Origin: Clostridia bacterium
GTDB lineage: Bacteria; Bacillota; Clostridia; UBA1212; DUPL01
Reading direction: 5' to 3'
Assembly: GCA_050951325.1 (NCBI GenBank)
Contig: JBMNIW010000001.1
Coordinates: 192,001-256,000, forward strand
DNA length: 64,000 nucleotides
Part shown: piece after piece, positions 1-64,000 of the stretch
Position numbering within the stretch: position 1 is the first letter of the stretch
How the letters are laid out: the number at the start of each line of letters is the position of its first letter
Position numbers and translations under genes: made by a program
The notes under the pieces: generated by a model
Database searches by the model: none
What the model was told of the DNA's origin: nothing
Seen by the model: the letters and a program-made list of their open reading frames with translations, nothing else

Positions 1-479
1 GGGCCAGTGCCCGCATGTGTATGGAAATTTGCTTTTCTCCATTTTCCTTTACTTAAGTTCTGGTATGGGTTTACATACATTGAGTTGCCTTCAACGTTGG
101 AACCCCAAAACATGTTAAAACTTCCTTTATGTTCATCACCAATCATTGTCACTATATACTCCCCTGCACTTTCCAAATCTACTTTAAATTCTGAGGTTCC
201 AACTGAGTTTTTTACATAAACCAGTTTCCTCTCCGCATCTTTAACATAGACATCCAGATTGCCACTCTCAGTGACAAAACTAAAGTGTAAAGATGGTTTT
301 ACCCCTTCATCAATAGTAATAACTTCGCTCTTCTCGCCATAAAAGTTGTCATAACTTACATTTATCGAATACTCAGTGGTATTCTCTGTAGCGTTTTTGA
401 ATGAATACCCAGCTTCTTTGCATGATTGCAGCATAAGCGAAGATAATACAAGAATGAATATTGCTAACCTTCTCTTCAT
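1..479 (-). CDS. Lipoprotein with PHP-type metallohydrolase domain (5' part only; runs off window edge)
   Basis: Not in ORF track. Read by hand from ATG 479: MKRRLAIFILVLSSLMLQSC (lipobox) ... KWRKANFHTHAGTG, a PHP-like HxH motif. RBS AAGGGA upstream. Confidence 0.7.
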   Translation of the reverse strand, partial: MKRRLAIFILVLSSLMLQSCKEAGYSFKNATENTTEYSINVSYDNFYGEKSEVITIDEGVKPSLHFSFVTESGNLDVYVKDAERKLVYVKNSVGTSEFKVDLESAGEYIVTMIGDEHKGSFNMFWGSNVEGNSMYVNPYQNLSKGKWRKANFHTHAGTG

Positions 480-497
480 AACGATCCCTTCTCTTTT

Positions 498-605
498 TTA
501 TATCAAATCAGAAAAATCACCAAAATTGTCACCACTTGCTGTAATAACATCATCGCTTTCAAAAACATATATTTCAAAGTCAGGTAGCTCATAACTCATT
601 TTCAT
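498..605 (-). CDS. 35-aa small peptide MKMSYELPDFEIYVFESDDVITASGDNFGDFSDLI
   Basis: Strong RBS (AAGGGGG) upstream of ATG 605, TAA at 498-500; fills the gap between two co-oriented genes; YxxP...DVITxS pattern. Confidence 0.7.
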   Translation of the reverse strand: MKMSYELPDFEIYVFESDDVITASGDNFGDFSDLI

Positions 606-712
606 TGAAAATCCCCCTTACTCAATATTTTGTAGTCCTGCATCTCTGGAAAATCCCACTTTACCTTCCAGCAGAGTCGCTAAAGCCAACTCTGCCGGAA
701 AGCAACAGTTCT

Positions 713-3700
713 TCAGCCAGCTTGCACCTTTACGAATACATCCTCTTCAGGCATGATGAAAGTATCATGACTAAGCAAAACATTATTTGCCAGTAAATCG
801 TAATGAACTCCCGGTGCGATATCAATTTCTATCAATACGGTTTCACCGGGCATAAAAATGCCGGCATTCGTCAACCTGCCATTAAGGTACACATCTGTGT
901 ATGAATCTACATCAACGACATACATTCCCTTGCTATAATATATTGTCTGAGACTGGGAATGACAATCGTATGCGACAACAGTTATTGCATAATCATCCGC
1001 CTTCCTTTCAAAGCCAAACTCAATCTCATCTGGCATGTCATCCATACTATGTATTGCATACTGAGAAGACAAACACATAACTTCTTTCTCTATCACACCG
1101 TCTACAATCTGATACAAAGTGACTATGTAATATTCCACAGGACTGCTTCCATTCTTTGCACTTCGGAATTTACCTGTAATTACATCTGAAGTTTCCGATG
1201 TAATAGTAATTTCCTCTTCATCAAAACGAGGCTTTTCAAATTCCACTTTGTCCTGTGTGTATAGCAAATGTGTTCTATCTTCCCTGGGTGCAGGAACATA
1301 CCATACCGGTTCATATTCAGAGTCATTCATGAAATTTTGCCTTCTTACCCTTACATTATTATTTATGTCCACCTCTATCAAGTATCCTTGAGCAAAATTA
1401 TAAATATCGCCCAGGTTTGCCTGATCCATGCCATCTATCTTTGGTGCTATGTAATAGTACAAACCGCCACAATCCAAGTTAGTGTAATCCCTTTGGCGGA
1501 TTGCAGAATCACTATTCAACGGTCGATGTACATGCCCCGTAAAACAGATTACCTGCGGATATTTTGACAGAACCTTGTCAAGATTAGCACTTGACGGAAA
1601 ATGCACCGCAACAAAAACTGGTTTGTTAGGTTCTTCTTCAGTTATCGCTTGTAATTCTGAGTCAAGCCATAAAATGTGCTCACCCACATAGTCATCAGCG
1701 TCCCAATCAAAATCAACTCCCAGAAAATGATATCCATTTACGAGCCAATGCCTTCGTCCTGCAATTATCTCATCTACATCGTTTACATCTGCATCATAGA
1801 AATCTTCTCCCAACGTCTCGTAGAACATTGTGCTCATTATGGTAGGATCTCCTCCCTTTTTCAGATCATGATTTCCCAGAACGTACAGGATTGATGTCTC
1901 TATTCCGCGGCCTTCTTCAATTACTTGCTTAAACAATTTAATTTCAGTATCATCAAGCAAATGCCCTGCCATATCTGTTATATCTCCAACGATTAAAAAT
2001 GCATCCAGCCCAAAGTCAGTTCTTGCATTTAAAATATTCATAGCTGTTCTCAGCTTGTCCATCTGTCCTTCTCTGCCTAAATGAGTGTCACTGACAGCCC
2101 CAAAAGACAGAACAATGTTATTCTCGTCAAAATCATCAGATATGCCAAGACCTGTTTTAACAATATTTACACTTCTCTCTACAGCCGACTCATAAACAAC
2201 ATGCGTTACATTTTCCTTGTCTGTGTACCGGACGTAGCTTCTTGCAACGAAAACAGAATCATATTCATTTTCTGGTATGTTAATTATTACCGCTGTAAAC
2301 CATTGATACTCTTCATCATCAACTAAAATTCTTTCAGCAGGTATGTTCAAATACTTAAATCCAGCAGCGCCCAGTACAAGGTCTTCATTCTTCAATGACA
2401 GTGCGTCTAAATTTCTCCTTAATGTTACAAGCGTTCCGTATGAAACATTCACTGCATCTGCGGGTATCGACCCTTTATTAATCTGTGTTATAAATCTAAG
2501 GCCTTGAGGCTCATTTATCCTCATTTGAGCACCTAATGTCTCAAACGCAATCCCGTTTTTATCACCAATACTAAAAAATCTTGCTGTAATATCCATATTT
2601 GAAGTCGCACTTCCTGTATAATTTCTGGAAATGCTGATGACCTTGCCAGTCTCGTTGTCATACCATCCACCAAAAGCATATCCTTCTGATGGTTTTGCAT
2701 ACAACTCAAATGCAGTACCGTGAGTGTACAATCCGCCACCTATTACAGTTCCGTTACCATTGTTTGCAACCTTTATCAAGTTGCTATACTTGAATTCCCC
2801 CTCGAAAGCCAGTGCTGCATCTATCGTTTTGAACAGAGCAACATATTTTATCTCTAAAACATCCGATGTCTCACAGCTGTCAAAAGGGTCTATACGAAGG
2901 GTAGACAAATTTCCACTCCATTCAGAAATATCTGACATGTCAATAGTTATAAGCTGCCAATCTGTTGTGGATTTATAGTTAATAGGTTTAGAGCTGACTC
3001 CTGCATAACCACTTGCGGGAGTCGAAAAATACAACTGTCCTTTTAAAGGTGTGCTACTGCTTCTTCTAACAAATAAGGATACTATCTTATACTCATCCAA
3101 AGAAACGTTCGTGTCCTTTTCTATTCTTAATGTAAAATACGGATCTGATACGGTTGCCCCACTTTCGGCAAAAAAAGTGATTTTTGCCGCCTTTATTAAA
3201 GGGTCAAAAGAGATTTCCATATTTTTAAGTCCACTAGTTCTCCCTATTGTGCTTGAATGTTTGAAATCCCAGTAAACCTCTGACGGACGCAAATCTGTGT
3301 AAACAACTGAAAAAGTCTCACGCTGTCTTATCTTATTATCACTTCCACAAATGACAACATCATACTCTCCTGGTGTAAAGTGACCCGTCTGAAAACCGCC
3401 GTCTTTTTCCAATGGTAGCTTTATCTCTCCATTTTGCTCTACATTAGCCCATGCAAGAGCATTCTCCTTGACAGCCTCTCCGTCTTTGGGAATAATTCCT
3501 ATCCAGTCTCCCTGCACTGTTCCATTAAATGAAATATCCAAATTTCCAGCCTGAGTAATAACATTTGTTTTTAAGCTGAGTTTAGTTGGACCATAAAAAT
3601 TACCATCAAAGTTGTTTGCAGCGTCAACTGTACTGAAGGATGCAACATACTTTATCTCGTATACGTCATCTTTCTTGCACTCAGCAAAAGGATCCAACCG

Positions 3701-5259
3701 AAAATGTAAAATGGTACCCTTCCATTCTGGTATTTTTGACATGTCAACAGTAACAATCTGCCAATCTGTTGTGTTTTCGTAATAAATAGTTTCTTTTTTC
3801 CAGCTGCCCGAAGAACCGTCTGTTCTATAGTATAAATCTCCATAATTTGGCGAGCCTTCACTCTTCCTTATCAACAAAGATATTATTGGATAATCGTCTG
3901 CGAGCATGTTTGGATCTGGCAAATTGAAATAAATATGCGGATCAACAACCTTGTTGTTCTCTTCGGGACCAAAAACAAACTTTATAGATTTTGTTCCTTC
4001 AGTATACTCAACACCCGCAATTTTATTCTTAGTCCCAAAATTGTTTACTGATTCGGGATTGTCAAATACCCAGCTAAAATCCAACGGGAATGGATCAACA
4101 TAATTCACAGTAATCGACACCCTTTTAATCTCCGTATAATCTGTCATGAATACCAGGTCATAAACCCCTTCTTCAAGGTCACCTATCATTAATCCACCCT
4201 GTCTGTCTTCTAATACCCTAACCGTTCCAACTCCTTCAATATCATTCCATGCCAATGCCATATTCTTGTTTGCTACATGATTCTTGGGCATCAAAGCATA
4301 CCAGCTGCCACTGCTTACCTTGGCATAAGTAACAATGATATCTTCTGTTTGAAACATGGTATCCTTTGAAAGAGAGATAAAAGGACCATCGTCCGATGAG
4401 TTTGTGTAAAAGAGATCATCAATTGATAGCGTCCCACTTCTGACCGACATGGCAATTGTGCTGTCATCCTTTGCTATCCTTGCATTTGTTACTTCGAATT
4501 GCACATCTCCATTACCATCCAATAGTTTTGCATATGTGTAAATCCCATCAACTGGAGAACCGTATTCAATAACAGCCATTAATGTTTGGTCTACAAATAT
4601 CTTTATCTTATGTCCGTCATCCACCACATCCAAATCAAAAAAGTTTAGAACTGTGTTTTTATTACCCGGCATATTTACCTCAATGTATTTTCTGCCAATA
4701 CCCGAAGTCTCGTTCTTTTCTTCACTTGTCTTTATACCTATTTGAAGTTTATGCGCATGAGGTTTGATATATACTCCAGTAGCTCCAACGCCATTTGCAT
4801 ATACGCCATCATGAAACGAATCAGATTCATATTCATGGATAGGTTTACTGTCATTTTTATAAGGTGTAATTGTTGTCCTGATAAATACAAACCCACCTCC
4901 ATGAGGAGCAGCTTCGTTGTAGCTTCCTTTAAATCGTCCAGAGAATTCAAACGTTTGCCCCAGGTTAAGATTGGAATTGCCCCTTAATAGTCGGCCATCT
5001 ATCCATCCCATTTCCAAATATTTGTTTGTACCTTCATCGACAATCCGAAAACCACCAGAATCCCAGTTATTCCAACGATCTTCTCGTTCCAGATAAAGTA
5101 CTTCTTTAATGAACTCAATATATCTAGTTCTGTACCTGTTTCAAAATTCTGGACATAAATAGTATTCTCTGTTCCTTCAATAATAAAATTTGGTAATATA
5201 AGTGAAAGTACCAAAGAGAATACCAAAAAAATTGATAAAATCCATTTTTTCATTTTCAA
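713..5259 (-). CDS. Large secreted modular calcineurin-like metallophosphoesterase, split by one frameshift near 5095 (ORFs 4999..5259 and 713..5017)
   Basis: Signal peptide in 4999..5259; the 713..5017 frame is open upstream to ~5135 (YLEREDRWNNWDSGGFRIVDEG). Metallophos motifs SDTHLG, GDITD, GNHD, HFP, GHVH; duplicated N-terminal modules; InlB-B-like repeat; GAQMR module. Confidence 0.75.
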
Positions 5260-5407
5260 ACTCCCCTCACATTTGTTAGTTTGTCTTATATCTGGATGGA
5301 TTTTATCATTAATATTTATATAATTGTTATAAGAACAACTCTCATAATATTAAAAAAGTAACATAAAGGAAGAAGAATAATAAATTTGCAGTATTGCATT
5401 ATTAAAA

Positions 5408-6284
5408 TTAGATGTTGCTGAATTTGCTGGTTATGTATCTGTTTTTATACTTATATGGTGTAGTGTTCTCATGTTTCTTGAAACATGCTATAAAATGAGA
5501 GGCTCCGTTAAAACCAGTATAACTGCTAATCTCTTCCAGGGACAAGTCTGTTTCTATCAGAAAACGTTTTGCCCTGTTGATACGAAGTTTGATAAGATAA
5601 TCATAAGGAGACGCTCCAGTATACTTTTTAAAAATACGAGTAAACTGAGCTTTGCTAAAAAAGCACATCTCAGCCAAATCCTCCACAGTGATTTTTTTAT
5701 CCAGGTTATTACTCATGTATTCAATACATTCCAAGATAGACTCACTATGCTTTATTTTCACATTCTGGTTCTGTCTAGACAGAATAATATCACCCATAAC
5801 TGATACATAAGGGATGAGCATATCAAATCGCTTCTGATTGAAGGTGTTTGTATGTTCTTCATCATGTCTCTGAATATCCTGTCAACTATTTCAGGGTTAC
5901 TCATTTTCGTAGGCGTTACATCACCGCCATAGCATATTTTGTGCAAGTTGTCACATGCATCCCCTTCAATAAAAACCCATATGGAATGCCAGCTGTTGAC
6001 AGGATAATAGATTATATGATCATCTATACTGAAAATACATATCTTATGCTTGTCCATTACAAGCTTATTATTTTTAAACTCAATAATACCCGTTCCATCC
6101 ACAGTATATATAAGCAAATACTGCTCCAGTATCCTGTTTATAAATATCTCTGGCCCCAAAATACCCTCATTGACACTATGAACGCCCAGAGAAAGCTCAC
6201 TAAATCAGGAGATCGGTTTGTTACATAAGGTATCGCAGTTTTTCTAGTCCACCCTCTTATTTCAATAAATGGCATAATACTCAT
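5408..6284 (-). CDS. AraC-family transcriptional regulator, split by two single-base frameshifts
   Basis: C-terminal AraC HTH (TVEDLAEMCFFSKAQFTRIFKKYTG ... GFNGASHFIACFKKHENTTPYKY) in 5408..5821; cupin-like part in 5758..6159; start with RBS GAGG near 6275-6284. Confidence 0.75.
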
Positions 6285-6449
6285 TCCTCATAATACATTA
6301 TTGATGCGAAAAAAATCATTTGTTTATTATCTTATTTTAACATAATTTTTACACATCATAAACCTTTCAACGATTATATTATTGTTGAATAATTGCATTA
6401 TTAAGTGGACATTAAAAAGATCTTTTTTATATATTTTCAAGACATAAAA

Positions 6450-6752
6450 CTAATACCACTTAGTCCATCCGTCACCTGTAGGAGATAGGTCATGCGATGC
6501 TGCAGGAGCCTCTTCATTGCTTTTTACAGGTGTAGGACTTTCTGTAGTTTGCGGGGTTGATTCTTCATTGTTATTCAAATCTCCAAAGTTTCCATAATTG
6601 TCGCTTGTACTTTCAGGTAAACCAGGCGTTGTGGCCGCCGGAGTTGGTGTTGAATATCTTTTCTTGTTTTTATCATTTCCACAACCAATAATGATAATTA
6701 CAACAAGCAAAATAAGGATTAATATATAAATAACTCTCTTGACTCTCATCAC
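6450..6752 (-). CDS. Small Pro/Thr/Ser-rich lipoprotein
   Basis: Hydrophobic stretch ending IIGC lipobox; low-complexity PT/ES linker; aromatic C-terminus GWTKWY. Confidence 0.7.
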   Translation of the reverse strand: MMRVKRVIYILILILLVVIIIIGCGNDKNKKRYSTPTPAATTPGLPESTSDNYGNFGDLNNNEESTPQTTESPTPVKSNEEAPAASHDLSPTGDGWTKWY

Positions 6753-6870
6753 TAAGCTCTCCTCTCCACCTATCCTTGTCCAATTGTCAATAATACATTA
6801 TCAAGTCTTATTGAATGGATGTAGCAAAAAAAGGCAAAAAATATTTAAATCGTGTCAAGCATTAATATTC

Positions 6871-8067
6871 CTACATATTTGCTATAAGGCCAAGTCTAAG
6901 GGTTTCGGATAGTAAATTATAGGAGTAATCCTGAGGCATTTTGAATATGTCGCCTAAAGAGAAAATGATTCTCTCTGCCATTTTGTAAAGGGTGCTGTCT
7001 TCTTTGAACAGCGCCTTTTGTAATTGCAGGATGCATACAAGTGCAATAGGAATTGCTTCTGCCATGCCCAGGTATGGAGAAAGAAAAACAAGAAGATTAA
7101 TAACAATCAGATAACCGGCAACCGTCAATTCACCAGTATTATCAAACATGTACTCAACAAGCCAGTAGCCTGCAAGAACAAGCACGGACAAAAAAACAAA
7201 AACGGCATTTCCCACACTGTCGGGCGCATCATCAACTTTCCTGCTAAGATCCCCTATGTACTGCTCTATTTTTCCTATCTTTCCATGAGCCACAAAATCT
7301 CCATCCAACACAATATTGTCCAATCTGTGCACGGTTACAAAGTTTTTGCCTTCCCAATTTGCTTTTACATATACTACCTCTCCCACAGGATTCAGTAAAG
7401 CCCCTATAAAACTCCATGTATAGTTGAACATGCGCTCCTGCATCCTTTCAATACCCCTTCTGTGCTCTTCCCTATTCAAATATTCATTACTGAAACCGGG
7501 TCCGTCAAAATTGGCACATATCTCAATAAAGTCATCGAGCCCGTACTTGTAAGATATTATGGCAAAATGAGAAGCCAGGTTTCCACCCAGCGAGTGCCCG
7601 GCAACTGCCATAGAGGTATATCTGTGTATGTATTTGGAATACGCTATCTGCCTTGCAAAATTCTCACACTCCTTTTGTTGGATGGTAATCTCACTGTTAA
7701 GAAGCATAAGATCTGCAAAAACCCAGTCTGCTATCCTGTGCCTGATTTCCGACATTGGCTCGCTTCCTCTAAGAGCGCAAACTATTCTTTGTTCATCAAG
7801 TTCAATGAGACAACCGTAAAACCCGGAAGAATGAGTAAAATCATTGTCGTTGTAATAGTCTACAAGCTTGTAGCTTCTAATGGCTCTCAAATCATCTTTG
7901 CTTACGTATTCCAGCAAGGACAAATCGGCAATATTGGACTTGCCAAGCAAATCCAATATCTCTCCTATTGATACGGGACCGCCTTCTGACAAAAAGTCAA
8001 AACCTTTATACAAATCCAGAAACGCAATAAATGAAGCGTACGCAAGCTCCCTATCGGTAAACGGCAT
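6871..8067 (-). CDS. Lipase / phospholipase of DUF2974 (Mbeg1-like) type with C-terminal membrane helices
   Basis: ALRGSE, GHSLGGNLA nucleophile elbow, FDGPGF, downstream His; likely start MPFTDREL at 8067. Confidence 0.7.
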   Translation of the reverse strand: MPFTDRELAYASFIAFLDLYKGFDFLSEGGPVSIGEILDLLGKSNIADLSLLEYVSKDDLRAIRSYKLVDYYNDNDFTHSSGFYGCLIELDEQRIVCALRGSEPMSEIRHRIADWVFADLMLLNSEITIQQKECENFARQIAYSKYIHRYTSMAVAGHSLGGNLASHFAIISYKYGLDDFIEICANFDGPGFSNEYLNREEHRRGIERMQERMFNYTWSFIGALLNPVGEVVYVKANWEGKNFVTVHRLDNIVLDGDFVAHGKIGKIEQYIGDLSRKVDDAPDSVGNAVFVFLSVLVLAGYWLVEYMFDNTGELTVAGYLIVINLLVFLSPYLGMAEAIPIALVCILQLQKALFKEDSTLYKMAERIIFSLGDIFKMPQDYSYNLLSETLRLGLIANM

Positions 8068-8071
8068 AAAA

Positions 8072-8623
8072 TCACCCAAACCTGAACTCAAACACAGGAT
8101 AAAACCTTCTCATAAAAGATTTATCCAAAAATCTTCTATTCTCATACGACAATGTGGTATAGTCATAGTAATTCAAAACAAAAACATCCAAGGTCAAGCT
8201 CCTGCCCAGTTGTGAAACAGACATTTCTATCCGCTTCTCAACTTCCTCTTTCGTCTGAAGATTATCCAATACAACAAGAATTCCATAGTATACGTCTTCC
8301 TTAAACAAGGTAATCTCTAGTCTTCCGACAATTCCATATTCATACAGATTAAAAAGAAGTGCCTTTTCCACTTCCCTTGCAGCATATGCTCGGATATAAC
8401 TGTCCTGGATGTTCTTCCTGTCTGCAATCACTTTAAAACATATTTTTGAATCGTCCCTTGCACAGCAAACGGCAACCACCCTGCCGCTTGCCATGTCGTA
8501 ATTGCCGATTGCCAGTACATCAAATTCCACATCATATTTCTCCCTCAACCTGTCAAGGATGAAGGAAGAAATATAATCAGTTATTTTCCCATCATGAATG
8601 CTGTTTAACACTTGCCCAATCAT
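8072..8623 (-). CDS. Hypothetical protein, possible partner or immunity protein of the lipase
   Basis: 183-aa ORF directly upstream of the lipase; LREKYDVEFDV ... DSY pattern. Confidence 0.5.
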   Translation of the reverse strand: MIGQVLNSIHDGKITDYISSFILDRLREKYDVEFDVLAIGNYDMASGRVVAVCCARDDSKICFKVIADRKNIQDSYIRAYAAREVEKALLFNLYEYGIVGRLEITLFKEDVYYGILVVLDNLQTKEEVEKRIEMSVSQLGRSLTLDVFVLNYYDYTTLSYENRRFLDKSFMRRFYPVFEFRFG

Positions 8624-8716
8624 ATACCATACCCAGGCACTTCTTTAATATAGGTTTATTCAAAAGATAAATAAAAATGACTGATAAAAAGAAAAAAAGC
8701 AAGGAATTTTCCCTGC

Positions 8717-9913
8717 TCATTCTCCATTTATCATGTTTTCATACAACTTATTGTATTTGTCCACAAGCTCTTCCAAGTCCAGTTGTCTGAAATCGTTTAT
8801 AAAATCTGATACCAGTTCAGTCATTAATGGATATTCATCCGGCAGCTTTTGGCCAATCTCCTCATATGTAAAATCGTACAACTCAACTATCTCAAGCTTG
8901 TTTATTGCAATTTTGGCCTCGTATGTTTCTCTCTTCAAATCATGAAATACATCGCTTAATAAAAGGCATATATAATTCTTGCACAAACTCGAAATCTTCT
9001 CATTGATACCACTCTCTACCATTCGAAGACATTCCAGAGAAAGGTCGCATGCAAATAGAACCACTTCCGCTCGGGCATTGTTGGAACCAACAATTCTATA
9101 TATCTTCACTAAAACATCTATCAGCAAAGACACATCCTCGTCCTGCATTACATTGTCCAGAACAAAGTGCAAAAGCTTGTCAAGGCAGTCCCCAGCCAGA
9201 GAAACATCGGATACTTCTTCATGCATGTATTTGATAAAATACCCCACACTATTTTCAAGCACATTTTTATTAATATAGTATTGGGCTATTATGAGATAAA
9301 CGTATGAGTATATAAGCTCATCATATCCATAATTATGCTTTATGTTATGTGCAGCAATACAATATGCTCTTTCGTATTTCCCCAGATGAACACATGCTTC
9401 AGCATACAGGTTAAGATACTCTACGTCCCTGTTCAAGGTTTTGTAGAGGGTTCTAAGGTATAAATAGGAAGTACTGTAGTTCCTCAGACAGTTATACGCA
9501 TACCCCAAAGAAAAAACAACATCGTTATCATCTGGATAATTCTCATAAAGCACAACCAATACATTAATGCTCTCTTGGGCCTGTCCAGTAAAACAATACA
9601 TTCGGGACAATACAAGCATTATCTCTCTTTGATCCGGGTAGTGTTTCAAACCCTCATTCAGAATATCAATTGCGATATGTGCATTCTTTTCTATATACTT
9701 TTTCAAGGAGCTCTGGATAATTTCACCAACTTCCAAAGGCACATCCAAAGAGTAATTATACAGCTTTCTGATAGTTTCTTTTGTCAATATATCAAACGCA
9801 AGTGAGATATCATTGTTTTTATTTGGTGACAGCATACAACGGGCCAAGGCAAGCTCTATTTCCTCTTTTGTTGCATCTCTTGATACATTAAGCAGTTCGT
9901 AGTAGTTTACCAT
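8717..9913 (-). CDS. J-domain-like plus TPR protein
   Basis: NYYELLNVSRDATKEEI ... ISLAFDILTKETIRKLYN J-like N-terminus followed by TPR-like helices; HPD motif absent. Confidence 0.6.
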   Translation of the reverse strand: MVNYYELLNVSRDATKEEIELALARCMLSPNKNNDISLAFDILTKETIRKLYNYSLDVPLEVGEIIQSSLKKYIEKNAHIAIDILNEGLKHYPDQREIMLVLSRMYCFTGQAQESINVLVVLYENYPDDNDVVFSLGYAYNCLRNYSTSYLYLRTLYKTLNRDVEYLNLYAEACVHLGKYERAYCIAAHNIKHNYGYDELIYSYVYLIIAQYYINKNVLENSVGYFIKYMHEEVSDVSLAGDCLDKLLHFVLDNVMQDEDVSLLIDVLVKIYRIVGSNNARAEVVLFACDLSLECLRMVESGINEKISSLCKNYICLLLSDVFHDLKRETYEAKIAINKLEIVELYDFTYEEIGQKLPDEYPLMTELVSDFINDFRQLDLEELVDKYNKLYENMINGE

Positions 9914-9939
9914 AGGACTCCTTTTCAATTTGTTTTAGT

Positions 9940-10968
9940 CTAGTTTCTCAATTCATCCTGTACATATTTAAGTCTTAATAATTTCTCCTTTACTTCTTCA
10001 ACGTCAAGCTGAACCGTATTGTTTGAATTAAACTCCGTAGCGATGCTTCTGTCGCTATCTCCTTTTGTAAAGTACTTGTCATAGTTGAGGTCCCTCTTGT
10101 CCACAGGCACCCGGTAGTAGTTGCCAAGGTCAATGCTGTTTGCACATTCCTCGCTGGTAAGAAGCGTCTCATACATCTTCTCGCCATGTCTGATACCGAT
10201 AATCCTTATTTCAGCATCAGAATTAAATATCTCCTTCACCGCCTGGGCAAGTACTCCAATCTTACATGCAGGAGCCTTTTGAACAAGAATATCACCGGAT
10301 TTTGCGTGCTGGAACGCATAAAGCACAAGTTCCACCGCCTCATCAAGACTCATTATAAATCTTGTCATGTTGGGTTCCGTCACAGTCAATGGACTGTTTG
10401 ATTTAATTTGGTCTATGAACAGAGGAATTACACTTCCTCTTGAACACATAACATTTCCGTATCTTGTGCAGCATATTGTGGTTTTTTCAGGACTCACGGT
10501 GCGGGACTTTGCCACCACCACTTTTTCCATCATGGCCTTGCTCATGCCCATGGCATTGATAGGATACGCAGCCTTGTCAGTAGACAGGCATATTACTTTA
10601 GAAACTCCTGCATCTATGGCAGCTGTCAGTACATTATCAGTGCCAAACACATTGGTTTTTACCGCTTCCAGCGGGAAAAACTCACAAGAAGGCACCTGCT
10701 TCAAGGCAGCGGCATGAAAAACGTAATCAACTCCATAAATAGCATACCTGATGGAAGACAGGTCCCTTACGTCCCCTATATAGAATTTGAGTTTGTGGGC
10801 AATTTCGGGATACAAGGCTGAATATTTATGCCTCATATCGTTTTGTTTTTTCTCATCCCTTGAAAATACCCTTATTTCCTTGATATCGCTATTAAGAAAC
10901 CTGTCCAGTACTGCATTTCCAAAAGAACCGGTTCCTCCAGTTATAAGCAGGGTTTTACCCTTGAACAT
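9940..10968 (-). CDS. fnlA: UDP-GlcNAc 4,6-dehydratase / 5-epimerase (FnlA/CapE/WbjB family)
   Basis: GGTGSFG, FSRDEKKQ, HAAALKQVPSCEFFP, STDKA, RYGNVMCSRGSVIP, GIRHGEK, RDLNYDKYF. Confidence 0.85.
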   Translation of the reverse strand: MFKGKTLLITGGTGSFGNAVLDRFLNSDIKEIRVFSRDEKKQNDMRHKYSALYPEIAHKLKFYIGDVRDLSSIRYAIYGVDYVFHAAALKQVPSCEFFPLEAVKTNVFGTDNVLTAAIDAGVSKVICLSTDKAAYPINAMGMSKAMMEKVVVAKSRTVSPEKTTICCTRYGNVMCSRGSVIPLFIDQIKSNSPLTVTEPNMTRFIMSLDEAVELVLYAFQHAKSGDILVQKAPACKIGVLAQAVKEIFNSDAEIRIIGIRHGEKMYETLLTSEECANSIDLGNYYRVPVDKRDLNYDKYFTKGDSDRSIATEFNSNNTVQLDVEEVKEKLLRLKYVQDELRN

Positions 10969-10977
10969 AAAACCACC

Positions 10978-12000
10978 TCATAATTCATCGTCATCAAAAT
11001 CATACTGCGGAGGAGCTTCACCCACCAACTTTATAACCTTGGGCTCATCCACCACTTTGTTCTCTTCCCTCAAAACCTTGCACTGGAAAACCCAGCTGGC
11101 GCCAAAGTCAAACAAATACTTGAACTTGTCGCCTTTTTCAAATTCAAAATGGTTGAGTATGTAGTCAGATGTGTGCCTTCTCTCATCTTCCAAAGAGTCT
11201 GCATAGAATGCCCCTTGTGAATCCCACTCCCTGTTTGTCATGAAAAAGGCATGGGCATGGTCATCATCAAATTCAAAAGCATCCAGAATGGCACTATGAA
11301 GTTCTTCCAATGTGCTGTTTCCGTTTATCTGAATATGTCTGTAGCATCCTGTACCCAACGATACACTAACAACATAGGAATTGTTCCTCAAAAGAGTCAT
11401 ACCGGGTTCAAACTCATCATCCAGATCAAAATCGAAATCGTCATCTTCATCAACGTATTCATCAAACTCGTCATAATCTTCAAAATCACTAATTCCGGCG
11501 ACATAATCTGCAAATTCATTCAGCATATCTTCATCAACTTCGCCTGTGTAATAATAGTTGATTAATTTCTCAAACAACTGGATATGTTTTTCATTAATGC
11601 CTGTTTCAGCTTCATTAATACCGTGTTCTTTAAAGTATTTTACAAAAAACTCAATCAATCTGAAACTGTTGCCTGCAGGACCGGAATCCATCTTTCCATG
11701 CATGAAGATTTCTTCCTTGCTGGCCTTGTGCAAATCCACATCTGCAAGGTATTCAATAACCTCTTCTGTAAATTTTTCATCTATAAGGAACATGTAGTTG
11801 ACAATCATGTCTTCAACTATCACCACACCCAAATCTCTTTCATACATGTCATAAACTGCCAGAATATCATTTTCAGTAACCTTGTAATTATTCTGTTTGT
11901 TTATTACTTCAACCAGTTCACTGATTTTAGTAGTAACATTAATTACACTAACACCTAGTATATAATCTATAATTTCCAGTGCTACCTCTCTTGTCATCAT
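10978..12000 (-). CDS. Protein with C-terminal pRiA4b ORF-3 / IS1096-passenger TnpR-like domain
   Basis: TLEELHSAILDAFEFDDDHAHAF ... FKYLFDFGASWVFQC ... GEAPPQY; acidic linker. Confidence 0.7.
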   Translation of the reverse strand: MMTREVALEIIDYILGVSVINVTTKISELVEVINKQNNYKVTENDILAVYDMYERDLGVVIVEDMIVNYMFLIDEKFTEEVIEYLADVDLHKASKEEIFMHGKMDSGPAGNSFRLIEFFVKYFKEHGINEAETGINEKHIQLFEKLINYYYTGEVDEDMLNEFADYVAGISDFEDYDEFDEYVDEDDDFDFDLDDEFEPGMTLLRNNSYVVSVSLGTGCYRHIQINGNSTLEELHSAILDAFEFDDDHAHAFFMTNREWDSQGAFYADSLEDERRHTSDYILNHFEFEKGDKFKYLFDFGASWVFQCKVLREENKVVDEPKVIKLVGEAPPQYDFDDDEL

Positions 12001-12093
12001 AAAGTCCCCTTATTCTTTTCCCTTCACTATATATTTTTAAAAAACTAAAGTCAAGACCAAAAAAACACAAAAATGCTTGCCTTGAATGCAAAG

Positions 12094-12774
12094 TTAAAGC
12101 TTGTCTATTTTCTCTTTTATCTGCTCCATCCTCTTATCCAACATTGCACTAACTCTGGAACACTCCAAAAGCTCCTCTGCAATTGTCTTTACTTCCTTCT
12201 TGTTTATATTATTCTTGTACCTTAGCTTGTGCTCAATACTTGCCCAAAAGTCCATGGCAATGGTTCTCAACTGAACTTCCACCTTCACCATTTTCTTTCC
12301 ACTGTGCAGATATATTGGTACTTCCACTATCAAATGCAAACTCCTGTAGCCGCTTGGCTTTGGATTTTTTATGTAGTCTCTTTTCTCAACCAGAACCACG
12401 TCATCCTGCATGAGCAACAAATCCGCCAGCATGTAGATATCCCTTGGGAAGGAGCAGATAACTCTGACTCCTGCCACATCATATATATTCTTCTCGATGG
12501 ATTCAATGGTCAGAGGAAAACCTCTTCTGCTGAGTTTTTCGGCTATGCTTTCCGGTGCCTTAAGGCGGCTTTTTATGGATTCAATAGGATTTGAATTGTA
12601 TTTCAATGAGAAATGTTCGTCAAGAACCCTGAATTTGGTTTCAACCTCCATCATGGCACACCTGTAGTATGCCATCAGCTCGTAAAAGGGCTTTATGTTT
12701 TCACTCACCAACTCAATTAACTCCTGGCTCGTTACTTCCTTAAGCAAATACTGTTTGAGATCCTGTTTTTGCAT
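12094..12774 (-). CDS. Small alarmone synthetase (GTP pyrophosphokinase, RelP/RelQ-like)
   Basis: IKSRLKAPESI, DVAGVRVIC, NPKPSGYRSLHL, VEVQLRTIAMDFWASIEHKLRYK. Confidence 0.9.
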   Translation of the reverse strand: MQKQDLKQYLLKEVTSQELIELVSENIKPFYELMAYYRCAMMEVETKFRVLDEHFSLKYNSNPIESIKSRLKAPESIAEKLSRRGFPLTIESIEKNIYDVAGVRVICSFPRDIYMLADLLLMQDDVVLVEKRDYIKNPKPSGYRSLHLIVEVPIYLHSGKKMVKVEVQLRTIAMDFWASIEHKLRYKNNINKKEVKTIAEELLECSRVSAMLDKRMEQIKEKIDKL

Positions 12775-12852
12775 TTTTCCAATCCTTCAAGTTTACTTGT
12801 TTCGCTAATAATAATATATACCAAAAACGAGGATTTGTCCATAAAAAATGAA

Positions 12853-13674
12853 TCAGCCGACCAAAAGGAAATATCCGACAACCAAAACACCCAAAGCTAT
12901 GCGGTAATATCCAAAAGCCTTGAAATCGTTCCTTTTAACGTATCCAAGCAAAAACTTTATCGCTATTATTGAAACAGCAAATGCAACAACCATGCCCGTT
13001 AGAAGAATTACTGCTTCCAGTTTGGTAAAACTGAAACCGAACTTTACAAGTTTAAGAAAACTTGCTCCAAACATAATAGGTATGGACAGGAAAAAGGAAA
13101 ACTCCGCAGCAATCTGTCTTGATGCTCCCAGTAGTATGGCGCCAAGAATGGTTACACCGGACCTCGAAGTGCCTGGAATTAGGGAGAGAATCTGAAAAAC
13201 ACCAATCAAAAAGACAGTCAGGTAATCAAGTTCGGAAATGGAATTAATTCTTGTTTTTCTGTTTTTGTTTCTGTTTTCAATAACTATGAAAAGAATGCCG
13301 TACAGTATTAGGGTTATGGCAACTGTAATATAGTTGTATAGGCGCTCATTAAGCCAGTCGTCAAACAAAAAACCCACAACTCCAGCTGGAATTACACCAA
13401 TTACAACCTTGTACCAGATGGACATGGTTGCTTTCTTTTCCTCAACGCTTTTACTCGGAGCCAAAGGATTAAGCTTGTTAAAGTACAAAAAAACCACAGC
13501 AAGAATTGCACCCAGCTGTACAACAACAAAGAACATCTCTTTAAACTCTTCCGATGTCTTAAGCTTTATAAACTCCTCCAGCAGGATCATATGTCCTGTA
13601 CTACTTATTGGGAGCCACTCTGTAATTCCCTCAACCAAACCCAGGATTATTGCCTTTAGTATTTCAATAAACAT
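12853..13674 (-). CDS. uppP: Undecaprenyl-diphosphate phosphatase
   Basis: [34 protein letters not shown]. Confidence 0.95.
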
Positions 13675-13725
13675 AAATCAGAACCCCCGTCCATATGTAT
13701 GTTTAATCTAAGAATTACATTTTAT

Positions 13726-13753
13726 CACACAATGTCTAGCTTTACCATAAAAT
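13726..13753 (+). promoter_or_regulatory. Possible mother-cell (sigma-K/E-like) sporulation promoter
   Basis: CACA-N16-CATAAAAT upstream of the spore-type gene. Confidence 0.35.
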
Positions 13754-13790
13754 ATATCGAAGCATCAAAAACAAAGAATCGAGGTTTGGT

Positions 13791-14258
13791 ATGGAAAACT
13801 ACGAAGATATCATGAGAAAAGGTAACATTAGCAGAAACATGGACAATTACCCTCAGGCATTAAAGGAAATCAACCCTGAAAACATGGGCAAGACAATGGC
13901 TTACAAGCTGATTTATCCCGAAATCTACTACAAACTCCAACCTTACATAATGGTTGTATGCGACCAAATGGACGTATACAACACAGTGCCCACACAGGAA
14001 ATGGTTGAAAGCATGACGGATGCAATCTATGATGATGTGGTTCGCATGTTCCCTGATATTGCCGAATATGTCAGGGAACACGAGAACAACGAGGTACGTG
14101 AAACAATACAACCAGACGCTATTACTGCACAAGTGGATCCTTTCAGAGGTAGAGACAGGGATAGAACAAGATTCCCAAGATTCAGACGAAGAGGACTTTT
14201 CAGAGACCTGATTGACATTCTATTTCTTACAGAACTGCTCCGTAGAAGAAGAAGGTAA
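13791..14258 (+). CDS. Putative spore-coat-associated protein
   Basis: YPEIYYKLQPYI ... FRDLIDILFLTELLRRRRR, an Arg-rich pattern typical of clostridial spore proteins; RBS GAGG. Confidence 0.55.
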   Translation: MENYEDIMRKGNISRNMDNYPQALKEINPENMGKTMAYKLIYPEIYYKLQPYIMVVCDQMDVYNTVPTQEMVESMTDAIYDDVVRMFPDIAEYVREHENNEVRETIQPDAITAQVDPFRGRDRDRTRFPRFRRRGLFRDLIDILFLTELLRRRRR

Positions 14259-14266
14259 CACTAGTC

Positions 14267-14294
14267 AAAGAGACCGACTTTCACCGGTCTCTTT
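14267..14294 (+). terminator. Intrinsic terminator
   Basis: AAAGAGACCG-loop-CGGTCTCTTT hairpin just after the stop codon. Confidence 0.7.
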
Positions 14295-14391
14295 AATATT
14301 GTTTTTCCACATGTATGATTCACAATATATTCACTGTCATTTGACACTTTTTTGAGTATAATATAAATATTAAGAAAAGCAAAAAAGAGGT

Positions 14392-15315
14392 ATGAAAATG
14401 TATGATGTGATAATTATCGGTGGAGGTCCTGCAGGCTATACGGCAGCATTATACAGTGCAAGAGCCAGACTGAAAACTCTGTTGGTTGAGAAAATGTTCT
14501 CAGGTGGCCAAATGGCAACCACAGATTTTATGGAAAACTACCCTGGTTTTGATGAACCTGTGGGTGGTGTTGAACTTGCCCTCAAAATGGAAAACCAGGC
14601 AAGGAAATTTGGTGCGGAAATCCTTTACGATGAAGTAATTAATGTAGATATGGATGGAAACGTAAAGAGTATAAAAACAACGTCAAATACATACGAATGC
14701 AAGGCATTAATCCTTTGTATGGGTGCTAGTCCAAAGACTCTTGGTCTTGACAAGGAAGATAAATTTCGAGGTCTTGGAGTCTCATACTGTTCAGTCTGCG
14801 ATGCAGCCTTTTATAAAGATAAAAAAGTTGCAGTTGTAGGCGGAGGCAACTCAGCAGCAGATGATGCTCTGTATCTAACCAAATACGCAGAGAAAGTATT
14901 CCTGATTCACAGACGGAACAATTTGAGATGTGTAAAGCTGGCACAGGAAGAACTATTCAAGAATGATAAAATTGAATTTGTTTTGAACTCCCAGGTTGTT
15001 GAGATTTTAGGAGAAAGAAAACTGGAAGGAATAAGGGTGAAGAATAATTCAACAAACGAAGCATCCACCCTTGACATAGATGGACTGTTTATTGCAATAG
15101 GTCTAGTTCCAAACAATGAACTTGTCAAGGGCAAACTGGAACTAAGCAAGGATGGATATATCATCACTGACAGTAACATGAAGACCAGTATGGAAGGAGT
15201 GTTTGCAGCAGGAGACATATGCGAAAAGCCCCTCCGCCAGGTAATAACAGCGGCATCAGATGGCGCAGTCGCCGCATACTCTGCAGAGAAGTACGTTAAC
15301 CAATACACTCTTTAA
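14392..15315 (+). CDS. trxB: Thioredoxin reductase
   Basis: GGGPAG, GVSYCSVCD (CxxC), GGGNSA, HRR, GVFAAGD. Confidence 0.93.
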   Translation: MKMYDVIIIGGGPAGYTAALYSARARLKTLLVEKMFSGGQMATTDFMENYPGFDEPVGGVELALKMENQARKFGAEILYDEVINVDMDGNVKSIKTTSNTYECKALILCMGASPKTLGLDKEDKFRGLGVSYCSVCDAAFYKDKKVAVVGGGNSAADDALYLTKYAEKVFLIHRRNNLRCVKLAQEELFKNDKIEFVLNSQVVEILGERKLEGIRVKNNSTNEASTLDIDGLFIAIGLVPNNELVKGKLELSKDGYIITDSNMKTSMEGVFAAGDICEKPLRQVITAASDGAVAAYSAEKYVNQYTL

Positions 15316-16255
15316 TAACTCTTGCCGCATTCCTATACGCAATCTTTTCAAGGGCGTCGTCACTCACGCCCATCTTTTTTAATCTATCAAACAGAATCTG
15401 CACTTTTGCAGGCTCATTCAATTCAATATTGCCACCAGTGCCGTCAAAATCCGTGCCGATACCAACACACTCAATACCGCCTTTGTTTATCATATGCACA
15501 ACATGCCTTACCACATCATCTATAAAACTTTCCCTGCACCTAATATCACTGCTCAAAAAATCAGGAACAATATTCACTCCAATAACTCCTCCTTTTGAAG
15601 CAAGTAACCTTATCATGTCGTCTGTAAGATTCCTTGGGTGAGGACTTAACTCTCTACAGTTTGAGTGGGATGCAACAAAGGGCTTTTTTGAAACTTCACA
15701 AACATCATAAAACCCACCATCGGATAAATGCGACACATCAACCAAGATGCCAATTTCATTCATAAAAGAAACAGCTTCTTTTCCAAAACTGGTCAAGCCT
15801 TTTTCCATAATGTTTTTATCAAAGGAATTTGGATAACCAAAACAGTTGGGACTGTTCCAAGTAAGGGTGATGAGCCTTACTCCCAAATCGTAATATTCCT
15901 TTATTTTATCAAAACTTCCATTGACGCTTCTTCCGTCTTCGATTGTAAGATAGGCAGATATTTTCTGTTTTCTATCATTCTCAACCAACGCCTCATATTT
16001 ATCAGCAAATGCAATTTTGTCCTCATACCTCTTTATATTGCACTTCAGCAGCTCCACAAGCATTAAAATATACTCATCATCATTAAAATCCTCATTTCTC
16101 TCATCAGGCATGTATATGGCAAAAAACTGCGCAATACAATCCGCCTTGTGAAGCCTTTCAATGTCCGCCATTGCAATAGGCCAATTACCTATATCTTCTA
16201 CCTTATGACTGTATGCCTTTGATAAAGTATCGCAGTGCAGGTCAATATATTTCAT
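15296..16255 (-). CDS. Membrane dipeptidase, peptidase M19 family
   Basis: DLHCD, IEDG, LTWN, DVSHLS, SHSN, GTDFDG. Confidence 0.9.
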   Translation of the reverse strand: MKYIDLHCDTLSKAYSHKVEDIGNWPIAMADIERLHKADCIAQFFAIYMPDERNEDFNDDEYILMLVELLKCNIKRYEDKIAFADKYEALVENDRKQKISAYLTIEDGRSVNGSFDKIKEYYDLGVRLITLTWNSPNCFGYPNSFDKNIMEKGLTSFGKEAVSFMNEIGILVDVSHLSDGGFYDVCEVSKKPFVASHSNCRELSPHPRNLTDDMIRLLASKGGVIGVNIVPDFLSSDIRCRESFIDDVVRHVVHMINKGGIECVGIGTDFDGTGGNIELNEPAKVQILFDRLKKMGVSDDALEKIAYRNAARVIKECIG

Positions 16256-17017
16256 TCACTTCACCTCTATAAGTTTTTCCAGAAAAAATCCATACTCTTC
16301 TTTTACAGGCAGCTCATAGTCCACAAAAAGCCTTCTCCTTTTGGTTCTTGCATAACTATTTGTCACAGGATTAAATCCGTCCACATATATATCTTTATAA
16401 TATACTCCAACCCCTCTTTTCTGCCAAAGAGGAAGGTTGTTAAAATTAATCCCTCTCTTGAACAACAATTCGTTCTTGCAAGATGTGGACTTTCCACAAA
16501 GAGCAAAAGTTGCTTCCTGCCTGCTCATACCCTCGTTTCTCAAAATCCAGTAGCAATGCGCATTCAATGAGTTCCTATGGGCATCTTCCTGCCTCCAGAG
16601 AAAATAGTCTATTACCCTGTCCAGATTTGGAAGAGGCACCACCCTGCAGTCAAATACAGCCAGATTGTTTAAGGCAAGAGACATCCAGGCACTGGCTTCC
16701 CCTGCCAGAATGGAATTTATCTTTCTTGTATTTCTTCCGAAAGTATTGTCATCCCGGTGGAATAGCAGGGATATCTCATCACTTTGTGTATAACCATACA
16801 CAATGTTAAATCCGCAATTCATCAAATGCCTGACTGTCTCTACCATGTACTCACGAAAATGAACATCAAAAGGTGCTTCAAACTTCATGTCTTCCTTGGT
16901 CAATCTGGTAAAACCTCTCCCGTCAAGCCTTGCAACAATATGCACATCAGGCACAATTGTCTGATCCAACGACTCCTCATACTTTCTCATCATATTATCA
17001 AAATCATCAAACCTCAT
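16256..17017 (-). CDS. Thg1-like protein (tRNA-His guanylyltransferase family, 3'-5' polymerase)
   Basis: RLDGRGF, YTQSDEISL, FDCR, YFLWRQEDAHRN, WQKRG. Confidence 0.9.
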   Translation of the reverse strand: MRFDDFDNMMRKYEESLDQTIVPDVHIVARLDGRGFTRLTKEDMKFEAPFDVHFREYMVETVRHLMNCGFNIVYGYTQSDEISLLFHRDDNTFGRNTRKINSILAGEASAWMSLALNNLAVFDCRVVPLPNLDRVIDYFLWRQEDAHRNSLNAHCYWILRNEGMSRQEATFALCGKSTSCKNELLFKRGINFNNLPLWQKRGVGVYYKDIYVDGFNPVTNSYARTKRRRLFVDYELPVKEEYGFFLEKLIEVK

Positions 17018-17450
17018 CTGTCCAGTCCTCCACTTTGAACCCAGTGTCTGTTATGTGTACATAGTAAAGCTCGTCAAAGCCTTCTTCAAAGCTTGGAATT
17101 TCAAGCTTCTTGTGAGTTGCAAACAGCGCTTTATCAGGTATGTTCTTTTCATTTCTTTTAGCGTTTCTCTTAAGGCATCCATTTATGTCGGACTTGAAAT
17201 AGTAGCCTATAACCTTGTAACCCTTCTCCTTTGCAAGACTAATATATCTTTGTCTGTTTTCTCTTGTTGGGTTTGTATTGTCCACAACGAAACTTAAGTT
17301 ATTCTCAAAGCAGTCTTCAAGAAGCAGCTTTTCTTTGTTCCTGGTTCTTAATGTGTCCAGGTTTACATGCACATACTCATCTGCAAAGTTTTCCTTAAAA
17401 AAGGTGGTTTTGCCACTGGCCTGCAGCCCTGTGAATATAATTGCTGTCAT
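17007..17450 (-). CDS. P-loop kinase, polynucleotide-kinase-like (AAA_33)
   Basis: GLQASGKTT, NLDTL, VVDNTNPTRENR, RNAKR, PSFEEGFD; overlaps the Thg1 start. Confidence 0.85.
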   Translation of the reverse strand: MTAIIFTGLQASGKTTFFKENFADEYVHVNLDTLRTRNKEKLLLEDCFENNLSFVVDNTNPTRENRQRYISLAKEKGYKVIGYYFKSDINGCLKRNAKRNEKNIPDKALFATHKKLEIPSFEEGFDELYYVHITDTGFKVEDWTDEV

Positions 17451-18466
17451 AACTTCACCAACTCGTAACTCAGAGAACCTAGACCTATCTTTTGTGCATG
17501 CTCAAGTACACACCTCCCCTTTTCAAACAACTCTATCCTCTTTTCCTTCTGAACCAAGTCAAGACATGCTGCATCCAATGCAACCGGATCCTTAGACAAA
17601 AGAACACCAATATCGCCCGCAATAGGCTCCATGGCTTTTCCTGCACAATCGCAGTCCTGGGTTACGTTAATTATAAACGAGATATAGATTATGTCCTTGT
17701 CCTTTGCAGCACCGTAAGCGTATTCTGCAAGCTTCTCTCTGAAATTGGATCCTCCCCAGGTATTCCTTATTGCTCCTTCTGGACAAACAGCAATACATCC
17801 TGCACACCCAATACAAATATCTTTGTCTATTACCGCAATTTCTTCACATTCGATTGCTCCAAAATCGCAGCTGTCAACACAGGTGCCGCAGGCTGTGCAT
17901 TTCGAGTCATTGACAACAGGAGATATGCCTGAGTGCTGTGCAAGCTTTCCACCCCTTGCCGCAAACCCCATGCCGAGCTGTTTGATGGCGCCTCCAAAAC
18001 CAGCCTCCACATGCCCTTTGAAATGACTCATAACTATAAACTGGTTGAATCTTCCGTACTCTTTTCCAATCTTGCACTTGTCAATATACTCTTTGTATAT
18101 CTCCACTTCCACATATTCCGTTCCGATTTCACCATCCGCAATAATTATCGGAATCTGTGTAAAACCATGCTCTTTAGCCGTCTTAATATGTTTTGTTCTT
18201 GTAGTTCTTGCACCTCTGTACAATACATTTGATTCAATATAGCTAGTTGTTACTCCCATATCCTTCAGATAACGTATAATTTCGTCATAACATACAGGCG
18301 GTACGAAAGTTTTGTTCCCCTTCTCTCCAAAATGCACCTTTATGGGTACTTCTTTATCGAACGTATGGTTTGTTTCCGATACAAGATGCTTCAATAGCCT
18401 TAATGCATCCCTTCCAAGACTTAGAAAATCACCGCTTCTGTTTTCAATAAAATATACCTTGCTCAA
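17447..18466 (-). CDS. DUF362 protein with 2x[4Fe-4S] ferredoxin domain
   Basis: KVHFGE, SHFKGH, GFGGAIKQLGMG, CTACGTCVDSC, CIGCAGCIAVCP, DPVALD. Confidence 0.85.
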   Translation of the reverse strand: MSKVYFIENRSGDFLSLGRDALRLLKHLVSETNHTFDKEVPIKVHFGEKGNKTFVPPVCYDEIIRYLKDMGVTTSYIESNVLYRGARTTRTKHIKTAKEHGFTQIPIIIADGEIGTEYVEVEIYKEYIDKCKIGKEYGRFNQFIVMSHFKGHVEAGFGGAIKQLGMGFAARGGKLAQHSGISPVVNDSKCTACGTCVDSCDFGAIECEEIAVIDKDICIGCAGCIAVCPEGAIRNTWGGSNFREKLAEYAYGAAKDKDIIYISFIINVTQDCDCAGKAMEPIAGDIGVLLSKDPVALDAACLDLVQKEKRIELFEKGRCVLEHAQKIGLGSLSYELVKL

Positions 18467-18600
18467 GTAAACTCCCCCCTTTTATTTCCATGCATAAACA
18501 AACTAGAAATGCAAATACTCTTATCAGAATACCTCAGGCATATCTGGTAATTGACATATATGGATGTTGGATGCCAAATACAGCTATGGGGTATTCTGCT

Positions 18601-19845
18601 TTATTCAAAACGAAAAGAAAAGACTTTCATTTCTCTTCCTTCAAACATAAGCCACAAGGCTTTGACTCCTTCTGCCGATGCAACAGCATCAGTTTCAAAC
18701 CATTCAAACTCTGGAGAATCAACATCCACCGCTGCAAGCAACAGGTTATCATTCGTCTTTACGAGAATCCTTCCCTTTCCTTTTGTTTTTATGCAAAAAC
18801 GTCTTACACCATCCTTGAAATCCAGATACTTGTACTCCGCCCAGTCCTGTATCCAATTTCCGCCACCGCAGTTCACAAGTATTTCCTTTGAATCAAAGTA
18901 TGGTGCAATATATATGTTGCCTTTTACCCTGCATGCAATGGATGCATCAATCTCTTTGAATGCATCAATGGGACCGCCGGCACCCATCGATGTCATTTCA
19001 ACCTCATTGATGGTTCCATCTTCATTGAAATATATTTTCTCAACACACATTCTTCTTGAAGTAAAGCTATTTTGCGAGGACCGATGATAGAAAATATACC
19101 ACTGTCCCTTGAATTCTTCAATAGAACCGTGGTTGTTCCAGGTTTGTGGGTCACAGTACATATTGTCAATAATCACGCCGCCCTTTTTGTACGGACCCAA
19201 AGGCTTGTCAGACATTGCATAAGAAAGACACGTAGCCTTCCCTCTTGATATATCCGTATAGACGATATAATATATTCCGTTTCTTTTGCGCATGCATGCC
19301 CCTTCATGGAATCCATGTTCCTGCTCTGTTAGAATCGCTGTCTGAAGACTGTCCATATCCAAAGTAGACATGTCATCATTCAACTTTGCTCCCCTTAAGT
19401 TGAACTGGCCCCATAAATAGTATGCCTGTCCGTCATCATCAACAAAAACTGCTGGGTCAATACTGTCTCCATCAGCACCTTTTACTGGTTTTGCGTCCCC
19501 AAAAGGCCCGTAGGGCTTGTCGGATACTGCAACAGCTTCAAAGTTGTCCTGCCCGCAAACATATAGATAATATTTTCCGTCCTTATGAATTGCATCGGGA
19601 GCGTACAAAGGAGTACCTTTGCTCCAATATATGCCAGGCTCTTCTTTGGTATTCTTGAATGATATACCGTGGTATGTCCAGTTTGTCAAAGTTTCGTCCT
19701 CCGTTGAGAAGACATGATACTCATGACCGCAGTATTCCTTTTTGCCGGATATGTCGGTGGAACCGTAGAGATACAACCTTCCATCCGGCATGACATGGGC
19801 TTCACCATCTGCAATAAAGAACGGTCTTGGCAATATGGGATTCAT
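18601..19845 (-). CDS. GH43 glycoside hydrolase with C-terminal CBM6-like domain
   Basis: ADGEAH, YAPD, IDPAVFVDDDG, FHEG, NNHGSI, YHRS. Confidence 0.85.
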   Translation of the reverse strand: MNPILPRPFFIADGEAHVMPDGRLYLYGSTDISGKKEYCGHEYHVFSTEDETLTNWTYHGISFKNTKEEPGIYWSKGTPLYAPDAIHKDGKYYLYVCGQDNFEAVAVSDKPYGPFGDAKPVKGADGDSIDPAVFVDDDGQAYYLWGQFNLRGAKLNDDMSTLDMDSLQTAILTEQEHGFHEGACMRKRNGIYYIVYTDISRGKATCLSYAMSDKPLGPYKKGGVIIDNMYCDPQTWNNHGSIEEFKGQWYIFYHRSSQNSFTSRRMCVEKIYFNEDGTINEVEMTSMGAGGPIDAFKEIDASIACRVKGNIYIAPYFDSKEILVNCGGGNWIQDWAEYKYLDFKDGVRRFCIKTKGKGRILVKTNDNLLLAAVDVDSPEFEWFETDAVASAEGVKALWLMFEGREMKVFSFRFE

Positions 19846-19878
19846 TTTAATTCCTCCAGTTTTTCATATTCGCCCCTA

Positions 19879-21045
19879 TTATACCAAATTGTTTACCACT
19901 TTGTTGAGCTTTTCCGTCATCAAAAGCATCAAAACTGCAAAAACAGCAAGATAAAAAGGATAAAATCCAATATTGACATAATCTGCGATAAGACCAAACA
20001 AAGGAGGCATGAATGTACTGCCCACGTATGCGCTAGCCATCTGTATTCCTATGATTGCCTGAGAATTTTCCTTTCCGAAGTTGGAAGGCGTTGAGTGTAT
20101 TATGGCAGGGTAAATAGGAGCACATCCAAGACCTGCAACAACAAGACCTACTAAAGAAAGCACACTGGAGAAAGGAAGAGCAATCATCAAAACCCCAAAC
20201 ATGCAAACAATTATCCCACTTCTAATCATAAGCCTGTCTCCAACCCTGTTGGATACAAACCCGCTTATAAACCTACCTATTGTAATTCCAAGAAAGAACA
20301 TGGACGCAAAGGTTGCAGCAGTCTCTGCATTCACATTTCTGCACTCAACAAGATAACTGCTGGCCCATAGTCCTGCTGTTGATTCAAGAGCGATGTAACT
20401 GAAGAAGCCTACCAGTATAAGTTTTACACCCTTTATCCCCACAGCTTCCTTAATGGTGATATGGCGGCCATTTGCTGCTTTGTCCTTCATTGCCTGACCG
20501 TTCTTTCTCCAAAGAGGAAAACTTGTAAACAGAAACGAGGCTATGACTATCTGTATGACAGATACAGTCAGATATCCTTTCGAGTATCCGAAACCTCTTG
20601 TAAGGCAGAAACCCATTATATATGGACTAATGGTTGCTCCCACACCCCAGAAACAATGCAGATGGTTCATATGTCTTGAGTTGTAGTAAAGAGCCACATA
20701 GTTGTTCAAGGCAGCGTCCACGGCACCCGCCCCAAGACCATATGGTATTGCAAAGATGCAGAGAAGTATGAATGATTTCGTTATGGAAAACCCAAAAAGT
20801 GCAACTGCCGTCATCAGGACACTGACAGAGGTTACAAAATAGGTTCCAAACCTTCTTGTGACTCTGTCAGACATAAGGCTTGACACAATAGTGCCGCCTG
20901 CAATAATCATTGTCACAATGCCTGCATATGACATGGGTACGTCAAGTTCATGATACATAACAGGCCATGCTGACCCAAGCAGTGAATCAGGCAGGCCAAG
21001 GCTAATAAAAGCAATGTATATTATAACCAACAATAGTGAAAACAT
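19879..21045 (-). CDS. MFS transporter
   Basis: About 12 hydrophobic segments; SLGLPDSLLGSAWP, GAVDAALNNYV. Confidence 0.85.
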   Translation of the reverse strand: MFSLLLVIIYIAFISLGLPDSLLGSAWPVMYHELDVPMSYAGIVTMIIAGGTIVSSLMSDRVTRRFGTYFVTSVSVLMTAVALFGFSITKSFILLCIFAIPYGLGAGAVDAALNNYVALYYNSRHMNHLHCFWGVGATISPYIMGFCLTRGFGYSKGYLTVSVIQIVIASFLFTSFPLWRKNGQAMKDKAANGRHITIKEAVGIKGVKLILVGFFSYIALESTAGLWASSYLVECRNVNAETAATFASMFFLGITIGRFISGFVSNRVGDRLMIRSGIIVCMFGVLMIALPFSSVLSLVGLVVAGLGCAPIYPAIIHSTPSNFGKENSQAIIGIQMASAYVGSTFMPPLFGLIADYVNIGFYPFYLAVFAVLMLLMTEKLNKVVNNLV

Positions 21046-21094
21046 AAGAACTCCTGATTAAAAATAATAACCTGTATATTCTACCATAAAAACA

Positions 21095-21787
21095 TTATAT
21101 TCGCGGAATAGGAATTGAGTTTATTCTTTTTCCGTATTTGTCAAAAAGAGATATTACAACTTTATCGGATACACTTCCTCTTAAAGTTTCAAAATTAAAG
21201 TATGAGCATTTCTCAAGAGTATCTATACCAAAATCAAGCACCACACCTTCCCAGTTTCCCAACTCGTTCAAACGCCACAGATAAATGGGCTCCTTGACGG
21301 ATGGACGAAATGTTCTCATCATCTCTTCATAATCCGCATATGCACCCCTTGTTAAGACATAGCATTCATCCTTATGGAAAATGGCACTATAAGGTTTTTC
21401 ATAATACATCCATTTAGGCGTCCACAAAACCAAAGGCTGGCTAGTGATGTTATCAAAATATATTTCAAGTCTGGCGTAATCATTATAATAATCATATTCA
21501 CCCTTCATAATTAAGGACGAATACTCATCCATGGCAAGAAGGTACCTCTCCGTAATGACATTTTTAAATGAAGGTTCTGGCGTTGTTTGGTTTGTTGACT
21601 GCGTAGGACTATTTGAGAGAATCTCGTTGTCATCTTCATTCTTAAATAACAAAAAGACACACAAAAACACAAGTAATACAAAAATTGATATTACCCATGT
21701 ATATCTGGATTCCTTTATACCAGTCTTTATTTCATTTTCCTCAGTCTCTTCGCCGATTACAACATTCTCATCAAACTCGTTGTCCAT
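21095..21787 (-). CDS. Hypothetical single-pass membrane protein
   Basis: Acidic N-terminus, one TM helix, S/T/P linker, extracellular domain. Confidence 0.6.
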   Translation of the reverse strand: MDNEFDENVVIGEETEENEIKTGIKESRYTWVISIFVLLVFLCVFLLFKNEDDNEILSNSPTQSTNQTTPEPSFKNVITERYLLAMDEYSSLIMKGEYDYYNDYARLEIYFDNITSQPLVLWTPKWMYYEKPYSAIFHKDECYVLTRGAYADYEEMMRTFRPSVKEPIYLWRLNELGNWEGVVLDFGIDTLEKCSYFNFETLRGSVSDKVVISLFDKYGKRINSIPIPRI

Positions 21788-22103
21788 GCAAATCCTTCTC
21801 TTTCTTTATTTCCTGCGATGCAACACCATCCGGTTTCTTTACTACATCATCCATATCAAGACATACACCCTGCATCAAAAAGGAAGTCGGAGTGGGAACG
21901 GGCATTTCCGTTTCACTGATAATCGTTGGCGTTGGAGAGCTAATTAAAACATTGTCCTTGTTATCCTTTTAAAAAAGTATTAAAACAAGAATAATAAATA
22001 GACAAACAAAAACAGATACAACCCAGGACCTTTTAGTTCCCTTAATACCTGTTTTAATCTCACTATCTTCATTTTCTCCACCAATTACAATATCCTCACT
22101 CAT
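21771..22103 (-). pseudogene. Short paralog of the 21095..21787 N-terminus with in-frame TAA at 21969-21971
   Basis: MSEDIVIGGENEDSEIKTGIKGTKRSWVVSVF aligns with ENVVIGEETEENEIKTGIKESRYTWVISIF; frame continues after TAA with a PT-rich linker. Confidence 0.55.
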
Positions 22104-22187
22104 TTTCAACGTTCCCTTATGGTAACCAAAACCTTATCACCTTCATTTTGCCAAACCCTGCATACATATTTTATCACAGTTTTCTTA

Positions 22188-22733
22188 TCAATGCAGTATT
22201 CTTTTCACACGAAAACTGCCAACCATCAAAAAAGACAACAAAATTGTCTGCAATACAAATACAAGGACAAACATATTTGAAAATTCCTGTGAAACAAAAC
22301 TATGTATGAAAAGCGTGCTTGCAGTTATGAAACCTGCAGCTGTAATCGGGAGCCCTTTGAAGAACCTGTAATCATCCTGAAGGTTGTATCTTGCAAGACG
22401 AAAAGCACCTGCCAGAGGATACATGACAAGTACAAAAAGGACATACCAGGAAGGTTCCTCTATACGCGACATGAATATTGAAATTGGCGCAACACCAAAA
22501 GTTACAAAGTCAGCAAAACTATCAAGCTGCCTTCCCAATTCCGATGTGGCATTCAAATGTCTGGCAAGAAAACCATCCAAGGAATCAAAAATTACTGCCA
22601 AATAAATCAAAAGACAGGCAAGTCTTGTGCCTGTAACAGAATTACTGCGCATCATAGTAAGTATGACAAGTACACCCACTGCCATATTCGAAAATGTAAG
22701 CATGTTAGGAACATGTTTGGTTTTTTGGAACAT
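22188..22733 (-). CDS. pssA: CDP-diacylglycerol--serine O-phosphatidyltransferase-like
   Basis: PNMLTFSN, DSLDGFLAR ... GRQLDSFADFVTFG CDP-alcohol phosphotransferase motif, RLARYN, FKGLP. Confidence 0.8.
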   Translation of the reverse strand: MFQKTKHVPNMLTFSNMAVGVLVILTMMRSNSVTGTRLACLLIYLAVIFDSLDGFLARHLNATSELGRQLDSFADFVTFGVAPISIFMSRIEEPSWYVLFVLVMYPLAGAFRLARYNLQDDYRFFKGLPITAAGFITASTLFIHSFVSQEFSNMFVLVFVLQTILLSFLMVGSFRVKRILH

Positions 22734-23700
22734 TCTTTTTTCTTTCTCCAATTTTCCATCCTCCAATATACAGAAGACTCAGCAATATAACGAACCAGAA
22801 GGTGATAAACCTGAAAATAAGCGTAATTGCCAAAGCTTCGTTTTTCTCAATTTGCATTAATACAAGCAGGCTTGTCATTGCAGTTTCAAACCCACCCAAT
22901 CCTCCCGGCATCAGCGGTATCATTCCTACCATGTAGGAAATGAAAGTAATCTCGGTTAGGAATACCCAATTATATTCCGCTGTAAATAAATTTACAAGCA
23001 ATATCATTTTCAAAGGGTAAATAATCCATATTGCAAAGGAAAGAAGAAACTGTTTATACATCTCCCCCTTTATGCTTTTTAAAACCTTGATATTCCTCAA
23101 AAGAACCATCATATATTTATGCAGTGCAATGCTTGCTTTTCTCTTTGGTTTTCTTTTCTTAACCTTGTTTTCCAGTATATTGGTTCCAACAAACATAATT
23201 ACAAGAAGTCCAAGGAATGTTAACAAGAAGAGAAACACGACAACTCTGACAAAACCTTGAAATATTGCCACTTTGCCTGACAAATGGGCAAATGCAAAAA
23301 GGTTTATCACAAAGAAACTGAAAAAGCTGACCATTTTCTGAATTGTAACCAGTGTTGCGGCTTCCTGATAAGAATAGTTCATCTCGCTCTTCAAAAGATA
23401 AGCCCTTGTAACTTCTCCTCCAAGCTTTACTCCAGGAGTAATACTCTCCATTATCATGCCTCTTGCATTAATATAAAGCATCTTAAAGAAGTCGTTTTCC
23501 TTATTCATCACCTTTCCAATCCTGCACCACTGGTAATTAACAAGAAGCTGACTAACAACCTGAATTAAAAGAAGACCAATAATTCCTAAAACAGGTACTT
23601 TCCTAATACTATCTACAAAACTTTTTAAATCAAATGTCAGAATCAATATGACAAATAAAAAAAGGAGTACGACATACCCTGTTCTTCTTACTACCCTCAT
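22705..23700 (-). CDS. Lysylphosphatidylglycerol-synthase-TM (flippase-like, UPF0104) membrane protein
   Basis: ITPGVKLGGEVTRAY, PGGLGGFE, FRFITFW; RBS AAGGAG before ATG 23700. Confidence 0.8.
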   Translation of the reverse strand: MRVVRRTGYVVLLFLFVILILTFDLKSFVDSIRKVPVLGIIGLLLIQVVSQLLVNYQWCRIGKVMNKENDFFKMLYINARGMIMESITPGVKLGGEVTRAYLLKSEMNYSYQEAATLVTIQKMVSFFSFFVINLFAFAHLSGKVAIFQGFVRVVVFLFLLTFLGLLVIMFVGTNILENKVKKRKPKRKASIALHKYMMVLLRNIKVLKSIKGEMYKQFLLSFAIWIIYPLKMILLVNLFTAEYNWVFLTEITFISYMVGMIPLMPGGLGGFETAMTSLLVLMQIEKNEALAITLIFRFITFWFVILLSLLYIGGWKIGERKKNVPKNQTCS

Positions 23701-23713
23701 CCAAATACTCTCC

Positions 23714-24274
23714 TTAATAGATGATGAAAAGCGCCGTACTGTCAATATTTCTAAAAAGATGATTTGCCCTGCTGTTAAAGGCATTGAACACCGTCAGGTC
23801 ATGCACATTGTAAGTATGGGACAAATGTTTTTTAGGTATGCGTACCAGTATCTTTGAGCCAAGTTTGCATTTTTGTTTCATGCAGCTGAACACCTTGTCA
23901 AGAGGACTTACCTGCACCGCCATGTGAATAACAGTGTAGTCTTCAGGACAGATGTCGCTACCATCGCCATGATAAATCTTAATGGAATCCTCATATCCCA
24001 GTTTCCTGACAAGCTGTTTCGAAACTTCTACACAGCACTCGTCATTATCTATGATTGTTACATGAGCTTTTGTATGCTCATGCAACAATATTCCGCTAAA
24101 AGGACAAGGTCCTCCTCCAACACACAAAATCCTGTCATTCTCATTTATATCAGCAAGCCTTATCTCCTTGTTCACAATCCTTTTGTAATACAAGGCAAGG
24201 ACATTGTATACAACTTTGTTTCTTGCAGCCAGGCATTCAAGTTTCTTTGTGGTTCTTTGTATCAAGCCTGCCAT
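23714..24274 (-). CDS. Nicotianamine-synthase-like SAM-dependent enzyme (Rossmann domain only)
   Basis: E..LADINENDRILCVGGGPCPFSGILL ... IIDND ... GDG ... MAVQVSP..KVF ... ILVR resembles the NAS/CntL SAM domain (GxGPLPxT). Confidence 0.65.
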   Translation of the reverse strand: MAGLIQRTTKKLECLAARNKVVYNVLALYYKRIVNKEIRLADINENDRILCVGGGPCPFSGILLHEHTKAHVTIIDNDECCVEVSKQLVRKLGYEDSIKIYHGDGSDICPEDYTVIHMAVQVSPLDKVFSCMKQKCKLGSKILVRIPKKHLSHTYNVHDLTVFNAFNSRANHLFRNIDSTALFIIY

Positions 24275-24287
24275 AACAATCCCTCAT

Positions 24288-26069
24288 TTATATAATCAGT
24301 TGTGCTACTTGATTGATAAGTCCGGCGACTGTAAATGCACTTACAACTGTAGACAGCCCTATGGTTATAGCCACCTTTGGACCAAACTCTTTTGTCAGGA
24401 TTCCAAACACCGACAAGCAGGGCAGGTACAATAGCGCAACCGTTCCGCCTACAAAGGCTTGAAGTGCTGTCAAACCTTCAATAGCCAGCAGTGGTGCAAC
24501 AGCCATTTCCCTGCGGACTATACCAAGGATCAGTGCAATAACAGCATCCTTTGGAAGACCAAGCCATCCACTTACAATTGGCTCTAGATATACCGCTATA
24601 AAATCAAGAAGTCCTGTTTCCTTAAGCAGCGCTGCAATAACTATGGATATGAGCATGGGGACTTCCGCATCTACAAGGAAGCCTTTCATTCTTATCATGA
24701 GTTTCTTTCCAAAAGCCTTGCCGTTTGGCATAAGCAGGTTCGGTATCTCAATTACCATCGGATCTACTTTTCCTTTAAGCGTGCGGCTTAAAATAAAGGA
24801 TACTACAAACATAATAAAAAACGACAAAAGGAGCATGAGTATAAGCAGTATGGGCGAAAAGTTCGCAAACAGACTGATTAGCGCTCCGGTTTGGGAGATG
24901 CATGGTACTGCAAAACACACAACAGTGGAAATTATAAGGCGTTCCTTCTTCGTTGTGGCGGTTCTTGAACCGATAATTGCAGGCACCGCACACCCATATC
25001 CAAGAAGGATTGTAATCATGCTGCCACCCTGTATGCCCATCTTCCTCATAATATTGTCAAAGAGAACACTGAGTCTTGGCAATACACCCGAATCCTCAAG
25101 AAAAGAAAACACCACATAAAACAAAAAGACATAAGGAAGAATCAGGGCAATAATCCACTCAAAGGCAATCTTGAATATTCCAAAGTCTCCAACCAGCACA
25201 TTTAGAAGTATTCCTTCAGGCACAAAAGCCGAGAAGAGTTTGTGAAACAAGGGAACAAGCACATTGTTTACCAAAGGAAGCAAAGCTACTGCCCTAAGAG
25301 CTTTTCCTCCACCAACAATGGCTCCCAAAGACGCAACAATTACAATCAGCGCAATGGGTATACCCGGCCAGGGCTTTATCATGTTGTCTCCCAGTCTGTC
25401 AAGAAAGCTTGGTTTGCCGTTTGTTTTCGTCCTAACTTTCGAAGTTATTTCCTTTGCCCTGTCCCATTCATTCAGACTTTCACCTATGCAATTTGGACAA
25501 ACTTCACAACCTCCGCAATCAAAAGCCTTTTCGGGATCCTTTATAACCTTCTTCAACTCATCTATAAGTTTGTCAATACCTTCACCCTTAACAGCAACCG
25601 TAGGGACTACGGGAGCCCCAAGCTCCTGGGACAAAAGATTCACATTAACTTCAGTACCATGGCGTTTTGCCACATCCAAAAGGTTTAGCGCATATACTAT
25701 GGGTACATTGTATTTTTTAAGCTCAAGACCCAGTTTAATATTCCTCTCAAGGTTCGTAGCATCAAGAACACAAATGACAGCAACAGGATTGCTGCACATA
25801 AAACCTACAGCTACAGCTTCCGCTTCGCTTGTTGCTTCCAATGAATATGTTCCTGGTACGTCTATCAGGGTATAAGTTTCATCATCAAGTTTGATTGTTC
25901 CTTCAGTATATGTAACCGTTGTGCCGGCATAGTTTGAACTTACTACATTGATTCCAGTGAGATGTGAAAAGAATACGCTCTTTCCTACATTAGGGTTGCC
26001 CATTAAAAGAATTTTATTGGGCTTGTTATACACATTTACATCCTCATTAATATCATGACAACTTGCCAA
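24288..26069 (-). CDS. feoB: Ferrous iron transporter FeoB (short form)
   Basis: GNPNVGKS, NYAGTTV, DVPGTYSL, DATNLERN, LEDSG, GYGCAVPA, PCISQ, YLPC. Confidence 0.9.
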   Translation of the reverse strand: MASCHDINEDVNVYNKPNKILLMGNPNVGKSVFFSHLTGINVVSSNYAGTTVTYTEGTIKLDDETYTLIDVPGTYSLEATSEAEAVAVGFMCSNPVAVICVLDATNLERNIKLGLELKKYNVPIVYALNLLDVAKRHGTEVNVNLLSQELGAPVVPTVAVKGEGIDKLIDELKKVIKDPEKAFDCGGCEVCPNCIGESLNEWDRAKEITSKVRTKTNGKPSFLDRLGDNMIKPWPGIPIALIVIVASLGAIVGGGKALRAVALLPLVNNVLVPLFHKLFSAFVPEGILLNVLVGDFGIFKIAFEWIIALILPYVFLFYVVFSFLEDSGVLPRLSVLFDNIMRKMGIQGGSMITILLGYGCAVPAIIGSRTATTKKERLIISTVVCFAVPCISQTGALISLFANFSPILLILMLLLSFFIMFVVSFILSRTLKGKVDPMVIEIPNLLMPNGKAFGKKLMIRMKGFLVDAEVPMLISIVIAALLKETGLLDFIAVYLEPIVSGWLGLPKDAVIALILGIVRREMAVAPLLAIEGLTALQAFVGGTVALLYLPCLSVFGILTKEFGPKVAITIGLSTVVSAFTVAGLINQVAQLII

Positions 26070-26074
26070 GTAAA

Positions 26075-26341
26075 CTACCTCCTTACCATTATTCTCTCTG
26101 CTATGTCCTTGCCAAGGGCAATATCGCTGGAGTCCACCTTGATAAGTACCGGGCCTCCAAGTCTGTGAGTCATAACTTTGTAAACCGATGCATTCTCAAC
26201 TATACCCAAGCTTTTTAGAATAGCAAGCCCGGGTGCCTTCGTAATGGTATATTGGTAATTATCCGGGGCATGGTAAATACTTTGATTCTGCAAATCCGGC
26301 TTCTGTCCATGTCCATGTCTGCGCCTAAACCTGTTTCTCAT
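26075..26341 (-). CDS. feoA: FeoA-domain protein
   Basis: LKSLGI ... LGGPVLIKVDSSDIALGKDIAERIMV; directly upstream of feoB. Confidence 0.85.
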   Translation of the reverse strand: MRNRFRRRHGHGQKPDLQNQSIYHAPDNYQYTITKAPGLAILKSLGIVENASVYKVMTHRLGGPVLIKVDSSDIALGKDIAERIMVRR

Positions 26342-26376
26342 TCGTCATCTTCCCTTCACATTAGCACATTAAAAAA

Positions 26377-26471
26377 GTTAGGTTCTTCTAACATGTATAT
26401 TATTAGCACAGAGCGTATAAGATGTCAATATGAAAAAGGGCATAATTCACAATATTTTTAGATTTGTCTAA
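26377..26471 (-). promoter_or_regulatory. Sigma-A promoter of the feo operon with two DtxR/MntR-like palindromes
   Basis: TTGACA (26423-26428, minus) -17 bp- TAATAA; boxes TTAGGTTCTTCTAA (26378-26391) and TTAGATTTGTCTAA (26458-26471). Confidence 0.6.
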
Positions 26472-26554
26472 CAAATCTTCTCAAAAGAACACAATAGTAT
26501 TTTTCACAAAAATATAATATAATTGACATACATTACAGGAAGGAAGGTGAAACA

Positions 26555-27908
26555 ATGAAAACTAAAGCATTGGCATGCATGGCTCTTGCATTAATGTACC
26601 TGACCCTACTTTTTTCAGGTATTAATGCTGCAGTTTTAGATATTGATGGTGAAGAGGCTACCATTAACATATCGAGTAAAAATCTGAAACCGCTTAAAGA
26701 AGAAACAATCTCAATAACGATCCCAAACTATTCCGACAAACTTACAGTCACCGTTACCGACGCAGTAGGCGTAGAGTACGTAAACGAAGAAGTTCTGTCA
26801 GAGAATGGAGTTTACACATTGAAATTTTTGCCAAGAGGCAAGGCAGGAACACATACTATCACTATTACAAAGACAAATGGAGCATCCGCCAGCTATACTA
26901 TAAAAATGCTGGCTGACACAACTGTCGAGACAGAAAATGATTACTTCAACAAATTGTTTGAACACTATAAAACGACAATAACACAAGGCCAGTCCAGACA
27001 TAATTTGCAGAAAATGAATTTCAAAGTAAACAACATATGGTTAAGAGACCACATTCATATGATGAAAGCTGCCAAGTATTTTGACAATGATGTACAATCT
27101 GGACTTGACTTCTTCATCATGAACCAGACCGAGGAAGGCTTCTACTACGAGATTATTGTAAACAGTCAGGATATACACACCACTTTTGTAAAAGGTGACT
27201 GCCTCAAACCAATAAATGCATCAACCACGTTGATAAGGCTTGAGATTGAAGCGGATATTGAATACTTGATGGCCGAAGCCATTTACCAGGCATGGAAAGC
27301 AACCGATGATCTTGAATGGCTGAAAGAAGTTTTGCCAAGCCTTGAAAAAGCACTTAATTACTATCTTGTAAGCGACAAGCGATTTGACCCAGGCACAGGC
27401 CTTATCAAACGAGGAGTATCCATTGATACATGGGACTGGATTTACGGCCAAAAGGGGCTGGACCGCAACAGAATGATAGAAGAAGACTCACCAATGGCAA
27501 TATTCCACGGAGACAATACCGGATTCTATCAGGCATGCATCATGATTTCGGAAATGTACCGTGCAGCAGGCGATGAATCAAATGCAGAAAAGTGGGAAAA
27601 CACCGCAAAAGACATACGCATAAAGCTCATGGACATTGCATGGAACGGAAACTTCTTTTCCCATATGGTACATATACGGCCGACAGTGGAAGAGGTAACC
27701 GATGCTTTGTGGAAAGTAGACTTTGAAGGAGATAAAGACAGGCTCAGCCTAAGCAATGCTTATGCACTAAACAGAGGAATTTTGACACAGCAGGAAGCAA
27801 GCAAGATAATTGAGACATACCTTGAACTAAGGAACAACCCTCCTCCAACGGAAACAAATCCAGACAAGAAGTATTATGCTGAATGGGTTACTCTCTACCC
27901 TTCCTACC
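26555..27908 (+). pseudogene. Secreted six-hairpin-glycosidase-like protein, 3' end truncated by IS
   Basis: Signal peptide; WLRDHIH, EADIEY, DTWD, GDNTG; last residues (LKLCVAKASRF) are read from the IS right-end hairpin. Confidence 0.6.
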
Positions 27909-28080
27909 TGAAACTCTGCGTGGCTAAAGCCAGCAGGTTCTAACGTACTTTCCAACTTCTGCACTAACCCGAAAGTATAGTGCCACTAATTGGTTTCCGT
28001 TAGACTTTTACCACCAATTGTTCCTACGAACAAATTAACGGTAGTTTAGGCTCGTTTCAAAACCCATTATATAAACTCAT
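27909..28080 (-). ncRNA. Putative omega/reRNA scaffold of TnpB
   Basis: ~170-nt structured non-coding segment between the tnpB stop and the right end, the established location of TnpB guide RNA scaffolds. Confidence 0.6.
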
Positions 28081-29534
28081 ATTACATTCTTTAATGCTTG
28101 TCTTACTTCACTATTATTTAATCTTTCAATTTCTTTATCATGTAGTATTTTAAACCTCTCAAAATCTCGTTTACATTCTTCTTGATTAATATTGCATAAA
28201 TCATCGTTAACGTGCTGTATTAAAAATGCACTATATAAATCCCTTTGTATTTTAATGCCGTTTAAATCATTCCAACGTTGACTTAATTTTTTCTTATTAT
28301 ATCTGCAATTCAAATGATTATATTGGCTTGCTTTTACTTCTTTAGTATTAACTTTTATAAGTTTTTCACCAAAATATTTTAATTTATTGTCTAGTATGGT
28401 TAATAATTTTGCTGGTGCTTTATTGGCTAAACTTTTACCAAACCGTTTCTTACGTTTAAATTTACCTTTATCGTTCTTTTCAGTTTTCTTGTTTCGTTTC
28501 TGCAATCCTTTAAAATTCATTTCTTCAACTTTTATCTTATTACCGAGAGATAATATATAATTACTTAATAATTGGTGTTGATATTCTCTTACGTCTGCTT
28601 GTTTTCTATATAATTCTCTTAGTTTGTTCTGTGCTTTAATATATCTATTAGATTTGACCCATTTAAGTTTACCTTTTTTTATTGTACCATCTTCATTAAA
28701 ATTATCAGGATTATTAGCACGTCTGCTTCTATCCATATACCTCAAAATTCTACGCTTTTCTTTTTCAATATTATTTACTCTATCGGCTAATTCTAATAAT
28801 TTTACATCTACATTTGATACTATTGCTATTGTTTGAGTACCAATATCTAACCCCACTGTACCATTTCCTATATGTCTTTTAACCTCACCATCTTTATTTA
28901 TCTTCATAGGAGGTACACCTTTGAATACTATTTGAAGATAATATTTGTATTTACCTTTTATAAATCTACGTTTAATTCTACAATAGCATATTTCATCTTT
29001 TAGTGCTTGGTACTCATAAGGATTATTATAATCTATTTTTACAGATATTTTTAACCCATTCCATATAAGAAAACCATCTTTAAATCTTATGCCTGTTTTA
29101 TTGCTTTTACCTTCAAGAGAATCTAATTCTCCATATTTTTTGAAGTGTACTATTTCACCATCTCCAAACAATAAATCTTCAAATGCACTCCATACTCTTG
29201 TTGCTATTTTTTGTGCTGTGAAACTATCTATATTTTCCGAGAAATGATGTTGCATTTCTTGTATATCTTCATGTAGTGAATATTCATTGAGCCTATATTG
29301 CTTATACATTTCATTTAATTGCTTATATAATAGTTTCTTCTCTTTTTCATTTGCATTATTAATTTGCTCCTTTAACTGCCTATATTTTTTAGTTTCAATC
29401 ATAGATTTATAACGTTTATATGCTTTAGATAATACAGCATTGTATAATTGTCTGCTAATTTCAAAACGCTTATTTAAAATAGTTTCTTGATACTTTTCAG
29501 TTATTAATGGAAATGTTACACAATATCGACTCAT
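28077..29534 (-). CDS. tnpB: RNA-guided endonuclease TnpB (long 485-aa type)
   Basis: RuvC I GLDIG, RuvC II VEEMNF, RuvC III QRDLYSAF; YYLQIVFKG. Confidence 0.88.
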   Translation of the reverse strand: MSRYCVTFPLITEKYQETILNKRFEISRQLYNAVLSKAYKRYKSMIETKKYRQLKEQINNANEKEKKLLYKQLNEMYKQYRLNEYSLHEDIQEMQHHFSENIDSFTAQKIATRVWSAFEDLLFGDGEIVHFKKYGELDSLEGKSNKTGIRFKDGFLIWNGLKISVKIDYNNPYEYQALKDEICYCRIKRRFIKGKYKYYLQIVFKGVPPMKINKDGEVKRHIGNGTVGLDIGTQTIAIVSNVDVKLLELADRVNNIEKEKRRILRYMDRSRRANNPDNFNEDGTIKKGKLKWVKSNRYIKAQNKLRELYRKQADVREYQHQLLSNYILSLGNKIKVEEMNFKGLQKRNKKTEKNDKGKFKRKKRFGKSLANKAPAKLLTILDNKLKYFGEKLIKVNTKEVKASQYNHLNCRYNKKKLSQRWNDLNGIKIQRDLYSAFLIQHVNDDLCNINQEECKRDFERFKILHDKEIERLNNSEVRQALKNVI

Positions 29535-29551
29535 AAATATTCACCACCTTT

Positions 29552-29950
29552 CTATACGTTTTTTTGATTTTCTATATATTTTTGTATTGTTTCTTCTGAA
29601 ATATATCCTATAGTGCAACAAAAATAACTTCGTGTCCAAAGAGAAGGTATTCTACTTCTTAACTCTGGATATTTATTTCTTAATATCCTACTACTTGTTC
29701 CTTTAAAATATCTTATTAATTCATGCAGTGGTTGTCGTGGGTCAAAACTTATAAACATATGAACATGGTCGGGCATTATTTCTAATGCTTTTATTTCAAC
29801 ATTCTTTTCTTTTGCAATATCATAAAATATTTGTCTTAAATCTTTTTCAATATTACCAACCAATACTTTCCTTCTATATTTAGGACAAAACACTATATGA
29901 TATTGGTTAAGATATACAATACCTTCTTTGTGTATATATTTATCATTCAT
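29552..29950 (-). CDS. tnpA: IS200/IS605 Y1 transposase
   Basis: YHIVFCPKYRR, HUH motif DHVHM, LWTRSYF, catalytic Tyr in KYIENQ. Confidence 0.95.
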   Translation of the reverse strand: MNDKYIHKEGIVYLNQYHIVFCPKYRRKVLVGNIEKDLRQIFYDIAKEKNVEIKALEIMPDHVHMFISFDPRQPLHELIRYFKGTSSRILRNKYPELRSRIPSLWTRSYFCCTIGYISEETIQKYIENQKNV

Positions 29951-30063
29951 TAGATATTCACCACCTATCTAATTATAATATAGCATAATATTAGATGGGT
30001 GTCAAGTATCTAATAAGCCTTCATCCCAACGACTAAAGTCGTGGGCTTTCGGCTAAGTTTTCT

Positions 30064-31007
30064 GTAAAGTCATAACTGAACTTGGGCACCGCTGCATGTA
30101 CCGGTACATTTCGGGCACCTTTAAGAAGGTTCAAGAAGGATTCTCCATCAAGATCTGCAATATAGTCGTAAACGGAAACACCTGATTCAGGGAGTATGGC
30201 AGCAAAACTGTAATCACCACCTTTGTACGGTTTGACAAAACCTTTTGCCTTTCCATCGCTTATAAACTTTGCTTCTTCGGATTGCATCATTTCAACCACG
30301 GATTTTGTGCCGTCAAAATTGGTAAACTCTCTTTCATAAATCATGTTTTCATTGTATATTACCTCCCATTCCGCATCGAACACAATCGCATTGATAAGAA
30401 ACATTACCGCATTTGGATCAATTTGCTCCAGTATCTTTTCAATCATACCGTCTGTTTTTTGCTTGACCCAACTGTTAATGTCTTTTAGAGTCTGTTCGTC
30501 AAAAGGTGACTTGTATGCATTCGCCTTGTAGTAGTCTGCGTTTTTCTGCAAAAATGCCTTATTGACAGCAAAACGGCTCTCATCGTCTCTAAACCATATG
30601 GAGTTGGATATGACAAGCTTTGATGTCTCTTTGTTCGGAAGCGACTTTACATATGCATATAAATACTCATTAAGCTCATCTATTGATATATCCCCACCCA
30701 AAACTTCCTCCATTTGCTTCAGTGTGTTTTTATTCGCACCATTTGCAGTCATCGCCATGGCAAGCAATACAGATAATGGAGATATCAAGGAGTTTTCCTC
30801 ACCAACCGATCTTTTAAACAAATCAATGGAAAAACTTGCAGTGCTTGCAATAAACCTTTCATCCGCATCCTTGCCTTGAACTTTGTTTTCCTTTAATCCT
30901 TCCATTAGATTCATGCCCTTTACTTCTTCATACACAAAAGGCTCTACACAGGATGTAAAACTCACAAGCATTACAACTGCAAGAAAAAGAACAATAACTC
31001 TTTTCAT
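30064..31007 (-). pseudogene. Serpin lipoprotein, C-terminus (including reactive-centre loop) removed at the IS left end
   Basis: Aligns with 31028..32269 up to PKFSYDF, then reads into the IS (ENLAESPRL). Confidence 0.85.
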
Positions 31008-31027
31008 CTACAACACCTACTTTAAAT

Positions 31028-32269
31028 TTATTTTCCCAAATCAACAACCGTTCCAATAAACAAAGGAAGGTTTGTTGCGTTATCAATAATTGCGTAGACA
31101 AAGGGCCTGTCGAGTATGACTCTGGCTTCACTAACAGGACCCGCTGTGTCGCGCATTTCCACTTTTGTTACCGCACCTGCTTTTGTGCCTTTCTCGTCAA
31201 CGGAAATAAATGTTTTGTGAAGAACTTCAGAGATGTACAGACCTTCTTTTAAATCAGCATCCATTTTTGAAAAATCAGCTCTTCCATCAAATGCATGCTC
31301 CATACCCATGTCTATTAAAGCACCATTCATCACAATCTCATAGTCATACTTGAACTTTGGAACACCAGCATTAACAACTTCTTTTGCGGCTCCTCCCACC
31401 AAATTCAAGAAAGTTTCGCCATCAAGACTTTCAACATAATCATATATTGAAATGTCTTTATTAGGAAGTATTGCAACAAAACTGTAATCTTTATTTTTAT
31501 ATGGTTTGACAAACCCTGCCGCATTGTCACTGCTAATATATTTCGATTCATTTGAGTACATCATGTCCACCTTGGCATAAGTGCCGTCAATGTTTTTAAA
31601 ATCCCTTTCCTTTATATCATTCTTCTCATATATCTTTTCCCATTCAGCATCGAACACAATTGCATTTATTAAAAACATAACCGCACTGTCATCTATATTA
31701 TCAAGTATTTCATCTATCAAACCATCGGTCTTTTTCTTTACCCAGTTATTTATATCTTTAACCGTCTGTTCATCAAAGGCTGACTCATAGGCGCTTGCTT
31801 TGTAATAGTCGGCATTTTTCTGCAAGAAATCGTCATTAACATTAAAACCTTCACGGAACCATATGGAATTGGATATCTCAAACCTTGATTTCTTTTTGTT
31901 TGGAAGACCCTTTGCATAAGAATACAAGTACTCATTCAGCTCATCAATTGTGATGTCATCTCCCAGCACTTTTTCCATTTGCTCTAATGTCTCATTGTCA
32001 GCACCATTTGCAGTCATCGATAGAGCAAGCAAAACAGACAAGGGAGATACCAAAGAATTATCCTCTCCCAGGGATCTCTTGAAAAGCTCCATTGAAAACC
32101 TGGCTGTACTTTGTATAAATCTCTCGTCCACATCTTTTCCTTCCACCTCGTTTGCCTTGATGCCCTTCATCAAATCCGTTGCATATATTCTGGTTGTACA
32201 CGATGTAAGATTTACAATCATTACAACCATCAAAACAAACACAAGACTTAAAGTAACAACTCTTTTCAT
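31028..32269 (-). CDS. Serpin family lipoprotein
   Basis: LTSC lipobox, SPLS, INNWVKKKTDGLI, NAIVFDAEW, hinge EKGTKAGA, DRPFVYAI, PLFIG. Confidence 0.9.
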   Translation of the reverse strand: MKRVVTLSLVFVLMVVMIVNLTSCTTRIYATDLMKGIKANEVEGKDVDERFIQSTARFSMELFKRSLGEDNSLVSPLSVLLALSMTANGADNETLEQMEKVLGDDITIDELNEYLYSYAKGLPNKKKSRFEISNSIWFREGFNVNDDFLQKNADYYKASAYESAFDEQTVKDINNWVKKKTDGLIDEILDNIDDSAVMFLINAIVFDAEWEKIYEKNDIKERDFKNIDGTYAKVDMMYSNESKYISSDNAAGFVKPYKNKDYSFVAILPNKDISIYDYVESLDGETFLNLVGGAAKEVVNAGVPKFKYDYEIVMNGALIDMGMEHAFDGRADFSKMDADLKEGLYISEVLHKTFISVDEKGTKAGAVTKVEMRDTAGPVSEARVILDRPFVYAIIDNATNLPLFIGTVVDLGK

Positions 32270-32354
32270 CTTCTACTCATCCTTTCATAAAGTGGCAACA
32301 ATTCCCTGCCTCACTTATTATTCGAACAAGTTAATTAAAACACTCTAGAAACAT

Positions 32355-32386
32355 AAAAAATCCATTGGCCAAAACCAATGGATTTT
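32355..32386 (-). terminator. trp operon terminator
   Basis: AAAATCCATTGG-N6-CCAATGGATTTT hairpin with U-tract on the minus strand. Confidence 0.75.
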
Positions 32387-32389
32387 CGT

Positions 32390-33160
32390 TCACTCCAATG
32401 CCTTTTTGATACTCTTTACAAAATCCTTTACACTAGACGGATCATCAATAAGCCTTGCAATCGCACTGCCAACAATTACTCCCTCGCAGTGATGCTTCAA
32501 ACTCATTACCATCTCAGGACTTGAAATGCCAAAACCAATTGCTCTGGGCAAATCAGTAAAGCGCTTTACCTCTTCCATGTACGCAGCCATATCAGTATCC
32601 AGTTTGTCCCTTTCCCCAGTCACACCCGTTGTAGAGACACAGTAAACGAAACCTCCCGCCTCCTTTACAATCTCCTTTATTCTTTCATGGGAAGTGGGGG
32701 CTACCAAAGGAATGTGGTGCAAACCATACCTCTTTATTACGCCATTTGCTTCGCTTCTTTCCTCAAGAGGAAGATCCGGGATTATAAAGCCGTCGATGCC
32801 TGCATCTTTTGAGTCTTTTATAAAACTCTCCACACCGTATCTGAACACCGTGTTGAAGTAAACAAGAAACACAAGTGCAATATCACTTCTCTCCCTTATT
32901 CTCCTGACAGCATCAAAAACATCACATACTTTAAGACCCTTTTCCAACGCCTTTGATGCCGCTCTCTGCAAAACGGGGCCATCCGCCAGAGGGTCTGAAT
33001 AAGGTATCCCTATTTCAACAATATCCGCACCTGCATCCGATATTGTATGCACTAATTCTACTGTTGCATCAATATCCGGATACCCGGCTGTTATGTATGC
33101 AATCAATGCTTTTTGTCCCTTGTTCCTCAAGTCCATGAAAACCCTGTCAATCCTGTTCAT
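32390..33160 (-). CDS. trpA: Tryptophan synthase alpha subunit
   Basis: [36 protein letters not shown]. Confidence 0.96.
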
Positions 33161-34341
33161 ATTCTCCCCTCCAATATGTTTGATACGGTTTCAACATCCT
33201 TGTCTCCTCTACCTGAAAGATTTACAATCACAATGGAATCTTTTGAAAGCCTTGGCGCCAGTTTTACTGCATAAGCAACAGCATGAGCGCTCTCAAGGGC
33301 TGGAATAATACCTTCGACCCTTGAAAGCAGTAAAAAAGCGTCAATTGCCTCTTTATCCGTAACACTTGCATACTCCGCCCTGCCTGTTTCCTTGTAATAT
33401 GCGTGTTCCGGTCCAATTCCAGGGTAGTCAAGTCCTGCAGAGATTGAATACACAGGCATTATCTGGCCATCGTCGTCCTGAAGAATCATGGTTTTCATGC
33501 CGTGCAGTATGCCAACACTTCCCTTTGCCATGCTGGCTGCATGCATCTTTGTGTCAAGCCCCAAACCAGATGCTTCCACACCAACAAGTTTCACGCTTTT
33601 GTCTTCATAAAAGGCATGGAAAATGCCCATAGCGTTGCTTCCGCCTCCAACACATGCAATTATGCAGTCAGGGAGTTTGTTTTCCTTTTCAAGAATTTGC
33701 CGTCTGGTTTCCTCACCAATAATCTTTTGAAACTCCCTTACCATAAAAGGATAAGGATGAGGACCCACCACAGAACCAATCACATAGAAAGTATCACAAA
33801 CTCTTGCCACCCAGTCCCTTATAGCCTCGTTAACGGCATCCTTGAGCGTGCTTGTTCCCTGGCAGACAGGTGTGACTTTTGCTCCAAGAAGTTCCATCCT
33901 TACAACATTAAGTGCCTGCCTCTTTATATCTTCCTCTCCCATGAAAATCTCGCACTCCATGCCAAACATGGCAGCCACTGTAGCGGTTGCAACGCCATGC
34001 TGGCCTGCTCCCGTTTCGGCAATAATTCTTTTCTTCCCCATGCGTCTTGCCAGGAGAACCTGCCCAATCACATTATTTATCTTGTGGGCTCCGGTGTGAT
34101 TCAAGTCCTCTCTTTTTAAATATACCTTTGCACCCTTTAGTTCCTTGGTAAGGTTTTCTGCAAAGTACAAAGGAGTTGGACGGCCAACATACTCCTTTAG
34201 ATAATATTTGTATTCCTTAAGAAACGCCTCATCCTTTAAAGCATCACTTAAACTTGTCTCAAGCTCGCACAGTGCATTCATTACAGTCTCAGGCACATAC
34301 TGCCCTCCAAAATTACCAAATCTAGATGATATTTTTTCCAT
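33157..34341 (-). CDS. trpB: Tryptophan synthase beta subunit
   Basis: [35 protein letters not shown]. Confidence 0.97.
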
Positions 34342-34942
34342 ATTCCCTCACCCTCTTCACAAACTCTTTCATCTTATCAAAATCCTTTACACCCTCTGTT
34401 TCCACACCGCTGCTTACATCCACCGCATACGGTTTTACCCTTTCAATTGCCAAAGATACATTATTGCAATTCAAACCTCCTGCAAGTATTACTTTTGAGT
34501 TTAATTCTTCCTTCTCTATCAAACCAAAATCAAATACCTTCCCGGTACCCCCATACATGCCTTCCACAAACGCATCAAAAAGAACTCCTGGGCATTTGTA
34601 TAACCTTGCCCTTTCCACATCTTCCTTGCATGAAACCCTAACAGCCTTCCATATGTCCACATCAAGACCAAGATACTCGCCAAGGTCTTCTTCTCCGTGA
34701 AGCTGCACAATATCAAGGGAAAGAACTTCTACAGCCTTTTGAATTTCATAAGCCCTTTCATTTACAAATACCCCCACCCTTTTTATGCCAGAATCAAGCT
34801 TGTCAACAAGCTTTTTTGCTTCCTCAAGAGACACCTGCCTTCTACTTTTTGCAAACACAAACCCTGCATAATCCACTTTAAGTTCGTTGACATAGGAAAT
34901 GTCTACATCTCTTTTCAACCCACACACCTTTATACGTACCAC
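34322..34942 (-). CDS. trpF: Phosphoribosylanthranilate isomerase
   Basis: [29 protein letters not shown]. Confidence 0.93.
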
Positions 34943-35716
34943 TCATTTCCCTCCCTTTAAGCTTTTTATATCCTCATAAATATTCTTGCTTTTGGACAAG
35001 GTCTCTCCAATCAAGAAAGCATTTACATTAAAAGAACGAAGATAACTTATGTCTTCATATGTTTTAATTCCGCTTTCAGAAACCTTTACCACATCATCCG
35101 GAATCAAAGGAACAAGTCTTTTTGTGGTTTCAAGACTTACAGAAAAATCTTTCAGATCTCGGTTGTTAATACCAATAACTCTAGCCCCGGCTTCAAGAGC
35201 AGTATAAACTTCCCTTTCATCGTGCACCTCCACAAGGCACTCAAGACCAAGATCCTTTGCCAGGGTGTAAAACTCTTTTGTTCTTTCCTTGAGAAGGGCA
35301 ACTATCAGCAGTACGGCATCGGCGCCTAATGCTTTTGTCTGAAAAAGCTGGTATTCGTCAACAACAAAGTCTTTTCGAAGAACGGGGCAATTTACCACTT
35401 CCCTTACGTTTTCCAAAATCCTGTCACTTCCAAGAAAGAACTTCTCCTCAGTCAACACGGATATTGCATCAGCACCACCTTCTTCATACATCCTTGCCAC
35501 TTGTACATGATCAAGCTTGTCATTGATTATCCCTTTTGAAGGAGATGCTTTCTTTATCTCGGCAATAATCCTTACTATTTTGCCAGACAAGGCCTTTTTA
35601 AAGACATCTTTTCTTTTGGTATCCTTTATCTTTTTTTCCAAATCGGATAGACTGTATTGCTCCTTTTCAATTGCAAGCCTTTTTTTCTTCTCAAAAACTA
35701 TTCTCTCAAGCATCAA
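34943..35716 (-). CDS. trpC: Indole-3-glycerol-phosphate synthase
   Basis: [34 protein letters not shown]. Confidence 0.95.
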
Positions 35717-36714
35717 ACCACCTCTCTAAGTTCTTCAAGCTTTGCCATTGCCGCTCCCGAATTCACCAGGTATTCAGCCATAACCAAACCTTCATTGATA
35801 CTCTCTACCTTATTTCCTACATACAAGGCACACGCTGCATTAAGAAGCACAATGTCCCTTTCAAATCCCTTCTTCCCCTTGAATATGTCGGTTATTATCT
35901 TCGCATTGTACTCCGCATCTCCACCTTTGATATCCTCAAGTCTTGCATAGGGAATATTGAAATCCGCAGGATCTATTTCATAACTTGTTATTTCTCCATC
36001 TTTTATCTCACTGACAAGGGTCTTTGTGGTGGTTGTAACCTCGTCAAGACCATCAAGTCCATGAACCACCATTGCTCTTTTGGTTCCCAGGTTTCGCAAA
36101 ACCTCTGCCAGCATGGATACAAGTCCCTTGTCGAATACCCCAAGCACCTGGCCTTTGACACCTGCAGGATTTGTAACGGGACCAAGAATATTAAACACAG
36201 TCCTTATGCCCAGCTCTCTCCTGACAAGGGCAACATTCTTCATGGAGGTGTGGTAATACGGAGCAAACAGAAATCCAAAGTTTGCTTTGTTGACGCTCTC
36301 TACAAAAACCTCAGGAGTCATTTGAATCTTTATGCCGAGAGCGTTAAGCACATCAGCACTTCCACTCTTGCTCGATATTGCCCTGTTTCCATGCTTTGCA
36401 ACCTTTATACCTGCACAGCTGGCAATAATTGCACTGGCGGTGGATATGTTGAAAGTCCTGCCGCCATCACCTCCTGTGCCACAGGTATCAATGGCATAAT
36501 CCTCAATCTCCACCTTAAGGGCACTGTTCCTCATTGCCACGGCACATCCGGTTATCTCGTTGACCGTCTCGCCCTTCATTCTTAGTGCAGCAAGAAACGC
36601 ACCTACCTGAGAGGTGGTGGCCTCTCCCTTCATTATTGCGTTCATTGAATCTACAGCTTCCGAATAACTCAAATCCTCACGCATGATTATCTTTTTAAGC
36701 ATTGCATCAAGCAT
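35713..36714 (-). CDS. trpD: Anthranilate phosphoribosyltransferase
   Basis: [28 protein letters not shown]. Confidence 0.95.
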
Positions 36715-37279
36715 TCTTAATCCCTCCTACAAAATTCCCAATAATCTTCTTCCCTTTCTCCGTAATTATTGACTCAGGATGGAACTCAAGCCCGTAAACA
36801 GGAAGACTTTTATGCCTGACAGCCATTATCGTTCCTTCCAAGGTGTGAGCACATACTTCAAGAACATCAGGCAGACTACTCTCATTCAGCTTGAAAGAGT
36901 GGTATCTGGCTGTAAGGATTGGATTCTTCACACCCTTGAATATGCCTTTTCCATCATGAAGAACAATGGATGTCTTGCCATGCATGCCCTTGACATCAGG
37001 CAAAACACCGCCTCCATAAGCACAACCTATAACTTCCATTCCCAGCCCTATTCCCAATATGGGGATTTGCGAAGACAACTCCTTTACAATACCAACGCAG
37101 TTGCCTGCATCTTTCGCTCTTCCCGGACCTGAGGACATAACTATTCCCTTTACATTCATGTCCTGTATTTCAGATATGGCCACCAAATTGCTCACCACCC
37201 GCACATTTGGAAAAACCTCTCCCACGCACTGATAGATGTTGTACGCAAAGGAATCACCATTATCAATAACCAGTATCAT
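36707..37279 (-). CDS. trpG: Anthranilate synthase component II, degenerate glutaminase active site
   Basis: IDN.DSF, SGPG, MHGK, RYHS, FHPES, but [10 protein letters not shown] in place of PILGICLGHQ. Confidence 0.88.
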
Positions 37280-38703
37280 CCGAGCACCTCCTTCAATGCC
37301 TTGGCCTTGTTCTGTATCTCTTCATACTCCCTTTCAGGACAGGAATCATAAACAATGCCGCATCCTGCCTGTATGCAAGCCTTTCTATCCTTGAAAACAA
37401 TCGTCCTTATGGCAATACACATATCCATGTTTCCTGAAAAGTCGAAGTATCCAATACTGCCTGCATAAATGCCCCTGCTTACATTCTCCAGCCCATCAAT
37501 AATTTCCATGGCTCTTGGCTTTGGAGCTCCTGAGACAGTTCCTGCTGGAAGACAGGCGTAAAGGGCATCAAAACAATCTTTTCCTTCCTGCAGCTGACCG
37601 GATATGGTGGAAACAATGTGCATGACATGGGAATACATTTCTATCTCCATGTATTTGTCAACCTTTACAGACCCAAACTTGCACACCTTTCCAAGGTCAT
37701 TTCTTCCCAAATCCACAAGCATGACGTGTTCCGCCCGTTCTTTTGCGTCATTCAAAAGCTCTTCTCTGAGAAGATTGTCCTCTTCCTCATTCCTTCCTCT
37801 TTTCCTTGTTCCGGCAATTGGATTTGTGGCAACCACACCGTCCTTTACCTTAACCAGACTTTCCGGAGAGGAACCCACAACCTGAAAATCTCCAAAGTCA
37901 ATATGGAACATATATGGGGAGGGGTTTAGGGTTCTCAATTTCCTGTATGCATCAAAAGGTTCAATATTTGTTTCCTGTATAAATCTTTGAGATAAAACAA
38001 CCTGGAACACATCCCCCAACTCAATATATTTTTTTGCCTTGTCAACAACTTCGACAAATTCTTGTTCGTCAAAGTTTGACTCAAACCCTTTGGTTTGGAA
38101 ATAAGCAGACTCTGTAATACAAGCATTACTGCTTTGTATCTTTTCTTTAATATCCAAAAGCTTTTTTACAATTTCGTCGTAAGATCTGTCATCACCAGGC
38201 AGCACATTGTGTATGATGTATAAACGATGAGTAAAGTGGTCATACACAAGCACTTCCTTATAGAGCATCAGGTACGCATCAGGAAGATTTAAGTCGTCCT
38301 TGTTGTTTGACTTGATATTCAAATACTGCCTTGCCACATCATATCCGACATATCCTACAGCACCACCAAAGAAAGGCAGACCATGTTTTGTTTCAGATAC
38401 TTCATACCTCCCCATTACCTCTTTTAACACATCCAGTACACTGCCTATAAATTTCCTATCGCCTACCCAGACTTCCTCACCATAACTTTTTATGGTCAAG
38501 TATGGAGTAAAGCCAAGAAGAGAATACCTTCCCCAGCTCTTGCCGCACTCTGCGCTTTCTAGAAGAAACTTTTTCTCTCCCTTAAGGCTGTAGAACAAAC
38601 CTATAGGAGTCATCAAATCCGCATTCATTTCCAGTTTGACTGGAATATATGAAGCGGAATTTCTTTTCAAATCGAGGAACTCTTCCTTGGTGGGATAAAT
38701 CAT
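37276..38703 (-). CDS. trpE: Anthranilate synthase component I
   Basis: FLLES, FQVVLSQRF, NPSPYM, PIAGT, EHVMLVDLGRND, GTVSGAPK; start MIYPTK at 38703 with RBS AAGGAG. Confidence 0.95.
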   Translation of the reverse strand: MIYPTKEEFLDLKRNSASYIPVKLEMNADLMTPIGLFYSLKGEKKFLLESAECGKSWGRYSLLGFTPYLTIKSYGEEVWVGDRKFIGSVLDVLKEVMGRYEVSETKHGLPFFGGAVGYVGYDVARQYLNIKSNNKDDLNLPDAYLMLYKEVLVYDHFTHRLYIIHNVLPGDDRSYDEIVKKLLDIKEKIQSSNACITESAYFQTKGFESNFDEQEFVEVVDKAKKYIELGDVFQVVLSQRFIQETNIEPFDAYRKLRTLNPSPYMFHIDFGDFQVVGSSPESLVKVKDGVVATNPIAGTRKRGRNEEEDNLLREELLNDAKERAEHVMLVDLGRNDLGKVCKFGSVKVDKYMEIEMYSHVMHIVSTISGQLQEGKDCFDALYACLPAGTVSGAPKPRAMEIIDGLENVSRGIYAGSIGYFDFSGNMDMCIAIRTIVFKDRKACIQAGCGIVYDSCPEREYEEIQNKAKALKEVLG

Positions 38704-38729
38704 TAGTATCACTCCTTTAAGATTTTTGT

Positions 38730-39065
38730 GTATAAAAAAAGGGCAGCTCATCCCATGGGACGAGTTACCCTCGTGGTGCCACCCAATTTCAGCTGTCTGG
38801 CAAAGCTACTTTAAAAAAAGGCATTTCATCCTTTTAGGACGAAATGCCAATAATTTCGTTAGCCACCCAAACAGCCATCTCATTCCAGGTACGGAAAGTT
38901 TCACTTTCGATACCCTGTCCTTTTAACGGTGGACTTCCGGTTAATGCTACTTCAAGGTTCGCACAACTTCTCCCAGGCCCATTCAGCTGCACTTAAGGTA
39001 CCGCATTCCCACCACCAACGGCTCTCTGAAACCATCCATCCAGCCTACTCTTCCTGTTCATAGAA
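38730..39065 (-). promoter_or_regulatory. Trp-specific T-box riboswitch leader
   Basis: Stem I with AGUA and AGAGA motifs; specifier GAA-UGG (38979-38981); CCGUUA motif; T-box AAUUGGGUGGCACCACG (38772-38788); terminator with U7. Confidence 0.92.
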
Positions 39066-39088
39066 TTTGGCTGTATTAAATTTCCGAT

Positions 39089-39117
39089 ATGGTACAACAT
39101 ATATCCTATAATGTCAA
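39089..39117 (-). promoter_or_regulatory. Sigma-A promoter of the trp leader
   Basis: TTGACA-17 bp-TACCAT. Confidence 0.65.
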
Positions 39118-39143
39118 GAGGTATTTAAAAACTTTTCTGTATA

Positions 39144-40214
39144 TTATATGCGAATCTTTTCGCCATTGTACACTTTAACAGTTTCAACAAAAGCAAGAAT
39201 ATTTTCAAAGGGAACCTCAGGTTCCAATACATGGGTAGGAGCAAGAACCAAACCGCCATTGTCTTCTCTTGCCTTGTCAATCATCTTCATGCAAAAATCT
39301 CTAACTTCTGAAGGAGTGCCAAAAGGCATCAGCGTCTGAGTCCCCAAAGTACCCCATAAAGTCAATTTGTCCTTGTATTCATCCTTAATCCTTAACGGAT
39401 CCATGCACTCTGGCTGTACAGGGTTGAGTATTTCAACGCCAATCTCTATCAAGTCAGGTATAATCTTCGTTAGATTTCCATCTCCATGGTAGAAAATAAA
39501 TATGTCAGGATTAATCTCTTTTGCGCAAGCTATAACTTTTTCCAACCTGCCCTTTAAATACTTTTTCCACATATCCGGGGACATCATCATATCCAGTTGT
39601 GTAGAAACATCATCACCAAGCCTTAATATGTCGCAGCCTGCTTTTGCGTACATTCTGGCAAACGTGCATTTTATCTCTGTAATTCTGTCCAAAAGACAAT
39701 TTGCCATATCCTCATTGAAGGTCATGTCTAAAAAGAGATTCTCCATACCTCTCAAATACCACGCAGTTTCAAAGATTGTGCATTCAAGACCTCCTGAAAC
39801 CACCGTATCTTTTTCTATCAGGGATTTTACATCCCTTTCAAGCTTCTCCCAGTTAAAATTAAGGTTCGCATCGGGAAAGGGGTACTCAAGAATCTCGTAA
39901 ACACACTCAAACTTTTCCATTGGATGCACCATTTTTGTAAAATGGGCCATGGACCCTTTAACATGGCCTACACCCCATTCCGGCTCGATGTATATATTGT
40001 CAGAATCATAGTATTTTTCGAATCTTTGAGAGCCAAGATTGATTAACTCAGGATATGTCCCCCTTAGTGGGAATTTGTAGTACTCGACATAATTCCTGCT
40101 GCCGGTTCTTTGCATGAATTCTTCATATTTCGACGGGCACAGACAGAATTCAAAAGGTATATACGAACCGTTCCTTCTTCTAATAGCGTCCAGAGTCTTC
40201 TTTCTTACAGACAT
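39144..40214 (-). CDS. Uroporphyrinogen decarboxylase / MtaA-CmuA-like family protein
   Basis: FETAWYLRGMENL, GDDV, FYHGDG, LNPVQPE, GTLGTQ, APTH. Confidence 0.8.
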   Translation of the reverse strand: MSVRKKTLDAIRRRNGSYIPFEFCLCPSKYEEFMQRTGSRNYVEYYKFPLRGTYPELINLGSQRFEKYYDSDNIYIEPEWGVGHVKGSMAHFTKMVHPMEKFECVYEILEYPFPDANLNFNWEKLERDVKSLIEKDTVVSGGLECTIFETAWYLRGMENLFLDMTFNEDMANCLLDRITEIKCTFARMYAKAGCDILRLGDDVSTQLDMMMSPDMWKKYLKGRLEKVIACAKEINPDIFIFYHGDGNLTKIIPDLIEIGVEILNPVQPECMDPLRIKDEYKDKLTLWGTLGTQTLMPFGTPSEVRDFCMKMIDKAREDNGGLVLAPTHVLEPEVPFENILAFVETVKVYNGEKIRI

Positions 40215-40350
40215 ATTTCATACCTCTTTTTTATTGATTTTAGTTCATATTCCAAACAAAATCAATTGTTTTTGCTTACAGGTATAAACTATTTTCCTAT
40301 AATACCGATACGATATATAGTATTAATTTTTTACTGAAAGGAGCAGCCAA

Positions 40351-40752
40351 ATGGAAGTTAAATGGACAACCAATCTATCAGTTGGAGTAGAAAAGATTGA
40401 TGAGCAGCATAAAATATGGTTTGATAAAGCAAACAACCTATTTCAGGCTGGAAAGAACAGAAAATCAAGAGAAGTAATCGAGGAAATGCTTCAATTTCTT
40501 GATGAATATACAAAAGAACATTTCAGCGATGAAGAAGCATACATGGAACAGATAAAGTATCCTGGTCTGGAAGAGCAAAAGGCAGCTCATGCAAACTTTA
40601 TCAAGGAACTGGCAAAACTGAAACAGGACTATGAAGAGTCCGGCGGCAATGTCGCAGTTATAATCAACGCCAACGTGTTGATTATAAACTGGTTGACACA
40701 ACACATATCCAACATGGACAAGCAGATTGGCGTTTATGCCAAAGGCCTTTAA
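40351..40752 (+). CDS. Bacteriohemerythrin
   Basis: W..NLSVGV..IDEQH, HFSDEEAYM, WLTQHI..MD. Confidence 0.88.
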   Translation: MEVKWTTNLSVGVEKIDEQHKIWFDKANNLFQAGKNRKSREVIEEMLQFLDEYTKEHFSDEEAYMEQIKYPGLEEQKAAHANFIKELAKLKQDYEESGGNVAVIINANVLIINWLTQHISNMDKQIGVYAKGL

Positions 40753-40772
40753 TCTGAAAGGAGCGTTCTGTC

Positions 40773-41180
40773 ATGGAAGCTATTAAATGGACAAATGATT
40801 TGTCAGTTGGTCTTGCCCACATTGACAACCAGCATAAAATATTTTTGGAAAAGGCGAACAATCTTTTTGAAGCAGGAAAGAATAGAAAATCAAAAGAAGT
40901 AATTGCTGAAATGCTTGATTTTCTTGAAGCTTATGCAAATGAACACTTCAGAGATGAAGAAGCGTACATGGCACAAATTAATTACCCTGGTCTTGAGCAG
41001 CAGAGAAGCGCCCATCAGGGTTTTGTAGAAGAGCTAAACAAATTAAAGGAAGAATATGAGCAATCAGGCGGCAATGTAGCCTTGATTATTGATTCTTATG
41101 TAATGATAATGAACTGGCTTACAAAACACATATCTAACATGGACAAAAAGATCGGAGATTTTGCGAAAAACAGGAAATAA
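40773..41180 (+). CDS. Bacteriohemerythrin (tandem paralog)
   Basis: IDNQH, HFRDEEAYM, WLTKHISNMD; closely similar to the upstream copy. Confidence 0.88.
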   Translation: MEAIKWTNDLSVGLAHIDNQHKIFLEKANNLFEAGKNRKSKEVIAEMLDFLEAYANEHFRDEEAYMAQINYPGLEQQRSAHQGFVEELNKLKEEYEQSGGNVALIIDSYVMIMNWLTKHISNMDKKIGDFAKNRK

Positions 41181-41204
41181 GGCCGCACATTATGCGGCTT
41201 TTTT
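41181..41204 (+). terminator. Intrinsic terminator
   Basis: GCCGCA-loop-TGCGGC followed by a T run. Confidence 0.7.
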
Positions 41205-41227
41205 GTTTTTTCAAGGGAGATGATTGA

Positions 41228-42136
41228 ATGTCAGAATACGTTCCAGGGTATAAAAATCTGTTGGATACTGGAGAACTTGAAATAAGAGTACGTATACTTA
41301 ATGAGAAGCTTAATAAATGCACCCTTTGTCCCCATCAGTGCAGAGCGTACAGAAATCAAGGCGAAAAAGGTATATGCAATGCAGGCAGCAGCACCGTTAT
41401 TAGTAGTTATGGTCCACATTACGGTGAGGAAGATGTTTTGGTTGGAAGATATGGTTCGGGAACCATATTCTTCAGCTGGTGCAACCTAAGATGTGTTTTT
41501 TGTCAAAACTTCCGCATAAGCCACTATGGAGAAGGTTATGAAACAAAAACCCAGGAGCTGGCGGAAATAATGCTCTCCCTTCAAAGAATGGGATGTCATA
41601 ACATAAACCTCGTATCCCCTACGATATATGTTCCACAGATAGTAGAAGCGGTGTTCATTGCTGCAAAAAGAGGTCTTGGAATTCCTCTTGTATACAATAC
41701 AGGAGGTTATGACAGTATGGAAACCCTGAAACTGCTTGACGGCATCATAGACATATACATGCCTGACCTGAAGTTCTTTGATAACGATGAAGCGTATAAG
41801 TACACAAAAGCCTCTGAATATCTCATTGTGGCAAGCAAGGCAGTGAAAGAGATGTTCAGACAGGTTGGCACCCTTAAAACTGATGAAAGAAATATTGCAT
41901 ACAAAGGCCTTATGATTAGACATCTTGTCATGCCTGACAATTTGGAAAACACGAAAAGAATCCTTTCTTTCATCGCAAATGAAATATCAAATGACACATA
42001 TGTAAATATCATGCCCCAGTACTATCCCGCACACATGGCTTTTAATTATACAGAATTATCCCAAAGGCTTTCCACAAGCGAATATACTGCCGCTATAAAC
42101 CATGCAAAGAAATTGGGTCTTAGTAACTTTCTATAA
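41228..42136 (+). CDS. Radical SAM protein, PflX-like
   Basis: CTLCPHQC, HYGEE, CNLRCVFCQN, YMPDLK, RHLVMP, MPQYYP. Confidence 0.88.
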   Translation: MSEYVPGYKNLLDTGELEIRVRILNEKLNKCTLCPHQCRAYRNQGEKGICNAGSSTVISSYGPHYGEEDVLVGRYGSGTIFFSWCNLRCVFCQNFRISHYGEGYETKTQELAEIMLSLQRMGCHNINLVSPTIYVPQIVEAVFIAAKRGLGIPLVYNTGGYDSMETLKLLDGIIDIYMPDLKFFDNDEAYKYTKASEYLIVASKAVKEMFRQVGTLKTDERNIAYKGLMIRHLVMPDNLENTKRILSFIANEISNDTYVNIMPQYYPAHMAFNYTELSQRLSTSEYTAAINHAKKLGLSNFL

Positions 42137-42166
42137 CCCCATGTAAAGATGCGTTCAATATCATTA

Positions 42167-45100
42167 TTACACCAACCCTAAATACTTCTCAAAGAATATC
42201 ATCAGCTTTTCGATAATCACTTGCTTTTTCGCTGCCCTGCCTCCACCAAAGCGAGATGCAGGTGGCATGATTTTGTCAAAAGCTGTACCAGTTGTTTTAA
42301 GTATTCCGTCTCTGAATGCATTGTCAATGAAACGACGGGTATCTTCAGCCTTTAATCCTTCATCTTCTATAATTGCCGACAGGTCCTCTTCCTTACGCTC
42401 ATTGAGGAATTTGCGCCAATCCTCATCAACTATGGTCGATACATTAACTTGTTCAATAAAACGCTCGATAAGCTCTTTCTTGCTTCGAAGTTCAATACTC
42501 GAATTGATGGCCTTATCAATGGTCGTAAGAATGGTTTTATCCTTACAGTTGGATTGTTGATATTTAGCTACAAGCATAAGGATATAATCAATGTTTACCT
42601 CTATCTGCTTGACCAGTTCAATCTCAAAAACTATGTCATCATTGATAGTTTCTTTGTCACCATCAGCACCTTTTCTATATTCCTGATACAGGTCTATATA
42701 AATGCTCTGATAGTCCTGAAAATCCCTTTCAGATAAAATCTCGTTTCCTTCAAATTCATCAAAGGAAGTAAGAACATTTCTAAGCCTGAGTATTGCTCCA
42801 TAAAGCCTGATAAAGTCTTTTTCGGCATCTTCTCCGAGAATAGATTGACCAAGGGGATACTGTGTTGTAAGACTTGCAATCAGTTCTGCATAGCCCGGCT
42901 TATACTCACCTTTATCATCATAGCCGTTATAGTATTCTTGAAATGTTTTCAGCAGTACAATACCGCCTGCATCCTTATTACCGAATAGTGCAATAGCCTT
43001 GTCTGTTTCTTCTTTCAAATCTCTAAAGCAAACGATATTACCATAAGTCTTAACGCTGTTTAGGATGCGATTAGTTCTTGAAAAAGCCTGAATCAGCCCA
43101 TGCTGCCTAAGATTTTTGTCTACCCATAGCGTATTCAGGGTTGTTGCATCAAAGCCTGTCAGGAACATATTGACAACAATCAATATATCAATCTCTCGAT
43201 TCTTTACACGAAGAGAGAGGTCTTTATAATAATTCTGGAACTTGTCCGAGGAAGTATCGTAATTTGTGCTAAATGTGCTATTGTAATCCCTGATAGCCTC
43301 CTCAAGAAAATCTCTGGAGCTCTGGTCAAGATTTTCCATACTAAAATCCTCTTCAGGAAGCAGTCCATCTGGTTCCTCCTCATTTGCACTATAACTGAAA
43401 ATAGTTGCAACGGTAAGGTTACGGTTCTTTTCCGCTATCTGCTTCTTAAACTCATTATAGTATCTGATTGCCATCGGGATGGATGCAGCAGCAAATATGG
43501 AGTTGAAACCGGCAACTAGCCTTGTTTCACGCTTTTCTATCATCTTTTTTGGGTTGTGTTTCTCTGCTTCTTCCCATTTTGCAGAGAATGTGTAATAACT
43601 ATTACGCTTCGTTTTCTGATCAAAGTGTTCAAGAACGTAAGAAACTATTTCACTGATTCGCTGCGGATCTGCCAAGGCTTTTTCTCTATCAATGCTATAG
43701 ACTTTTTTATCATTAATGTAATCAGGCATCTTGATGGTATTAATAAAATCTATTCTAAAAGGTAGAACATTCCCATCATTGATGGCATCTACAATAGTAT
43801 AGGTATGTAGCTTTTCTCCAAAAGCCTGCTCGGTTGTGCGAAGCAGCGGATTTCCACCTGAACTGGCATTTGCAGCAAAAATCGGAGTTCCCGTAAAGCC
43901 GAAGATATGGTAGTTCTTAAAACTCTTCGTTATAGCTCTGATGCATTTCGCCAAATTGGGAACGGTGGCACTCATCAAAAATCAATACCACATGTTTCTT
44001 GTAAATATCATGCTGTTTGTTTTTGCGGATGAATATATCCAACTTCTGAATAGTGGTTACAATGATTTTGTATTCATGAGGATTTCCTTTTTCATCCCTG
44101 TCCTCCAATTGTCTTTGAAGAACTCTTGTGGACGTATTACCATTAGCAGCCCCCTTTTCAAAACGATCATATTCCTTCATCGTCTGATAATCCAGATCTT
44201 TACGGTCAACGACAAACAGTACCTTGTCTATATAAGGCAAGGCAGAAGCTAATTGCGCTGTCTTAAAACTGGTCAATGTCTTACCAGAGCCTGTTGTATG
44301 CCAAATATATCCTCCGGCTTCAGTTGTGCCCATCTTCTTGTAGTTGGTTGATACTACAATACGTGACAATATACGTTCTGCAGCAGCAATTTGATAAGGA
44401 CGCATTACAAGGAGCATATCTTCAGATGTAAAAATACAATATTTTGTTAGTATATTTAAGAAGGTATGCTTGGCAAAAAATGTTTTAGTAAAGTCCACAA
44501 GGTCAGGAATGATTTTGTTATTTGCATCTGCCCAAAAGCATGTGAACTCAAAACTGTTGCTTGTTTTTTTGCTTCTTCGACGTTCACTGCTGTTTTGCTC
44601 CTTTATATGAGCACTTCTTGTGGTGTTACTATAATACTTTGTATGAGTGCCATTTGAGATAACGAATATCTGCACATACTCAAATAAACCAGAAGATGCC
44701 CAAAAGCTGTCACGCTGGTATCTTTTTATCTGATTGAAAGCTTCACGGATAGCAACACCACGCCTCTTCAGCTCCACATGTACCAAGGGAAGTCCATTGA
44801 CAAGTATAGTCACATCATAACGGTTTTCATGCTTGCCTCCTGCTTCTTCGTATTGATTAATGACCTGCAAACGATTGTTATGGATATTCTTTTTATCCAA
44901 AAGGTATATGTTCTTTGTTGTTCCATCTTCACGTTTTAGAATCTGGATATGGTCATCTTGAATTTTTCTGGTCTTTTCAACAATTCCCTCGTTAGTATTT
45001 GCTATACATTCCGTGAAAAACCTATCCCATTCACTATCTGTAAAGGTGAAGTCATTAAGCAGTTCAAGTTGCTTTCGGAGATTTTCTATCAATGCAGCTT

Positions 45101-45269
45101 CATTATGCACTAAAATATATTCATATCCTTGGGAAGTCAGTTGCCTAATAAAGTCACGCTCAAGTTCTGCCTCGCTTTGATATTTTTCAGGACGGACATT
45201 GTATTCAGCTGCATATTCAGCAACAACTGTTGCTTCGTCAGTACTTGCAACGATATTGTATAGACTCAT
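42167..45269 (-). CDS. hsdR: Type I restriction subunit HsdR (EcoR124/type IC-like), one frameshift near 43935
   Basis: RYD ... VELKR nuclease motif, WHTTGSGKT, DECHRS, FTGTP, MFLTGFD, QAFSRTNR; split over 43917..45269 and 42167..43978. Confidence 0.9.
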
Positions 45270-45328
45270 GCCGTCACCTCCTTGAAAGATAACAGTTTAT
45301 CTCTGTAATATTCATACTGCTTTCTCCT

Positions 45329-45364
45329 TGCTGTAAGCTCTGCTGTAAGCTCTGCTGTAAGCTC
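45329..45364. repeat. 3 x 12-bp repeat (GAGCTTACAGCA on minus strand; TAEL), distal hsdS
   Basis: TGCTGTAAGCTC x3 on the plus strand. Confidence 0.9.
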
Positions 45365-45838
45365 TGTGAAATTGTCCAGAATACGGACAATTTCCTGCTG
45401 AACAGGTAGTGGAGGGAGGGGAATTTTAATGTTTTTTGCAATAGTCCAATGACGATTATATCCTCTTGATGGGATGTCAATATTGCAAAAAGCATAATAA
45501 ATATACTTTGTGTTTAAATCTTCAGTAACGGGAATAAATACTTTTGTTCCACTATCACCTTGGGCAAATTTCCGATCTGCATATTTAACAACTCTCGTAT
45601 GATCTCCAAAAATAATACAAGGCAATATAGGTGGTACAGCAGATTCGTCATCAGTATATCCAGCAATATACACTTGGCTTTGGTCTATTATTGGGATATC
45701 TCCATTATCTTTGTAATATTTCTTTGAAATACTATTAGGAGCATTATTGTTTTTTAGCACTTCTCCTAAAGTCTTCCACTCCACCTCATCCCCAAAGGTC
45801 AATAGCTCATCCCTATAATACTCATACTGCTTTCTTCT

Positions 45839-45874
45839 TGCTGTAAGCTCTGCTGTAAGCTCTGCTGTAAGCTC
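45839..45874. repeat. 3 x 12-bp TAEL repeat, central hsdS
   Basis: TGCTGTAAGCTC x3, 510 bp from the distal copy. Confidence 0.9.
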
Positions 45875-46374
45875 TGTGAAATTGTCCAAAATGCGGACAA
45901 TTTCCTGCTGCACAGGTAGAGGGGGAAGGGGGATACGAATTTCCTAATCGCCACCTATCAAAATTGAAGCGGAATCTGGCACCTTCCTCCTTATAAGAGT
46001 TAATTTTATTCATACCATAGGGTGATTTTAGAACATATTCAAAATACTCTTTAACACATCTTGCGTTTCATCTATGGAAAATACAACATACATAGGACTT
46101 ACTAATACCGGGTTCTTCTTCTTTTACCATCGCAATAGAACCAATATTAAGCCTTGCAGGGATTATACGCAAACATATTTTTTCTAACTATTGTGTAGTT
46201 TGAAGTATCTTCACTATGAATTGTGTTGTCGCTATAATCCTCTGCTCTGACAATACCAAAGAATTACTAACTACATACTACCTGTTGAACACTAATATCA
46301 TCTTTTCCACGTTCTCTGATACGCTTAATTAAAGAACCAATTGAAGCATATTCCACCCCATCAGGGCAAAGTTC

Positions 46375-46704
46375 AGCAATCAATTCATCCAATCTACTCA
46401 TTTGCCCACCTCAATTTCTGCAATGATCTTATCTATTTCTTCCCTCAAAACCTGCTCTCTCGCCACAATCTTTTCAATCTCAGCATTGAGGGCAACAATA
46501 TCAATATTTTCCCTTGTATCCTCCTGTTCCACATATGTTAGCAATCAACTCATCCAATCTACTCATTTGCCCACCTCAATTTCCGCAATAATCTTATCTA
46601 TTTCCTCCCGTAAAACCTGCTCTCGTGCCACAATCTTTTCTATCTTAGCATTGAGGGCAACAATATCAATTTTTTCTCTCGTATCCTCTTGTTCAACATA
46701 GGTA
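46375..46704. repeat. Tandem 165-bp diverged duplication of hsdM 3' end plus hsdS start
   Basis: Copies 46375..46539 and 46540..46704; about 17 mismatches by hand count, mostly synonymous. Confidence 0.9.
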
Positions 46705-48131
46705 GAAACAGAAAGGTTATAGTCTTGTTCAGCTATTTCACTGTTTGGCACAAGCCTGGCAAAATGCTCAATATCTTTTCTATCTTTGAATGCGTTAAGA
46801 ATAGTCTCAATATTTTCCTGTGTTAGTTTGTTGTTATTCGTAACCTTGACAAATTCCTTTGATGCATCGATAAATAAGGTGCTATTTTCTGATTTAGACT
46901 TCTTCAGCACCATAATGCAGGTAGCAATACTTGTACCGTAAAACAAGTTATCCGGTAACTGTATGATACAGTCTATATAGTTATTGTCAATCAGGTATTG
47001 TCTGATTTTCTTCTCAGCGCCTCCGCGATACATTACACCGGGGAAACAGACAATAGCCGCTGTTCCGTTTGTTGCAAGCCAAGAAAGACTATGCATAATA
47101 AAAGCAAGATCTGCTTTAGACTTAGGAGCCAATACTCCCGCTGGAGAAAAACGGGGATCGTTAATCAAAATAGGATCATTGTCGCCCTTCCATTTAATAG
47201 AGTAAGGTGGATTTGATACAATGGCTTCAAAAGGCTCATCGTCCCAATGGTGAGGATCTGTTAGTGTGTCCCCAAGGGCAATATCAAATTTGTCGTAATC
47301 AATATCGTGCAAGAACATATTAATTCTGCACAGGTTGTAGGTTGTTATGTTGATTTCTTGACCGAAGAAACCAAGGCGTACATTTTCTTTTCCTAAGATT
47401 TTTGCAAACTTCAGCAGCAGAGAACCAGAACCGCAAGCAGGGTCATATACCTTGTTGACTTCAGTTTTTCCTACTAATGTTAAGTGGGTAAGGAGTTCAG
47501 AAACCTCTTGCGGCGTATAGTATTCACCACCACTTTTTCCTGCATTGGATGCATACATACCCATTAAGAATTCATAGGCATCACCGAATGCATCTATGGT
47601 ATTGTCTTTGTAATCTCCCAGCTTCATTTCTCCAACAGAATTCATTAGCTTAACCAGCTTTTCATTACGCTTTACTACAGTGTTACCTAGCTTATTGCTG
47701 TTAACATCTAAATCGTCAAACAGACCTTTGAAATTATCTTCGCTTTCTGTTCCTTGGGCAGATGCTTCTATATTACTGAAAATCTGTTCCAGTGTTTCAT
47801 TTAAGTTTTCATCATCCTTTGCACGAGCTCGGACATTTTCAAAAAGCTCGCTGGGCAAGATAAAGAAGCCTTTTGTCTTAACTAAATCCTCTCGTGCCTG
47901 TTCTGCTTCTTCGTCGGATAGCTTGGCATAATCAAATTCCGTATTGCCAGCTTCCCATTCTCCTGCGTTAATATAGGCAGTAATATTTTCGGATATGTAG
48001 CGGTAAAACAGCATACCTAGAACATATTGCTTAAAGTCCCATCCATCTACACTGCCTCTTAGATCATTTGCCATATTCCAGATCGTGCGGTGGAGTTCTG
48101 CTCTTTCCTGTTCTTTTCTGTTGTTACTCAT
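46563..48131 (-). CDS. hsdM: Type I methyltransferase HsdM
   Basis: GEYYTP, YDPACGSGSLL, NPPY, YNLSVSTYV. Confidence 0.95.
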   Translation of the reverse strand: MSNNRKEQERAELHRTIWNMANDLRGSVDGWDFKQYVLGMLFYRYISENITAYINAGEWEAGNTEFDYAKLSDEEAEQAREDLVKTKGFFILPSELFENVRARAKDDENLNETLEQIFSNIEASAQGTESEDNFKGLFDDLDVNSNKLGNTVVKRNEKLVKLMNSVGEMKLGDYKDNTIDAFGDAYEFLMGMYASNAGKSGGEYYTPQEVSELLTHLTLVGKTEVNKVYDPACGSGSLLLKFAKILGKENVRLGFFGQEINITTYNLCRINMFLHDIDYDKFDIALGDTLTDPHHWDDEPFEAIVSNPPYSIKWKGDNDPILINDPRFSPAGVLAPKSKADLAFIMHSLSWLATNGTAAIVCFPGVMYRGGAEKKIRQYLIDNNYIDCIIQLPDNLFYGTSIATCIMVLKKSKSENSTLFIDASKEFVKVTNNNKLTQENIETILNAFKDRKDIEHFARLVPNSEIAEQDYNLSVSTYVEQEDTREKIDIVALNAKIEKIVAREQVLREEIDKIIAEIEVGK

Positions 48132-48134
48132 ACC

Positions 48135-48365
48135 CTACTTCCTTTCTTCAACCATATTAGGCACTAATTCCATGATATCTTTAAAATCAACACCAAGCGC
48201 CGTACAAACCTTTACAAGAACGTCCATACTGACATATTCATTTTTAGAAAGCTTTGAAATTGAAGATGGACTTATGCCCGCAGCAGCTTGTAAATCTTTC
48301 TTTTTCATATCGCGGTCTATCAACAATTTCCATAGCTTTTTATAACTAACGGTCATCTTGGTCAC
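48135..48365 (-). CDS. Cro/C1-type HTH regulator upstream of hsdM
   Basis: VSYKKLWKLLIDRDMKKKDL ... VLVKVCTALGV..DIME. Confidence 0.85.
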   Translation of the reverse strand: MTKMTVSYKKLWKLLIDRDMKKKDLQAAAGISPSSISKLSKNEYVSMDVLVKVCTALGVDFKDIMELVPNMVEERK

Positions 48366-48492
48366 CTCATTATATAAGTTTTTTTACATTATAGCACATT
48401 TTCTTCAAATATAACATTATAATTCTGTGTTTATGAAGGAAATCTACAATATTAACAAAGTTAATGATAGCTATGTATGATTGATGTGATGG

Positions 48493-48536
48493 AAAAAACG
48501 GCATAGCCGAATATCAACGACTATGCCGCATTTTTA
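48493..48536. terminator. Bidirectional-looking terminator hairpin
   Basis: AAAAAA-CGGCATAG ... CTATGCCG-CATTTTT. Confidence 0.6.
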
Positions 48537-48573
48537 TAAACAATCCCAATCTGACCTATAGAGGGAATTTTTT

Positions 48574-48801
48574 CTATCTTACCACGGATTTCTTAACCTC
48601 ATACCCTATCTTGCCAATTGAATCGGTAATGTTATCTATTGTGGTCTTTTCCGGATCAAACTGAAGTTTAACCTTGCTTGCATTGAACATTACATTCACA
48701 CTTTCCTTGTCAACACCATCCACACTCTTTACCGCCTTGTCAATCTTCTGCATGCAGGATGGGCATGCCAGAGTTTCCAGTTGTATTGTAGCTGATTTCA
48801 T
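48574..48801 (-). CDS. Heavy-metal-associated (HMA, CopZ-like) protein
   Basis: LACPSC motif; IGY near C-terminus. Confidence 0.85.
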   Translation of the reverse strand: MKSATIQLETLACPSCMQKIDKAVKSVDGVDKESVNVMFNASKVKLQFDPEKTTIDNITDSIGKIGYEVKKSVVR

Positions 48802-48822
48802 TTAGCATCTCTCCTTCATTTT

Positions 48823-50676
48823 TTATCTTCTCAATCTATATCTCAAAAGCCTCATGCCGTTCAATATGACGGCCAGAATGCTGGCTTCATGTACAAACAT
48901 GCCAATCGACATATTCATCCAGTCACTGAACAAAACACTCACAAGCAAAACAATTACAACGCCAATTGCAATGAATATGTTCTGTCTCATATTCCTGGTT
49001 ATTGCCTTTGACAGCCCAAGAGCATGTGGCAGTCGTCCGAAATCAGAGTTCATTAGTACGACATCCGAAGTTTCAATTGCCACATCTGTTCCGCTACCCA
49101 TGGCAATACCTACATGGGCAAGCGCAAGGGACGGACTGTCATTAACACCATCACCTACAAAGGCAACGATTTGTCCTTTGTCAATAATATCCTTGACATA
49201 TTCCGACTTGTCTTCAGGAAGCATGTTTCCACGAGCTTCTGTAAGTCTCAGCTCCTTTGCCACCAGATCCACCGTACCTTGGTTGTCACCAGAAAGCATG
49301 ACAAGATTTTTCACCTTCAGCCTCTTGAGGCTATCCAAATCCTTCTTTACATCTGGACGAATCTTGTCACGGACACCCATCAATACTTTAAGCTCTTCAT
49401 CAACAGCTGTCAATACCAGAGAATTACCGTTTTTCTCAAACCTATCAATGTCAGCTCTCATCCTGTCATCAAGGTGAACCTTCTCTCGTTCCATAAGAGC
49501 CACATTGCCAACAGCTATCCTGCGTCCATTTACTGTGGCAATTATGCCCTCTCCCTTGACAACTCCCGTATTCTCAACAGAAAAGGTTTCCACCTCTCCA
49601 ATGTGCTCAAGAACAGCCTTTGCCAGAGGATGATCAGATTCCTTTTCCACACTGGCAAGATAAGAAAGAACCTCTTCCACATTCTCTCCATAGTATTCCT
49701 TTTCCATGACAGAAGGATTTCCTACTGTCAGGGTTCCGGTTTTGTCAAACACCATGGTATCAAGCCTGCTGAAATCACTTATAACTTCGCTACCTTTAAA
49801 CAAAACTCCATGTCTTGCACCATTTCCAATTCCCGCCACATTCGATACAGGAACACCAATTACCAAGGCACCAGGGCATCCCAGCACCAGTATGGTTATT
49901 GCAAGTTCTACGTTCCTTGTAACAAGGCCTACCACAAAAGCCAGCACCAGTACAAAAGGTGTATAGTATTTAGAGAATCGGTCAATGAATCTTTCTGCCT
50001 GGGATTTGGAATCCTGGGCTTCTTCCACAAGCTCTATTATCCTTCCAAAAGTGGTGTCTTCCCCAACCCTGTCAGCAACTATCTGAATTGTTCCATTATC
50101 AAGTATTGTACCTGCAAATACTTTGGAACCTTTCTCCTTTGCAACGGGCAGAGATTCGCCTGTGATACTTGCCTCGTTCACACTTCCTTCACCCAATACA
50201 ACTGTTCCGTCTACAGGCACTTTTGCACCCGTCTTTACAAGAAGCACATCGCCAATATCTACCTCGTCAACATCAACTTCCTCAAACTCTCCGTTCTCCA
50301 TAAGCTTAAGAGCGCTCTCGGGAGCCATTTCAGCAAGTTCCTTTATTGCTGAACGTGTTTTGTTGAGAGTTCTCTGTTCCAGATATGCACCAAACAGGAA
50401 TAAAAATGTTACTATCGCAGCTTCCTCATAGTTCTTTATAACAAACGCACCGGTTACTGCAATGGTAACCAAAACATCTATACTAACAACCTTTATCCTT
50501 AAAGATTGGAAAGCCATTATGGCAATAGGTGCAGCACCCAGTACGGAAGCAGCTATCATCAATATTTCAAACAAAAACATGTTTCCTATCGTCCATCTTA
50601 CAAGGAAGGACAAAGCTATTAACACTCCGCCAATCAACGCTATTTTATTCTTGTGCTTTAATAAAAACCGCTGCAT
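48823..50676 (-). CDS. P1B-type heavy-metal ATPase with CPG membrane motif
   Basis: TGES, LGCPGAL, DKTGTLT, HP, GDGVND, HEAS. Confidence 0.9.
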   Translation of the reverse strand: MQRFLLKHKNKIALIGGVLIALSFLVRWTIGNMFLFEILMIAASVLGAAPIAIMAFQSLRIKVVSIDVLVTIAVTGAFVIKNYEEAAIVTFLFLFGAYLEQRTLNKTRSAIKELAEMAPESALKLMENGEFEEVDVDEVDIGDVLLVKTGAKVPVDGTVVLGEGSVNEASITGESLPVAKEKGSKVFAGTILDNGTIQIVADRVGEDTTFGRIIELVEEAQDSKSQAERFIDRFSKYYTPFVLVLAFVVGLVTRNVELAITILVLGCPGALVIGVPVSNVAGIGNGARHGVLFKGSEVISDFSRLDTMVFDKTGTLTVGNPSVMEKEYYGENVEEVLSYLASVEKESDHPLAKAVLEHIGEVETFSVENTGVVKGEGIIATVNGRRIAVGNVALMEREKVHLDDRMRADIDRFEKNGNSLVLTAVDEELKVLMGVRDKIRPDVKKDLDSLKRLKVKNLVMLSGDNQGTVDLVAKELRLTEARGNMLPEDKSEYVKDIIDKGQIVAFVGDGVNDSPSLALAHVGIAMGSGTDVAIETSDVVLMNSDFGRLPHALGLSKAITRNMRQNIFIAIGVVIVLLVSVLFSDWMNMSIGMFVHEASILAVILNGMRLLRYRLRR

Positions 50677-50706
50677 TACCTATCACCCCTTTAATTTAAA
50701 TTAACA

Positions 50707-50985
50707 TTATGCATGATATGCAATATCCAGTTCTTCAAGCATTTTATATACAGCTTCATAGCTTTCACAAACATCTTCCGGAACTGAATAATTGCCGGTT
50801 ATGTCGCGCAGTCTTGCAAACTTATCCTTAAGGTCTGCGTCTACTTTACCCTTCATTTCATCAAATACTTTTTTCACCTCATGAAACTCAGGATGATGCT
50901 CTCCATGCACTCTTGCCACTATGGGAACATACATCTCCAAAGTTTTCATGTGCTCCTTCTTAACCTCATCAAATGTTCTTGCCAT
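50707..50985 (-). CDS. Short RIC-like (iron-sulfur cluster repair di-iron) protein fragment family
   Basis: VARVHGEHHPE and LRDITGNYSVPEDVCESYEAVYKMLEELD, matching RIC/ScdA segments. Confidence 0.7.
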   Translation of the reverse strand: MARTFDEVKKEHMKTLEMYVPIVARVHGEHHPEFHEVKKVFDEMKGKVDADLKDKFARLRDITGNYSVPEDVCESYEAVYKMLEELDIAYHA

Positions 50986-51056
50986 AATAGATACCCTCTT
51001 TCTATCAATTGTTATCAATCACAAGCATATTATACCAGCCATTTTCACAGATTGCT

Positions 51057-51070
51057 TTGACTTGAATCAC
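51057..51070. promoter_or_regulatory. Possible FNR/Crp(Flp)-type box
   Basis: TTGACTTGAATCAC between the divergent RIC-ATPase and CDF genes. Confidence 0.4.
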
Positions 51071-51135
51071 ACTAAATATTTTGCATTCATAATATTACAT
51101 ATGTGTATTTAAAATATGCAGCATGGAGAAATGTC

Positions 51136-51996
51136 ATGGAAAACAAAAAGAAGTCACAACGCACATTAATACTAGTCATGATAATTAATTTCCTCATATC
51201 CATAATAAAAATCTGTTTGGGACTTTATACAAAAAGTACAAGCATGACAGCTGATGGTTTCCATTCCATTTCCGACACTTCTTCAAATATTGTGGGGATT
51301 ATTGGACTGCATTATGCATCAAAGCCAAAAGACAAAAAGCACCCTTACGGCCATTACAAGTTTGAAACCCTTGCTTCCTTGTTTATATCCTTCATGCTCT
51401 TTGCCTTGAGCGGACAAATAGTTGTTGACGCAATATCAAAATTCATAAATCCGACAATCACCAGAATTCCACCCATAAGTATTGCCGTATTAATATTCAC
51501 TATTGTAGTTAACACTGTAGTATCCGTCTGGGAGAACAAAAAGGGAAAGGAACTAAACAGCCAGGTTCTTGTATCTGACTCCATCCATACAAGAAGCGAC
51601 ATATTTGTGTCTTTAGGTGTGCTGGTTACTCTGATATTATTAAAACTTGGCGCAAACCCAATAATCGATCCAATTGCATCCCTTGTGGTGGCTGTATTCA
51701 TAATCCACGCTGCATTGAAGATATTCAAAGACAGCAGTTTTGTTCTGGTTGATGGAACCCAGATAAGTGAAGATGACATACGAAACATAGTCATGGAGTT
51801 TGATGAAGTTGTGGATGTACATAAAATACGCAGCAGAGGGAGTTTGGACAACTTGAACATTGATTTGCACATAGTAGTTAATGCAGACCTGGATGTGGAA
51901 AAGTCGCACATTCTCGTGCATGATATTGAGGATGCTATGAAAGAAAAATTCAATAAAAACACACAGGTGTTGGCTCATGTGGAGCCTGATAATTAA
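51136..51996 (+). CDS. Cation diffusion facilitator transporter
   Basis: ADGFHSISD, HPYGH, HTRSD, VHKIRSRG, HVEP. Confidence 0.9.
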   Translation: MENKKKSQRTLILVMIINFLISIIKICLGLYTKSTSMTADGFHSISDTSSNIVGIIGLHYASKPKDKKHPYGHYKFETLASLFISFMLFALSGQIVVDAISKFINPTITRIPPISIAVLIFTIVVNTVVSVWENKKGKELNSQVLVSDSIHTRSDIFVSLGVLVTLILLKLGANPIIDPIASLVVAVFIIHAALKIFKDSSFVLVDGTQISEDDIRNIVMEFDEVVDVHKIRSRGSLDNLNIDLHIVVNADLDVEKSHILVHDIEDAMKEKFNKNTQVLAHVEPDN

Positions 51997-53130
51997 TTAA
52001 ACAGGCTCCCTTACAAAATCGCCGACACTTACAGAACCATCCTCGTTCCAATAAAATCTCATAAACTCAATATATTGCTCATTTCCAGGCAGTCTTTCTG
52101 CAACAGAAATGTACCACTTACCCTTGAATTCAAACACCTCACTGCAGGAAGGCACATGAGCGGTATCTCCTACATGGTTCTCATCGCCTATCAAAAGACC
52201 TTTAACTTCAAAACCACCAAGCGGATTGTCGGATACTGCATAGGAAGTACCTTTTCCGCAGTCGGTATAGAAAAGATAATATTTGTTTTCATGCTTTACC
52301 ATGAAAGGAGATTCGCAGGCATATTTGCATCCAAGTTCAATCAAGGTTTCATCCTTCCAGTCAACAAGGTTCTTTGACGACGCAACACCGCATGCAGGAA
52401 AAGCATTTCCAACTTTTCTAATACCTGCGGTATAAAAATACATGTAGAAGGTATCATTATCCTTAAATATCATCACATCGCGATTGTCAAACCAGCTCTC
52501 CTGTGTCCACTTGTTCCATCTTGTCGGATAATACAAGGGATTCTTCTCATACCTTTCCCAGTTGTACAAATCCTTTGATGTGGCAAGAACAGTTGCCTGG
52601 GAAACATTGTAGTTAACCCCTGTATAGAACATCCAGTACATGCCGTCATGATGAATGACCGCAGGAGCCCATACCTGATAAACTTCATGTCCTTCAGGAT
52701 GTATTGCCACTGCAGGCTTGTGTATTTCCCAATCCACAAGATTCGTACTTGACGCATGTCCTATGTAGTGTACATATCTTTCCGGCCAGTCATAACCTAT
52801 GGAATCAATGGTGTAAAAAAGATGAACCTTATCATCAACTACAACCACTGAGTGGTCTGAACAGGAGCCTCCCGGTTCACAAAACTTGCCTTTAAGAGGC
52901 AGCTCCCCTCTTTCAAGGCTTTCCAGATGCCTGTACGCTCTTGTAATAAGATTGTCATACGAGATTCCATCCGGGGGCTGCCCGAAGTATGTATCGGGGC
53001 GGGCGCCTCTTGAAATCAAATCCGCCCTGTTTGCAAGTGCTTCAATGCTGGCCACAGTCTTTTTGTACTCAAAACCTTCCTTGACTCTGAAAGGTCCAAG
53101 TCTGCTCATAATATCCCTGTATGCGTTCAT
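51997..53130 (-). CDS. Five-bladed beta-propeller glycoside hydrolase (GH32/GH43 clan-like)
   Basis: HLFY, IGHASSTNLVDW, WAPAVI, FYTG, SKDLYNW, NRD, CESP. Confidence 0.7.
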   Translation of the reverse strand: MNAYRDIMSRLGPFRVKEGFEYKKTVASIEALANRADLISRGARPDTYFGQPPDGISYDNLITRAYRHLESLERGELPLKGKFCEPGGSCSDHSVVVVDDKVHLFYTIDSIGYDWPERYVHYIGHASSTNLVDWEIHKPAVAIHPEGHEVYQVWAPAVIHHDGMYWMFYTGVNYNVSQATVLATSKDLYNWERYEKNPLYYPTRWNKWTQESWFDNRDVMIFKDNDTFYMYFYTAGIRKVGNAFPACGVASSKNLVDWKDETLIELGCKYACESPFMVKHENKYYLFYTDCGKGTSYAVSDNPLGGFEVKGLLIGDENHVGDTAHVPSCSEVFEFKGKWYISVAERLPGNEQYIEFMRFYWNEDGSVSVGDFVREPV

Positions 53131-53145
53131 AAAGGCCTCCCATAT

Positions 53146-54522
53146 CTATTTTAATATCTTTTTAACCAGTTTTAAATTCTTGCGGTTTGGATATCTTAGT
53201 GGAACATCTATCACATTTGATTTTCTTAAAATGCTCTTGTAGTGGGTAAAGGTGTCAAAGCTTTTCCTGCCGTGATAGCTGCCCATGCCGCTTTCGCCAA
53301 CACCACCAAAAGGCATTTGCTTGGATACAAGATGCATGATGGTGTCGTTTATGCATCCGCCTCCAAAGGATATTGAGTTTAAAATCTTCTCTTCCCTATC
53401 CTTGCTTGTTGTAAAGAAGTACAAGGCAAGAGGTTTGGGTCTCAGTTTTATTCTCTCAATTACTTCATCCAAATTCTCAAACTCAATAATCGGAAGAACA
53501 GGCCCAAAGATTTCTTCCTGCATCACGGGACTGTCCCAGGATGCATTATCAATGAAACACGGATTTATCTTCAATCTCTTTTCGTCAAATTCTCCCCCGT
53601 AAATTACCTTCTCACTTTTTACAAGTCCGAGCAATCTGTTAAAGTGCTTTTCATTTATGATCTTCGTGTAGCCCTCATTCTCAACAGGGTTCGAACCATA
53701 AAAGTCTTCCACAACCCTTTTCATTTTTTCAACCAGTTCGTTTTTTACACTTGAATGAACCAACAGATAGTCAGGAGCAACGCAGGTCTGACCCACATTT
53801 ATGAGTTTGCCCCAGATAATTCTTTTTGCAGCCAAATCCAGATTTGCCGTTTCGTCAACTATGCAGGGACTCTTGCCGCCAAGCTCCAAGGTTACCGGTG
53901 TAAGATGTTTGGCTGCACTTTCCATAACCACTTTTCCAACGGAAACACTTCCTGTAAAGAATATATAGTCGAACTTGCTGTCAAGCAGTGCCTTGTTGGC
54001 TTCCCTTCCCCCTTCAATTACACAAATGTATTCCTTATCGAAGGTTTCCTCAATGAGGTGCTTGAGTACCTTTGATGTATTTGGAGAATAGGACGACGGC
54101 TTGACAACTGCACAATTCCCTGCCGCAATACTTCCCACAAGAGGAGCAATTGCCAGCTGGAAAGGATAGTTCCATGGTGATATGATCAAGGTTACACCAT
54201 AGGGTTCAGGATAGATAAAGCTTTTTGCTGGAAAAGAGGCAATATCCGTTCGGACTCTTTTCCTTTTTGCCCATTTGGGAAGCTTTCTTGCCGCATAACT
54301 TAGCTCATTCAAAACAAAACCTATTTCAGTAGTGTATGAGTCAAAGGCATCCTTGTTTAGATCCTTAAAAAGCGCATCCATTATCCTGTCTTCATAACCC
54401 AAAACAGCCCTTTTCAGCTTTTTAAGCATCTCAATCCGGAACTTTACATCCTTTGTCCTTCCACTATTGAAAAACTCCCTTTGTTTATTGACAATCTCAC
54501 TGATGGCGTCCATGTTCACCAC
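53146..54522 (-). CDS. Aldehyde dehydrogenase (ALDH3/YwdH-like)
   Basis: PWNYP, FTGS, LELGGKSP, GQTCVAPDY, EEIFGP, PFGGVGESG. Confidence 0.92.
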   Translation of the reverse strand: MVNMDAISEIVNKQREFFNSGRTKDVKFRIEMLKKLKRAVLGYEDRIMDALFKDLNKDAFDSYTTEIGFVLNELSYAARKLPKWAKRKRVRTDIASFPAKSFIYPEPYGVTLIISPWNYPFQLAIAPLVGSIAAGNCAVVKPSSYSPNTSKVLKHLIEETFDKEYICVIEGGREANKALLDSKFDYIFFTGSVSVGKVVMESAAKHLTPVTLELGGKSPCIVDETANLDLAAKRIIWGKLINVGQTCVAPDYLLVHSSVKNELVEKMKRVVEDFYGSNPVENEGYTKIINEKHFNRLLGLVKSEKVIYGGEFDEKRLKINPCFIDNASWDSPVMQEEIFGPVLPIIEFENLDEVIERIKLRPKPLALYFFTTSKDREEKILNSISFGGGCINDTIMHLVSKQMPFGGVGESGMGSYHGRKSFDTFTHYKSILRKSNVIDVPLRYPNRKNLKLVKKILK

Positions 54523-54525
54523 CCT

Positions 54526-54885
54526 TTACTTTCTTAATATCTTTTCCATCGCCTTTCCTTTGGCCAGTTCATCAACCAGCTTGTCCAAATAGCGTATTTC
54601 CCTCATCAAAGGCTCTTCAATTTCCTCCACCCTTACACCGCATACCATACCTTTTATGAGCATGCGGTTTGGGTTAAGTTCTGGTGCCTGGGAGAAAAAT
54701 TCCTCAAAAGTCGATTCCTTTTCAAGATGCTCCAAAAGTTCTTCCTGGGTGTATCCTGTAAGCCACAAGATAATCTCGTCAACTTCCTGTTTGGTACGCC
54801 CTTTCCTTTCAGCCTTGCTTACATAAAGAGGATAAACCTTGGCAAAACTCATGGAATATATTTTTTCATTACTGTTTCTTCCCAT
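54526..54885 (-). CDS. DUF2200 family protein
   Basis: [43 protein letters not shown]. Confidence 0.85.
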
Positions 54886-54981
54886 AACAATCCTTCCTGG
54901 TGTTTTTCTTTATGCTACCATAATTTATTTCGAAATACAAAAAAACAACAAAAACGTGTAACACGGTTGTTTTCCAACCTT

Positions 54982-55842
54982 TTACCCTTCATTCTTCCCA
55001 GTCTTTATGTTGATAACCAGCATCCCCAACATTATAAACACGCCGCCGATGAGGGTTCTGACAGTCAGTATATCTCCTACAAATATGGAGAAAATGGCTA
55101 CAAAAAGTGGTTCTGACAGGAATATAATGGCTGCATGGGTAGGGTCTGTGTAGGGCTGCATCTTGTTCTGCACCATGTATGCAACCACAGTACTGAATAC
55201 CGCTATAAACAAAACTGAAAGAACCGTGGTTTTGTTTATGGGAACGTAAAACTTCTCCACTGCCATGGAAGGTATGAAAGACAAAAGACTTACCACCAGC
55301 ATTTGCATAAATGTGGTCTCAAGTATGTATTCACTTTTTGCATACTTGCCCACCAGCAAAATCTGAAAGGCATAAGCTACTGCACTGACAACCAAAAGAA
55401 CGTCACCAATATTGATTCCAGAAGATCCTTCAATCGACATTACAGCAAGACCAAACAAACTTATTCCCACTGCAAAAACAGTCTTTAAATCCGGCAGCTT
55501 TCTGTATATTACAGCAGTTATTACAGGAACAAATATTGAATACAAACCTGTAAGAAAACCGGCCTTGCTTGGGGTTGTATATAATAGGGCTATGGTTTGC
55601 AGAAGACTTCCCAGAAACATGGACAAACCTATAAGAGCTCCACCTTTTATACTTTCCTTCTCTGTTTTTCTCAATCTTTTAACCACAAAAGGAAGTAATA
55701 TAATTGTGGCAATGGAGTATCTTGTCAGCATGAAAGTATAAGGGCCAATATGTTGGAGAGCAAGGCTCATTACCGGCATGCCCGCTCCCCAAATCATACT
55801 AATAACCAACAAAGAAATATCCGCTTTTAGTTGTTTACTCAT
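54982..55842 (-). CDS. EamA/DMT transporter
   Basis: IWG, about 10 TM helices, GD, EP motifs. Confidence 0.85.
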   Translation of the reverse strand: MSKQLKADISLLVISMIWGAGMPVMSLALQHIGPYTFMLTRYSIATIILLPFVVKRLRKTEKESIKGGALIGLSMFLGSLLQTIALLYTTPSKAGFLTGLYSIFVPVITAVIYRKLPDLKTVFAVGISLFGLAVMSIEGSSGINIGDVLLVVSAVAYAFQILLVGKYAKSEYILETTFMQMLVVSLLSFIPSMAVEKFYVPINKTTVLSVLFIAVFSTVVAYMVQNKMQPYTDPTHAAIIFLSEPLFVAIFSIFVGDILTVRTLIGGVFIMLGMLVINIKTGKNEG

Positions 55843-55857
55843 TCAATCCTCTTTCTA

Positions 55858-57642
55858 TCAATCTATTTTGTAATTCACAGCCTGTGACTGGAACAACTTG
55901 TAGTACAAACTATCCGTCTTCTTGAGCAGATTCTCATGGGTGTCGTAATCCTGCACCTTTCCCTTCTCAATAATCAGCACTCGGTCGCAGAATACGCTGC
56001 TGGACATTCTGTGGGATATGTATATGGCAGTTTTCTTACCAATCAGTTTGTTGAAGTTTGCATATATATCTGCTTCAGCAATCGGATCAAGAGCTGATGT
56101 CGGCTCATCAAGAATCACCAGCGAAGCATCCTTGTACAAAGCTCTTGCTATTGCAATCTTCTGGGTCTGACCGCCTGACATCTCGATACCTTTTTCATCG
56201 TATGCCTTTCCAATTCTCGAACGGATGCCCTCTGGAAGACTCTGCACCTTTTCCGTCATGCCCACTTCTTCCAGAATAGCCATGGCTCTTTCGGTATCTT
56301 CTCCAACATCCTTGCAGGTAATGTTCTCCTCAATACTGAATGCAAACAGTTTGTAATCCTGAAAAACCGCAGCAATCTTCTTCATGTAGCTTGTGTAGTC
56401 ATACTCAAACACATCCCTGCCGTTTATTAATATCTTGCCTGACATAGGTCTGTACAGCCTGCAAACAAGCTTTACCAAGGTAGTCTTTCCAGCACCGTTC
56501 AATCCTACAATGGATATCTTCTCACCCTTTGATATCTTGAAGGATATGTCATCAAGGACAAGCATGTCGCTTCCAGGATACTTGAAGGATACATTTCTAA
56601 ACTCAATGGATTCAACCTCTCCTTCAGACTCCACATCTCCGCCCACATCCTTTTCATCAGGCAGAGACATGAATTCCATGAAAGGATCCAGAAATCTCAA
56701 TGTCTGACCCATCATGACGATGTTTTTGGAAAGCTCGGTTGTCTCCCTTGCAAAGTTTATGGCACTAGACACATACATGGAAAAGGAACCTATGCCTATT
56801 CTTGGTCCGAACCAGTCGGTTGCCACCCTTAAAGCAACGTATCCGTATGCAATTGCAGCCTGCAGGTCGTTTATGATTCCATTAACACCTGTGACTACTC
56901 CCTGTTTTTCGTAGTATCCTGAGAACCAGTCATTTATCTCCTTGTTGTACTCCGTCACCCTGTCTGAGAGCATCTTGTTCATGCTGTAGAGACGGATGTC
57001 CTTTTGCAGTCTGTTGTCATAGCACAAGTCAAGATAATAGCCGTACTTCCTGTTGACAGGTATTATCTGAGAAAAGAAATTTACCTGGTAGTTCACAAAA
57101 GCGAAGTATATAACAATGCCTATGACAACAGTGACAAGAAGCATAAGTACAAGAATACGGCTCAGAAATAACATTATAGCAAAAAGGCCTGCAATTGTGA
57201 ACACGTTCTTGAATATGAATGCAATGCTTTTAACCAGCCCCAGCATAGCCTGCTGGTTTGTGGTGGCAAACACAGCCCTTTCTTTCAAATCAAGATAATA
57301 TGGGTTTTCAAGGTACGAAAACTCCACATTCATAATTTTTTCACCCATTGCATAATTCATCTTTTCCGACATGTACCTGTTTTTTACCTCCATGGTCCTT
57401 TTCATAAGGTTGTTCAAGAATGCAAAGAAAATATTTGCAAGTACAATTGCGCACACAAAGAAAACAATTATGCCAACTTCTCTTTCTCCCAACAACTCGT
57501 CAATCAAAAACTTTGGGAGTACAACATTTGCAATAATCTGTCCTCCTCCAGCAATAGTGTTGACTATGAGAAGGAGAATGTATGAGGGGGATATCTTCCA
57601 TGACAGTGAGAAAAACATCCTTATCTTCTTCAAATTATTCAT
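55858..57642 (-). CDS. ABC exporter, fused permease and ATPase
   Basis: TM domain, GLNGAGKTT, SGGQ, LDEPT, SHR. Confidence 0.9.
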   Translation of the reverse strand: MNNLKKIRMFFSLSWKISPSYILLLIVNTIAGGGQIIANVVLPKFLIDELLGEREVGIIVFFVCAIVLANIFFAFLNNLMKRTMEVKNRYMSEKMNYAMGEKIMNVEFSYLENPYYLDLKERAVFATTNQQAMLGLVKSIAFIFKNVFTIAGLFAIMLFLSRILVLMLLVTVVIGIVIYFAFVNYQVNFFSQIIPVNRKYGYYLDLCYDNRLQKDIRLYSMNKMLSDRVTEYNKEINDWFSGYYEKQGVVTGVNGIINDLQAAIAYGYVALRVATDWFGPRIGIGSFSMYVSSAINFARETTELSKNIVMMGQTLRFLDPFMEFMSLPDEKDVGGDVESEGEVESIEFRNVSFKYPGSDMLVLDDISFKISKGEKISIVGLNGAGKTTLVKLVCRLYRPMSGKILINGRDVFEYDYTSYMKKIAAVFQDYKLFAFSIEENITCKDVGEDTERAMAILEEVGMTEKVQSLPEGIRSRIGKAYDEKGIEMSGGQTQKIAIARALYKDASLVILDEPTSALDPIAEADIYANFNKLIGKKTAIYISHRMSSSVFCDRVLIIEKGKVQDYDTHENLLKKTDSLYYKLFQSQAVNYKID

Positions 57643-58157
57643 TGTTTTTGCCTCCCTCATTGTAGTATTTGCCTTGAATTACAAACATCTCGTAATAGCT
57701 TCCCCGTTTGGCCATAAGCTCGTCATGGCTTCCGTATTCTTTAATACCGTCATTATCCAGCAGAACTATCTTGTCGCAGAACTTTGTGCTTGCAAGCCTG
57801 TGCGATACAAAAATTGAAGTCTTGTTCTTTACCAGTTCGTTAAAATTCTCATATATCTCAGCTTCCGCAAGAGCATCCAGAGAAGCAGTAGGCTCATCAA
57901 GAATTACCATATTGCCATCCTTGTACAAAGCCCTTGCAATGGCAAGCTTCTGATTTTCACCACCCGAGAACTCAATACCCTTCTCATCTATAATTTTCAG
58001 CATCATTTGGTCAAGGCCTTTTGGCAAATTTCCAACCTTGTTTCCAAGACCCACCTTGTCCAAAGACTGAACAACTTTTTCCTTGTCAATGTTTTCCGAC
58101 CTGCAGGCAACATTCTCGGCAATGGTGAATGCTAATACATTAATATCCTGGAACACT
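57635..58157 (-). pseudogene. C-terminal remnant of the partner ABC exporter, cut by the integrative element
   Basis: Begins at the Q-loop (VVFQD), has FSGGE and LDEPT, lacks Walker A and the TM domain. Confidence 0.85.
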
Positions 58158-58217
58158 ACTGGAAATCGTGTATACGTTTATAGCGTATCGAGGGTTCGAA
58201 TCCCTCTCTCTCCGCCA
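58158..58217 (+). other. att site: 3' part of tRNA-Ser(GGA), not an intact tRNA
   Basis: ACTGGAAATCGTG-long variable arm-GAGGGTTCGAATCCCTC-TCTCTCCGCCA; no acceptor 5' strand or D-arm upstream. Confidence 0.88.
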
Positions 58218-58223
58218 AATGAC

Positions 58224-58254
58224 AAGGGTTTGCAAGAATTTGCAAACCCTTTTT
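58224..58254 (+). terminator. Element-borne terminator after the tRNA fragment
   Basis: AAGGGTTTGCAA-GAAT-TTGCAAACCCTT-TTT. Confidence 0.8.
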
Positions 58255-58269
58255 ACATGCTTATTTTTC

Positions 58270-58305
58270 TGCTAAAAAGTCTATTTGCTAAAAATTTGCT
58301 AAAAA
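58270..58305. repeat. 3 x TGCTAAAAA direct repeats, likely integrase arm sites
   Basis: Copies at 58270, 58286 and 58297 between the att core and the int stop. Confidence 0.6.
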
Positions 58306-58385
58306 ATGATTTAAGACAGAACAGAATAGAAAAGGATAAACTGAAAAGTTTTGTTGCCAATCTCAACCCAAAATTTCTTTATCAT

Positions 58386-59576
58386 TTATTCAAATAGGTT
58401 TGTCTGTACAGCATCAGAGGCCTGTTCCTTTCTTTCCAATGCATCTTGATATATGTCAGCGGTAATAGTTACAGAACTATGCCCTAGCATCGCAGAGGTC
58501 ACTTTTAAATCTACATTTGACTCTAGCATTAATGTGGCATAACTGTGGCGTAAATCATGAAACCTAATTATAGGAAAATTGTTTTTCTCCAATAATTTTC
58601 TGAACTTCTTGCTAAAATTCTTCGGGTTTAATGGGGTTCCATCATTATGGCAGCAGACAAGGTCATTATCGATATAGTCCGACCCTATCATTTTTTTAAT
58701 TTTCTCTTGTTTCTCTTTATGTTCAAGCAATAATTCCACTAAACCCTTGGGCATAGGGAGTGTCCTTATACTGTTTTCTGTTTTCAAGGTAGTTAACTCA
58801 ACAATCTTTTTCTGCTCGTTATAACTTGCCTGCTGTCTTATCTCTACTTTTCCAGTATTAAAATTAATATTCTTCCACTGAAGTCCCAAAACCTCGCCAC
58901 GCCTTAACCCTAAAGAAACCCCTAAAGTTACAGGTATATACAAATCTGTTCCATTTGCGGCTTCTAATAGTATTTTCAGCATATTAGCATCATAAATATT
59001 GTTTTGGTATTTCCTCACAGTAGGCCTTGATACGCCTTCTGCCGGATTTCTTATTAGAATACCATCTCTGACAGCATCTTTTAGCGCTTTATTCAATACT
59101 CGATGAATATATTGAATAGACCTTGCTGATAATTTTTTAGATTTATTTTCATCATTATTGCTGCCACCCCCATCATATAGGTCGAAGTAAAACTTTTGGA
59201 TTTGTCCTCTAGAAAGTTGTTGGATAGGTACGTGACCTATGTTAGGAATTATATGATTTTCAATATTGACCCTGTAACCCCTTAGTGTATTACTGCTTAG
59301 CCTTGGCCTGCAATGTGTGCCGTACCATTTAGTAAGGTATTCCGCCAAGGTCATCTTTGTCGGTTCTATATAGGTATTGGAGTTAATTTTAGCGTTTATT
59401 TCGTATAATGCTTCCTGGGCTTCTTTCTTGGTTTTGAAGCCCCCCTTCCATCGTTGCTTCTTTTTCCCCGTCTTTGGGTCTATTGGGTAATATAATATTG
59501 TCCATGTATTTCCACGCTTAAATGGATTCCCCCGTTTGCCATACCTTCGAGTTTTACCGTTAGTCTCATTTTTCAA
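58386..59576 (-). CDS. int: Tyrosine integrase (ICEBs1/phage type)
   Basis: GFKTKKEA arm-binding domain; GLRRGE, LKT, FHDLRH, LGH, IY catalytic residues. Confidence 0.95.
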   Translation of the reverse strand: MKNETNGKTRRYGKRGNPFKRGNTWTILYYPIDPKTGKKKQRWKGGFKTKKEAQEALYEINAKINSNTYIEPTKMTLAEYLTKWYGTHCRPRLSSNTLRGYRVNIENHIIPNIGHVPIQQLSRGQIQKFYFDLYDGGGSNNDENKSKKLSARSIQYIHRVLNKALKDAVRDGILIRNPAEGVSRPTVRKYQNNIYDANMLKILLEAANGTDLYIPVTLGVSLGLRRGEVLGLQWKNINFNTGKVEIRQQASYNEQKKIVELTTLKTENSIRTLPMPKGLVELLLEHKEKQEKIKKMIGSDYIDNDLVCCHNDGTPLNPKNFSKKFRKLLEKNNFPIIRFHDLRHSYATLMLESNVDLKVTSAMLGHSSVTITADIYQDALERKEQASDAVQTNLFE

Positions 59577-59644
59577 TTTTAATTCCTCCTTTACAAGATG
59601 TTCTAAGACTGCGCCTCTGTTAAAGAAGCGCAGCCACTTGCTTT

Positions 59645-59851
59645 TTATGAGACTCTCTCCTCATGTGAGGAGTTAAGCCACTCAAAAAATGGTTGTGTCG
59701 GTATCCTAATAGCATTCTTTATTCTTATATGAGGGAATAGGTTCTGGTGTACAACCTCATAGGCCTTACTTCGACCAATCCTTAGAATCTCTGCCACCTC
59801 AGGAACAGTTAAAGTAGCCTGCTTTTTATAATCTTCAATGCTCCTAGTCAT
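59645..59851 (-). CDS. xis: Excisionase (HTH_17)
   Basis: LTVPEVAEILRIGRSKAYE ... IRIP; directly upstream of int. Confidence 0.85.
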   Translation of the reverse strand: MTRSIEDYKKQATLTVPEVAEILRIGRSKAYEVVHQNLFPHIRIKNAIRIPTQPFFEWLNSSHEERVS

Positions 59852-60077
59852 TTCGATTCCTCCTTTGTGTTTTAATGATATTAATGCCTGTTTCTATATG
59901 ACTCTTTATATAAAAAGTTCTGATTGGGATTCAACTTTTTATGGTAAGTTTTGTCCCTACATTTGTAGCATAACACAAAAAAATTGTACGGTTTTTATCC
60001 CCCTATTCTTCTGAATCTCTTCTGGTACAATATGGGGAAGACATGAAATGTTTACATAATCCAATATTGCTAGTAAT

Positions 60078-60120
60078 AAAAAAAGGCTTTAGTAGATTCA
60101 TAGTCTACTAAAACCTTTTT
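60078..60120 (-). terminator. Terminator after the PIN-like gene
   Basis: AAAAAGG.TTTAGTAGA ... TCTACTAAA.CCTTTTT hairpin. Confidence 0.7.
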
Positions 60121-60149
60121 GATGGCGCTATAGAGTTTACCCTAATCTG

Positions 60150-61019
60150 TCAGAAAATTAAATGTAACGTGTCATCCTCTAACATATCCAAAAATGCTAT
60201 ATTATCTATCACTCTTTCTTGCTCTTCAATTGAATTATCCTGTTTCTTCCTAGTGAATTTAATCCTTCTCGCCTGCCTATAACTATTTACAAATGAATCA
60301 ATATTATCACGCTTTATATATCCAAGCCTTGTCCATTCATAAATTAAAAAGTCGTTTGACTTAAAAGTTATGGACGTATATCTTTTATCTCTAAAATAAT
60401 CTTCTTTATAAATCTTTTCCTTTGCTTTAGAGATAAAGTCATAAGCATCTCTATCACTGCTGAAGATAGTAATAGTATCAATCTTTTCACTGTAAAAATA
60501 GGAAAATATATAACTTAGAACACAAATTGAAATCTCGCCTGCATTTTTTCTCTGAATTCTACCGTTTGCAAGTTCCCTTTTATCCAGTCCCTCATTATAA
60601 ATTATATCTAACCATTCCTCATAAGGAGCCAAATCTTCTACTGGTCTCCCTTGCAGAATGTTTCTCTTTATAAATCCAACAAGCCTACTCACATTGTTGC
60701 AACTATACAGAAATATATAATACAATGCTGCTTCTTTATAATCCACTAATGCTGCGTAATCAACCTCATCTATAATTTGGACCTTTGAAAAATGCTTTAA
60801 ATTATAGATATAATTTTTCCTCTTTTCACTATCACAAACCTCTACCCACACCCATTTAGGTATAAAAATTATATCATACTGACAAAATATCTTTTCAGGG
60901 CCAATCCTATCATACATCCGGGTTAAAAACTCAATTGAATTATTATCTAAAATACAAACTTTGAGGGACTTGCCCTTAGAAAGATATTCTTTTAAGCAGT
61001 CAATATCTTTCCCTTTCAT
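60150..61019 (-). CDS. PIN-like domain protein with extensions
   Basis: ILDNNSI, IPKWVWVEV, NAGEISI, IFSSDRDA acidic motifs in PIN order. Confidence 0.55.
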   Translation of the reverse strand: MKGKDIDCLKEYLSKGKSLKVCILDNNSIEFLTRMYDRIGPEKIFCQYDIIFIPKWVWVEVCDSEKRKNYIYNLKHFSKVQIIDEVDYAALVDYKEAALYYIFLYSCNNVSRLVGFIKRNILQGRPVEDLAPYEEWLDIIYNEGLDKRELANGRIQRKNAGEISICVLSYIFSYFYSEKIDTITIFSSDRDAYDFISKAKEKIYKEDYFRDKRYTSITFKSNDFLIYEWTRLGYIKRDNIDSFVNSYRQARRIKFTRKKQDNSIEEQERVIDNIAFLDMLEDDTLHLIF

Positions 61020-61810
61020 TTAGAGAGTCCCTCCAGCCCTTCTTGAATTTTACTCTTTATTTCTAACAAATAACTATAATTATCTTTATGATATGAGACA
61101 TCTGGATTCTCTTCCATAACCTTTTTCATTTTTTTCTCCAAGCCACCTAAATTTACTACATATGAGGGTTTTACTAACTCGGAATCTAGCCCTAAATCTA
61201 TAAATTTCTGCACTAAATTTATAGATTTGTTATCAAAATGCTCCACAATCTCTTTCTTTAATTCTAAATCATTATATTTAGTAGTGGCTTCTTCAAATAG
61301 TTCTATCAGCACCGCCTTATATGGTGCCTTATATGCGTCCATACATTTTATAACCCTATCAATGAAATCTTCATCATCTAACGAGTAGTAATATTCATAT
61401 ACATTGCCAAAAATCATTTTTGCAGCAAAATAATCTGCCTTTCTTTCATTCAAATCCATATCAACTGCAATATTGTGTGTTTCTTCGCTCAAATTAAGGT
61501 CATAAAACAGGTGATAAATTTCATGCCATGCTACAAAATACTGATATACACGGGGCTGGGCTGTGTTTATCACTGGTATTTTGATGTTTTCCTTTGTAAT
61601 TATAGCCCCACCCCAATATTTATCATCAATAGGAATTTGAATTAAATGATGCTCTTTTAACACGGAAAAAGACAGTTTGTCTTGCCCTGCCATCCCCACC
61701 CTATTAAATCTAACTGTAAAATCATTTGTTAATCTTAATATATCATCTTTAATCAATTTATTTTTTTCAATAACCTGCTCCAGGTTCTTGCTAGTTATTA
61801 GTTCTGACAT
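61016..61810 (-). CDS. ImmA/IrrE (COG2856) zinc metallopeptidase
   Basis: VINTAQPRVYQYFVAWHEIYH (HExxH), NERKADYFAA; ATGA overlap with the PIN-like gene. Confidence 0.8.
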   Translation of the reverse strand: MSELITSKNLEQVIEKNKLIKDDILRLTNDFTVRFNRVGMAGQDKLSFSVLKEHHLIQIPIDDKYWGGAIITKENIKIPVINTAQPRVYQYFVAWHEIYHLFYDLNLSEETHNIAVDMDLNERKADYFAAKMIFGNVYEYYYSLDDEDFIDRVIKCMDAYKAPYKAVLIELFEEATTKYNDLELKKEIVEHFDNKSINLVQKFIDLGLDSELVKPSYVVNLGGLEKKMKKVMEENPDVSYHKDNYSYLLEIKSKIQEGLEGLSK

Positions 61811-61822
61811 AATTTCACCTTC

Positions 61823-62197
61823 TTAACCATAGTATAGTTCATACATGTGAACTATATCTTCTAAAATACCGAACATCTCCTGAGCATTAGAGGTTAAGGT
61901 ATGGTCATCTGGAGCATTATCAGATAGGGCAAAAACAAAATCCCTTTTTTCCTTGTGTCTTGGAGTATAATGCAAAAGTTGTTCAGCATCCATATCCTGG
62001 CTTTTTAGTATTTTACTAATATGGGTTCTAAATGTTGAGAGATTGTCAACTTCTCCCTTAATTAGTTTATCTAAAGTAGGCCTTGAAATAGTTGTGAGCC
62101 TTGAGAAGGATGACTTGGTATATCCGTTATCCTTTATGATGTTTAATATATTTTCACCAATTAATTTTCTGTTTTCAAACAATAATTCTATAATCAT
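61823..62197 (-). CDS. XRE-family HTH protein
   Basis: IGENILNIIKDNGYTKSSFSRLTTISRPTLDKLIKG; RBS GGAGGTG. Confidence 0.75.
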   Translation of the reverse strand: MIIELLFENRKLIGENILNIIKDNGYTKSSFSRLTTISRPTLDKLIKGEVDNLSTFRTHISKILKSQDMDAEQLLHYTPRHKEKRDFVFALSDNAPDDHTLTSNAQEMFGILEDIVHMYELYYG

Positions 62198-62722
62198 TTT
62201 TTACACCTCCCACCTTATTATATCCTAAATGTCAATAAAAAGATACCGTTTGTAAAGTATTTTTTTACATTCTTTCGTTTTTATCCTTTCCGCTGTAAAA
62301 CTCTTAATCTAAGGTGGCATAGTTAAATCTATTTTCTGCTGCTGTTTAGCATTTTATTAATGAAGAGTGTTATCTTTCGTATTATAATTTCTTATATAAT
62401 CCCAATATGCCTTTACTTCAGCCTGTTCTAACATATTAAAGATGCTTTCAATATCATCGTAAAATTTTTTATATGTCTTCAAAATATGGGGAGCCATTTT
62501 AACTTTTAAGTGTGGAAGGGAGTAATTGCAATATACCAAATCTCTCAAAACCAGAAATTAGGTGCGAACTAATAGAAATAAATTTGATTTTATTAGTATA
62601 TAAAAAGAATTTATATTCTCTTAACTCAACCATTAATCAACCTAAAATACTGTGTATCTTTACTAAATACTTTATCAGTATTAAAAACATATAATTAACT
62701 GTAAAATCCTTCCCCAAAATAA

Positions 62723-63512
62723 CTAAAACTTATCAATATCTTCTACTCTATAATATTTCTTTGTAGTTTCTCTAATATTATTCTTAGCCATTTCTTTTGT
62801 TTGTTCTAACTCTTCAGTAGACAATTGCCCTTTTGACATTAGTAATTTAAACAATTCTTCATTTAAATTATAAACATATGCCAAAATATTCATGATGTTG
62901 CTAAATTCAGGCTCAAAAAACTTCGATATAGATGACTCTTTATTGTCATAAACATCCTCAACTAGTACAATGTCTTTTTTAATATATCCATCATTTTCAG
63001 ACCAAATGACTTTCCCAAATCTCATTTTTTTAACTTCATCACTGATACCTTTTCTTATTACATCAAGGTAGATGTTCTCCTTCGTGGCCATATCAAGTTT
63101 TTCAGCATCTTCTTTTGACAATTTTATCTTTGAATTTATTATAATAGCATCATCATAACTTTCATTAAATTCGTAAGGTACTACTTCAAATCCTGCAATA
63201 ACTAAACTATCTATTGCTAATTCCTCAACTTCTTCTAAGCGCAAAGTATAAGTATAAACTGTATCTTCATCAGTATTATTCCCTGTATAACTAAAGAAAT
63301 GATTCACCAATCTATACTCTCTAATAGTTATACCATTGTTATCAATATTAAAAATTCCCCCGTTTTTAGCCTTGCTCAATGCGTTTTCAAGAGTATTCTT
63401 TTGGGTTTCACCTATAACTTGTAATCTAAAGGATAATATCTCAAGTTGTTTTCCTGTATGTGGTGATACTTTTGGCTCACCATAATCCACATTTGATACA
63501 TTAATTATATGG
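62723..63512 (-). pseudogene. Hypothetical cargo gene separated from its 5' end by IS21
   Basis: ORF 62723..63613 reads its first ~34 codons from the IS21 left end. Confidence 0.6.
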
Positions 63513-64000
63513 TGTTTATTGCATAATATAATTCCCCGAAATTGCAAAGCAAAATTCCCCACTTTTGCAACGCAAAACTCCCCATAATTGCAAAAGGCCA
63601 TTGCAGGCACCACACCAATAAATTATCCTTGTGTTTGTGGATAAATACAAGGAGGTAATGGAGGATGCTAACAATGACCCAAGTAAAGAATATCAGAAAA
63701 ATGTATTTTGAGGAAGGGAAAAATATTAGTCAAATTTCCAGTGAAACAGGACATTGCCGGAAAACTGTAAGAGGATATCTAAGCAAAGAGGATTGGAATG
63801 AGGAAATACCAAAAGTAAAAAAGAAAAATAACTTTCCAAAACTTGAGCAATTCAAACCATTAATCGATACATGGCTTTATGAAGATAAGAAAGCCAAACG
63901 AAAACAAAGGCATACTGCCACACACATATATAAACGTTTACAAGAAGAATGTAATGGTTTCAACTGCTCCTATAGAACTGTTGCAAGTTATGTTTCTCAA
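63513..64000 (+). mobile_element. IS21-family element, left end
   Basis: Starts TGTTTATTGCA; three TTGCA-N6/7-AAYTCCCC repeats (63519-63582); istA follows. Confidence 0.85.
63665..64000 (+). CDS. istA: IS21 transposase IstA (partial)
   Basis: Hand translation MLTMTQVKNIRKMYFEEGKNISQIS...RKTVRGYL...RKQRHTATHIYKRLQEE...SYRTV; RBS GGAGG. Confidence 0.9.
   Translation, partial: MLTMTQVKNIRKMYFEEGKNISQISSETGHCRKTVRGYLSKEDWNEEIPKVKKKNNFPKLEQFKPLIDTWLYEDKKAKRKQRHTATHIYKRLQEECNGFNCSYRTVASYVSQ

Follow-up and report, generated by a model that had tools for sequence, protein, structure and literature searches.

The locus described here raised the question of why the genes of a ferrous-iron importer, feoA and feoB, would be followed by genes for a nicotianamine-synthase-like enzyme (NASL), a flippase-like membrane protein (FLIP) and a predicted phosphatidylserine (PS) synthase (PSSA). 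It was located in a 64,000-nt stretch of DNA (the window) from a Clostridia bacterium of anaerobic-digester origin. Our analysis suggested that the three extra genes probably serve to make a metal-binding lipid and to flip it across the membrane.

Organization, control and conservation of the operon

The five genes followed each other head to tail on the minus strand (22188..26341) in the order feoA (26075..26341), feoB (24288..26069), NASL (23714..24274), FLIP (22705..23700) and PSSA (22188..22733). The intergenic gaps were 5, 13 and 13 nt, with one additional overlap of 29 nt, and these values depended on the preferred FLIP and PSSA starts, which were chosen by reading the sequence for ribosome-binding-type motifs. 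Namely, AAGGAG was found 8 nt upstream of the likely FLIP start at 23700 (the ORF extended to 23784), and GGAG preceded the likely PSSA start at 22733 (ORF to 22766). A sigma-70-like promoter with 11 of 12 matches (TTGACA, 18 nt, AATAAT; 26399..26428, minus strand) was present just upstream of feoA and was the best-scoring site within 21000-27000. Coordinates, gaps and promoter scan confirmed the preliminary description of five packed co-oriented genes, which are predicted to be served by this one strong promoter. RNA-library contigs from four studies covered all five genes at an identity of at least 99% and bridged every gene junction in at least one run; such contigs may include DNA, so a single transcript is not provable from them. 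Among the matches listed for four runs, none extended upstream past 26377, a weak hint that the transcript may start near this position.

An exact 16-bp palindrome (GTTAG-N6-CTAAC, 26377..26392) between the -10 element and feoA represented a putative DtxR-family operator, and an imperfect second copy with one mismatch (TTTAG-N6-CTAAC, 26457..26472) was located upstream of the -35 element. These were the only two matches with at most one mismatch in the window, a number not above chance (shuffle mean 1.33); what mattered was their placement, both being at the feoA promoter. Of 64 regions upstream of feoA, 38 contained the strict palindrome (0.04 expected from shuffles), compared with none of 42 control regions inside feoB. 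The other three exact sites in the genome preceded a DtxR-family repressor gene and an iron-type FecCD ABC permease operon, and a DtxR-family gene adjoined the five-gene cassette in 14 loci. The metal regulation proposed in the preliminary description thus gained support from a conserved putative operator common to the cassette and the DtxR-family gene. Control of the operon would be metal-responsive and, as part of the tentative reading given below, iron-repressed. DtxR-family regulators also take part in Mn sensing. Together with the grouping of Firmicutes Feo clusters with an Mn(II) transporter, as given in the available text of a Feo survey (PMC8749426), this makes the metal uncertain and counts against that reading.

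Conservation was assessed in 75 species-level genomes/loci found through the NASL gene. This type of FeoB was encoded directly upstream of NASL in 72 of 75 loci, and feoA was upstream of feoB in 63. FLIP followed NASL in 64 of 71 assessable loci (missing in 7) and PSSA was beside the cassette in 51 of 68 (missing in 17), while four loci had NASL next to FeoAB with neither FLIP nor PSSA adjacent (pattern ABN--). There were 45 complete five-gene copies in the same order among the 75 loci from other species. The gaps were mostly between -4 and +40 nt in 42 fully resolved loci, and the flanking genes were not conserved. Thus, the block was strongly conserved, and the same order in 45 complete copies and tiny gaps in the 42 resolved loci indicated that its tight packing was not due to chance. 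The cassette was found in Clostridia, Tissierellia, Peptococcaceae, Christensenellales, Defluviitaleaceae, a Treponema MAG and two Methanimicrococcus archaea. A limited literature search found no description of such an arrangement, and nicotianamine, methyltransferase, flippase and phosphatidyl had zero occurrences in the available text of the survey of Feo evolution that it included (PMC8749426). This widely conserved combination of feoAB with a lipid module seems to be undescribed.

Families of the encoded proteins

FeoA (88 aa) had a Pfam FeoA domain at residues 41-87 (40.4 bits) and a basic, His/Arg-rich N-terminal extension. FeoB (593 aa) matched FeoB_N (159.6 bits), Gate (96.7 bits) and FeoB_C (35.5 bits). 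Similar to canonical FeoABC systems, the cassette had FeoA, FeoB with G domain, Gate motifs and FeoB_C, and putative metal control. In contrast to them, it had no FeoC, and its FeoB was short, lacked the helical domain after the G domain and scored 305.3 bits against TIGR00437, below the cut-off of 315.65. The linker in the genome's two canonical FeoBs was ~80 residues longer. In the window FeoB it carried the Cys-rich motif CGGCEVCPNC (25488..25517, minus strand; residues 185-194), which was not found in the two canonical proteins; among the 66 cassette FeoBs, 28 had a four-Cys motif and 41 had CxxCxxC. The window FeoB was 27% identical to the other FeoBs of its own genome, but its identity to the cassette FeoBs from other taxa was 40-81% (median 58%). 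Judging from the sequences, the cassette FeoB is a distinct short subfamily.

NASL (186 aa) was predicted to be a truncated SAM-dependent aminocarboxypropyl transferase of the NAS/CntL family. It scored 19.8 bits against Pfam NAS (PF03059), under the cut-off of 27.1, and 36 bits against NCBIfam CntL (E 3.6e-9; cut-off 350), and its matches to Pfam methyltransferase families were weak (E ~1e-3). In a profile search of the PDB, the best match was the Methanothermobacter thermonicotianamine synthase (MtNAS; PDB 3FPE/3FPG/3FPJ/3O31) with an E-value of 4e-16, followed by CntL (2e-10), and the best methyltransferase reached 1.6e-4. In the structure model (pLDDT 88), the whole chain lay on MtNAS residues 69-264 (Z 21.1, 184 of 186 residues, rmsd 2.5), compared with Z 19.2 for CntL and at most 17.1 for methyltransferases. 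E13 corresponded to CntL E84 in the alignment and to MtNAS Glu81 by structural offset, and Y30 aligned with MtNAS Tyr107; both residues were invariant in 125 of 125 sequences. According to the available part of a review, the same Glu and Tyr deprotonate the acceptor amine in NAS/CntL (PMC10491745). Thus, MtNAS and CntL were the nearest solved relatives, well ahead of methyltransferases, and by profile and modeled fold NASL is a true NAS/CntL relative rather than a plain methyltransferase.

The usual N-terminal domain had been described as lacking in NASL. Indeed, an equivalent of MtNAS residues 1-68 was absent, but the domain was not wholly lost, with the catalytic-residue helices being kept. 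This truncation, the Pfam score under the cut-off and a wholly different gene context distinguished NASL from MtNAS and the plant and fungal nicotianamine synthases. The Cnt opine-metallophore systems (CntL, CntM, the exporter CntE and the importer CntABCDF; staphylopine, pseudopaline, yersinopine) likewise have a NAS-family aminocarboxypropyl transferase in a metal-regulated uptake operon. However, NASL was ~90 residues shorter, its partners were FeoAB, the flippase-like protein and the PS synthase, and no conserved CntM-like dehydrogenase, MFS/EamA exporter or ABC/chelate importer was found among the 75 loci. NASL was also basic (median pI 9.1; net charge +6 over the first 42 residues), which fits a peripheral membrane enzyme.

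PSSA (181 aa from the preferred start) was a CDP-alcohol phosphatidyltransferase (CDP-OH_P_transf, 80.9 bits) that scored 99.1 bits against pssA TIGR00473 (cut-off 107). The full D-x2-D-G-x2-A-R-x8-G-x3-D-x3-D motif was invariant, and equivalents of Ser63, Arg101 and Arg104 of the M. jannaschii PS synthase, its best solved relative (E 1.5e-24; only 6.6e-8 for PgsA), were retained. These features assign PSSA to the PS-synthase type. No second PssA-like gene and no PS decarboxylase were found in the genome (96% complete), so the enzyme and its PS look dedicated to the cassette. The cassette gene was also the top pssA match in each of five further genomes with the cassette; Psd was found in only one of these five, adjoining a separate pssA paralogue.

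FLIP (331 aa from the preferred start) was an MprF-type membrane protein with the LPG_synthase_TM domain (PF03706, 141 bits; TIGR00374, 110.6 bits). In MprF, the lysyl-phosphatidylglycerol synthase/flippase, this domain is paired with an enzyme adding an amino-acid-derived group to a phospholipid headgroup, as we propose for the cassette, and an in-frame FLIP-PSSA fusion at one locus (L009) resembled this flippase-plus-synthase layout. Unlike MprF, FLIP lacked the aminoacyl-tRNA-dependent synthase domain (NF033480, 29 bits; cut-off 600), the cassette modification would be SAM-based, and its role would be metal capture rather than charge repulsion of cationic peptides. To our knowledge, flipping within this family is established for MprF only, which makes direction and substrate here guesses and counts against the proposed pathway. 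Among five genomes with a FLIP-less NASL locus, four had a strongly matching FLIP gene at another position (E 1e-87 to 1e-106), and none of 39 NASL-lacking relatives had FLIP at E<=1e-10. FLIP tracked NASL at the genome level.

Proposed pathway and competing explanations

We propose, with a probability of about 0.45, an iron-repressed pathway in which a lipid module of three enzymes would work together with the dedicated FeoAB importer of ferrous iron encoded in the same operon. PSSA would make PS from CDP-diacylglycerol and serine in the cytoplasmic leaflet, and NASL would move at least one 3-amino-3-carboxypropyl group from SAM to the serine amine, giving a headgroup that may be a nicotianamine-like polydentate chelator. 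Once moved to the outer leaflet by FLIP, the modified lipid would capture Fe(II) on the cell surface and hand it to the cassette FeoB. This pathway is favored by the gene linkage, the family and basicity of NASL, the type of PSSA and its dedicated PS, the FLIP-NASL tracking, the L009 fusion, the operator and the RNA contigs. The similar interpretation in the preliminary description was thus partly supported, holding on all computationally testable points apart from the N-terminal-domain detail. Lipophilic siderophores (mycobactin, amphiphilic marine siderophores) demonstrate the feasibility of an iron chelator that stays bound to the cell, but mycobactin-type molecules are Fe(III) chelators made by NRPS/PKS and not Feo-linked phospholipid headgroups.

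Several points count against the proposed pathway. Since 17 of 68 assessable loci had no PSSA next to the cassette, and 7 of 71 had no FLIP, PS made in cis cannot be a universal requirement. A surface chelator must release Fe(II) to FeoB, and we know of no mechanism for such release. A NASL-NASL-FeoA fusion (protein P0094) would bring NASL to the side of FeoB that faces the cytoplasm, a position compatible with both a lipid-related and an intracellular role. Finally, the acceptors of characterized NAS/CntL enzymes are free amino acids or the enzymes' own intermediates and not lipids, according to the available parts of the literature, including the review (PMC10491745). This review also names BtaA of betaine-lipid DGTS synthesis, which, similar to the proposed NASL reaction, transfers aminocarboxypropyl from SAM onto a lipid, but is not homologous to NAS/CntL and yields a betaine lipid that is no chelator (PMC10491745).

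The free-amino-acid precedent favors a rather doubtful alternative, in which NASL would use SAM and a free amino acid to produce a small molecule resembling nicotianamine. This molecule would either buffer or chaperone Fe(II) on its exit from FeoB into the cell or be exported, with FLIP and PSSA making a separate membrane adjustment. The four ABN-- loci and P0094, which ties NASL to the cytoplasmic partner of FeoB, agree with it. However, with a soluble product, the dedicated PS synthase and the flippase-like protein after NASL would have no function, and the tracking of NASL by FLIP would be unaccounted for. Moreover, Cnt-type dehydrogenase, exporter and importer genes were not conserved in the 75 loci, and NASL lacked the ~68 N-terminal residues that in MtNAS help enclose a small-molecule chamber.

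The linkage and lipid-enzyme evidence for the proposed pathway would equally suit a modified PS near FeoB acting as an annular or charge-tuning lipid for the function or regulation of this FeoB subfamily, which, without its helical domain, might need other partners. We consider this non-metallophore role unlikely, because a metallophore-family aminocarboxypropyl transferase would be odd for charge tuning alone and the named products of the NAS/CntL family, in the available part of the review, are metal chelators or their precursors (PMC10491745).

It is quite improbable that NASL is instead a methyltransferase with PS or some other amine as its substrate. Both kinds of enzyme have the Rossmann SAM fold, and weak Pfam matches and the names of relatives in public records point that way, but the profile and fold scores favored MtNAS and CntL and the NAS catalytic Glu and Tyr were invariant. 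More improbable still is a modification of a protein amine, e.g., on FeoA or FeoB, to give a chelating side chain. The truncation may open the acceptor site, as the fold alignment suggests, FeoB adjacency was the most conserved feature, and a NASL-FeoA fusion exists; yet FLIP and PSSA would be left unexplained, and we know of no precedent for such a reaction in the NAS family. Chance adjacency of feo and an unrelated lipid operon, for which nothing speaks beyond the independent existence of each gene family, was refuted by the 45 complete same-order copies with unconserved flanks.

Public records label the relatives of NASL as "SAM-dependent methyltransferase" or "protein-L-isoaspartate O-methyltransferase".

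Layout and conservation of the cassette

The preliminary description had placed five tightly packed genes at 22188-26341, and we recovered the block at exactly these positions. The genes, all on the minus strand, encoded FeoA (88 aa), FeoB (593 aa), NASL (186 aa, a SAM-fold protein with sub-threshold matches to Pfam NAS, i.e., nicotianamine synthase, and to CntL), FLIP (an LPG_synthase_TM, flippase-like protein) and PSSA (a CDP-alcohol phosphatidyltransferase whose nearest models were pssA and archaetidylserine synthase). Reading of the DNA revealed Shine-Dalgarno-like sequences ahead of the likely FLIP (23700) and PSSA (22733) starts. With these preferred starts, the intergenic gaps were 5, 13, and 13 nt, and there was one 29-nt overlap. 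Upstream of feoA was the region's best promoter-like site (26428..26399; TTGACA, 18 nt, AATAAT). A terminator scan gave nothing convincing after PSSA, and the hairpins that it listed were inside coding sequence.

Scanning one genome per species with the NASL alignment yielded 75 loci, whose contents were determined by tblastn with the window's five proteins and by checking the DNA available on each contig. The conservation search proposed in the preliminary description bore the cluster out, since the complete five-gene order was present in 45 of the 75 loci. Conditional on the presence of NASL, FeoB was immediately 5' of it in 72/75 loci, FLIP was downstream of it in 64 of 71 assessable loci, and PSSA was present in 51 of 68. 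The FeoB exceptions were L038 (only FeoA), L046 (neither FeoA nor FeoB), and L075 (FeoA-FeoB just downstream). In the 42 fully resolved loci, the gaps were mostly between -4 and +40 nt. Apparent NASL gaps in several loci were over-long ORFs produced by greedy ORF picking, and tblastn recovered NASL there; a FeoB-NASL 'fusion' in L075 was likewise discarded as a gene-order artefact.

A few loci had unusual arrangements. Namely, L075 (6758-10538, a 'Candidatus Izimaplasma' MAG) was rearranged, with PSSA and one NASL on the opposite strand to a second NASL, FeoA, and FeoB. In Methanimicrococcus hongohii an IS1595-type transposase was inserted between feoA and feoB (L051, 5275-5967), and in one MAG an ORF for an Rce1-like CAAX protease was inserted between feoB and NASL (L040, 5577-6155).

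Most carriers were digester and termite-gut MAGs of the Clostridia type; others were Tissierellia, Peptococcaceae, a Treponema MAG, Desulfitispora, Salipaludibacillus, and two Methanimicrococcus archaea. The FeoAB-NASL-FLIP form was present in three cultured strains, Methanimicrococcus hongohii Hf6, Desulfitispora alkaliphila DSM 22410, and Salipaludibacillus aurantiacus S9. The cassette was considered accessory, as all 59 genomes related to that of the window lacked a NASL orthologue (just five weak partial matches, E 1e-5 to 5e-4).

Predicted functions of the encoded proteins

The window's NASL scored below the curated cut-offs of both Pfam NAS (PF03059, 19.8 vs 27.1 bits) and NCBIfam CntL (NF033601, 36.3 vs 350 bits; E 3.6e-9). 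Some relatives exceeded the NAS cut-off (P0063, 38.2 bits; P0072, 32.4; P0094, 39.3), and neither Pfam nor NCBIfam had a model naming the family. A Foldseek comparison, also suggested in the preliminary description, put MtNAS (the thermonicotianamine synthase of Methanothermobacter) and CntL at or near the top for the alignment-based NASL model (pLDDT 88). VIA-align superimposed 184 of the 186 residues on MtNAS chain 69-264 (Z 21.1, rmsd 2.5 A), and the match to CntL 72-263 had a Z of 19.2, compared with Z of at most 17.1 and fewer aligned residues for generic methyltransferases.

The putative catalytic residues were also retained. NASL E13 paired with CntL Glu84, and that stretch of the match was lost in the E84Q mutant chain. 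The structural offset (NASL model residue 1 at MtNAS 69) placed E13 at MtNAS Glu81, and Y30 paired with the Tyr at MtNAS chain position 107. According to the available part of a review (PMC10491745), Glu81 and Tyr107 of MtNAS deprotonate the acceptor amine. Across 125 sequences, namely the window's NASL plus those 124 of the 150 best cluster representatives that were 170-230 aa long, E13, Y30, G53, G55, P58, and R145 were conserved in 125/125 and E37 in 124/125. Given this relatedness and the conserved catalytic residues, NASL probably works like an aminocarboxypropyl transferase that would release MTA.

The full N-terminal helical domain of the complete NAS/CntL architecture (about 260-300 aa) was absent from the 186-aa NASL, and the short length was uniform across the family. 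In a library clustered at 50% identity, the family counted 131 representatives at E<=1e-30, rising to 769 at E<=1e-10. Because it fell below the curated cut-offs and lacked the first ~68 residues, NASL was treated as a putative distinct short subfamily of the NAS/CntL superfamily, neither NAS nor CntL. A word-based search for longer, fused forms found none, although this is weak evidence. Loss of the N-terminal residues may leave the acceptor site more open. NASL proteins were basic (median pI 9.1; +6 in the first 42 residues), and the basicity and the truncation were at most compatible with a membrane substrate.

PSSA carried the complete CDP-alcohol motif D-x2-D-G-x2-A-R-x8-G-x3-D-x3-D, and D50, D53, G54, A57, G67, D71, and D75 were invariant in 33-34 sequences. 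Its nearest solved relative was the PS synthase of M. jannaschii, MjPSS (E 1.5e-24 vs 6.6e-8 for PgsA). The accessible text of PMC8633023 assigns MjPSS Ser63, Arg101, and Arg104 to the serine site and an Arg network; their PSSA equivalents were kept (S72 and R112 invariant, R115 at least 90%), and the position of MjPSS Ala59 was Lys or Arg. On TIGR00473 the protein reached 99.1 bits, below the equivalog cut-off of 107, and the cassette PSSA genes of five other genomes reached 92-106 bits. We therefore call it PssA-like, with serine as the presumed substrate. Two PgsA-type enzymes were encoded in the window's genome (3.08 Mb; completeness, 96%), and neither a second PssA-like gene nor a PS decarboxylase was found in it. 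In each of five further genomes with the cassette, the top pssA hit was the cassette gene itself, as checked by coordinates. A PS decarboxylase was found in only one of these five possibly incomplete genomes, located beside a separate pssA paralogue. Hence, PS from the cassette looks dedicated rather than a precursor of bulk lipids.

FLIP matched the MprF-type membrane domain over its full length (PF03706, 141 bits vs a cut-off of 33.4, profile positions 7-301 of 302; TIGR00374, 110.6 bits vs 43.2). MprF has a fused aminoacyl-PG synthase domain, whereas FLIP stopped after the membrane domain and scored 29.2 bits vs 600 on the bifunctional-MprF model NF033480. Lipid translocation is its predicted activity. 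Four of five genomes with NASL loci lacking an adjacent FLIP had a strong FLIP elsewhere, which in two of the four (two Defluviitaleaceae MAGs; L096, 2450-3649, and L097, 315-1529) adjoined a YibE/F-like membrane protein. In another of the four, a second NASL copy was convergent with FLIP (L095, G061:C11, 974-2334), apart from the FeoAB-NASL-DtxR locus of the same genome (L060). At E<=1e-10, FLIP was found in 0/39 relatives of the window's genome that lacked NASL. One MAG encoded an in-frame FLIP-PSSA fusion; a word-based search for FLIP fusions of at least 581 aa found none, again weak evidence. A complex prediction for FLIP and PSSA with NASL as partner scored 0.00 in a run without controls and was uninformative either way.

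The cassette FeoB retained the G domain, the Gate motifs, and FeoB_C (FeoB_N, 159.6 bits; Gate, 96.7 bits in two stretches; FeoB_C, 35.5 bits), and scored below the TIGR00437 equivalog cut-off (305.3 vs 315.65 bits). The helical domain after the G domain was absent, and the linker was ~80 residues shorter than in the two canonical FeoBs of the same genome, to which the protein was 27% identical. Its identity to the cassette FeoBs of other taxa was 40-81% (median 58%; archaea 55-56%). A CxxCxxCPxC linker was common among cassette FeoBs (all four Cys in 28/66, CxxCxxC in 41/66). These sequence comparisons set the cassette FeoB apart as a subfamily of its own.

A candidate chelating-lipid pathway and its alternatives

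The chelating-lipid pathway of the preliminary description, in a refined form, was the best-supported reading of the cassette, with a probability of roughly 45%. PSSA would make PS, NASL would add one or more aminocarboxypropyl groups to the PS amine, FLIP would carry the modified PS outward, and the chelating lipid would serve the cassette FeoB. Flipping, metal binding, and hand-over to FeoB are all predicted steps. A more specific joint version is doubtful. Here the cassette would make a new class of phospholipid with a nicotianamine-like polydentate chelator as headgroup (PS bearing two aminocarboxypropyl units, an analogue of thermonicotianamine anchored to a lipid). FLIP would expose this lipid in the outer leaflet, where it would act as a metallophore that cannot diffuse away and passes Fe(II) to its own FeoB, and the unit would have moved between bacteria and archaea. 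If true, metal would be acquired in sulfidic anoxic habitats by a new route.

Several observations argued against a chelating lipid and left room for a soluble chelator, intracellular or exported, which we consider unlikely. Known NAS/CntL enzymes use free amino acids as substrates, as described in the portion of the review available (PMC10491745), and PSSA or FLIP was not adjacent in every locus. Moreover, an exhaustive profile search found one representative protein with a NASL-NASL-FeoA fusion, which points to the cytoplasmic side. On the other hand, in contrast to the opine metallophore operons of the Cnt type, the cassette had no conserved CntM-type opine dehydrogenase, exporter, or ABC importer among its neighbours in ORF clustering of the 75 loci. 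A non-chelating lipid required by the cassette FeoB was judged rather more unlikely; the apparently dedicated PS and the divergent FeoB would suit it, and it would assign no chelator to a metallophore-family enzyme. Methyl transfer by NASL is improbable: generic methyltransferases share its fold, and NAS and CntL were nearer solved relatives by both profile and fold (the family profile against all PDB sequences gave 4e-16 for MtNAS, 2e-10 for CntL, and 1.6e-4 for the best methyltransferase). Modification of a protein by NASL is more improbable still; an opened acceptor site might admit such a substrate, and the recurrent neighbours of NASL included lipid enzymes. Chance adjacency has a negligible probability, as among 1,021 clustered ORFs of the 75 loci FeoA, FeoB, NASL, and FLIP/PSSA alone reached 53-71 loci each, the next-commonest cluster and likewise a DtxR-family repressor cluster reached 14, and all others at most 8.

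The way in which Feo acquires and handles Fe(II) has long been an open question, and we know of no chelator tied to Feo. The conserved and predicted iron-controlled module brings together FeoB, an enzyme of a metallophore family, and the synthesis and flipping of phospholipids, which makes the chelating lipid a testable hypothesis. If correct, it would represent a new phospholipid class, a new type of acceptor for NAS-family enzymes, and, for communities such as those of anaerobic digesters and termite guts, an alternative to siderophores that is not secreted. A soluble product would still make this the first chelator pathway linked to Feo. The novelty is in the system as a whole, since every component came from a known superfamily and the chemistry is predicted. 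No description of such a cassette was found in the literature, covered mostly through titles and abstract openings with subscription-only papers outside the scope. The words nicotianamine, methyltransferase, flippase, and phosphatidyl were all absent from a survey of Feo evolution (PMC8749426), and a preprint on nicotianamine-like metallophores (10.1101/641969) had 0 occurrences of Feo, Clostridi, archaea, and N-terminal.

Putative operator, RNA-library contigs, and surroundings

A 16-bp palindrome, GTTAG-N6-CTAAC, was located between the -10 element and feoA (26377-26392), and a copy with one mismatch was found at 26457-26472. Of 64 regions upstream of feoA, 38 contained the strict pattern, compared with 0.04 expected from shuffles; the pattern was present in 0/42 control stretches inside feoB. 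The window's genome had four exact sites: the feoA one, one ~100 nt upstream of a DtxR-family gene, and two in the promoter region of a FecCD-type permease. Within this genome the evidence lies in site placement only, the counts being uninformative (four sites vs seven for the reversed control genome-wide; two exact or one-mismatch sites vs 1.33 expected in the window). A palindrome shared by the promoters of a DtxR-family gene and of metal-uptake genes resembles the arrangement of a DtxR/IdeR-family regulon, and the palindrome-linked DtxR-family protein was 42% identical to the repressor adjoining the cassette in other species. Thus, we infer that a DtxR-family metal sensor represses the cassette through this putative operator. 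The genome had three DtxR-family genes (G000:C5:58270-58443, C5:58928-59389, and C8:107366-107551), one of them directly upstream of a canonical 719-aa feoB.

In RNA-library contigs from four biogas or digester studies, all five genes were matched at >=99% identity. Counting a junction as bridged when a contig had at least 31 letters on each side, feoA-feoB was bridged in 4/4 runs, feoB-NASL in 3/4, NASL-FLIP in 1/4, and FLIP-PSSA in 3/4; such contigs are no proof of a single transcript, and the libraries may contain DNA. None of the contigs listed extended past 26377. Coverage had holes (e.g., 23078-23231), from which nothing was drawn.

Just downstream of the cassette, a 230-aa ORF without a Pfam or NCBIfam match was located at 21095-21787 on the minus strand, and one RNA-library contig extended from PSSA past 22000 towards it. 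This ORF and the downstream MFS gene were rejected as cassette members, having no counterparts in the 75 loci save one MFS match (L068). On the other side, a 27% GC island ~1.7 kb from the feo promoter (28077-29950, minus strand) contained a gene for an IS200-type Y1 transposase (132 aa; 144 bits on Pfam Y1_Tnp) and, after it, an ORF of 485 aa that matched nothing in Pfam at E<=0.001. Together they may be an IS200/IS605-like element with a large ORF missed by Pfam. Finally, the cassette was flanked by glycoside hydrolase genes, encoding a GH43 enzyme (18601-19845) and an MGH1-like GH domain protein with a signal-like N terminus (26555-27943), which fits a polysaccharide-degrading digester organism.

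Follow-up and report, generated by a model that had tools for sequence, protein, structure and literature searches.

What is the role of a compact group of three genes, encoding an XRE-family regulator, a zinc peptidase and a 289-aa protein, that lies directly upstream of an excisionase and an integrase gene: does it control excision of the element, or is it cargo with a function of its own? The locus raises this question within the window, by which we mean the whole 64,000-nucleotide stretch of DNA analysed here. A first-pass annotation had described a three-gene operon with its own terminator as island cargo, and had proposed that signal-activated cleavage of the XRE protein derepresses or releases a PIN-like effector, causing abortive infection or element addiction, possibly with control of excision as well. 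Much of this description holds. All three genes lie on the minus strand and end at an intrinsic terminator, the xis and int genes follow downstream in the same orientation, and the region is AT-rich, with a GC content of 0.29-0.34 over positions 60000-62500 vs 0.38-0.46 over positions 50000-58000 (Table 1). The ATGA coupling claimed for the operon is found where the stop codon of the peptidase gene overlaps the start of the 289-aa gene; the XRE and peptidase genes are instead separated by a 12-nt spacer containing a ribosome-binding site, and hence there is a single ATGA coupling rather than two. The palindrome reported upstream of the operon is likewise real, with a correction: it has a 7-nt spacer and lies at 62251-62269, not an 8-nt spacer at 62250-62269.

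Table 1. Features of the three-gene cassette and its surroundings (window coordinates)
Feature	Position	Strand	Details and basis
XRE-family HTH gene	61823..62197	minus	124 aa; ORF list and sequence
M78 zinc peptidase gene	61016..61810	minus	264 aa; HEIYH at residues 96-100
289-aa PIN-fold protein gene (PINL)	60150..61019	minus	ORF list and sequence
Intrinsic terminator at operon end	60080..60120	minus	17-pair stem, 7-nt loop, T-run
Candidate operator TGTAAA-N7-TTTACA	62251..62269	.	19-nt palindrome; sequence match
Probable -10 box TATAAT	62217..62222	minus	sequence; spacing kept in relatives
GGAGG ribosome-binding site of XRE gene	62206..62210	minus	sequence
xis, HTH_17	59851..59645	same strand as trio	Pfam-type domain match
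Tyrosine integrase gene	59576..58386	same strand as trio, after xis	

The identity of the first gene is well founded, since its product matches the Pfam HTH_26 domain (E = 2.3e-9); it also matches the PADLOC model PDC-M69A (E = 1.3e-6), and no match to PADLOC capH was found at E <= 0.1. The HTH spans residues 16-79 and the C-terminus forms a helix (...ELYY). An alignment of 23 XRE sequences contains an invariant S92-x-N94-x-P96 motif that follows a conserved aromatic residue. The second gene had been read as encoding an HExxH peptidase, and both alignment and structure bear this out. The predicted zinc ligands H96, E97, H100 and E122, which make up HExxH plus a downstream Glu, are invariant across 28 sequences. 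The match to Pfam Peptidase_M78 (PF06114) has an E-value of 1e-3 and, at 19.3 bits, falls under the 22-bit cut-off; among PADLOC models the peptidase matches PDC-M69B (1.4e-15) and capP (3.2e-6). In a VIA search with the predicted structure (pLDDT 86.6), the best match was CapP (7t5t; Z 12.2 over 160 residues, rmsd 3.2), followed by PprI (8sln; Z 10.2) and two Mycobacterium tuberculosis regulators (6d2s, Z 9.3; 6cyj, Z 8.6), with the next match at 5.5. Foldseek ranked the same four PDB entries at the top, with E >= 0.05. An ImmA/IrrE/CapP-like M78 fold is thus supported by the model, with a Pfam score below threshold. Secondary structure assigned to the model by DSSP consists of helices only after residue 87, and the model contains no GAF-like beta-rich domain. 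A flexible loop, residues 104-119, holds the invariant H112. The 28-sequence alignment has no conserved cysteine between H100 and E122; D117 is conserved in at least 90% of sequences. Since both a GAF-like domain and a switch-loop cysteine are lacking, the trigger of the predicted peptidase may not be ssDNA.

The 289-aa protein is the least familiar of the three. All 86 of its homologues are named "hypothetical", and it matches no Pfam or NCBIfam model and no PADLOC model at E <= 0.1. Pfam models of the PIN clan gave no match to 31 family members even at E <= 10, a threshold at which only scattered weak matches to other Pfam models appeared. A sequence profile search of the PDB with the family returned only chance matches (best E 0.13). 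Predicted structure was more informative, and lends weight to the earlier reading of the protein as PIN-like. The AlphaFold2 model has a pLDDT of 93.8 and a pTM of 0.91, and most of the best 37 matches in a wide VIA search are PIN proteins by title, including Dis3/Rrp44 (Z 8.3 and 8.0), Nmd4 (8.0), Utp24 (7.9), Nob1 (7.5) and VapC (about 7). The scores in this search ran from 8.3 to 5.7, and a Z of about 8 is moderate, in a range that, by the tool's own note, models lacking a clear match often reach. The top Foldseek matches in the PDB are again PIN proteins (Nmd4, E 1.8e-3; Dis3; VapC; HARP); neither this model nor that of the peptidase gave a Foldseek match at E <= 1e-3, and the fold conclusions therefore rest on VIA-align.

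By the model, a PIN-like core with helical inserts would occupy residues ~17-240 and an alpha/beta extension the C-terminal residues ~240-289; a search of the Atlas for residues 205-289 yielded nothing usable. Eight residues are invariant in the family alignment (D25, N26, E60, E85, N159, G161, E162 and D189), and D191 and D223 are conserved in at least 90% of members. In the model, D25 comes after strand 19-24, E60 is part of the helix that succeeds strand 50-54, the pair D189 and D191 comes after strand 180-186, and D223 after strand 217-220. Judged by order along the predicted strands rather than in space, the conserved acidic residues fall at PIN catalytic positions. Two more specific assignments were rejected. 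Matches to the RAP domain, the model seen most often (8 of the 31 members; best E of 0.0056), cover residues 48-73 only and are best regarded as chance matches to a short motif. DUF4935/PIN_12 (PF16289) was suggested solely by automatic Atlas cluster names (score 0.95); there is no PF16289 match in the genome carrying the window, and comparison with the family alignment gave an hhalign probability of 0.2%, using a small and poor alignment of 7 PF16289 members. The PIN model PF01850 matched only twice across 30 related genomes.

In 38 of 44 related loci all three genes keep this order, with identity falling as low as 30%, and the trio is accordingly conserved together. Among the other six, the contig ends first in five, and the last retains a remnant of 50 aa. 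An overlap between the peptidase and nuclease genes is seen in 31 of 35 loci, and in 18 of these 35 it is exactly ATGA. The palindrome TGTAAA-N7-TTTACA has a single match in the window, where 0.04 would be expected (100 shuffled sequences contained a match in 4 cases), and in 34 of the 38 loci the same palindrome, with spacers of 6-8 nt, precedes the XRE start codon by 70-114 nt. Across 432 kb it is nearly the sole such site. The operator is sharply defined, and it is kept while the repressor drops to about 35% identity. Because dozens of distant genomes share both gene order and palindrome, the layout is beyond chance.

The genomic settings of the trio vary widely. Hosts include thermophilic and gut Clostridia, and carriers include transposons, integrative elements and one prophage. 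In the window, and likewise in locus L001, the trio lies in an integrative element; it adjoins Tn7-like tnsABC genes in L004 and L007 and recombinase genes in L018, L023 and L024, both tyrosine and serine types being represented among the loci. On one viral contig it sits between terL and the portal gene. The settings of L035 and L037 look like housekeeping, non-mobile regions. A search of a phage collection gave no match. Neighbouring genes include GajA/GajB (Gabija), DruE (Druantia), type I restriction-modification, PDC-M45 and PDC-S01; the expectation of a defence neighbourhood was borne out in part, with 6 of 14 examined loci having defence genes no more than 6 kb away and the remaining 8 having none. 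Within the class, the trio is present in 9 of 398 genomes, degraded copies exist, and the C-terminal half of the peptidase gene has been transferred together with the nuclease gene as a single 100%-identical block. Since these contexts differ so widely, we conclude from sequence context that the trio is an autonomous, horizontally mobile cassette rather than a regulator of excision.

CapH and CapP are regulators of CBASS and other immune operons. Like the cassette, they pair a separate XRE repressor with a separate M78 peptidase, and CapP is the best fold match of the peptidase (Z 12.2, as above); unlike them, the cassette has as cargo a single co-transcribed PIN-like gene that is translationally coupled to the peptidase gene. 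CapP cleaves CapH upon binding ssDNA, in a groove between its peptidase and GAF domains, according to a recent report (10.64898/2026.05.16.725639). Comparison with that report indicates a nearly identical spacing of zinc ligands (H97/E98/H101/E128 in CapP vs H96/E97/H100/E122 here). CapP has HTH and GAF domains, whereas the cassette peptidase is modelled as all-helical after the peptidase domain, and the CapP loop carries a zinc-capping cysteine for which no conserved counterpart exists in the cassette; the same report states that the switch-loop cysteine is missing from some CapP homologues.

VapBC52 of M. tuberculosis offers a second parallel. As described in the report (NAR 2026, PMC13273310), VapB52 is a fusion of an XRE domain with a CapP-like peptidase, which cleaves itself when ssDNA is present; this is proposed to free the PIN toxin VapC52. 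Both operons thus combine an XRE-type HTH, a CapP/IrrE-like HExxH peptidase and a PIN-like nuclease. They differ in that the HTH and peptidase of VapBC52 form one self-cutting antitoxin while those of the cassette are encoded by separate genes, in that the toxin is a small DUF4411 PIN protein while the cassette nuclease has 289 aa, a C-terminal extension and no Pfam match, and in that the switch loop has a cysteine where the cassette has an invariant His. PD-lambda-2 of E. coli, a validated defence system (Vassallo 2022, PMC9519451), also has three genes, with an XRE plus ImmA/IrrE-peptidase protein and a toxin-like partner. In that paper, the partner is HigB, the HTH and peptidase are fused and the fusion was toxic in itself, and the third gene is similar to a P4 antitoxin, with no PIN nuclease described.

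The closest architecture is that of predicted three-component toxin-antitoxin systems of HTH, DUF955 (COG2856) and PIN-like proteins (Makarova 2009, PMC2701414; Matelska 2017, PMC5499597), which, as far as the excerpts of these surveys extend, is exactly that of the cassette, with the same proposed logic. The PIN partners given in those excerpts are COG2405, DUF4411, PIN_14, PIN_20 and PIN_26. The 289-aa family matches neither PF14367 nor PF16289, though it may fall within PIN_14, PIN_20 or PIN_26. A conserved operator is present for the cassette and is not described in the same excerpts. PADLOC lists a candidate system, PDC-M69, whose A and B models match the XRE protein (1.3e-6) and the peptidase (1.4e-15), respectively, while the nuclease matches no PADLOC model at E <= 0.1. 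A literature search for the term "PDC-M69" found no paper, and a search on ImmA/M78, PIN and XRE defence, which did not extend to the supplementary models of Matelska 2017, found no paper describing the 289-aa family. The cassette is best read as a split, unclassified variant of the XRE/COG2856/PIN three-component systems predicted in 2009 and 2017 but hardly tested, of which a fused form, VapBC52, was characterised in 2026.

A defence or toxin-antitoxin role is the most likely one by analogy and gene neighbourhood, and we put slightly better than even chances on the cassette being a protease-gated PIN toxin or defence module, triggered by stress or phage. Its sequence has the appearance of a toxin-antitoxin locus: a compact operon, the HTH gene first, a patchy and mobile distribution, and a putative operator in 34 of 38 loci. 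The XRE protein would bind TGTAAA-N7-TTTACA as a dimer, and the operon would thereby regulate itself. The peptidase would be held inactive, possibly by the invariant His112, whose loop may be the counterpart of the CapP loop with its zinc-capping cysteine. A stress or infection signal would then cause the peptidase to cut the C-terminal part of the XRE protein, perhaps near the conserved aromatic residue that precedes S-D/Q-N-A-P. Loss of the repressor would raise the level of the PIN-like nuclease, which might in addition be freed directly if it is held by the XRE protein or by the peptidase; control could thus be transcriptional only, as for CapH/CapP, or could also involve direct binding, as for VapBC52. 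The nuclease would cut RNA (tRNA or rRNA, by analogy), and the resulting growth stop would abort an infection by phage or act as a penalty for losing the element that carries the cassette. A bolder version, which we consider rather doubtful, is that the unrecognised PIN-like family, the XRE protein, the operator and the GAF-less peptidase constitute a distinct anti-phage abortive-infection system of Bacillota and certain other phyla, in which the helical C-terminal domain of the peptidase, rather than the repressor, docks the nuclease, and a nuclease-peptidase complex senses a trigger other than ssDNA. The conserved ATGA coupling and the co-transferred 100%-identical block are the hints for docking.

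Since xis and int follow the operon immediately and in its orientation, the trio could be an immunity switch of the ImmR/ImmA type that serves the integrative element in the window and controls xis/int, the 289-aa protein then being an accessory factor of that element; ICEBs1 ImmR/ImmA has the same first two components. We regard this as very improbable, and the earlier suggestion of excision control was not supported. Between the operon and xis lies a strong terminator, the sole operator match in the window is the one upstream of the XRE gene with no copy before xis, and an IS21 element lies between the trio and xis in L001. Moreover, xis homologues accompany the trio in only 3 of 44 loci and int homologues are close in 3 (L001, L008 and, more distantly, L020), while the trio also occurs in Tn7-like, serine-recombinase and prophage contexts, or without a recombinase. 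A purely regulatory switch for DNA damage or stress of the DdrO/IrrE type, with the PIN-fold protein as a non-toxic, inducible enzyme of repair or RNA processing, is in our view improbable too. The resemblance of the peptidase to IrrE/PprI (Z 10.2), the single operator predicted to autoregulate the operon, and the housekeeping surroundings of some loci would all be in keeping with such a switch, but the palindrome pattern occurs 4 times in the whole genome, as often as a reversed control pattern, and there is therefore no regulon; in addition, the patchy distribution and degraded copies point to accessory or conflict genes rather than a core response, and the cassette is found within a prophage and transposons. 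ImmR/ImmA of ICEBs1 and DdrO/IrrE of Deinococcus share with the cassette a repressor and an M78 peptidase; they control excision genes or a chromosomal regulon, whereas the cassette has only its own operator and, unlike them, moves between unrelated contexts.

An addiction module overlaps most with the favoured reading. Here the selected role would be to stabilise carrier mobile elements by post-segregational killing rather than to defend against phage, and the parts would be those of the favoured reading: the XRE protein would act as a labile antitoxin or repressor whose turnover the peptidase accelerates, and the PIN nuclease would be the toxin. We judge this role unlikely. The frequent location of the trio on mobile DNA, in the window and the six loci named above for integrative elements, tnsABC or recombinases, is what such a module would predict, RelBE-type modules adjoin it in L006 and L021, and such trios were classed as toxin-antitoxin systems in the excerpts of Makarova 2009 (PMC2701414) and Matelska 2017 (PMC5499597). 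However, we found the trio on none of 72,556 plasmids, where addiction modules are common, and the non-mobile-looking contexts of L035 and L037 and the presence of defence systems as neighbours also count against addiction. The two roles are not exclusive.

Should the cassette defend against phage, defence-annotation tools would have to include a new model; otherwise it would still be a tractable case for protease-gated toxin modules. Pairs of a repressor and an M78 peptidase increasingly look like a general on-switch for bacterial immune and toxin genes (CapH/CapP; VapBC52, 2026), and the cassette is a clean, minimal, split version in which three proteins are encoded separately and one operator serves a single effector. 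Its nuclease family is missed by current Pfam, PADLOC and NCBIfam models, and a peptidase that lacks a known ssDNA-sensing domain may reveal a different trigger.

Sequence around the palindrome bears on how the operon may be transcribed. The right arm stops 28 nt short of the TATAAT, a distance that is 28-29 nt in most loci, and a TATAAT at matching spacing is conserved in relatives of the trio. The centre of the palindrome is ~40 nt upstream of this -10 box, a position that, from sequence, would be as fitting for an activator as for a repressor. No good -35 element was found 16-18 nt from the TATAAT, a TTGACA at 62235..62230 being only 7 nt away, and a consensus promoter scan upstream of the XRE gene called no sigma-70 promoter. 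Metatranscriptome contigs from four studies cover parts of the operon, although positions 62201-62253 and some other parts are uncovered in the four RNA runs, which is not evidence of absence. One RNA contig of 1,284 nt covers the XRE gene, the peptidase gene and the start of the nuclease gene; RNA libraries can hold DNA, and contigs cannot prove a single transcript. Contigs from two of the studies stop at 62195 and 62200, which weakly suggests that a 5' end lies just downstream of the TATAAT.

The three-gene module recognised in the first-pass annotation holds as a whole: three minus-strand ORFs in head-to-tail order, encoding an XRE repressor (protein 1), an M78 zinc peptidase (protein 2) and a 289-aa PIN-like nuclease (protein 3), are preceded by a palindrome, closed by their own terminator and found together as a trio at other loci. 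As described, the operon is AT-rich, with a GC content of 0.29–0.34 compared to 0.38–0.46 further left in the window. The proposed ATGA coupling applies to the junction of the peptidase and nuclease genes; the XRE/peptidase junction is instead a 12-nt gap containing a ribosome-binding site. The palindrome is real, although its spacer is N7 rather than the N8 (62250-62269) originally reported; the 64 kb contain no second copy, and shuffled sequences lead to an expectation of 0.04. We found no acceptable -35 element for the TATAAT box, and a consensus promoter scan called no promoter upstream of the XRE gene. Just upstream of the operator is a 63-aa ORF (62357..62548, minus strand) with no family match; it is conserved (67–68%) only in L001 and L007, two loci of other genomes that encode protein 3 relatives, and lies outside the conserved trio. 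A 296-aa ORF (62723..63613, minus strand) has no match in Pfam or PADLOC; its sole match is a weak one to an NCBIfam Sta1-family model at the C-terminus (E 0.0088).

Features of the operon and of its neighbourhoods in the window and in other loci (L numbers)
DNA	Feature	Position	Strand or placement	Basis or remark
window	XRE gene, 124 aa	62197..61823	minus	ORF and sequence
window	peptidase gene, 264 aa, HEIYH	61810..61016	minus	ORF and sequence
window	nuclease gene, 289 aa	61019..60150	minus	ORF and sequence
window	terminator, 17-pair hairpin then T-run	60120..60080	minus	closes three-gene unit
window	palindrome TGTAAA-N7-TTTACA	62251-62269	upstream of XRE gene	sequence
window	TATAAT box	62222..62217	minus	28 nt downstream of palindrome right arm
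window	xis, HTH_17	59851..59645	minus, downstream of trio	Pfam
window	tyrosine integrase gene	59576..58386	minus, after xis	Pfam
L018	PDC-M45A/B/C		<= 6 kb from trio	PADLOC/Pfam flank scan
L019	WYL and type I REase fragments		<= 6 kb from trio	PADLOC/Pfam flank scan
L021	DruE-like helicase	29-2539	directly upstream of trio	titled Clostridium aromativorans
L023	GajA-like OLD ATPase and GajB-like UvrD helicase	1042-4701	directly upstream of trio	titled Tepidibacter thalassicus
L023	patatin effector alongside GajA/GajB		<= 6 kb from trio	flank scan
L030	type I RM		<= 6 kb from trio	flank scan
L033	PDC-S01		<= 6 kb from trio	flank scan
L004, L007	Tn7-like tnsA/B/C		directly downstream of trio	flank scan
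L001, L018, L023	tyrosine recombinases		near trio	flank scan
L024	large serine recombinase		near trio	flank scan
L006, L021	RelBE-type pairs		near trio	flank scan

The proposal that the three genes belong together is borne out by their conservation. Scanning one genome per species, we identified 44 loci with a protein 3 relative. tblastn with the three window proteins detected all three genes, in the same order, at 38 of them, with protein 3 identity as low as 30% and record titles that include Thermoanaerobacterium, Clostridium, Lachnospiraceae, Oscillospiraceae, Erysipelotrichaceae, Treponema, Spirochaetaceae and Eggerthellaceae. At five of the other six loci the contig ends ahead of the upstream genes, and the remaining one is a remnant of 50 aa. 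Both the peptidase and the nuclease ORF were called in 35 loci; they overlap in 31 of these, and in 18 the overlap is exactly 4 nt long, with some lengths overestimated because they were taken from longest-ORF starts. Among the 38 loci with enough upstream DNA, 34 have TGTAAA-N6-8-TTTACA at 70–114 nt ahead of the XRE start (the exceptions being L015, L016, L029 and L040), and the palindrome is separated from a TATAAT-like box by 28–29 nt in most loci. Across 432 kb of these loci the palindrome is nearly confined to this position, with one additional site, in L024. Since the sequence is unchanged while the repressor drops to ~35% identity, there is strong evidence that this operator is functional. 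The pattern occurs four times in the window's genome, as often as a reversed control pattern; hence, no regulon is indicated.

Six metatranscriptome runs contain 41–59% of sampled words, and we compared four of them, from four studies and as assembled contigs throughout, with the window. RNA contigs cover parts of all three genes, including a 1,284-nt piece from run X19 (60917..62200; XRE, peptidase and 100 nt at the start of the nuclease gene) and pieces from run X18 at 61167..62195 and 60628..61191, although RNA libraries may contain DNA and such contigs do not prove a single transcript. The long piece from X18 stops at 62195 and the one from X19, a different study, at 62200, neither with a loose end; this hints weakly at a 5' end shortly after the TATAAT box. 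Contigs from the upstream region stop inside the palindrome, at 62254 (run X15) and 62264 (X19), those of the operon begin near 62200, and none from the four runs covers 62201-62253.

Protein 1 contains a Cro/C1-type HTH (residues 16-79; HTH_26, 2.3e-9) and weakly matches PDC-M69A (1.3e-6), part of a PADLOC candidate system. An alignment of 23 relatives shows no variation in the HTH core S38-R-P-T-L42 or at S92, N94 and P96, whose motif comes after a conserved aromatic residue; the C-terminal end is a conserved helix. The peptidase scores 19.3 bits against Pfam Peptidase_M78, under the 22-bit threshold, but matches PDC-M69B (1.4e-15) and capP (3.2e-6) in PADLOC, and its zinc site is intact, with H96, E97, H100 and E122 invariant in 28 sequences. 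Comparing its AlphaFold2 model (pLDDT 86.6) with known structures using VIA-align, we obtained CapP as the best match (7t5t; Z 12.2, 160 residues, rmsd 3.2), then PprI/IrrE (8sln; Z 10.2) and two M. tuberculosis XRE-peptidase regulators (Z 9.3 and 8.6), with the next row at Z 5.5; Foldseek places the same entries at the top, weakly (E >= 0.05). According to a 2026 preprint (10.64898/2026.05.16.725639), CapP has a GAF domain that forms an ssDNA groove and a loop carrying a zinc-capping cysteine. In contrast, the model here is helical throughout after residue 87, and therefore appears to lack a GAF domain. The H100-E122 loop, modelled with low confidence (pLDDT < 50 at residues 109-115), has no such cysteine; His112 is invariant there and D117 conserved, and we infer that His112 fills the capping role.

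Protein 3 has no match in Pfam, PADLOC or NCBIfam, and with the cut-off relaxed to E <= 10, PIN-clan Pfam models still detect none of 31 members of the family. A word-indexed search retrieved 86 homologues, every named one 'hypothetical', and an exhaustive search retrieved 145 representative clusters. Its structure model is very confident (pLDDT 93.8, pTM 0.91). Independently of Foldseek, comparison with 48,161 PDB representatives gave 37 best rows, most of them titled PIN (Z 8.3 to 5.7), including Dis3/Rrp44, Nmd4, Utp24, Utp23, Nob1, many VapC toxins, SMG5, EST1A and HARP; for some cryo-EM entries, the matched chain is presumably the PIN chain. Foldseek also ranks PIN proteins best, none at E 1e-3. 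Because the structure-search tool itself warns that unmatched models commonly reach Z ~8, the case for the suggested PIN fold rests on how consistently PIN proteins fill the hit list and on the acidic residues. Invariant D25 immediately follows strand 19-24; invariant E60 is in the helix following strand 50-54; D189 (invariant) and D191 (>= 90% conserved) follow strand 180-186; and D223 (>= 90% conserved) follows strand 217-220. By model strand positions and conservation, this arrangement matches the PIN catalytic pattern. Residues ~240-289 form an additional alpha/beta piece, for which a search of Atlas, a protein cluster resource, identified no fold. In Atlas, protein 3 adjoins clusters auto-named 'DUF4935' (score 0.95); membership is not supported: PF16289 has no match in the window's genome, and the profile-profile probability is 0.2%. 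The nuclease gene is single-copy in this genome. Of the 398 genomes sampled from the class, 9 carry it, and some copies are degraded.

The region is a recombination mosaic. Relative to L001, identity is 59–86% per 100 nt from 62557 to ~61458 (upstream ORF, operator, XRE gene and catalytic half of the peptidase gene), 100% from ~61157 to 59858 (the nuclease gene and the terminator, as far as the xis start) and 94.7% over xis and int. This jump places a recombination joint inside the peptidase gene, near 61350, separating the XRE gene and the catalytic domain from the C-terminal helical domain and the nuclease gene. This single event would be compatible with a protease paired to its substrate on one side of the joint and a peptidase tail paired to the nuclease on the other, but it proves neither.

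We called flanking ORFs in the 14 loci having both flanks, and searched 118 with Pfam and 91 with PADLOC (89 of the 118, after dropping clear housekeeping and transposition ORFs by Pfam, plus two from the window). Defence genes lie within 6 kb of the trio in 6 of 14 loci (see table), while the neighbourhoods of L035 and L037 look like housekeeping. An apparent DrmD in L007 is an IstB protein matching the DrmD model. Searches of 50,697 phage and 72,556 plasmid records gave no match. The sole IMG/VR match, L070, has the whole trio (3703-5798) and an operator (3712) between the large terminase gene (2094-3692) and the portal gene (6850-8232), a slot typical for phage accessory cargo; a gene for a BspA-type LRR protein lies upstream. 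The first-pass annotation also proposed that the operon might control excision. Close xis/int relatives accompany the trio only in L001 and L008, and in L001 an IS21-like element intervenes between the nuclease gene and xis. Given this and the varied contexts, the cassette is autonomous, moving between carriers independently of the window's xis/int; the parts and their conservation stand, and a link to excision is not supported.

By analogy with CapH/CapP and VapBC52, and following what Makarova (2009) and Matelska (2017) predicted, protein 1 would bind the palindrome and regulate its own operon. A signal would open the peptidase, which would cut protein 1 in its C-terminal part, and the nuclease would rise in level or be released and cut RNA. 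An ssDNA signal has a precedent in CapP, but CapP's ssDNA-binding domain is missing here. On balance, we favour a protease-gated PIN toxin or defence module; a defence or toxin-antitoxin function is plausible. An HTH/peptidase/PIN architecture was predicted in 2009 (PMC2701414) and 2017 (PMC5499597), the fused form VapBC52 was characterised in 2026 (PMC13273310), repressor-peptidase pairs such as CapH/CapP are known to regulate immune operons (10.64898/2026.05.16.725639), and the PIN nucleases DS-3 and DS-5 are validated defence effectors (PMC13092281). What is new is the split into three genes, together with a large PIN-like family missed by current model libraries, the invariant operator, the breadth of carriers, and a peptidase modelled as GAF-less with a His in its switch loop. 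Literature searches, with the supplements of PMC5499597 outside their scope, found no published description of the protein 3 family.

Homology to the L001 element ends at 58154, directly beside a 173-aa ORF (57635..58156) limited to the C-terminal ATPase region of an ABC transporter. Insertion of the integrative element seems to have taken place within the transporter gene or next to its truncated end; the far end of the element lies outside the window. An ORF at 63665-64000 (plus strand) is still open at the window's edge; at the DNA level it shares 75% identity with part of an L001 ORF beside the IstB gene, the IS21-like transposase of the element that lies between the nuclease gene and xis there. 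A gut-type nuclease allele recurs in many representative clusters (P0101, P0108, P0110, P0111, P0146 and P0208) with a common N-terminus, a break at differing residues (~93, 143, 188, 188 and 202) and an in-frame unrelated continuation. The gene may be a repeated target of inserting elements, or these clusters may be assembly chimeras; in three cases the continuation consists of pieces of a large serine recombinase.
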